A stretch of DNA of 27,965 bases from an uncultured Chitinophagales bacterium (GCA_964414155.1 CAYPVN010000005.1:1-27965), one strand, 5' to 3'. Counted from the first letter of the stretch, positions 1 to 27,965 are shown. Numbers and translations: made by a program. The notes: a model not told the origin generated them from the letters alone.

Positions 1-1
1 A

Positions 2-172
2 CGCAGGGATACATTGATGGTCGGGGATACCGACAAGGACATGCTGGTCGGCAAGAACGCCAACGTAGCAACCTGCGCGGTAACCTATGGCGCATGTAGC
101 GCGGATGAGTTGGCACAATACGATCCCGATTTTATGATCTCTTCCTTTCCCAAACTTCTTTCGCACGTATGA
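2..172 (+). CDS. HAD-family hydrolase (phosphoglycolate phosphatase-like), C-terminal fragment; 5' end lies outside the window
   Basis: Manual translation from position 2: RRDTLMVGDTDKDMLVGKNANVATCAVTYGACSADELAQYDPDFMISSFPKLLSHV*. MVGDxxxD is HAD motif IV. The TGA (170-172) overlaps the pdp ATG (ATGA). Confidence 0.88.
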   Translation, partial: RRDTLMVGDTDKDMLVGKNANVATCAVTYGACSADELAQYDPDFMISSFPKLLSHV

Positions 173-1515
173 ATCCTGTAGAACTCATCCGTAAGAAACG
201 CAACGGCGACGCGCTGTCCAAAGAAGAGCTCGAATATTTTGTCATGGGCTACGTCCGGGGAGATGTGCGGGAGTATCAGATGTCTGCCTTCTTGATGGCG
301 GTCTACTTCAAAGGGATGACCGTTGAAGAGACCGTGGCGCTGACTGATGTCATGCTGCATTCAGGCGAGGTCATCGATCTCTCGACAATTCCCGGTCGCA
401 AGGTCGACAAGCATTCCACGGGCGGTGTCGGAGACAAAGTATCGCTGATCCTGGTGCCTATCGTGGCGGCCTGCGGTGTTCCGGTTCCGATGATTTCCGG
501 TCGCGGGCTCGGGCACACGGGTGGTACTCTCGATAAGTTGGAATCGATTCCCGGCTTTCGAACAAACCTGTCCGTCAGCGAATACAAGCAAATCGTCGGT
601 GATGTTGGCGCCGTACTCATCGGTCAGACAGACCACATCGCCCCTGCGGACAAGAAAATGTACGCGCTCCGCGACGTGACCGCGACGGTAGCATCTGTCC
701 CGCTCATTGCTGGAAGCATCATGAGCAAGAAACTCGCTGAGGGCATCGACGCGCTGGTGCTTGATGTGAAAACAGGCAACGGGGCGTTTATGCAAGAGTA
801 TGATGATGCTGTTGCTCTTGCGAAGGCATTGGTCTCCATCGGTACAGGAGTTGGCAAGGAGACCATCGGGTTCATCACCGATATGAACCAGCCGCTTGGA
901 ACGGCCGTGGGGAATTGGTTGGAAGTTCTCGAGTCGGTGGAGTGCCTGCGTGGAAAGAATGTTCCAGATCTCATGGAGGTGACCTACGTCCTTGGCGGAG
1001 CAATGCTTCACCTGGGTGGAAAGGCTGATTCCATTGAAGAGGGAATGAAGCTTTGCCACTCAGCAGTCTGGTCGGGAAAAGCGTATGAGAAGTTCTTACA
1101 GATTGTCGAGCGACAGGGAGGAGACGTACTGTATCTCAAGCAGCCCGAGCTGTATCCCGTCATGTCGCGATTCGCGAGAGAAGTGAAGAGTACAACGAGC
1201 GGCTACGTTACGGGATTCGAAACATTGCGCATCGGTATGATCTCGACGGAGTTGGGCGCGGGCAGGCAGCACGTCGATGACATGATCGATCCAAAAGCTG
1301 GAATCGTGTTTCGCAAAAAGGTGGGCGACAAGGTTGAAAAGGGGGAGACGCTTGCAATCGTCTACACGGACAAAGAACGTGCGCTTGAATCCGCTCTTTC
1401 TGACCTTACGTCTGCGATCCGTATAGGAGAACATGCGTCTCCGCCCAAACCCGCAGTGCGCGCGTTCATCGATTCTGACGGCATACGACCTTGGACGCCA
1501 CCGGAGCTGCATTGA
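169..1515 (+). CDS. pdp: Pyrimidine-nucleoside (thymidine) phosphorylase
   Basis: 448 aa with DKHSTGGVGDK, SGRGLGHTGGTLDKLESIPG, IMSKK and LDVKTGNGAFM motifs, plus a C-terminal LGAGR...GIVFRKKVGDKV domain. Confidence 0.96.
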   Translation: MNPVELIRKKRNGDALSKEELEYFVMGYVRGDVREYQMSAFLMAVYFKGMTVEETVALTDVMLHSGEVIDLSTIPGRKVDKHSTGGVGDKVSLILVPIVAACGVPVPMISGRGLGHTGGTLDKLESIPGFRTNLSVSEYKQIVGDVGAVLIGQTDHIAPADKKMYALRDVTATVASVPLIAGSIMSKKLAEGIDALVLDVKTGNGAFMQEYDDAVALAKALVSIGTGVGKETIGFITDMNQPLGTAVGNWLEVLESVECLRGKNVPDLMEVTYVLGGAMLHLGGKADSIEEGMKLCHSAVWSGKAYEKFLQIVERQGGDVLYLKQPELYPVMSRFAREVKSTTSGYVTGFETLRIGMISTELGAGRQHVDDMIDPKAGIVFRKKVGDKVEKGETLAIVYTDKERALESALSDLTSAIRIGEHASPPKPAVRAFIDSDGIRPWTPPELH

Positions 1516-1539
1516 CATTTTGGAAAAATTCCGTATTTT
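1512..1539 (+). promoter_or_regulatory. Putative sigma70 promoter for the ferredoxin gene
   Basis: TTGACA (1512-1517, overlapping the pdp stop), 16-nt spacer, TATTTT (1534-1539). GGAG lies about 8 nt before ATG 1607. Confidence 0.55.
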
Positions 1540-1606
1540 TACATTCAGATTGCATGTTTTCGTCTGCAGAAGGCTATCGAACTACGAAATCCCCGGAGAA
1601 CGCTGA

Positions 1607-2044
1607 ATGCCCGTTGTAACATTCCATAATGAACACCGCGCGTTTGAGGTTGAGCCCGGGTCCAACCTGCGCGCTGTTATGTTGAAGCTTGACGTCACCC
1701 CGTATAAGGGGCTCTCCATGTTGACGAACTGCCGCGGACACAATTTCTGCAGCACATGTGCGGTCGAGGTTGTAGATGGGAAGGGCGTCTCTCCCCGCGG
1801 TCAGGATGAGGAAGCAACACTGACCGGGAATCTCCTCCTTGCACGAGAAGTTGGGAAGAACACCCGGCTTTCCTGTCAGACCAAAATCACCGGCGACCTT
1901 GTGGTCAAGACACACCCGGTCCGGCGAATCGACAAGCAGAAGACGAAAGAGCGATTCGTTCTTCTTGGAATCACATCGTTCTTCCTTTTGGTATTCGCGG
2001 GAATGTTTGTGTATCTGCTGCTGGATATGATCAAGAAATTCTGA
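1607..2044 (+). CDS. 2Fe-2S ferredoxin-domain protein with a C-terminal transmembrane helix
   Basis: NCRGHNFCSTC...RLSCQ provides four Cys ligands (C-x5-C-x2-C...C). The hydrophobic C-terminal segment is FVLLGITSFFLLVFAGMFVYLLL. No N-terminal signal peptide. Confidence 0.88.
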   Translation: MPVVTFHNEHRAFEVEPGSNLRAVMLKLDVTPYKGLSMLTNCRGHNFCSTCAVEVVDGKGVSPRGQDEEATLTGNLLLAREVGKNTRLSCQTKITGDLVVKTHPVRRIDKQKTKERFVLLGITSFFLLVFAGMFVYLLLDMIKKF

Positions 2045-2071
2045 TTCGCTTGGGAATTACGAGTGGAATAG

Positions 2072-2093
2072 GAGCCCCCTTTCGAGAGGGCTC
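2072..2093. terminator. Hairpin between the convergent ferredoxin and suhB genes; possible bidirectional intrinsic terminator
   Basis: GAGCCCCCT-TTCG-AGAGGGCTC gives 8 bp with one mismatch and a UUCG loop. The U-tracts are weak. Confidence 0.5.
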
Positions 2094-2116
2094 TTCTCAT
2101 TTCTGGGCCAACATTC

Positions 2117-2917
2117 TCATTTGGTTGGCGGAGGGATCGCGGGGTTGTCCGACTTTGCAAGCACTTGTACCATTGCCTGATGAACGCGTCCGTTGCTGGC
2201 CAACACCTGCTTCTTGTATATCGACGACGGTGCACCCGCGAAATCAGTAACCTTCCCTCCTGCCTCACTGACGAACAGCATTCCCGCTGCCATATCCCAC
2301 GGATTCAGATTCACTTCCCAGAAGCCGTCGAACCGCCCCGCCGCGATGTAGGCAAGATCAAGAGCAGCTGAGCCGAGTCGGCGCACTCCCCGGGCTTCGG
2401 CCAGGAAGTTCACAAAGTGCTCGACTGCATGATCGGGGTTCTTCGCAATGTCGTACGGGAAGCCGGTCACCAGCAGGCTTTGGATAAGTTCTGCCGTATG
2501 TGACACAGACATACGTTTGCCATTCAGATACGCGCCTGATCCTCTTTCGGAGGTGAACAGCTCATCCAAGTTCGGGTCGTAGACAACTCCTGCGATTACC
2601 TCCCCCTTTCGCTCAACAGCGATGGTCACGCAATAGATTGGAAGACCGTGAAGGAAGTTTGTCGTTCCGTCCAGCGGGTCGATAATCCATTTATACTCCG
2701 AACTTGTGTCACTGCTGCCGCTTTCCTCCGCGAGGATCGCGTGCTGCGGGTAATGTCGCTTGATGATACTGATGATCTTTTCCTCGGAGATCTTGTCGAT
2801 CTCCGAAACAAGATTCCGCTCCTCCCCCTTTTTCACTTCGACATTCTTCACTCTGCCGATGCTGTATTTCAGAAATTTGCCAGCTTCTTTGGCGGCTTCG
2901 ATGGCAAGGCTGAGCAT
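2117..2917 (-). CDS. suhB: Inositol monophosphatase family protein (SuhB)
   Basis: WIIDPLDGTTNF and WDMAAG signatures, RRLGSAALDLAYIAAGRFDGFWE, and the ILAEE metal-binding segment. Confidence 0.93.
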   Translation of the reverse strand: MLSLAIEAAKEAGKFLKYSIGRVKNVEVKKGEERNLVSEIDKISEEKIISIIKRHYPQHAILAEESGSSDTSSEYKWIIDPLDGTTNFLHGLPIYCVTIAVERKGEVIAGVVYDPNLDELFTSERGSGAYLNGKRMSVSHTAELIQSLLVTGFPYDIAKNPDHAVEHFVNFLAEARGVRRLGSAALDLAYIAAGRFDGFWEVNLNPWDMAAGMLFVSEAGGKVTDFAGAPSSIYKKQVLASNGRVHQAMVQVLAKSDNPAIPPPTK

Positions 2918-2954
2918 GGATTATGAGGGGTTATGAACGATCGAGATTCGAACC

Positions 2955-2963
2955 AATATACCA
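2955..2963 (-). promoter_or_regulatory. Putative extended -10 promoter element for suhB
   Basis: The minus strand reads TGG-TATATT (TGn plus -10) about 38 nt upstream of the suhB ATG. The same TATATT hexamer occurs at 13918 and 19583. Confidence 0.5.
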
Positions 2964-3073
2964 AAATCACGAGGTGGATGCCAGCCATTGTCTTGCACTT
3001 CCTTCTTTGAAATCATTTCTTATTTCTGTACGTTCTCACCGAGCTTTTCCATCCACAGCGTCAGGACGTTCGC

Positions 3074-5296
3074 ATGATGAGGATCCTACTCGCGTTATTT
3101 GTTACCATCGTTCTTCTTGGGTGCCAAAAACCTCCGAGACCTGCCGAGGTACGGAAGACAATAACCCTCGACGAGCTTGCCATTGAAGTGCAAAGTGCAC
3201 CGAGGAAGTACATGATGTCCGACAAGCGAGGAGGATTTCTTCTTGGAAGTGTGTCTGAGACAGAGAGCGCTCATTCCATAATATGGTCGGTTGATGGCCG
3301 CGACCTGGTGGAAGGATATCAAGTTTTCATCGACGATGTTCCGCTCCGTTCGATTCGATCAACAAGAATCCTTCCCCATCTTATAGAAAACACATATGAA
3401 GCTGGGATAACCGAAACGGTGACCCCGCTTGAGTTTACCGACAGTGCGGGGACCCATGCCTATCTGGTTCGAGTGCATGCAAAAAAACCCGGTAAGATTA
3501 CGCTGAAGGTGAAGCCTGCCGCCGGGTTTATTCAAGCGAGAACCAGCGATATGAGCGCATTAACCATGACGCAATCCCGCGGCAAGGCAACGATCACTGT
3601 TTATGCGGGAGACGTCGGAAGAACTGCGGCTGATGGCATCGTCGTTCCTTCTGGACAGGAGGCAAGTTTTCTGCTCATGTTCAATCCGCAAGGGGACCCG
3701 CCTGTGCGAGACTGGTATTCTCGCATCATGTCGCTTGAGGCAGCGCGAGCCGCACGGATGGAACACTTACTAAATGCCGCCTATCTGAGAACTTCCGATG
3801 GGCAACTGGACAAGGCGATACACTGGGTAAAACTCTCCCTGGATGCGCTCGTGATTGAGGGAAGGGATACGTTTGCTGTTGCCGGATTGCCGTGGGACGG
3901 CTCACTGGATCTTCGCGACAACGCTCGCTCACTTGCCGGCATCGGCCTTGCCACTGGCGAGCATCATGATGCTTCGGGGATAATCCGAACTCTCGCCCGA
4001 TGGCAGGACACCGTTGCCGGCCGATCGACATTCGGGCGCATCGCTGATAGGGTGAGCAACGGCATTCCCACGTACGACGGAGCCGATGTTACACCGTGGT
4101 TTATCCGCGAAATGTTTGGGCATGCCACGTGGACCAATGATACCTCTCTGGTGCAAGAGATGTATCCACTCATCAAGCGCAGCATGGAAGGAACACTGAA
4201 GTACCACACCGACTCCTTGAACCTGCTGGTGCACGGCGATACGGAAACATGGATGAAGGATTCTCCCCGCGGCAACCGTGCCGCAGAAATCCAGCTACTC
4301 TGGTACTTTCAACAGCTCATCAGCTCGTTTGTCGCGACACACGTGCATGATTATGATCCCGCTCAGCGATGGGCTGAGCTCGCCACACGGACAGTGAAGA
4401 GTTTCAGCAGCGTCTTCATCGACACCACACGTCAGCTCGTGTACGACCATCTTACCAGGGATGGGATCGGTGTACATGAACCACGGCCCAATGCAATGTA
4501 CTGTTTGGAAATCGTGGGAAGTGAGCCAGTGGAGCAGTCCGTTGTGCAGAAGACGTTCAACACCCTCGCGTACCCTCACGGTGTCGGCACTCTTGCCGCT
4601 TCGGACAGCAGGTTTCAATCCTCAGCAGAAAACGGAAGAGGCATGTTCAATGGCCCCATCTGGACCTCGTTGACAGGACAACTTGCTTATGCACTCACTC
4701 GCTTTGACAGGCAGGATTTGAGCTATCAGCTTACGCAGTCGCTGGTTCGTCAGGTGTTGGAAGGCGAAATGGCTGGAACGTTGCCCACCATGCTCGCCGT
4801 AAGTCCGCAGGCCGGCAAAAGCCGTGCAGCGCAAGCCGGGGCGAGCGCTTCACTGTCAGGCATGGCCGAGCTGATTCGAAGCGTCTACCAGGATTACATT
4901 GGGATCAGCGTCGATGTTCCATCAAATGTGATTGCCCTGCATCCAAAACTTCCCGACACACTCCGAAAAGTGGATTACACGGTACAGTTTGGCGGTCACC
5001 CGGTGCACATACATTACTCGCGCGAGGGTCAGACATCTCGCGTAACGCTTCACGCCCCGGATATCGATAAGGAAATCCGGATCAGGTTTCTCTGGATGAT
5101 GGAGAATGGGAACGCCTGGAAGGGAACGGCAACGCTGCATCCCCAGAAACAGTTGAGGCTCGTGTTTACGGAAGACGATCTGTTGGCTTTTGATGGAGAT
5201 GATGAAACGGAGTTACAGTATCGACAGAGGTTGATAGGCTTTTCACAACGGAAGGATTTCGATGAATTGGAGTTTGCGAAGCTGCCAACGCGGTGA
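3074..5296 (+). CDS. Lipoprotein with an amylo-alpha-1,6-glucosidase (GDE_C)-like six-hairpin glycosidase domain; catalytic motifs look degenerate
   Basis: Lipobox VLLG-C17. GDE_C-like landmarks are AGLPW, ADVTPWFI, TWMKDSPRGNRAAEIQLLWY, RPNAMY, NGPIWTSLTG and AELIRSVYQDYIG. Confidence 0.75.
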   Translation: MMRILLALFVTIVLLGCQKPPRPAEVRKTITLDELAIEVQSAPRKYMMSDKRGGFLLGSVSETESAHSIIWSVDGRDLVEGYQVFIDDVPLRSIRSTRILPHLIENTYEAGITETVTPLEFTDSAGTHAYLVRVHAKKPGKITLKVKPAAGFIQARTSDMSALTMTQSRGKATITVYAGDVGRTAADGIVVPSGQEASFLLMFNPQGDPPVRDWYSRIMSLEAARAARMEHLLNAAYLRTSDGQLDKAIHWVKLSLDALVIEGRDTFAVAGLPWDGSLDLRDNARSLAGIGLATGEHHDASGIIRTLARWQDTVAGRSTFGRIADRVSNGIPTYDGADVTPWFIREMFGHATWTNDTSLVQEMYPLIKRSMEGTLKYHTDSLNLLVHGDTETWMKDSPRGNRAAEIQLLWYFQQLISSFVATHVHDYDPAQRWAELATRTVKSFSSVFIDTTRQLVYDHLTRDGIGVHEPRPNAMYCLEIVGSEPVEQSVVQKTFNTLAYPHGVGTLAASDSRFQSSAENGRGMFNGPIWTSLTGQLAYALTRFDRQDLSYQLTQSLVRQVLEGEMAGTLPTMLAVSPQAGKSRAAQAGASASLSGMAELIRSVYQDYIGISVDVPSNVIALHPKLPDTLRKVDYTVQFGGHPVHIHYSREGQTSRVTLHAPDIDKEIRIRFLWMMENGNAWKGTATLHPQKQLRLVFTEDDLLAFDGDDETELQYRQRLIGFSQRKDFDELEFAKLPTR

Positions 5297-5301
5297 GCAG
5301 T

Positions 5302-6627
5302 CTAGTCATGAGGCTTATGGTTTAGTATCTTCTCTAACCTTTCCGCGTTCATCTTGTTCATGCGGAAACGGATCGTAATGGCATCTCCATCGTACGTCTT
5401 ATCAATGACCTCAGCAATATCGTGGATTTGTGAAATAATCTGGTAATCTTTCTGCCCAAAGGTCATCGTCTTCTCGGCGATATTGCTATCGAGAACCGTC
5501 ATGAGGTGTTCCTTCAATGATCCCAGGTTAATACCGCGTCCTGCCGAGATGAACACGGCATTCTCGTACTTGCGTGTCAGAGGGGCAACGATGCTTCGAT
5601 CTGCAAGTTTATCGATCTTGTTGAAGACCAGTATCGTTTCCTTGCCCTGCGCACCAATCTCCTCGAGTGTTTCATTGACGACGGCGATCTGCTCCTCGAA
5701 GAGCGGGTGGCTCACATCAACGACATGCAGGAGAATGTCCGCCTCTGCTACTTCCTCCAACGTGCTTTTGAATGATGCCACAAGAGTGTGCGGAAGCTTC
5801 CTGATGAACCCGACTGTATCAGAAAGTAGAATTTTTTGGGCGGGTGAAAGTGAAACAAGACGAACGGTTGAATCGAGCGTTGCAAAAAGCCTGTCCTCCA
5901 CCAGCACGTCTGCGTTGGAGAACCAATTGAGCAGCGTGGACTTTCCAACGTTTGTGTATCCAACAAGAGCCACGCGGGGAAACTTGTCGCGGCCCTTGCG
6001 TTGCACCGCCCGTTCTCCTGCGATCTGCTTCAACTTAGCTTTAAGATGACTGATCTTCGTGCGAATTGCGCGACGGTCAGTCTCTATTTGTGTTTCCCCC
6101 GGGCCCTTTGTCCCGATCCCACCATATTGTTTCGACAAGTGCGTCCACTGACGAGTCAACCGGGGAAGCATGTATTGCAATTGGGCAAGTTCTACCTGCA
6201 CTTTCGCCTCGCGCGTCCGTGCGCGTGATGCGAAAATGTCAAGGATAAGGCCGCTCCGATCGATGATCTTACAATTGATAATCCGTTCGAGATTACGGAT
6301 TTGCACGGAAGAAAGATCGTCATCGAATACAACGATGTTGATGCGCTTCTCGCCGACAAGCTTTCCAAGCTCATCTGCCTTCCCTTTGCCGATGAAGTAT
6401 GCGGCATCAATATTCTGTCGCTCCTGAACGATGCGGTGAACAACCTCTGCGCCAGCGGATTCCGCGAGGAGCGTCAACTCATCAAGGTACTCCTCAACGA
6501 TTGATCGCAGCGCGGCTTGTGTTGTTCGCTTCCCCGATATGTCGAATGGCCGCGCAACACCAACAAGTATGGCTCGTTCATGTTCGGCGGTCTCAATGAG
6601 CTGTATCTTTCCGTTCACCTTCGTCAA
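5302..6627 (-). CDS. hflX: Ribosome-splitting GTPase HflX
   Basis: G1 GYTNVGKST, G2 LFATLD, G3 DTVGF, G4 NKID, G5 SAG, plus HflX-specific GIGTKGPGETQIETDRR and ILDIFASRART. The start is TTG 6627 overlapping the upstream stop; GTG 6618 is an alternative. Confidence 0.97.
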   Translation of the reverse strand: MTKVNGKIQLIETAEHERAILVGVARPFDISGKRTTQAALRSIVEEYLDELTLLAESAGAEVVHRIVQERQNIDAAYFIGKGKADELGKLVGEKRINIVVFDDDLSSVQIRNLERIINCKIIDRSGLILDIFASRARTREAKVQVELAQLQYMLPRLTRQWTHLSKQYGGIGTKGPGETQIETDRRAIRTKISHLKAKLKQIAGERAVQRKGRDKFPRVALVGYTNVGKSTLLNWFSNADVLVEDRLFATLDSTVRLVSLSPAQKILLSDTVGFIRKLPHTLVASFKSTLEEVAEADILLHVVDVSHPLFEEQIAVVNETLEEIGAQGKETILVFNKIDKLADRSIVAPLTRKYENAVFISAGRGINLGSLKEHLMTVLDSNIAEKTMTFGQKDYQIISQIHDIAEVIDKTYDGDAITIRFRMNKMNAERLEKILNHKPHD

Positions 6628-8831
6628 CTTTTGACCGCCTGGGGAGATGCTTCATCCCCTTTTCCCGCTCGTCCAAGAGCCATCTCAATAAGAGCCAGAA
6701 CCACGGCCAGACCTATGAAGTATTTCCAGAGCTCCACGCCAAACCGCGACTCCATGACAACGGCATCGATTTTCTTCGCTGCCGGCAACACCGTTACTTG
6801 ATCAGCCCGCACACCAATGCTCCTCCAGAATGAAGCAATGTTCTTCTCGTCAATACGGTGGAGATTGGACTCCGCAGGATCAACATTGACCGGAATCGCT
6901 TGAATGATACCCTGCCCTTTGGGAGACCCTGACTGAGAATCAGAAACCCGTCGCAGGGAGTAAATGCCTACTTCGGCGGCATGTGAAGACTCAAACGTAG
7001 CAAGGCCGAAGGTTGATAGGAACCTCGGGGCAATTCGTTCATCGATGCCGCCCGGCGATGTCAGCGCGTACGATTCCCCATCTCTCTGGCCCTTCAAACG
7101 TGCCGTTACTTTTATATTTTCTCCTGCAACAAGCGAGGGTGAAGTCTGCCCCTGCGCGGCAAGATACACAGTTGCCCGGTGAAGAAGCGGTGCAAACAAC
7201 CCCTTCACAGGAAAGTCGGACCACCCGAGACCGGCCTGTACGGAAAACAAGAGCGTGCGACCGGAACCAGTGGGATACTCAGTCAAGAATCCTCCTCCGT
7301 TCGTGAGCCCGATGATCTGATGTCCCCTTACACCGGCTGTCGTACCAATAGCTTTGTAGACACGAGGAGATTCGACCGACGGCGTTGACGAGCGTCCCGA
7401 CTGCTGCTCGAACAATGTTGTGAAGAGAGGATGAGCAAAGTCGATTTTATCGAATGAAAGGAAACTCTGGACGTCGCCTGCCGCGCTTGTGGCATTGGCG
7501 TTTGCAGCCGATGCCTGGGGAACCGACAGTCGTGCAAACACCGTTTCGTTGTAGTTGGCGATGTTGGTTTCATTTCCCGGGAAGAGCATCAAACCGCCGC
7601 CGGCTTTCACAAACTGCGCGAGGCGTTCTGACTCAGTCGGGGAGAAACCCTTGAGATTGCTGCAGACGAGAACATCGAACCTGCCGATATCTGTTGCGGA
7701 GAGCTGCGCCTCCGTGATTTGCTGGGTTGCGAAGAGACCGGCGAAGCTTGTGTCTCCGCCAAGCGTCAGAGCGAGCTGCGGGATGCGAACGTCCTGTGCC
7801 GTCGCACCAACGAAAAGAACTTTGATGCTTGCAGGGACATTCAAAACAAAGAACCGCTTGTTGTCGAGTTCAAGAAGATCGTCGTCAATCTGAACGTACC
7901 CTTGCAATGAACCTCTGCGTTTCGGGATAACAGAGGCGTTGATCACCTCCGATCCGCCGGAGGCAATATCCAGCGATTGCTGGACAACTCTCGCGCCGTC
8001 AAGATACACGCTCAACATCCCATTTGTTATTGCTGTGTTGGAGAAGTTTCTTGCAAGGACTTGCAGGCTTGCCGGTTTGTTCAGTGTGATGATTTGAGTT
8101 TTGACTTCAACGGCTGAAAGACCGACGTTCCCCTGTCGTTGTATGCCTGTTTCGATCACGAACACCTTCGCCCGATTGTCAAAAAGATTTGTTGAATCGC
8201 TTGGCGCAGACGGCAGGAATTGAGTTTCCTGCTTGTCGGTGATAAGGTAGACTTCCTGGTTGAAGTTCTTTGATTCCGCAACAATCTTTGCAGCAATGCC
8301 CAACGCACTCCGGTATGATGCCGTCTCGTACGTGGGAGTAAGCTGGTCGAGCAATATTTTCAACGGCGCAGCCGCAAACGCCGGAGAATATGTTTCTCTA
8401 TGATGCACATCGGAGAGCTTGACGAGATACACCTCATCACCCTCTCTCATCAGGTCGACAATCCCCCCGGCCGCTTCCTTGGCCTGCGCAAAGAGAACGC
8501 CCCGCTCGTTTCGGACGGACATGCTTGGTGAATCGTCCAGTATGAGAACGATGGTCGTCCTTGCGTGCGTCCCGATTGTGCCAGCGAACGATCCCCTCAA
8601 CGCCGGACGCGAGAAAGCCATCACAAGGGCAATGATGATCAAGGTGCGAACAAGGAGAAGAAGAAGTTGTCGGATTCTCAGCCGGCGCATCTTGGTTTTC
8701 TGGAGTTCTTTCAGGAATTGGAGCGAGGAGAACTCAACGGTCTTGAGCTTGCGGAGGTTGAGAAGGTGAAGAATAATCGGGATTGCCGCTGCGGCAAGGC
8801 CAAAAAGAAGAAGGGGGTTGAGGAACGTCAT
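6624..8831 (-). CDS. BatA N-terminal domain + von Willebrand factor A domain membrane protein
   Basis: N-terminus MTFLNPLLLFGLAAAAIPIILHLLNLRK...FSSLQFL is the BatA double-TM motif. MIDAS-like DDSPSMS and YLITD follow, then an Ig-like region ending DNKRFFVL, a GATase-like segment (VKAGGGLMLFPG) and C-terminal TM ELWKYFIGLAVVLALIEMAL. Confidence 0.85.
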   Translation of the reverse strand: MTFLNPLLLFGLAAAAIPIILHLLNLRKLKTVEFSSLQFLKELQKTKMRRLRIRQLLLLLVRTLIIIALVMAFSRPALRGSFAGTIGTHARTTIVLILDDSPSMSVRNERGVLFAQAKEAAGGIVDLMREGDEVYLVKLSDVHHRETYSPAFAAAPLKILLDQLTPTYETASYRSALGIAAKIVAESKNFNQEVYLITDKQETQFLPSAPSDSTNLFDNRAKVFVIETGIQRQGNVGLSAVEVKTQIITLNKPASLQVLARNFSNTAITNGMLSVYLDGARVVQQSLDIASGGSEVINASVIPKRRGSLQGYVQIDDDLLELDNKRFFVLNVPASIKVLFVGATAQDVRIPQLALTLGGDTSFAGLFATQQITEAQLSATDIGRFDVLVCSNLKGFSPTESERLAQFVKAGGGLMLFPGNETNIANYNETVFARLSVPQASAANANATSAAGDVQSFLSFDKIDFAHPLFTTLFEQQSGRSSTPSVESPRVYKAIGTTAGVRGHQIIGLTNGGGFLTEYPTGSGRTLLFSVQAGLGWSDFPVKGLFAPLLHRATVYLAAQGQTSPSLVAGENIKVTARLKGQRDGESYALTSPGGIDERIAPRFLSTFGLATFESSHAAEVGIYSLRRVSDSQSGSPKGQGIIQAIPVNVDPAESNLHRIDEKNIASFWRSIGVRADQVTVLPAAKKIDAVVMESRFGVELWKYFIGLAVVLALIEMALGRAGKGDEASPQAVKS

Positions 8832-8875
8832 GAACTCCGATGCAATGCCTGTTAAAAACTGAAGCTCTCCTCGAA

Positions 8876-8905
8876 AAATTAGATCAAAAACAGAATGAAA
8901 TGCAA
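8876..8905 (-). promoter_or_regulatory. Putative sigma70 promoter for the BatA/VWA-hflX unit
   Basis: The minus strand reads TTGCAT (8905-8900), 18-nt spacer, TAATTT (8881-8876). Confidence 0.4.
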
Positions 8906-8959
8906 ACGAACCTGAAACAGCGTTCGTAGGATCGCCCTCATTTCGTCACTGATTAGCAG

Positions 8960-8988
8960 TTGCAACTCCCGCCGAATCTTCCTATCAT
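8960..8988 (+). promoter_or_regulatory. Putative sigma70 promoter for the Omp85 operon
   Basis: TTGCAA (8960-8965), 17-nt spacer, TATCAT (8983-8988), about 60 nt upstream of ATG 9050. Confidence 0.6.
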
Positions 8989-9049
8989 GAATTTGAATGT
9001 CACACCATCGTATTGTCTTCCAAGCTCCACTGTGATTGATGGGTCCGCG

Positions 9050-11878
9050 ATGAAGCAACACCTCTTGCGCTCTATAGTTTTCCTGCTCTCCCTCGTTTGC
9101 GCGGCAGAGGCATCTGCGCAATACTTCTACTTCGGCCGCAACAAGGTTCAGTACACCAATTTCGACTGGCACGTACTGAAGACCGAGCACTTCGATATCT
9201 ACTACTACCCCGAGATGAAAGACCTCGCCGAGCGGGGTGCATTCTTCGCCGAAGAAGCGTACAAGGAACTTGAGGTGAAGTTCAACCACAGCCTTACCAG
9301 TCGCACGCCGCTCATTTTTTACAGCTCGCACCTGCACTTCGAACAAACAAATACTACGGGTGGCTTTATTCCCGAAGGCGTGGGTGGGTTTTTTGAATTC
9401 CTCAAAGGGCGCGTCGTTATTCCCTCGGATGGCTCTGTGGCCGCGTTCCGGCACGTGATCCGGCATGAGCTTGTGCACGTGATGATGCACAGCAAGCTTT
9501 CGCGCGTTCTTATCGATCACCGAAAGCCACAGGATAAGACTCCGCCACTCTGGTTTATCGAAGGCCTTGCCGAGTATTGGTCCACCGATTGGGACACGCA
9601 AGCGGAAATGGTAATGCGTGACGCCGTACTGAGCGACATCGTTGTCGGGCTGAAGGACATGGACAAGATCTATGGCTCGTTCCTGATGTACAAGGAAGGC
9701 CAGAATGTTCTGCGATTTATCGGCCGGACGTACGGAGAGGAAAAAATCCTCCTGCTCATGGAGAATTTCTGGAAGGAGAATTCTTTCAGTGAAGTTTTCC
9801 GCATTACTCTCGGCAAATCCTACAAGGAGTTCGACGAAGAGTGGCTCTATGCTCTCAAGAAGGAGTATTACCCGCTCCTCGCAAGTTACGATGCACCGAG
9901 TAGTGTAACAGTCAATCTTGTCAAGGAAGGATTTAACTTCAAGCCGGTTGTTTTTGAACACGATACCACTCGCGAGGTGTTTTTCATTGGAAACAGGACG
10001 GGATATGCCGGCATCTACAAGAAGAGAATTGACGAGGTCAGCAGCGATGAAGCCGCGGAGAACGTCATTCAGGGTGAGCAGTCGGATGACTTCGAGGCTT
10101 TCCATCCATTCCGCAGCAAGATCGATATTTCTGCCAATGGAATGCTCGCGTTTGTCACCAAGAGCGGCGAAAACGACGTGCTTCATGTGTATGACGTGTT
10201 CAGCAATACCGTGGTGCAGACATTCCGGTTCAAGAATCTTGTCAGTATCGGTTCCGCCTCATGGGCCCCCGACGGCAAGCGTCTCGCTTTTACATCCATT
10301 GACATGTCGGGGAACAACGATCTGTATATTCTGAACACGGAAACACGCGAGTTGCGGAAACTGACCAACGATTACTATGACGATCGCGATCCTGCCTGGT
10401 CGCCTGATGGCAAGAGTATCGCGTTCAGTTCGGACAGAACTCCCTTCGGGAAGGACGGCAAATACAATCTGTTCCTGTGCGATGTTGAAGCGGGCACGAT
10501 TGATTATCTGACATACGGAAACGAGAATGCGTTGGCGCCCTCCTGGTCTCCGGATGGGTCGAAGATTGCCTTCACGTCTGATGCTGACGGCGCGCAAAAC
10601 ATCTGGATCATGGACGTCACCAAGCGCTTCGCGCGTGGCATGCGGTCAATGACGAAAGTGACATACTTTACGACAGCTGCCTTCGACCCGACTTGGACCA
10701 AATCGGGTGATCTGGTCTTCGCTGCGTTTGAGAAGTTCAGCTTCCAGATCAAAATGTTGAAGAACATTCAATCTGTAGCGGACAGATCGACAACGTTGAA
10801 GCTCGTCGACCTCTATAATAAAGAGAAACCATGGGAAACAAAGTCGATCTCCGGCGTCTCAAAGGTGCAATCCCTCAAATACACAGGTGAATACAGCCTC
10901 GATATCGCCCAGAGCGCCATCTCCACAGATCCTGTTTTCGGAACATCCGGCGGTGCCTTTGTTGCGCTGAGCGATTTGCTCGGCAACGACCAGTATTATT
11001 TCCTGCTCTACAACACCGCCCAATCGCAGGACGAGCTTCTCTCCAGTTTTAATCTTGCCATCTCCCGCATTTCCCTCAGCCAGAGGACAAGTTATGCCTA
11101 TGGAATTTACCGGTTCTCCGGAAGGCGATATGATCTGACGGACAAAGACCAATTCTTCTTTGAGCGGGCCTACGGCGGATATTTTGCGTTGAGTTACCCC
11201 CTTTCGAAATTCCAACGCGTAGAGGCATCCGTGAGTCTGACCAATTCAAATAAGGAAGTAGTTGGAACGATCGAGGACAGGAAAGCCCTCCTGCTTTCCA
11301 ATTCTCTCGCATTCACTCACGACAACTCATTATGGGGGCCGAGCGGGCCGCTGGATGGAAGTCGGTTCAATCTTACACTTGCTTTCACTTCCGACATACA
11401 ATATTCCAACGTCAACTATTACACTCTCATTGCTGACTACAGGACATATCTTCGTTTGTCACAACGGAGCGCGTTCGCTTCGCGCTTCTGGATTTTCTAC
11501 AACCACGGGAAAGAGTCCCGGAGATTTTTCATGGGAGGAAGCTGGGACTTGCGGGGATACCCGCGCTGGAGTATTCGCGGAGAGAAACTCTGGCTTATGA
11601 GTCAAGAGCTCCGGTTCCCCTTCATCGACCAATTTGCCGTACAGTTCCCGTTTGGCGGCGTGAGTTTCTGGTCGATCCGAGGAGCGCTGTTCTTTGATAT
11701 GGGAAGCGCGTGGGACAGGGAATATAAAGAGACTCTTGGCAGCATTGGCACCGGATTGCGGATGAACCTCGGTGGTGTCATTGTCCTCCGGTACGACATT
11801 GGCAAGAGGATAGAGAAGAGATTCTCACAACTCCAGCACGACCTCTTTCACCAGTTCTTCTTCGGATGGGATTTTTGA
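9050..11878 (+). CDS. Omp85-superfamily outer-membrane protein with an N-terminal zinc-metallopeptidase (gluzincin-like) domain and a PD40/TolB-like beta-propeller; no POTRA recognised
   Basis: Signal peptide MKQHLL...AEASA|Q from ATG 9050. HELVH (9464-9478) plus WFIEGLAEY. Repeats SWAPDGKRLAF, AWSPDGKSIAF and SWSPDGSKIAF. The barrel has the loop-6 motif DLRGY and a terminal FFFGWDF beta-signal. Confidence 0.85.
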   Translation: MKQHLLRSIVFLLSLVCAAEASAQYFYFGRNKVQYTNFDWHVLKTEHFDIYYYPEMKDLAERGAFFAEEAYKELEVKFNHSLTSRTPLIFYSSHLHFEQTNTTGGFIPEGVGGFFEFLKGRVVIPSDGSVAAFRHVIRHELVHVMMHSKLSRVLIDHRKPQDKTPPLWFIEGLAEYWSTDWDTQAEMVMRDAVLSDIVVGLKDMDKIYGSFLMYKEGQNVLRFIGRTYGEEKILLLMENFWKENSFSEVFRITLGKSYKEFDEEWLYALKKEYYPLLASYDAPSSVTVNLVKEGFNFKPVVFEHDTTREVFFIGNRTGYAGIYKKRIDEVSSDEAAENVIQGEQSDDFEAFHPFRSKIDISANGMLAFVTKSGENDVLHVYDVFSNTVVQTFRFKNLVSIGSASWAPDGKRLAFTSIDMSGNNDLYILNTETRELRKLTNDYYDDRDPAWSPDGKSIAFSSDRTPFGKDGKYNLFLCDVEAGTIDYLTYGNENALAPSWSPDGSKIAFTSDADGAQNIWIMDVTKRFARGMRSMTKVTYFTTAAFDPTWTKSGDLVFAAFEKFSFQIKMLKNIQSVADRSTTLKLVDLYNKEKPWETKSISGVSKVQSLKYTGEYSLDIAQSAISTDPVFGTSGGAFVALSDLLGNDQYYFLLYNTAQSQDELLSSFNLAISRISLSQRTSYAYGIYRFSGRRYDLTDKDQFFFERAYGGYFALSYPLSKFQRVEASVSLTNSNKEVVGTIEDRKALLLSNSLAFTHDNSLWGPSGPLDGSRFNLTLAFTSDIQYSNVNYYTLIADYRTYLRLSQRSAFASRFWIFYNHGKESRRFFMGGSWDLRGYPRWSIRGEKLWLMSQELRFPFIDQFAVQFPFGGVSFWSIRGALFFDMGSAWDREYKETLGSIGTGLRMNLGGVIVLRYDIGKRIEKRFSQLQHDLFHQFFFGWDF

Positions 11879-13035
11879 TGAGCCAACGTACACACACACT
11901 GCGATGGATCATCATTGCGACTCTCCTTCTGGCCGGTTGCGGTGGGCTCAAGGTTGGGTATCCGCTCAAGATCCGGGAAACTGACTGGCCCATGTTCGCC
12001 AGAACCGAAACACGAATCAATGCCACCTCGGAGGCCGTTGTTCCTCCACTATCGGTGGAGTGGCAGTACGATGTTTCCGGGGGCATTGGCACCGGCTCAC
12101 CGCTCATTGTGGATAGCGTTCTTATCGTCGGGAACATGCGTGGTGAGCTTCATGCGATTAACTCGTTCACTGGACGCCGGCTTGGGTGGCTTGGACTGGG
12201 GGATGCAATTGAGGGTTCTCCCATTATCGATGCGGGCGATGCAATTGTTGCAATATCGAATTCACGCCAGTCTCTCGTTTCCGTCGAACTTGCCACAGGA
12301 AGAATCATGTGGAAGATGGAATACGGTGACATCGTAAGCACCCCGTTGCTTCTTCAACAAAAGATCTATGTCGGCAATATCTCGGGTAAGTTTTTCTGCA
12401 TTAAGCGGGAAGATGGTGATTTGGTCTGGACGTTTACAATCCCCGAGAACACCCGGTATAAGGGGATTCGATCCTCTCCCGCCGGATACGCCAATACTAT
12501 CGTATTTGGTGCCGATGATGGTGCACTCTACGCGCTTGATGCGGGCACTGGAAGTCGACGCTGGTCGTTCGTGGTGGCCGCTCCCATAGTCGCGTCGCCT
12601 GCTATTGCAGACAGTAGCGTGTTTGTCGGTGCGATGGATGGAGTGTTCTATGCCATCGATCTCTCCTCAGGAAAACTGCGCTGGACGTTTCCAGCGGGAA
12701 CAAGTATCTATGCGAGCGCCGCCGTAGCGAATGATATGGTCTTGATCGGAACGACCGGTGGAACGCTCTTCGCTCTTAATAAAATTGATGGCTCCATGAT
12801 ATGGAAGACTGAACTGGAAAGCGTCATCAATGCTGGCGCGGTAATTTCAGGTACCATGGTTTATGTGGGAGCGCTCAACAAATATCTCTACGGTTTGACA
12901 ACTTCAGATGGCAAGATTGTCTGGAAGTATGAAATGCGAGGCCGAATAAAGACTCCGCCGGCAGTCGCAAATGGCCGTCTCTATGTAGCAACCGACGATC
13001 GATACGTGACAGCATTTCATGGATCCGGACTATGA
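11878..13035 (+). CDS. PQQ-like beta-propeller repeat lipoprotein (BamB-like)
   Basis: The ATG overlaps the upstream stop (TGATG). Lipobox LLAG-C. Repeated blades such as SSPA...VFGADDGALYALDAGTGSRRWSF and ASPA...VFVGAMDGVFYAIDLSSGKLRWTF. Confidence 0.88.
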   Translation: MSQRTHTLRWIIIATLLLAGCGGLKVGYPLKIRETDWPMFARTETRINATSEAVVPPLSVEWQYDVSGGIGTGSPLIVDSVLIVGNMRGELHAINSFTGRRLGWLGLGDAIEGSPIIDAGDAIVAISNSRQSLVSVELATGRIMWKMEYGDIVSTPLLLQQKIYVGNISGKFFCIKREDGDLVWTFTIPENTRYKGIRSSPAGYANTIVFGADDGALYALDAGTGSRRWSFVVAAPIVASPAIADSSVFVGAMDGVFYAIDLSSGKLRWTFPAGTSIYASAAVANDMVLIGTTGGTLFALNKIDGSMIWKTELESVINAGAVISGTMVYVGALNKYLYGLTTSDGKIVWKYEMRGRIKTPPAVANGRLYVATDDRYVTAFHGSGL

Positions 13036-13856
13036 GGACTTCACACAACCGCTCTGTAATCCTTTTCCTTTCGGCTTTCTCGGCCTTGATGAGTGCCAGG
13101 ATCGCAGCCCAAACACAACAACCAGATACATTGGGGTATATGCCCGAGACTTCAGTCGCCATACTTACCAATATTGACAGCAGTGTGGTCTTCGTCGACG
13201 CTGTGCGGAAGGGGCTCACTCCCCTTTCACTCAGCGACCTCACTCCTGGAACTCATCATCTCGTGTTGCAGCATCCTGATGCTGAAAGCTGGCTTACGAG
13301 CAGCATAGCGGACAGCATTCGGGTGGTTTCCGGGCAGCCGCTGACGCTGCGTTACAGGTTCGAACCGCGCTATCTGATTCAATCGATCCCGTTTGACGCT
13401 GAGGTTGTTCTTGCTGATTCAGTAATTGGTAGGACACCATTGGCTTTTTCAGGAGGGCCCTCTCTCCTCCTCGACAAAAAGACTACTCTCACTCTTCGGA
13501 AACCGGGATATGAAACAGGTACATTCGATATGGGAATGGCACAACATGGTGTTCTGTCGGTTACTCTAAAAAATCTATGGGAAACGAACGGGGACCAGGA
13601 GGCAATCTTCCGATCAGACAACGGCCAGATATCCAAACCGCTTCGCCTGACATTGGCAATAGCTGGTACTGTGCTTTCAGGTACTGCGGCGGCATACTTC
13701 AAGATAAAAGCTGATGATCGCTATCTCGAATATCGGCGTTCAGGAAATCCTGATCTCCTTGCACAATCGCAACGGTTGGATACCGCCGCCGCCGTTGCAT
13801 TTGTTGCCACTCAAATAGGGCTTGGATTGTTCACGTATTTTGTCCTTTCCAACTAA
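13032..13856 (+). CDS. PEGA-domain protein with a signal peptide and a C-terminal hydrophobic helical hairpin
   Basis: ATGA overlap with the upstream gene. Two PEGA-like units (VFVDAVRKGLTPL...PGTHHLVL; SIPFDAEVVLADSVIGRTPL...RKPGY). Two hydrophobic segments at the C-terminus. Confidence 0.75.
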   Translation: MRTSHNRSVILFLSAFSALMSARIAAQTQQPDTLGYMPETSVAILTNIDSSVVFVDAVRKGLTPLSLSDLTPGTHHLVLQHPDAESWLTSSIADSIRVVSGQPLTLRYRFEPRYLIQSIPFDAEVVLADSVIGRTPLAFSGGPSLLLDKKTTLTLRKPGYETGTFDMGMAQHGVLSVTLKNLWETNGDQEAIFRSDNGQISKPLRLTLAIAGTVLSGTAAAYFKIKADDRYLEYRRSGNPDLLAQSQRLDTAAAVAFVATQIGLGLFTYFVLSN

Positions 13857-13893
13857 CTTTACCGGATTACTGCCCCATTTCGGCGAGTATTTC

Positions 13894-13909
13894 CTTGACT
13901 TTAATCACA
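13894..13909. promoter_or_regulatory. Crp/Fnr-type operator overlapping the -35 of the crp promoter
   Basis: CTTGA-CTTTAA-TCACA matches 8/10 of TGTGA-N6-TCACA, with a perfect right half-site. Confidence 0.5.
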
Positions 13910-13923
13910 CAAGCGACTATATT
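13895..13923 (+). promoter_or_regulatory. Sigma70 promoter for crp-PHP-ribH
   Basis: TTGACT (13895-13900), 17-nt spacer, TATATT (13918-13923). Both hexamers are identical to those at 19560-19588. Confidence 0.75.
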
Positions 13924-13942
13924 TTCTGCGGGAAAAACAGTT

Positions 13943-14680
13943 ATGCCTGCCCATCCGGGTGTTCCAACAACCAACGAGGCGACTCTGGACCTGACGATGA
14001 AAAATGAAGTCGAGTTCCTCAAGAACGTACCGATTTTGTGCGATCTTGAGCCCATGGACCTCGACACGATAGCCAAGGTAGGCATCCGTAAGAAGTACAA
14101 GAAGGGAAGCATTATCCTGCTGGAGGAAGAGGCGGGGGCGGCGTTGTTCGTAATCATTTCCGGCAAGGTGAAAATTGTCCGGATGGATGACGACGCAAGA
14201 GAGGTGATACTCTCCATTCTCGGAGAAAGTGACTTCTTCGGTGAGATGGCGATCCTAGACGGATTGGCCCGGTCGGCCAGCGTGGTTGCCATTGCAAAAT
14301 CGGAACTCTTCATGATCCATCGGAGAGATTTCCTGAAACTGTTGCACGATTTCCCCTCTGTTGCGATCGCTCTGCTGAAAGAGCTGACTATGCGTCTTCG
14401 CAAAGCCGACTCGCAAATCAAGAGCCTCTCCCTCAAAGACGCGGCAGGACGTGTGGCAAACGTCGTTCTCCAGCTCGCCGACGATATCGGTAAGATTCGT
14501 AAGGGGCGCGTTGAGATCGACGAGCTTCCTCTCCAGCAAGATCTTGCCAACATGGCCGGCACCTCCCGAGAAACCATCTCCCGAATGATCCACGCCTTCA
14601 TCCGTGATGGACACCTTGAACTTGAGCGGGGGAAATTGATTATCAACGATTATGAGAAGTTCAAAAGCAGGTACCTCTAA
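13943..14680 (+). CDS. Crp/Fnr family transcriptional regulator with a cyclic-nucleotide-binding domain
   Basis: cNMP pocket FFGEMAILDGLARSASVVA and HTH QQDLANMAGTSRETISR (CRP-like R-E-x-x-x-R). The start is ATG 13943 or ATG 13997. The ORF track's TTG 13895 is the -35 box. Confidence 0.93.
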   Translation: MPAHPGVPTTNEATLDLTMKNEVEFLKNVPILCDLEPMDLDTIAKVGIRKKYKKGSIILLEEEAGAALFVIISGKVKIVRMDDDAREVILSILGESDFFGEMAILDGLARSASVVAIAKSELFMIHRRDFLKLLHDFPSVAIALLKELTMRLRKADSQIKSLSLKDAAGRVANVVLQLADDIGKIRKGRVEIDELPLQQDLANMAGTSRETISRMIHAFIRDGHLELERGKLIINDYEKFKSRYL

Positions 14681-14715
14681 GCTCCCCCCTGAACGTACAG
14701 AGCATTCGGTCGTGC

Positions 14716-15537
14716 ATGGATGGTAAGGCTGATCTTCACATGCACACCACGCACTCCGATGGCGTGTTCACGACAGAGGAATTGCTTCGCCGCGTGAAGG
14801 ATGTCGGACTGACAACCATCAGCATCACCGATCATGACAATGTCGGAGCCATCGATGAGGCGATCCAAGTCGGAAAAACTCTGGGCGTTGAAGTCATTTC
14901 GGGAGTTGAACTCAGTTCGACGGTAGGCGAGCAGGACGTTCATATCCTCGGATACTTCATTGATCATAAGAGTCAAAACCTGCTGGACTACCTGGCTTTT
15001 TTCCGGATCGAAAGGGTAAGGCGCGCTGAACGGATCGTGGGGAAGCTGAACGATTTGAACATCCCGTTGAAGATTGAATCGGTGTTGGAGCAAGCAGGCG
15101 AGGGTTCCGTAGGCAGACCGCACATTGCAAATGCGTTGCTGGAAGAAGGGCTGACGGGGAGTTATCACGAGGCATTCTCAAAATACATCGGGTTTGGCAA
15201 ACCTGCATATCAGAAAAAATACCAGGTCTCCCCACAGGCAGCAGTTGAATTGATCTCTTCAGCCGGAGGTTTATCGTTCGTCGCCCACCCGGGCAACAGC
15301 ATCGACGAGAAGGTGCTGTTGGGACTGATTAATGATGGAGTGGACGGTATCGAAGTGATTCATCCTTCTCACTCTCCCGAACGTGTATCGCATTACAGCG
15401 GAATTGTCAGCGAGTATTTTCTCCTTGCAAGCGGGGGCTCGGATTTTCACGGCGGAAAAAGAAACGATCTGGATTTACTTGGACAGTATTACATACCAGA
15501 ACGCCAGGTTGAAACCATGCGGCGGCATCTGCGATAA
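14716..15537 (+). CDS. PHP-domain phosphoesterase (YciV/TrpH-like)
   Basis: DLHMHTTHSDG, ITDHD, GVELS, HILGY, GRPHIA, AHP, GIEV and GGSDFHG motifs. Confidence 0.92.
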   Translation: MDGKADLHMHTTHSDGVFTTEELLRRVKDVGLTTISITDHDNVGAIDEAIQVGKTLGVEVISGVELSSTVGEQDVHILGYFIDHKSQNLLDYLAFFRIERVRRAERIVGKLNDLNIPLKIESVLEQAGEGSVGRPHIANALLEEGLTGSYHEAFSKYIGFGKPAYQKKYQVSPQAAVELISSAGGLSFVAHPGNSIDEKVLLGLINDGVDGIEVIHPSHSPERVSHYSGIVSEYFLLASGGSDFHGGKRNDLDLLGQYYIPERQVETMRRHLR

Positions 15538-15588
15538 TTGAGCGATCGTATCCGGTTTTTTTCTTATAACTTGGAATGAATTGGGTTT

Positions 15589-16080
15589 ATGGTACAATCA
15601 ATTGAAGGACAACTGTCCGGTGAGGGGTATTCGTTCGGCATCGTGGTGAGCCGTTTCAACAGTCTCGTCACGAACCAGTTGCTTGCTGGTGCACTTGATT
15701 GCCTGCGACGTCACGGAGCGGCGGAAAGCAATATCACCGTGGTCCATTGTCCTGGCGCATTCGAAATTCCGCAGATCGCTCATCAACTGGCGAACGCAGG
15801 AAAGGTCGATGCCGTCATCTGCCTTGGATGCATCATCCGCGGTGAAACACCTCACTTCGAATACATTGCAACGGCAGTTGCAAACGGCGTCAGTCGCATC
15901 GCTCTTGATACGGGCGTTCCCGTAGCGTTCGGCGTGCTCACAACAGAGACGCTCGAGCAGGCACTTGAACGTGCCGGTGCGAAAGCGGGCAATAAGGGTT
16001 GGGATGCCGCCATGTCCGCACTTGAACTCGTCCACGTAAGAAAGCAACTCTCTGAGGGAAGGAAACGATCCAAGAATTGA
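15589..16080 (+). CDS. ribH: 6,7-dimethyl-8-ribityllumazine synthase
   Basis: [41 protein letters not shown] and NKGWDAA. Confidence 0.97.
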
Positions 16081-16118
16081 TAAGAATTCATGCTGTGGTA
16101 GCCATGCATAATTCTTAT
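16080..16118 (+). other. Long intergenic inverted repeat/hairpin between ribH and the porZ-like gene
   Basis: ATAAGAATT (16080-16088) pairs with AATTCTTAT (16110-16118). ATGC/GCAT and GTGG/CCAT extend the stem around a TAG loop. Confidence 0.7.
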
Positions 16119-16132
16119 ATGGTGATATGATC

Positions 16133-18403
16133 ATGTCGAAACGAGGGTTGGTCTTTTCTCTGGTTGTCTTGCTGGCGTTGCTCGAAGTCAATGCCGGGGT
16201 GGGAGCGTGGCGGAACTTCACATCGATGAAGGACGTTACCAGCCTTTCCGCACACGACGGTTTGATTTGGGCTGCAACTTCGGGGGGACTATTCGCCTGG
16301 GATCAAGCCAAGGATGTGTATCAGCAGTTCACAAATGCCGAGGGTTTGAAGAGCGTTGATCTAACCGCGCTGGCGATCGATCAAAAGGGGGATATCTGGA
16401 CCGGAACCTCAACCGGCATCATCCACATCTACTCCCCCCGATCAAACACATGGCGGTACGTCCTTGACATCGCACTGGCAAACCAGACAAAGAAGAGAAT
16501 CAACGCCCTCACCATACATGGCGATACCGTTCTGATCAGCACCGATTTTGGGCTGAGCGTTCTTAAATTACAGAACCTCGAATTCGGCGACACCTACAAG
16601 AGATTTGGCAATCTTCCATCGAACCTCCGGCTTGGATCTCTTTCTTCTTCGATCTACGACGGCAAAATCTGGATTGCTATCACCGATTCGGTGACAAACC
16701 ATCGAATTGCGGTTGCTGATCTTTCAGGCCCAAACCTGCTCGCACCGGAATCATGGTCTTTACAGGTTGTTGGCTCGAACGATACGATCAAGACCTTGTC
16801 TGTGTTTAACAATTCGTTATATGCAGGAACGAGCCGGGGTTTGTACACGTATTCAAATGGGTCATGGAATCCGATTGCATCAACCACCGGCCTGAATATT
16901 GTCAGCCTGACCTCATCCGGAACTCTGCTGGCTATCTCTAGCATGTCCGGAAGAGTTGACACAATGAATCAGCAGGGAACCAGTGGACAATTTGGATCAG
17001 GCTTTTCATTTTCTCCAAAATCCATTACACTCAATTCGTCCGGAAAGCCGGTTATCGGCGCGTTCGAGGGCGGGGTACTTACCTTTACAAATGCGTGGAT
17101 TTCCCACGCGCCAAATGGACCGGCATCAAATCAATTCCTGCAAGTAACTGTGGATGATGATGGGGTTGTATGGGGTGCATCCGGAAGCACAAATGGAAGG
17201 GGCTTCTATCGATACAACGGCAAAAGTTGGAAATCGTTTACCATGGAAAACAGTGGACTTCCGACAAACAATTACTACCATGTGTCCGTAGGATGCAACG
17301 GGTCCGTCTGGGCAAGTTCTTGGGGTCGAGGCATGGTTGAAATACCGCGCGGATCCGACATGATTGATTCATCCAATATTTATGGTCGTAATGTGGGAAT
17401 GATAGGGCTGTCGAATGATACTAACTTCGTCGTAGTAACGTCTGTGGTTTGCGACAATTCTGGGAACCACTGGATGTCCGTTAACCAACCCGCCAACTCA
17501 AGGGTTCTCACGGTTCAAAAAGCTGACGGCACGTGGAGGCATCTGTTTGCAAGGGTGGCAGGAACGAACATCAGCACACTCTTCAACAGTTTGCCCATTG
17601 ATAGAAACTTTACTGTGGATGGGTTTGGTACTCTGTGGGGCGTAGCGAGGCAGGGCAACTTCCAGGGAGTGTTCTCACTCGGTAACCGCGGAGCAATTGA
17701 AGACTCCGTTGACTACTTCCTTACCGTTTCAGATGGATTGCCGAGTAACGATGTTGCTACAATAGTGACCGACCGGGAAGGCGATATCTGGGTTGGAACC
17801 GATCGAGGAATTGCCATAATACTGGATCCATCAAATCCAAAGAGGACAGGTGGCATCGCCTCTTACAAGCCGTTGAACGGCCTTTCAATTAACACTATTG
17901 CCGTCGATCCGATAAACCAAAAATGGGTCGGTACGGCCGAGGGGGTGATCGTTCTTTCACAAGACGGAACTCAGCAAATTGCTTCGTATACGGTTGCCAG
18001 CACCGATGGAAGGCTGATTGATAATGATGTCAAGAGTATTGCCATCGATGCGAAATCGGGTACTGTCTATTTCGGTACGCTCCTTGGCCTGGCGAGCATT
18101 ACGACTGCGGCAGCTACTCCAAAACAGACTTTTGATGAAATCCTAACCTATCCCAATCCTTATATCATTCCGAACACAACGACCGTGACAATTGATGGTC
18201 TTGTTGGACGGTCAGCCATTAAGATTCTCTCAATCGATGGACATTTGGTTCGCGACATTATCACACCGGGAGGCCGGATCGGGTTCTGGGACGGAAAGGA
18301 TGAAGAGGGAAAGGACGTTTCATCGGGTATTTACATTGTTGTCGCCTATTCCGAAGATGGGAGCCAAACCGCCACCGGCAAGGTTGCGGTGGTTAGAAGA
18401 TAG
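16133..18403 (+). CDS. PorZ-like two-component-regulator beta-propeller protein with a C-terminal T9SS type-A sorting/FlgD-Ig-like domain
   Basis: Signal peptide, N-terminal WRNFTS, and propeller repeats (GDIWTGT, GVVWGAS, GDIWVGTDRGI, NQKWVGTAEGV, VYFGTLLGLAS). CTD: YPNPY...IKILSIDGHLVRDI...WDGKDEEGKDVSSGIYIV...TGKVAVVRR. The start is ATG 16133 (GGTGA SD) or ATG 16127. Confidence 0.8.
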   Translation: MSKRGLVFSLVVLLALLEVNAGVGAWRNFTSMKDVTSLSAHDGLIWAATSGGLFAWDQAKDVYQQFTNAEGLKSVDLTALAIDQKGDIWTGTSTGIIHIYSPRSNTWRYVLDIALANQTKKRINALTIHGDTVLISTDFGLSVLKLQNLEFGDTYKRFGNLPSNLRLGSLSSSIYDGKIWIAITDSVTNHRIAVADLSGPNLLAPESWSLQVVGSNDTIKTLSVFNNSLYAGTSRGLYTYSNGSWNPIASTTGLNIVSLTSSGTLLAISSMSGRVDTMNQQGTSGQFGSGFSFSPKSITLNSSGKPVIGAFEGGVLTFTNAWISHAPNGPASNQFLQVTVDDDGVVWGASGSTNGRGFYRYNGKSWKSFTMENSGLPTNNYYHVSVGCNGSVWASSWGRGMVEIPRGSDMIDSSNIYGRNVGMIGLSNDTNFVVVTSVVCDNSGNHWMSVNQPANSRVLTVQKADGTWRHLFARVAGTNISTLFNSLPIDRNFTVDGFGTLWGVARQGNFQGVFSLGNRGAIEDSVDYFLTVSDGLPSNDVATIVTDREGDIWVGTDRGIAIILDPSNPKRTGGIASYKPLNGLSINTIAVDPINQKWVGTAEGVIVLSQDGTQQIASYTVASTDGRLIDNDVKSIAIDAKSGTVYFGTLLGLASITTAAATPKQTFDEILTYPNPYIIPNTTTVTIDGLVGRSAIKILSIDGHLVRDIITPGGRIGFWDGKDEEGKDVSSGIYIVVAYSEDGSQTATGKVAVVRR

Positions 18404-18438
18404 GTAGGTGAGCGTAAACTCCAGTTAGGTCGGCTGGA

Positions 18439-18452
18439 TTGACACGAATCAA
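18439..18452. promoter_or_regulatory. Fnr-like palindrome coinciding with a TTGACA -35 upstream of the PUR-family gene
   Basis: TTGAC-ACGA-ATCAA matches 9/10 of TTGAT-N4-ATCAA. No clean -10 lies at canonical spacing. Confidence 0.4.
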
Positions 18453-18517
18453 GAAGCCGGTCATTAATTTCTTAATTATTGATGTTTCATATTTTCCGTG
18501 GAAGGAGGATGTAGATC

Positions 18518-18790
18518 TTGGATAACAATGGCTACAAGGATGAGATCTTTACAAAACGTGTGAGGGCAGGCAAGCGCACGTACTTTTTTGACGTGAAGTC
18601 CACGAAGTCGGAGAAGGACTTCTATATAACAATAACCGAGAGCAAGCGAGTTGGTGAAGACGAGTACGAAAAGCACAAGATTTTCCTCTACAAAGAGGAC
18701 TTCCAGAAGTTCACAGAGGCTCTTTCGGAAACGGTGTCGCATGTAGAAACGGAGCTGCTGCAAAAGCTCGAGAAGCCCCTCGAAGCCTAG
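18518..18790 (+). CDS. DUF3276 / PUR-family ssDNA/RNA-binding protein
   Basis: EIFTKRVRAGKRTYFFDVK...YITITESKR...KHKIFLYKEDFQKF. TTG start with AAGGAGG (18502-18508) 9 nt upstream. Confidence 0.9.
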   Translation: MDNNGYKDEIFTKRVRAGKRTYFFDVKSTKSEKDFYITITESKRVGEDEYEKHKIFLYKEDFQKFTEALSETVSHVETELLQKLEKPLEA

Positions 18791-18841
18791 GTTTATCCAA
18801 GGACTTCCTGACAACCCTCCCCATCTGCAAGAGCGAGTGTC

Positions 18842-19513
18842 ATGAGGGATGACTTGCCGGTTACGGCCGTTATTATCAACTACAGAACAGCTGATCTTTT
18901 TGAGCGGGCAATTGCTTCGCTTCGGCGATTCTATCCTAGAATCCGGTTGTTGTTGATCGATAACGGCTCGGGAGACGGGAAGAGCGATTTGGTAATGGCA
19001 CAATGGAAATCGCGTCAACCAGATCAAACCGAACTACTGTTCAACACGAGGAATCTCCATCACGGGCCGGCGATAGATCTGGCACTACACCACGCCTTAT
19101 CACCTTTCCTTCTTTTCCTTGATTCCGATTGCGAGGTCTTGAATGGCGGTTTCGTGCAGCTTATGCTTGAGCGTGCAGCAGCCTCTCCACTCCATTACGC
19201 GATTGGAAAAAAAATCTGGATGAATCACAGGGGATTTGACCTCCCCACTGACACCCCTTCCGCAATTCCATACATCCGACCAATCTGTCTACTCATCAGA
19301 AGGGGAAGCTATCTTACGCTACCAAGAGCAAAACATCACGGAGCTCCACTTCTTGAAAATATGCGGGAAGCCGCCCGGAGAGGCTACCTGTTAGTTGATT
19401 TTCCGGTTGAGCAATATATCAGCCATAATGGTCGCGGCACTGCAAGTCGATACGGCTACCAACTTGGCTGGAAAGGGAAGTTGAATCATCTTCTCCACAA
19501 GATAGGGTTGTGA
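18842..19513 (+). CDS. Glycosyltransferase family 2 protein
   Basis: VTAVIINYRT, LLLIDNGSGD, N.HHGPA and the DxD motif FLLFLDSDC. Confidence 0.85.
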   Translation: MRDDLPVTAVIINYRTADLFERAIASLRRFYPRIRLLLIDNGSGDGKSDLVMAQWKSRQPDQTELLFNTRNLHHGPAIDLALHHALSPFLLFLDSDCEVLNGGFVQLMLERAAASPLHYAIGKKIWMNHRGFDLPTDTPSAIPYIRPICLLIRRGSYLTLPRAKHHGAPLLENMREAARRGYLLVDFPVEQYISHNGRGTASRYGYQLGWKGKLNHLLHKIGL

Positions 19514-19559
19514 CCTATCCTCAATGCACCTCCTGCGAGGGCACATCTCCTCCCTTGCC

Positions 19560-19588
19560 TTGACTCTTTATGGTTTTTTCCCTATATT
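19560..19588 (+). promoter_or_regulatory. Sigma70 promoter of the yceD-rpmF-plsX-fab cluster
   Basis: TTGACT (19560-19565), 17-nt spacer, TATATT (19583-19588). Confidence 0.78.
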
Positions 19589-19619
19589 TTTAGCGGTTTT
19601 TTCTGTTTGCTGGTGAATT

Positions 19620-19648
19620 TGAGGGCATGAGGCGCGCTGCAGCCCTCA
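19620..19648 (+). other. Hairpin in the predicted yceD 5' leader
   Basis: TGAGGGC (19620-19626) pairs perfectly with GCCCTCA (19642-19648), with partial inner pairing. Confidence 0.5.
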
Positions 19649-19684
19649 GGAAAGGGTCATCCACTGAAAGAGAAGAACGAGTCC

Positions 19685-20188
19685 ATGAAAATTCAGGTTG
19701 GGGGACTTTCAGACGGAATTCATCAGTATAGGCTCCAGGTAGGCCCTGCGGAATTGGGGTTGAACGGGAATTTCACTGAAGACATCATTGTCGAGGCGTC
19801 CCTCGATAAAACCGGCAACCAGTTCCTTCTCAAATCAACCATCCGAGTAAACGGAACGTTTGAGTGTGATCGATGCATCTGCCAGTTCGGACGGATGCTT
19901 CAATCGTCATATCAGATGTACTATAGTGCGGATGGAGCAGATCACGGACAGATCGACCGGGCCGAGATTCAGGTAATTCCAACCGGGCTCACAGTTATTG
20001 ATTTATCAGATGATGTGCGGCAGACAATCCTTCTTTCGATTCCGTTGAAGCTACTTTGTAACGATGGTTGTGAGGGGCTGTGCCCGCACTGCGGTGCGAA
20101 CCTGAACAGTGAGCGATGCGCATGCTCAACAACGAGCAGTGACCTCCGGTGGGAGAAACTCGCCGTGCTGCAAAAAAAAAGAATTTGA
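19685..20188 (+). CDS. yceD: DUF177/YceD family protein (23S rRNA accumulation)
   Basis: ECDRC, IDLSDDVRQTILLSIPLKLLCNDGCEGLCPHCGANLN, and LRWEKL. Directly upstream of rpmF, the conserved position. Confidence 0.92.
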   Translation: MKIQVGGLSDGIHQYRLQVGPAELGLNGNFTEDIIVEASLDKTGNQFLLKSTIRVNGTFECDRCICQFGRMLQSSYQMYYSADGADHGQIDRAEIQVIPTGLTVIDLSDDVRQTILLSIPLKLLCNDGCEGLCPHCGANLNSERCACSTTSSDLRWEKLAVLQKKRI

Positions 20189-20217
20189 ACGATCGAAGCT
20201 AGAAGGAGTATCCAGTC

Positions 20218-20400
20218 ATGCCAAATCCAAAACGACGACATTCGAAGACACGCGGACGGAAGCGCCGGACACATTACAAAGCTCACGCGGCCGCCGTGGC
20301 AGAATGCCCAAACTGCCACACACAGAAGCTTCCGCACCGCGCCTGCCCTAACTGTGGCTACTATAACGGCCGTTCCATTATTGTTCCGAAGGCATTATAG
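20218..20400 (+). CDS. rpmF: 50S ribosomal protein L32 (four-Cys zinc-ribbon form)
   Basis: MPNPKRRHSKTRGRKRRTH...CPNC...PHRACPNCGYYNGR. Confidence 0.97.
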   Translation: MPNPKRRHSKTRGRKRRTHYKAHAAAVAECPNCHTQKLPHRACPNCGYYNGRSIIVPKAL

Positions 20401-20462
20401 CGGGGTGAACCCGCCGATGTGACTTCGGATTCTACCTCTTACAAGCTTCGGCACTGCACCTC

Positions 20463-21506
20463 TTGAATTTTCAACGAAATCATATATGCATAGCTGTCGA
20501 CGCAATGGGGGGAGATTTTGCCCCCCGTAACGTTGTTGCAGGTGCAGCGGAAGCCCTGCGGGAATCGAGCGGCAGGTTCTCAATCCTGTTAGTCGGGCAG
20601 GAAGAACGGGTTCAGGAAGAAGTGAGGCAATGGCCAGATCTTACATCAATCAAATCTCAAAACGGTGAACCTGCGTGTTCTGTTGTGGATGCGAGAGATG
20701 TTATTGATATGAATGATTCGCCGAATGCGGCGCTGAAGACCAAGAAGAATTCCTCCATAGCAGTTGGGATCAACTTGCACCGTGAGGGGAAAACCGATGC
20801 CTTTGTCAGCGCTGGGAACACCGGAGCTGTGCTTTCCGCATCGACGTTGATCCTTGGCAGAATCCCTGGCGTGGGCAGACCAACGATTGGCGCATTGATT
20901 CCGACTGAAACGACTCCTTGCCTGCTCGTCGACGCGGGAGCAAATGTCGATTGCAGGGCTCAACATCTGTTTGAGTTTGGAGTGATGGGTTCGATATACG
21001 TTTCAGCGATGTTGAATAAGAGCAAGCCCACTGTCGGCCTGCTCAGCATTGGAGAGGAAGAGGTCAAGGGAAATGAGGCAAGCCTGGAAGCGTTTGTCCT
21101 GATGAAACGAAGCCGCCTCAATTTCGCAGGAAATGTGGAGGGGAGAGACATCCTGAAAGGGAAGGTCGATGTTGTGGTCTGTGATGGATTTGTAGGGAAC
21201 ATCCTGTTGAAATTTGGTGAAAGCGTCCCTGCATTCTTCAAGGCGAAGTTCAAGAAATTTGCCGCAGCCAGTGTACTGAACAAGGCTATGGTGATGTTCG
21301 CCCGATCAGGTATGCGCACCGTAATGAAAGAGCTGGATTATCAGGAACATGGTGGCGTTCCCCTGTTGGGCGTCAATGGCGTTTCCATAATCGGACACGG
21401 CGGATCAACGCCGAAGGCTGTCAAGAACATGATCTATCGAGCCGAAGAGATGGTGTTGCGGAAGGTTAACGCGCAGATCAAAGAGGCGATGGTCAACCTT
21501 GCATGA
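20463..21506 (+). CDS. plsX: Phosphate acyltransferase PlsX
   Basis: IAVDAMGGD, SAGNTGA, DAGANVD, GNVEGRDI, VVCDGFVGN and IIGHG. There is no in-frame ATG before IAVDA, so the start is TTG 20463 (or CTG 20454). Confidence 0.96.
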   Translation: MNFQRNHICIAVDAMGGDFAPRNVVAGAAEALRESSGRFSILLVGQEERVQEEVRQWPDLTSIKSQNGEPACSVVDARDVIDMNDSPNAALKTKKNSSIAVGINLHREGKTDAFVSAGNTGAVLSASTLILGRIPGVGRPTIGALIPTETTPCLLVDAGANVDCRAQHLFEFGVMGSIYVSAMLNKSKPTVGLLSIGEEEVKGNEASLEAFVLMKRSRLNFAGNVEGRDILKGKVDVVVCDGFVGNILLKFGESVPAFFKAKFKKFAAASVLNKAMVMFARSGMRTVMKELDYQEHGGVPLLGVNGVSIIGHGGSTPKAVKNMIYRAEEMVLRKVNAQIKEAMVNLA

Positions 21507-21536
21507 GCATGATGATCGTTGGAGAGGCGAGAAAGA

Positions 21537-22547
21537 ATGACAAGCAAGCGGGCTGAAATTACTGCAGTTGGGCATTTCGTGCCGGACAAGATCCTGTCGA
21601 ATGCCGATCTGGAAAAAATGGTAGACACTACGGACGAATGGATCCGGACGCGGACGGGAATCTCCGAGCGGCGGATTCTCGAAAACGGTGCCACGTCCGA
21701 TATGGCCTCGAAGGCAATTGTGGTCATGCTGAAGAATCGTGGCATCAAGGCAGAGGAGATCGACATCATCGTTGTGGCCACAATCTCGCCCGACATGTTC
21801 TTTCCTTCGACCGCCTGTATCATTCAGGAGAAGATCGGCGCAACCAGGGCATGGGGGTTCGACGTATCGGCGGCGTGTTCCGGCTTTCTCTATGCTCTCG
21901 TTATCGGAGCGCAGTTTGTGGAAACGGGGACGTACAAGAAGGTCGTGGTCGTCGGCTCCGACAAGATGAGCGCCATTACGGATTACACCGATCGGAACAA
22001 CTGCATCCTCTTCGGCGATGCGGCGGCAGCTGTGCTTCTTGAGCCGACTGACAACAATGACGCCGGAATCCTTGATCATATCCTGCGCAGCGATGGATCC
22101 GGAGGAAAGTATCTTTACATGCTTGGAGGTGGCAGCCTGAATCCGAGCACACACGAAACCGTCGACAAGAAGATGCACTTCCTCTATCAGGACGGAAAAG
22201 CTGTTTTCAAAGTCGCCGTTGTCGGAATGGCCGAAGTGTCGGGAGAGATCATGGAGCGTAACAATCTTACCGGCAAGGATGTCGATTGGCTCGTTCCGCA
22301 TCAGGCAAACCTGCGTATCATTGACGCCTGCACCGAACGAATGGGGTTGGATAAGTCGAAAGTCATGGTCAACATCGATCGGTACGGGAATACGACCGCT
22401 GCAACAATTCCCCTCTGCCTTTCAGAATGGTGGCATAAGGGCAAGTTGCGCAAAGGCCAGACGGTTGTGCTGGCAAGTTTTGGCGCGGGGTACACCTGGG
22501 GGGCGGTTCTTGTGAAATGGTCCGCAAACGATCGGGCGAATGTATGA
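21537..22547 (+). CDS. fabH: 3-oxoacyl-ACP synthase III
   Basis: TRTGISERR, AACSGF (catalytic Cys), LFGDAA, PHQANLRI and YGNT. ATG 21537 has GGAG upstream. Confidence 0.96.
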   Translation: MTSKRAEITAVGHFVPDKILSNADLEKMVDTTDEWIRTRTGISERRILENGATSDMASKAIVVMLKNRGIKAEEIDIIVVATISPDMFFPSTACIIQEKIGATRAWGFDVSAACSGFLYALVIGAQFVETGTYKKVVVVGSDKMSAITDYTDRNNCILFGDAAAAVLLEPTDNNDAGILDHILRSDGSGGKYLYMLGGGSLNPSTHETVDKKMHFLYQDGKAVFKVAVVGMAEVSGEIMERNNLTGKDVDWLVPHQANLRIIDACTERMGLDKSKVMVNIDRYGNTTAATIPLCLSEWWHKGKLRKGQTVVLASFGAGYTWGAVLVKWSANDRANV

Positions 22548-23464
22548 TGGAAAAAGTGGCTTTCATCTTTCCGGGGCAGGGATCTCAATATATTGGTATG
22601 GGAAAAGACCATTACGCCCTTGATGGCGATGGGAAGAAGCTCTTTGACGTTGCTGATTCGCTACTCGGCCTTTCACTCAGCACATTGTGTTTTGAAGGGC
22701 CGGAGCAGGAGCTCCGTCAGACACGCAACACACAACCAGCGATTTTTGTGCACAGCATTGCCGTGTGGCAGATGATGATGCACCTTCAGCCGGAGATGGT
22801 TGCCGGTCACTCTCTCGGTGAATACAGCGCGCTTGTAGCAGCAGGGGCACTCACATTTGAAGATGGACTTCGCCTCGTGCGACTGAGAGGTGAATTGATG
22901 CAACGTGCAGGTGAAGAGAACAGAGGCACGATGGCTGCAGTCGTTGGTCTCGCTCCAGACGTTATCGAGGAGATTTGTGAGGAAGCCACCTCTGCGGGCA
23001 TTGTTCAATGCGCAAACTTCAATTCTCCCGGGCAGATTGTCATTTCGGGTTCTGTCGAAGGCGTTCATAGTGCAATGGAAATCGCAAAGCAGAAAGGCGC
23101 GAAACTGGTGAAGGAATTGGTCGTCAGCGGAGCGTTTCATTCTCCACTAATGCAGAGCGCGAAGGACGGCCTCAAGGAAGCTCTCGCTAAAGTCACCATC
23201 ACCGATGCGGCACTTCCTGTGTACGCAAACGTGACGGCGGAGCCGGTAACGAAAGCTGCCGACATACGAGAGTTGCTGTATCAACAGGTGACAAGCCCTG
23301 TCCGTTGGGAGCAGACGATCATGAACATGGTGCGCGATGGGGCAAGCCAATTCTATGAGATTGGTCCCGGCAAAGTACTGCAAGGACTTGTGAAGCGCAT
23401 CGATCCCTCGGTGCCGGTAACAGGCTTCGATAAGCACGCCGATATCCAGCAAGCAGCAGGTTAA
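22544..23464 (+). CDS. fabD: Malonyl-CoA-ACP transacylase
   Basis: FPGQGSQ, TQPAI, GHSLGEYSAL, AFHSPLM and EIGPGKVL. ATGATG overlaps the fabH stop. Confidence 0.96.
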   Translation: MMEKVAFIFPGQGSQYIGMGKDHYALDGDGKKLFDVADSLLGLSLSTLCFEGPEQELRQTRNTQPAIFVHSIAVWQMMMHLQPEMVAGHSLGEYSALVAAGALTFEDGLRLVRLRGELMQRAGEENRGTMAAVVGLAPDVIEEICEEATSAGIVQCANFNSPGQIVISGSVEGVHSAMEIAKQKGAKLVKELVVSGAFHSPLMQSAKDGLKEALAKVTITDAALPVYANVTAEPVTKAADIRELLYQQVTSPVRWEQTIMNMVRDGASQFYEIGPGKVLQGLVKRIDPSVPVTGFDKHADIQQAAG

Positions 23465-23489
23465 TTCTGGGAGAGAATTTCAGGCGAAC

Positions 23490-24236
23490 ATGAACGCACT
23501 TCAAAATAAGGTTGCGCTTGTAACAGGCGGAAGTCGGGGAATTGGCAAATCCATTGTTCTCGCGCTGGCGGATGCTGGTGCAACGGTGGTGTTCACCTAC
23601 AAATCTTCTGCAGATGCCTCGGCCCGGATCGTTGAAGATCTTAGAGCAAAAGGACAAAAGGTGTTTTCTTACCAGTCAGACGCTGTTTCCAGTAGTCAGG
23701 CGAAAGAACTTGTTGAACGCATCGTGAAGGATCACGCTCAACTCGATATCCTCGTCAATAATGCCGGGCTTACCAAGGATGGACTGCTCATGCGGATGAG
23801 CGAGGAAGATTGGGACAACGTCATTGCGAACAATTTGAAGAGTGTCTACAACTACAGTAAGGCAGCGTGCCGGCAAATGATGAGTCAGCGGGCGGGAAAA
23901 ATCATCAACATGACTTCAATCGTCGGGTTGACGGGAAATGCCGGACAGACAAATTATGCGGCATCGAAAGCGGGAATCATCGGTTTTACCAAATCTCTTG
24001 CAAAAGAGCTTGGTTCTCGCAATATTCAAGTGAACGCAGTGGCTCCCGGGTTCGTAGAAACCGAAATGACAAACCGGCTCAACGAGGATCAGAAAAAGAC
24101 GCTTATGGACTTGATCCCATTGAAGCGAACTGCAAAACCTGAAGAGATTGCCAATGTTGTCCGCTTCCTTGCCACGTCGGAGGCGGACTACATTACAGGG
24201 CAGGTCATTTGCGTGGATGGTGGTATCACAATGTAG
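23490..24236 (+). CDS. fabG: 3-oxoacyl-ACP reductase
   Basis: [27 protein letters not shown] and NAVAPGF. Confidence 0.96.
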
Positions 24237-24300
24237 TGTGTTTGGAAAACGCTATAGTATAACCGTTACTCACTTACCAATAATACAGGAGGTCAGCATC

Positions 24301-24537
24301 ATGGCAGATATTGAGGCAAAAGTAAAGGAGATCATCGTCAACAAACTCGGTGTGGACGATGGCCAGATCACATCCGAAGCCTCTTTCACAAACGATCTTG
24401 GAGCGGACTCACTCGATACGGTCGAGCTCGTCATGGAATTTGAGAAGGCGTTCAATCTCCAGATCCCTGATGAAGATGCCGAAAAAATCGGGACTGTCGG
24501 TGATGCGGTGAAGTATATTAAGTCGAAGACCGCCTGA
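24301..24537 (+). CDS. acpP: Acyl carrier protein
   Basis: [14 protein letters not shown] phosphopantetheine site. SD AGGAGGT (24287-24293) lies 7 nt before ATG 24301; the ORF track's longer start is an artefact. Confidence 0.97.
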
Positions 24538-24555
24538 CAGTACGCGCGTCTCTCC

Positions 24556-24627
24556 GCGCAATCCTCTCCTGAAAGTTCCTTGACTCCCGCTTTGTGCGGG
24601 TGGCGGAGTTCAGAGGGAGGCGGGCGC
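24556..24627 (+). other. Long imperfect intergenic hairpin between acpP and fabF
   Basis: GCGC/GCGC outer pairs, CCTCTCCTGAA (24563-24573) with TTCAGAGGGAGG (24609-24620), TTCC/GGAG, and an apical CCCGC-TTTGT-GCGGG. Confidence 0.65.
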
Positions 24628-24659
24628 AAGTCGAAGGTATTCTAGAATAGTTCAGTAGG

Positions 24660-25913
24660 ATGAGTATGGATGGCAAGCGTAGAGTTGTTGTAACGGGTCT
24701 TGGGGCGATCACGCCACTCGGTCTCAACGTGCAGGATTTTTGGAAGAACTTGCTCGCCGGGCAAAGTGGTGCCGGCCCCATCACCTATTTCGACACCTCC
24801 AGGTACGACACGCGGTTCGCATGCCAGGTGAAGAATTTCAAGGCAACGGACTTTCTCGATCGGAAGATGGCGCAGCGGCTGGACCCGTTTGCACAGTTCG
24901 CGGTCATTTCTGCGGACATGGCAATGGCGGATGCGGGACTGCCATTGAAGGACATGGACCCTGACCGGATCGGTGTTGTGTTCGGATCCGGCATCGGAGG
25001 AATGGCAACATACGATACGCAGTTTACCAACTACATTGAAGGTGGTCCCCGGCGCATCAGTCCTTTCTTCATCCCGATGCTCATCCCGGATATTGCATGT
25101 GGACACATTTCCATAAAGCACGGACTCAAGGGCCCGAACTACGCAACGGTTTCAGCTTGCGCAACTGCCTCGCACGCTATTGGCGACGCGTATCGTATCA
25201 TCCAATACGGCGATGCGGACATTGTCTTGAGCGGTGGCTCGGAAGCGCCTATCACCCGCATGGGGCTGGGCGGTTTTAATTCCATGAAGGCCCTTTCCAC
25301 GCGCAACGATGAACCGGAGAAAGCGAGCCGGCCTTTTGATTTGAAGCGGGACGGCTTCGTGATGGGAGAAGGCGGCGGGACGGTCATCCTCGAAGAGCTC
25401 GAACATGCCCGCAAGCGTGGTGCGAAGATCTACGCCGAGATGGTGGGTATTGGATTTACCGCAGACGCGCACCACATTACCGCGCCGCCCGAGGGGGGTG
25501 AAGGGGCCGTTCGGGCAATGAGACGTGCAATTAAAGATGCCGGGATTACACCGGAGCAGGTCGATTACATCAACGTTCACGGAACATCGACACCGCTTGG
25601 GGACATCAGTGAAACGCTCGCCATCAAAACGGTCTTCGGCGAGTACGCGAAGAAGATGAATGTCAGCTCCACAAAGTCCATGACAGGCCATTTGCTTGGC
25701 GCAGCCGGAGCGGTCGAAGCCATTGCGGCCATCATGGCGTGCAAAGAAGATTCCATCCCCCCAACAATTAACAATGAATTCCCCGATCCGGCATGCGATC
25801 TCAACTGTACTCCGAACACGGCGGCGCGGCGGACGGTCAACTACGCAGTGAGCAACACGTTCGGATTTGGCGGCCATAACGCGACACTCCTGGTAAAGAA
25901 GTATACCAATTAG
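24660..25913 (+). CDS. fabF: 3-oxoacyl-ACP synthase II
   Basis: RRVVVTGLG, GPNYATVSACATA (catalytic Cys), HGTST, KSMTGHLLGAAG and NTFGFGGHN. Confidence 0.97.
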   Translation: MSMDGKRRVVVTGLGAITPLGLNVQDFWKNLLAGQSGAGPITYFDTSRYDTRFACQVKNFKATDFLDRKMAQRLDPFAQFAVISADMAMADAGLPLKDMDPDRIGVVFGSGIGGMATYDTQFTNYIEGGPRRISPFFIPMLIPDIACGHISIKHGLKGPNYATVSACATASHAIGDAYRIIQYGDADIVLSGGSEAPITRMGLGGFNSMKALSTRNDEPEKASRPFDLKRDGFVMGEGGGTVILEELEHARKRGAKIYAEMVGIGFTADAHHITAPPEGGEGAVRAMRRAIKDAGITPEQVDYINVHGTSTPLGDISETLAIKTVFGEYAKKMNVSSTKSMTGHLLGAAGAVEAIAAIMACKEDSIPPTINNEFPDPACDLNCTPNTAARRTVNYAVSNTFGFGGHNATLLVKKYTN

Positions 25914-25916
25914 CAT

Positions 25917-26693
25917 ATGGGTTGGATCAAGAGACTTCGTGACAGGTTCTCCCCAAAGCCTGAAATTACCGACCAGCGGGAGATCACTCAAAAGACCCTC
26001 CTGCGCACCAACATCAAGAAGTTCCAGCAGATCCTCGGTTACGCGATCCGCAATCAGGATTTCTTTGTGCAGGCACTTCTCCATCGTTCCTTTCTGCACC
26101 GATCGAATCAGCCGGGACGCTCGAATGAACGCCTTGAATTTCTCGGTGATTCTATTTTGAACCTGATCGTCGGTGAGTATCTCTATCGCCATTTCCCCCA
26201 TGCAGAAGAAGGTGAGCTCACCAAACTCCGCTCCAGACTGGTCAACCGAAAAGCACTTGCTGCATACGCAAAGGAAATCAAGCTGTCCGAGTTCATCCTC
26301 ATGAGCTCAAGTGCAGCACAGTCTGTCGGGAAGGGATCGGAGACGATCGCGGCCGATACGTACGAGGCAGTCATCGCAGCCATCTATCTCGACGGCGGTT
26401 TTGGGGCAGCAAAGAAATTTGTGGAGCGGCAGATCCTTGCAGCGATGAAGAGTGGTACAGTCATCACATCCGACGAGAACTACAAGAGCATGCTGCTTGA
26501 GTATGCACAGTCCAAAGGGCTTGGCGTGCCGCGTTATACGATCGTCAATGAATATGGACCCGATCATGATCGAACGTTTACCGTTGAAGTGACGTTGAAT
26601 GGCATGAAGGGTGGATCGGGAACCGGCAAGAATAAGAAAGAGGCCGAGCAGGCGGCTGCAAGTCAGGCACTTGAAAAACTGCTCAACTCCTGA
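25917..26693 (+). CDS. rnc: Ribonuclease III
   Basis: HRS, NERLEFLGDSIL signature and ADTYEAVIAAIYLDGG, then a C-terminal dsRBD (NYKSMLLEYAQ...GPDHDRTF...KKEAEQAAA). Confidence 0.97.
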   Translation: MGWIKRLRDRFSPKPEITDQREITQKTLLRTNIKKFQQILGYAIRNQDFFVQALLHRSFLHRSNQPGRSNERLEFLGDSILNLIVGEYLYRHFPHAEEGELTKLRSRLVNRKALAAYAKEIKLSEFILMSSSAAQSVGKGSETIAADTYEAVIAAIYLDGGFGAAKKFVERQILAAMKSGTVITSDENYKSMLLEYAQSKGLGVPRYTIVNEYGPDHDRTFTVEVTLNGMKGGSGTGKNKKEAEQAAASQALEKLLNS

Positions 26694-26733
26694 ATCGCCG
26701 CTCGCATCGAGCATTCACAACGTATGCAATACG

Positions 26734-27965
26734 ATGAAATTCTGCTGTGCTGTTCTCTCTCTCGTGGTGTCCCTGCACTCTCCGATATTGGCACAGCGGG
26801 ATTCCTCTCCCGGTCTTATCGACACCGTCATCATCTCCGGTAACGAGAAGACGAAAGACTACGTCATCCTGAACGAGATGACGCTCAAGCCCGGCACACG
26901 CGCAACCCCCGAAGCGATAGAATTCGACAGAAACCGGATTTACAGTCTCGGCCTCTTTACTCGTGTAGATATCTTCTACGACTCTCTCAACACGGACCGT
27001 TTTCTCTTTGTCGAAGTCAGTGAGCGATGGTATATCATTCCGCTGCCGCTCTTCGGGTTCCGCGATGGTGATCCCAAGAAATTCTATTATGGCGTGGGAC
27101 TTCTTCATAATAATTTTCGCGGCGCGAATCAAAAGCTGTTTGCAATGGTTACCCTGGGCTACAACCCCGCCTTCGCACTTTCCTTTCTCGACCCGTTGCT
27201 GGACTCCGAGCACAATCTCTATTTCAGTGGAAGCACGTCCTACTCGATTGTACGGAACAGAAGTAAGATCGAATCGGCTCTGACGGGCGATTTTGACGAA
27301 CGGCATTATGAGATCAATACAACGTTGGGCAAACGCTTCAGCCTGTATGAGACGGTTGGGATTGAGCTCGGGTATCAGATTGTCTCCATCGACAATTACC
27401 GACCCGGGAGGACCTCCTCACCGAGCGGGCACGACAGGTTCGTCACAGCGGGCATCAGCTACACGTACGATTCCCGCGACCTGAAGGAATACGCTTCGCA
27501 GGGAATGTTTCTTCGCTTCTCCATCACAAAGCTCGGTTTCGGAGAGGCAGACCTCAACTTTGCGCGCTTCGGGGCCGACATGCGCAAATATGTCCCGTTG
27601 CCGCTGGATTTCACATTCGCCACACGAGTACACGGCACAATTGTTTCCGGAGGCAACGTTCCAACGTACGCACGCGCATACTTCGGCTACGGTGAGCGGT
27701 TGCGCGGGTACTTCAAGACGGTGTTCGAAGGAGAGAACCTGTTTGGCTCCACGGTGGAATTGCGCTTTCCCCTGCTGAAGGCACGAACGGTCGACGTTAC
27801 TGCACTGCCGCTTCCGAAGGAGTTCGCTGTCTGGAGATTCGGGATCAGCCTCGCTGTCTTTGCCAATACGGGAGTGACCTGGTTCAGAGGAGACAAGCTG
27901 CAGTTCAGGTCATTGTATTCGGGATATGGTGGAGGGATTCATTTTCTTCTCCCCTACAGCGTTGT
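26734..27965 (+). CDS. Omp85/BamA-TamA family outer-membrane protein with a single POTRA domain; 3' end lies outside the window
   Basis: Absent from the ORF track because there is no stop in the window. Manual translation gives MKFCCAVLSLVVSLHSPILA|QRDS...IISGNEKTKDYVILNEM (POTRA)...VSERWYIIP...NNFRGANQKL...GERLRGYF (loop 6)...GYGGGIHFLLPYSV. Confidence 0.85.
   Translation, partial: MKFCCAVLSLVVSLHSPILAQRDSSPGLIDTVIISGNEKTKDYVILNEMTLKPGTRATPEAIEFDRNRIYSLGLFTRVDIFYDSLNTDRFLFVEVSERWYIIPLPLFGFRDGDPKKFYYGVGLLHNNFRGANQKLFAMVTLGYNPAFALSFLDPLLDSEHNLYFSGSTSYSIVRNRSKIESALTGDFDERHYEINTTLGKRFSLYETVGIELGYQIVSIDNYRPGRTSSPSGHDRFVTAGISYTYDSRDLKEYASQGMFLRFSITKLGFGEADLNFARFGADMRKYVPLPLDFTFATRVHGTIVSGGNVPTYARAYFGYGERLRGYFKTVFEGENLFGSTVELRFPLLKARTVDVTALPLPKEFAVWRFGISLAVFANTGVTWFRGDKLQFRSLYSGYGGGIHFLLPYSV

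What the first reader, a model, noticed from the sequence alone, without database searches (positions are those of the whole stretch)
9050..13856. Three-gene, translationally coupled outer-membrane module: protease-Omp85 + BamB-like lipoprotein + PEGA protein (candidate uncharacterised envelope machine)
Seen: the three genes are joined by TGATG (11876-11880) and ATGA (13032-13035) overlaps. They sit behind one TTGCAA-N17-TATCAT promoter, and the next gene has its own promoter, so the unit looks self-contained. All three products carry export signals (SPI, SPII lipobox, SPI). Established: BamA (Omp85) works with the PQQ-type propeller lipoprotein BamB, and the periplasmic zinc protease BepA does quality control for BAM substrates in Proteobacteria. 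Inference: this operon may encode a BAM-parallel insertase or quality-control complex with the protease built into the barrel protein and a dedicated BamB-like partner. I know of no functional characterisation of this arrangement, but I cannot search to confirm novelty.
Basis: partly seen in the sequence, partly recalled or inferred. Interest (0 to 1): 0.75.

Follow-up and report, generated by a model that had tools for sequence, protein, structure and literature searches.

The report
Protease-propeller Omp85 barrel with two partners
Three overlapping genes in an Ignavibacteria-type genome encode an outer-membrane barrel that carries its own zinc peptidase and propeller, a BamB-shaped lipoprotein that is always inherited with it, and a small PEGA membrane protein; the unit is real and widely conserved, but what it does has never been tested.

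Summary
Genes at 9050-11878, 11878-13035 and 13032-13856 overlap by TGATG and ATGA.

- Gene 1: signal peptide, M1/M9-like gluzincin peptidase, six-bladed TolB-like propeller and a 16-strand Omp85 barrel, with no POTRA.
- Gene 2: a PQQ-type propeller lipoprotein.
- Gene 3: a signal peptide, PEGA domains and a conserved C-terminal helical hairpin.

The order gene 1, gene 2, gene 3 is kept in 35 of 40 orthologous loci from 17 families of the phylum, while the flanking genes change. All 48 genomes with a gene 1 orthologue also have a gene 2-like gene. It is unlinked in two and divergent in two. None of about 150 other genomes has a full-length gene 2 orthologue. Gene 3 is dispensable.

A separate BamA equivalog exists in this genome. 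The BAM-like reading is only partly supported:
- gene 2 misses the BamB equivalog cut-off;
- gene 1 lacks the POTRA that BamB binds;
- the peptidase is not BepA-like (M48).

The fused barrel type was catalogued in 2014 as 'WD40-Omp85' and never characterised. I found no paper on the partner genes. This scan has met the same module at least ten times in other genomes.

Best reading: an outer-membrane-anchored, periplasm-facing peptidase complex for envelope protein turnover. That function is inferred, not shown.

The parts
8960..8988 (+). sigma-70-like TTGCAA-N17-TATCAT upstream of gene 1 (weak candidate only)
   Evidence: It is present, at 9 of 12 matches. The region holds 4 such sites against 4.7 expected by chance.
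9050..11878 (+). gene 1: signal peptide, gluzincin peptidase, TolB-like propeller and Omp85 barrel (942 aa)
   Evidence: Pfam and NCBIfam hits. AF2 model pLDDT 84, pTM 0.82. More than 6800 homologues.
9050..9118 (+). gene 1 signal peptide (residues 1-23, cleavage ASA|Q; Gln24 invariant)
   Evidence: Read from the sequence. Q24 is invariant in 48 sequences.
9167..9889 (+). gene 1 peptidase domain (residues ~40-280)
   Evidence: Catalytic residues are HELVH at 9464-9478, the third zinc ligand Glu171 at 9560-9562 and Tyr214 at 9689-9691. H139, E140, H143, E171 and Y214 are invariant. The domain model matches M1, M9 and M61 peptidases in Foldseek. hhalign to this genome's own M1 peptidase gives E 5e-6.
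9902..10789 (+). gene 1 six-bladed TolB-like (PD40) propeller (residues ~285-580)
   Evidence: PD40 94 bits. VIA-align to TolB 1c5k gives Z 26.9, rmsd 2.3 A over 242 residues. phmmer to TolB chains gives 5e-18.
10871..11875 (+). gene 1 16-strand Omp85 barrel (residues ~608-942)
   Evidence: The L6 motif LRGY lies at 11549-11560, FFDMG on strand 13, and the C-terminus is GWDF. PF01103 scores 49 bits (cut-off 24). 16 strands in the model. Matches BamA 8xnb (Z 23.8), Sam50 and TamA. R835, G836 and D883 are invariant.
11878..13035 (+). gene 2: PQQ-type beta-propeller lipoprotein (alternative start 11866; lipobox Cys at 11938-11940)
   Evidence: PQQ_2 152 bits. TIGR03300 223 bits, below its 285 cut-off. 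The lipobox Cys is invariant in 30 orthologues. Strict co-occurrence with gene 1.
13032..13856 (+). gene 3: signal peptide, two PEGA domains and a conserved C-terminal two-helix hairpin
   Evidence: The hairpin covers residues 204-272 (13641-13847). PEGA 40 bits, two stretches. The hairpin, with its fixed 27-residue polar loop, is the most conserved part. No PDB relative by sequence.

Best explanation
The three genes are one conserved operon. It encodes an outer-membrane-anchored, periplasm-facing zinc peptidase complex.

**Gene 1, catalytic and anchoring subunit**
- A C-terminal 16-strand Omp85 barrel sits in the outer membrane.
- In place of POTRA domains it holds an M1/M9-like gluzincin peptidase with a complete catalytic set.
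- A six-bladed TolB-like propeller lies next to the peptidase. It probably selects or gates substrates.

**Gene 2, obligate partner**
- It is a lipid-anchored PQQ-type propeller with no Bacteroidota surface-export signal.
- It probably acts as an adaptor or scaffold that recruits substrates or stabilises the complex.

**Gene 3, accessory subunit**
- It is dispensable.
- Its PEGA domains lie in the periplasm. Its conserved C-terminal helical hairpin anchors it in a membrane, most likely the inner one, which would make the assembly trans-envelope.

**Likely role:** turnover or quality control of envelope proteins or peptides, working beside the canonical BAM rather than replacing it.

**Shown:** domain content, intact catalytic and Omp85 motifs, conserved gene order, and strict co-occurrence of genes 1 and 2.

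**Inferred:** physical complex, periplasmic topology, substrates, and membrane placement of gene 3.
For: **Domains and motifs**
- Pfam and NCBIfam domain hits.
- H139, E140, H143, E171, Y214, R835, G836 and D883 are invariant in 48 sequences, including two paralogues.

**Structure**
- AF2 model of gene 1: pLDDT 84, pTM 0.82, with six blades and 16 strands.
- TolB Z 26.9. BamA, Sam50 and TamA barrels Z 21-24.
- Peptidase domain nearest to M1, M9 and M61.
- The hhalign alignment to this genome's own M1 peptidase covers HExxH, the Glu ligand and the catalytic Tyr.

**Gene order**
- Gene 2 after gene 1 in 38 of 40 loci and gene 3 after gene 2 in 35 of 40, across 17 families, while the flanks change.
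- 55 of 67 and 48 of 64 in named Ignavibacteria, Melioribacter, Kryptonia-type and Calditrichaeota records.

**Co-occurrence**
- 46 genomes have a full-length gene 2 orthologue (197 bits or more), and all of them carry a gene 1 orthologue.
- Two of these keep the two genes unlinked on different contigs.
- No genome without a gene 1 orthologue has one.

**Other**
- Overlapping junctions and the lipobox are conserved.
- Gene 2 orthologues have no acidic cluster after the lipid Cys.
- BamA is encoded elsewhere in the genome.
Against: - No interaction, topology or activity was tested or modelled. No multimer prediction was possible.
- The domain order enzyme-X-Omp85 barrel also fits a type Vd-like self-exported surface protease.
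- The conserved Omp85 L6 and strand-13 motifs suggest the barrel may do more than anchor.
- The gene 3 hairpin has only moderate hydropathy (Kyte-Doolittle 1.0-1.9) and a roughly neutral loop. Its membrane and orientation are uncertain.
- Gene 3 is absent from some complete genomes.
- Part of the synteny within the class reflects general conservation of gene order.
- Expression is unproven. Only three short contigs inside gene 1 come from a run labelled metatranscriptomic, and that run may be DNA.
Confidence: 0.5

Rival explanations
1. BAM-parallel insertase or quality-control machine. The gene 1 barrel uses an Omp85 lateral gate to insert, or to extract and degrade, beta-barrel substrates. 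Gene 2 plays the BamB role and the built-in peptidase plays the BepA role.
For: - The barrel is closest to BamA, Sam50 and TamA and keeps the L6 RG(Y/W) and FxDxG motifs.
- Gene 2 has the BamB fold and lipid anchor.
- Genes 1 and 2 strictly co-occur.
Against: - There is no POTRA (only about 40 residues between propeller and barrel). The substrate-handling arm and the BamB docking site are therefore missing.
- Gene 2 falls below the BamB equivalog cut-off and is nearer in sequence to non-BamB PQQ propellers.
- The peptidase is not M48.
- The L6 and strand-13 motifs are shared by all Omp85 proteins, including translocases.
Confidence: 0.2
2. Type V-like self-export. The peptidase and propeller are a passenger threaded through the Omp85 barrel to the cell surface, as proposed for the patatin-Omp85 protein PlpD. 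They would act as a surface protease for feeding.
For: - The domain order enzyme then Omp85 barrel parallels PlpD.
- Heinz and Lithgow raised the same pair of topologies for another enzyme-Omp85 subfamily (PMC4104836).
- M9- and M1-like peptidases are often extracellular.
Against: - PlpD has a POTRA domain and gene 1 has none.
- TolB-like propellers are periplasmic.
- The obligate partner is a lipoprotein without the acidic Bacteroidota surface-export signal.
- Gene 3 carries a membrane hairpin.
- These lineages export surface proteases by T9SS, and this window holds a PorZ-like gene.
Confidence: 0.12
3. Tol-Pal-like envelope tether. The TolB-like propeller binds a Pal/OmpA-type peptidoglycan-associated protein, and gene 3 links to the inner membrane. 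The module would stabilise the outer membrane or act at division, with the peptidase trimming partners.
For: - The propeller matches TolB best.
- No TolB equivalog above its cut-off was found in this genome, which is 85% complete.
- A 2025 study proposes barrel-TolB-like proteins as relatives or ancestors of TolB (PMC12204202).
Against: - TIGR02800 scores 124 bits against a 343 cut-off.
- No Pal, TolQ, TolR or TolA genes lie next to the operon.
- The invariant catalytic residues point to a working peptidase as the core function.
- The genome has three such paralogues.
Confidence: 0.1
4. The three genes are merely neighbours with unrelated functions, kept together by general synteny.
For: Housekeeping genes upstream are also syntenic within the class.
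Against: - The triad persists where both flanks differ (window, L041, L053, L067, L071, L073, L076).
- Presence and absence of genes 1 and 2 match across 200 genomes, even where the genes are unlinked.
- The overlapping junctions are conserved.
Confidence: 0.03

Closest known systems
'WD40-Omp85' subfamily of the Omp85/TpsB superfamily (Heinz & Lithgow 2014, PMC4104836); also called 'OMP-TolB-like / FhaC-TolB-like' proteins (PMC12204202, 2025)
   Same: An N-terminal TolB-like propeller joined to a C-terminal Omp85 barrel without POTRA, found in the Bacteroidetes/Chlorobi/Ignavibacteria group. Gene 1 is a member.
   Different: Those papers are catalogues. They report no function, and their main text gives no analysis of the gluzincin domain and no mention of the gene 2 and gene 3 partner genes. 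A 2024 paper summarises the class as 'WD40 and peptidase domains' (PMC11358297).
BAM complex (BamA with the BamB lipoprotein) and the BepA protease
   Same: An Omp85 barrel, an eight-blade-type PQQ propeller lipoprotein encoded as a partner, and a periplasmic zinc protease in the same functional neighbourhood.
   Different: - There are no POTRA domains, which are the BamB docking site.
- Gene 2 is below the BamB equivalog cut-off.
- The peptidase is M1/M9-like and fused to the barrel, not a free M48-TPR protein.
- The genome has its own BamA.
TAM (TamA with inner-membrane-anchored TamB) as a trans-envelope Omp85 machine
   Same: An Omp85 barrel encoded in an operon with a partner that is probably anchored in the other membrane.
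   Different: Gene 3 is a small PEGA protein, not an AsmA-like lipid-transfer groove. Gene 1 lacks POTRA. Gene 3 is dispensable in some lineages.
PlpD (type Vd secretion: patatin-POTRA-Omp85)
   Same: An enzyme domain placed N-terminal to a 16-strand Omp85 barrel in one polypeptide.
   Different: PlpD has a POTRA and a lipase passenger. Here there is a peptidase plus a propeller, with no POTRA and with dedicated partner genes.
Propeller-gated peptidases (Tricorn, prolyl oligopeptidase/DPP-IV) and protease-lipoprotein adaptor pairs (Prc-NlpI)
   Same: A peptidase combined with a beta-propeller that could filter substrates, and a protease working with an outer-membrane lipoprotein adaptor.
   Different: The catalytic classes differ (serine against zinc gluzincin). 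None of these is fused to an Omp85 barrel. The resemblance is functional analogy from general knowledge and was not tested here.

Membership tests
Omp85 superfamily | C-terminal 16-strand barrel matching PF01103 above its cut-off | tested here: met
   PF01103 49.1 bits against a cut-off of 24. 16 strands in the model. BamA barrel Z 23.8, rmsd 3.7 A, 301 residues aligned.
Omp85 superfamily | Loop 6 (V/I)RG(F/Y) motif and strand-13 (F/G)xDxG motif | tested here: met
   LRGY at residues 834-837 and FFDMG at 881-885. R835, G836 and D883 are invariant in 48 sequences. The motif definitions come from general knowledge of the family.
BamA / TamA / TpsB (POTRA-bearing Omp85) | one or more periplasmic POTRA domains before the barrel | tested here: not met
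   No PF07244 hit at E up to 0.1. TIGR03303 scores 30.7 bits against a 297 cut-off. Only about 40 residues lie between propeller and barrel. The same search finds POTRA in the C33 and C1 proteins of this genome.
WD40-Omp85 subfamily (Heinz & Lithgow 2014) | TolB-like beta-propeller N-terminal to an Omp85 barrel | tested here: met
   PD40 94 bits. TolB Z 26.9 over model residues 307-577. The definition is read in PMC4104836.
BamB (TIGR03300 equivalog) for gene 2 | score above the curated equivalog cut-off | tested here: not met
   223.4 bits against a 285.2 cut-off. PDB BamB chains score E 1e-19, against 1e-30 for an archaeal PQQ propeller.
BamB for gene 2 | PQQ-type propeller with an N-terminal lipobox | tested here: met
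   PQQ_2 152.6 bits. The LLAGC lipobox Cys is invariant in 30 orthologues.
BamB for gene 2 | binds BamA POTRA3 | not testable with these tools
   No multimer prediction was on hand. The genetically linked partner, gene 1, has no POTRA at all.
BepA / M48 peptidase for the gene 1 N-domain | M48 fold with HExxH plus TPR domain | tested here: inconclusive
   No M48 or TPR Pfam hit appeared at E up to 0.1. All 50 listed Foldseek matches (of at least 500 counted at E up to 10) are M1, M9, M61 or other non-M48 entries, with no M48 entry among them. Absence from a list does not exclude the family. The positive evidence points to M1/M9-like.
M1 aminopeptidase family for the gene 1 N-domain | HExxH-X18-E zinc site, catalytic Tyr and GxMEN exopeptidase motif | tested here: inconclusive
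   HExxH, the Glu ligand and the Tyr align to this genome's own M1 enzyme (hhalign 86%, E 5e-6). The spacing is X27 rather than X18, the GxMEN region does not align, and there is no PF01433 hit. It is best filed as a clan MA gluzincin with no family assigned. Peptidase_MA_2 scores 30.5 bits against a 32.4 cut-off, while the paralogue on contig C7 scores 49 bits.
TolB (TIGR02800 equivalog) for the gene 1 propeller | score above the equivalog cut-off; tol-pal gene context | tested here: not met
   124.5 bits against a 343 cut-off. No tol or pal genes lie in the window.
Type Vd autotransporter (PlpD-like) | passenger, then a single POTRA, then an Omp85 barrel; passenger exposed at the surface | tested here: not met
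   POTRA is absent. Surface exposure cannot be tested here.

The most novel reading that the evidence does not exclude
The module is a BAM-independent, trans-envelope 'disposal' machine. The POTRA-less Omp85 barrel opens laterally to capture misassembled or surplus outer-membrane proteins or lipoproteins and feeds them to its own propeller-gated zinc peptidase. The gene 2 propeller acts as substrate receptor and the gene 3 product couples the complex to the inner membrane. This would be a new functional class of Omp85 protein: degradation rather than insertion or secretion.
Probability: 0.12. Interest if true: 0.85.

Novelty: new variant of a known kind. Interest (0 to 1): 0.5.

Why it matters
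Omp85 proteins are the core of outer-membrane biogenesis (BAM, TAM, two-partner secretion, and their mitochondrial and plastid relatives). Every characterised member works through POTRA domains.

Here a large and strongly conserved branch replaces POTRA with an intact zinc peptidase and a TolB-like propeller. It has thousands of sequences, and the orthologues compared here are 42-83% identical across the phylum. It is inherited together with a BamB-shaped lipoprotein.

If the proteins form a complex, this would be a third kind of Omp85-based envelope machine, found across Ignavibacteria, Rhodothermia-type lineages and, by earlier notes of this scan, several further FCB-group phyla. It would also bear on the origin of TolB (PMC12204202).

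For this window itself the result is ordinary. It is one more member of that module.

Tried and rejected
- **Expression.** No RNA holder was listed for the stretch. One run labelled metatranscriptomic (possibly DNA) gave three short contigs inside gene 1 and none over either junction. Co-transcription could not be judged.
- **Promoter and terminator.** Scans give no more sites than shuffled sequence. The 'own promoter' argument is dropped.
- **Upstream genes as extra components.** The conserved block upstream in relatives (FMN_dh, polyprenyl synthase, HPr, PtsI, PGI-like) is housekeeping and is absent from this window. It is not part of the module.
- **Gene 3 and the paralogue's neighbour.** hhalign of the gene 3 profile against the DUF5683 protein next to the paralogue on contig C6 showed no relation (prob 0.2%).
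- **Gene 3 structure.** Gene 3 has no PDB relative by sequence. The ESM Atlas returned only unnamed PEGA clusters.
- **Peptidase profile against PDB sequences.** The only hit was marginal, an M9 collagenase at E 0.09. The fold search was needed.
- **GxMEN-type exopeptidase motif.** It was not supported by the alignment.
- **Newer Pfam families.** PF26549 and PF26550, listed for the homologues, are not in the local library, so their names could not be read.
- **Literature.** Omp85+PD40, Omp85+PEGA and Omp85+TolB+peptidase+POTRA gave nothing relevant. The Bacteroidota BAM structure paper does not mention such proteins.


Full report
**What is in the sequence**

- Gene 1 runs from ATG 9050 to the stop at 11876-11878 (942 aa).
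- Gene 2 starts at ATG 11878, inside TGATG at 11876-11880, and ends at 13035. An in-frame ATG at 11866 is forced by the conserved GWDF codons of gene 1.
- Gene 3 starts at ATG 13032, inside ATGA at 13032-13035, and ends at 13856.

The export signals can be read directly.
- Gene 1 has a classical signal peptide ending ASA|Q.
- Gene 2 has the lipobox LLAGC.
- Gene 3 has a basic start followed by a hydrophobic stretch.

TTGCAA-N17-TATCAT is at 8960-8988. A consensus scan finds 4 promoter-like sites in the region against 4.7 in shuffles, and no terminator after gene 3. The promoter argument therefore carries no weight.

**Gene 1**

Pfam finds PD40 repeats (94 bits), Omp85 (49 bits, cut-off 24) and Peptidase_MA_2 (30.5 bits, just under 32.4). 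It finds no POTRA.

An AF2 model built from 48 sequences has pLDDT 84 and pTM 0.82. It shows four parts:
- a helical peptidase domain;
- six four-stranded blades;
- a linker of about 40 residues;
- 16 barrel strands.

Structure comparisons give these matches.

| Part | Best match | Score |
|---|---|---|
| Propeller | TolB 1c5k | Z 26.9, rmsd 2.3 A, 242 residues |
| Barrel | Deinococcus BamA 8xnb | Z 23.8 |
| Barrel | F. johnsoniae BamA | Z 22.1 |
| Barrel | Sam50 and TamA | Z 21-22 |

Foldseek agrees.

The peptidase domain was also folded alone (pLDDT 83).
- It is nearest to M1 aminopeptidase catalytic domains, M9 collagenase peptidase domains (TM 0.55-0.58) and M61.
- A profile comparison with this genome's own M1 enzyme aligns HELVH with HELAH, WFIEGLAEY with WLNEGFATY and MYKEG with IYDRG (86%, E 5e-6).
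- These are the zinc ligands, the catalytic Glu and the catalytic Tyr.
- The GxMEN exopeptidase region does not align.

H139, E140, H143, E171 and Y214 are invariant across 48 sequences, including two paralogues. So are the Omp85 loop-6 RG and the strand-13 Asp. Gene 1 is therefore an intact clan MA gluzincin and TolB-like propeller on a POTRA-less Omp85 barrel.

**Genes 2 and 3**

Gene 2 is a PQQ_2 propeller (152 bits).
- It scores 223 bits on the BamB equivalog model, below the 285 cut-off.
- By sequence its nearest natural solved relatives are an archaeal PQQ propeller (1e-30) and kinase-linked propellers (1e-25). BamB chains come at 1e-19.

Gene 3 has two PEGA stretches and no solved relative.
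- Its most conserved part is the C-terminus: two moderately hydrophobic helices around a polar loop of 27 residues in 29 of the 30 aligned orthologues.
- That region carries the only invariant residues of the protein.
- Two distant orthologues keep little else.

**Is the unit conserved?**

I took every full-length gene 1 orthologue found in 200 genomes of the phylum and fetched 40 loci from 17 GTDB families. The choice did not look at the neighbours.

| Test | Result |
|---|---|
| Gene 2 directly downstream, same strand | 38 of 40 loci |
| Gene 3 after gene 2 | 35 of 40 loci |
| Same tests, 80 named records (Ignavibacteria, Melioribacter roseus, Ca. Chrysopegis kryptomonas, Calditrichaeota genome bins) | 55 of 67 and 48 of 64 |
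| Gene 1 stop overlaps gene 2 start by 1 base | 12 loci |
| Gene 1 stop overlaps gene 2 start by 4 bases | 8 loci |

The flanks vary. Most relatives have housekeeping genes upstream. This window has a divergent BatA-VWA gene and hflX instead. The triad survives these changes. The gene 2 lipobox is kept throughout.

The reverse test is the strongest. A gene 2 profile searched over the same 200 genomes finds 46 genomes with full-length hits of 197 bits or more.
- All 46 are genomes that carry a gene 1 orthologue.
- In two of them (G125, G113) the genes lie on different contigs, yet both are kept.
- Two further gene 1 genomes have a divergent gene 2 next to gene 1.
- The next best PQQ propellers are partial hits of 152 bits or less in proteins of about 600 aa.
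- So 48 of 48 gene 1 genomes have gene 2, and none of about 150 others has a full-length orthologue.

Related genomes are not independent, so I give no statistic.

Gene 3 was not found anywhere in three 99-100% complete genomes that keep genes 1 and 2. It is accessory.

**Genome context**

The window comes from a 2.1-Mb, 85%-complete metagenome bin of Ignavibacteria type. The best named relative is an 'Ignavibacteriae bacterium' groundwater bin at 81% identity. The DNA occurs in sediment and freshwater-sediment metagenomes.

The genome encodes:
- a true BamA equivalog (C33, 379 bits, cut-off 297; POTRA hits) and a second POTRA-Omp85;
- no BamB or TolB equivalog above cut-off;
- two more peptidase-PD40-Omp85 paralogues, on contigs C7 and C6. 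Neither has gene 2-like or gene 3-like neighbours, and no second copy of gene 2 or gene 3 exists.

**How it probably works**

The partner proteins look periplasmic.
- Gene 2 orthologues lack the acidic surface-export signal after the lipid Cys.
- Gene 3 has an export signal and a hydrophobic hairpin.

In all studied Omp85 proteins the N-terminal domains face the periplasm. I therefore favour an outer-membrane-anchored, periplasm-facing peptidase complex.
- Gene 1 is the catalytic subunit.
- Gene 2 is an obligate adaptor or scaffold.
- Gene 3 is an optional membrane-anchored accessory, possibly bridging to the inner membrane.

The role would be envelope protein or peptide turnover. Only the parts list and the genetic linkage are shown. 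Complex formation, topology and substrates are inferred.

The rivals are a BAM-like insertase with quality control, a PlpD-like self-exported surface protease, and a Tol-Pal-like tether. The rival section weighs each. Mere neighbourhood is disfavoured.

**Comparison with what is known**

Heinz and Lithgow (2014, PMC4104836) defined a 'WD40-Omp85' subfamily with a TolB-like propeller. They called it reminiscent of a BamA-BamB fusion.

A 2024 paper summarises that class as 'WD40 and peptidase domains' (PMC11358297).

A 2025 paper proposes barrel-TolB-like proteins as relatives of TolB's ancestor (PMC12204202).

The 'Metallo' subfamily of the 2014 paper is a different one, defined by PF00149.

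None of these reports function or partner genes. I found no paper linking Omp85 with PD40 or PEGA.

Gene 1 is thus a member of a catalogued but uncharacterised subfamily. The obligate lipoprotein partner and the PEGA accessory are, as far as I could search, not in the literature.

**Earlier notes of this scan**

The same module was reported at least ten times in other genomes, including Zixibacteria, KSB1 and Rhodothermales. Those notes reached the same closest-known family and the same 'partly supported' verdicts. I reached my reading before opening them. They agree with it and extend the range to further phyla, which I did not test.

**Verdict**

This window adds one ordinary member of a widespread, conserved and experimentally untouched Omp85-based module. 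Interest is moderate: it is a clear target for experiment, but neither new to this scan nor mechanistically resolved here.

Noticed in passing
window 26611-27963 (+), runs off the 3' end: A further Omp85-family gene (PF01103 68.9 bits; TIGR03303 92 bits, covering profile positions 324-710) lies directly after the fab/rnc genes and is cut by the contig end.
   Followed up: partly
own genome, C7:19158-22283 (+) = L079:8159-11284, and C6:21770-25060 (-) = L080:11771-15061: There are two more peptidase_MA-PD40-Omp85 paralogues (1041 and 1096 aa) without gene 2 or gene 3 neighbours. The C6 copy lies between a T9SS C-terminal-sorting-domain protein and a DUF5683 protein. The C7 copy lies between RNase R and a histidine kinase, with an AsmA/YhdP-like gene further upstream.
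   Followed up: partly
window 8832-9049: In most relatives gene 1 is preceded by FMN_dh, polyprenyl synthase, HPr, PtsI and PGI-like genes. Here that block is replaced by a divergent BatA-VWA gene (6624-8831, minus strand) and hflX. A rearrangement breakpoint therefore lies just upstream of gene 1.
   Followed up: partly
window 13895-18403: The crp-type regulator, PHP-domain gene, ribH and a PorZ-like (T9SS) propeller gene follow the triad here and in several relatives (clusters c8, c10, c12 and c9). In lineages without gene 3 the crp gene directly follows gene 2.
   Followed up: no
gene 1 residues 24-40 (window 9119-9169) and 99-112 (9344-9385): Two segments are nearly invariant across the phylum but modelled with low confidence (pLDDT about 40-66). 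One is the mature N-terminus QYFYFGRNKVQYTNFDW. The other is a Gly-rich loop before the HExxH helix. They are candidates for a docking peptide and an active-site flap.
   Followed up: no
own genome C33:4464-6443 (-) and C33:6563-6838 (-): The first 85 or so profile positions of the BamA equivalog match a separate frame piece upstream of the main ORF. This may be a frameshift, an assembly error or a weakly matching linker.
   Followed up: no
window 10481-10760, 10823-11080, 11340-11582, 13930-14100: Short contigs at 99% identity or more come from a freshwater-sediment run labelled metatranscriptomic (flagged as possibly DNA). They lie inside gene 1 and the crp gene. At best this is a weak hint of expression in the field.
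   Followed up: partly
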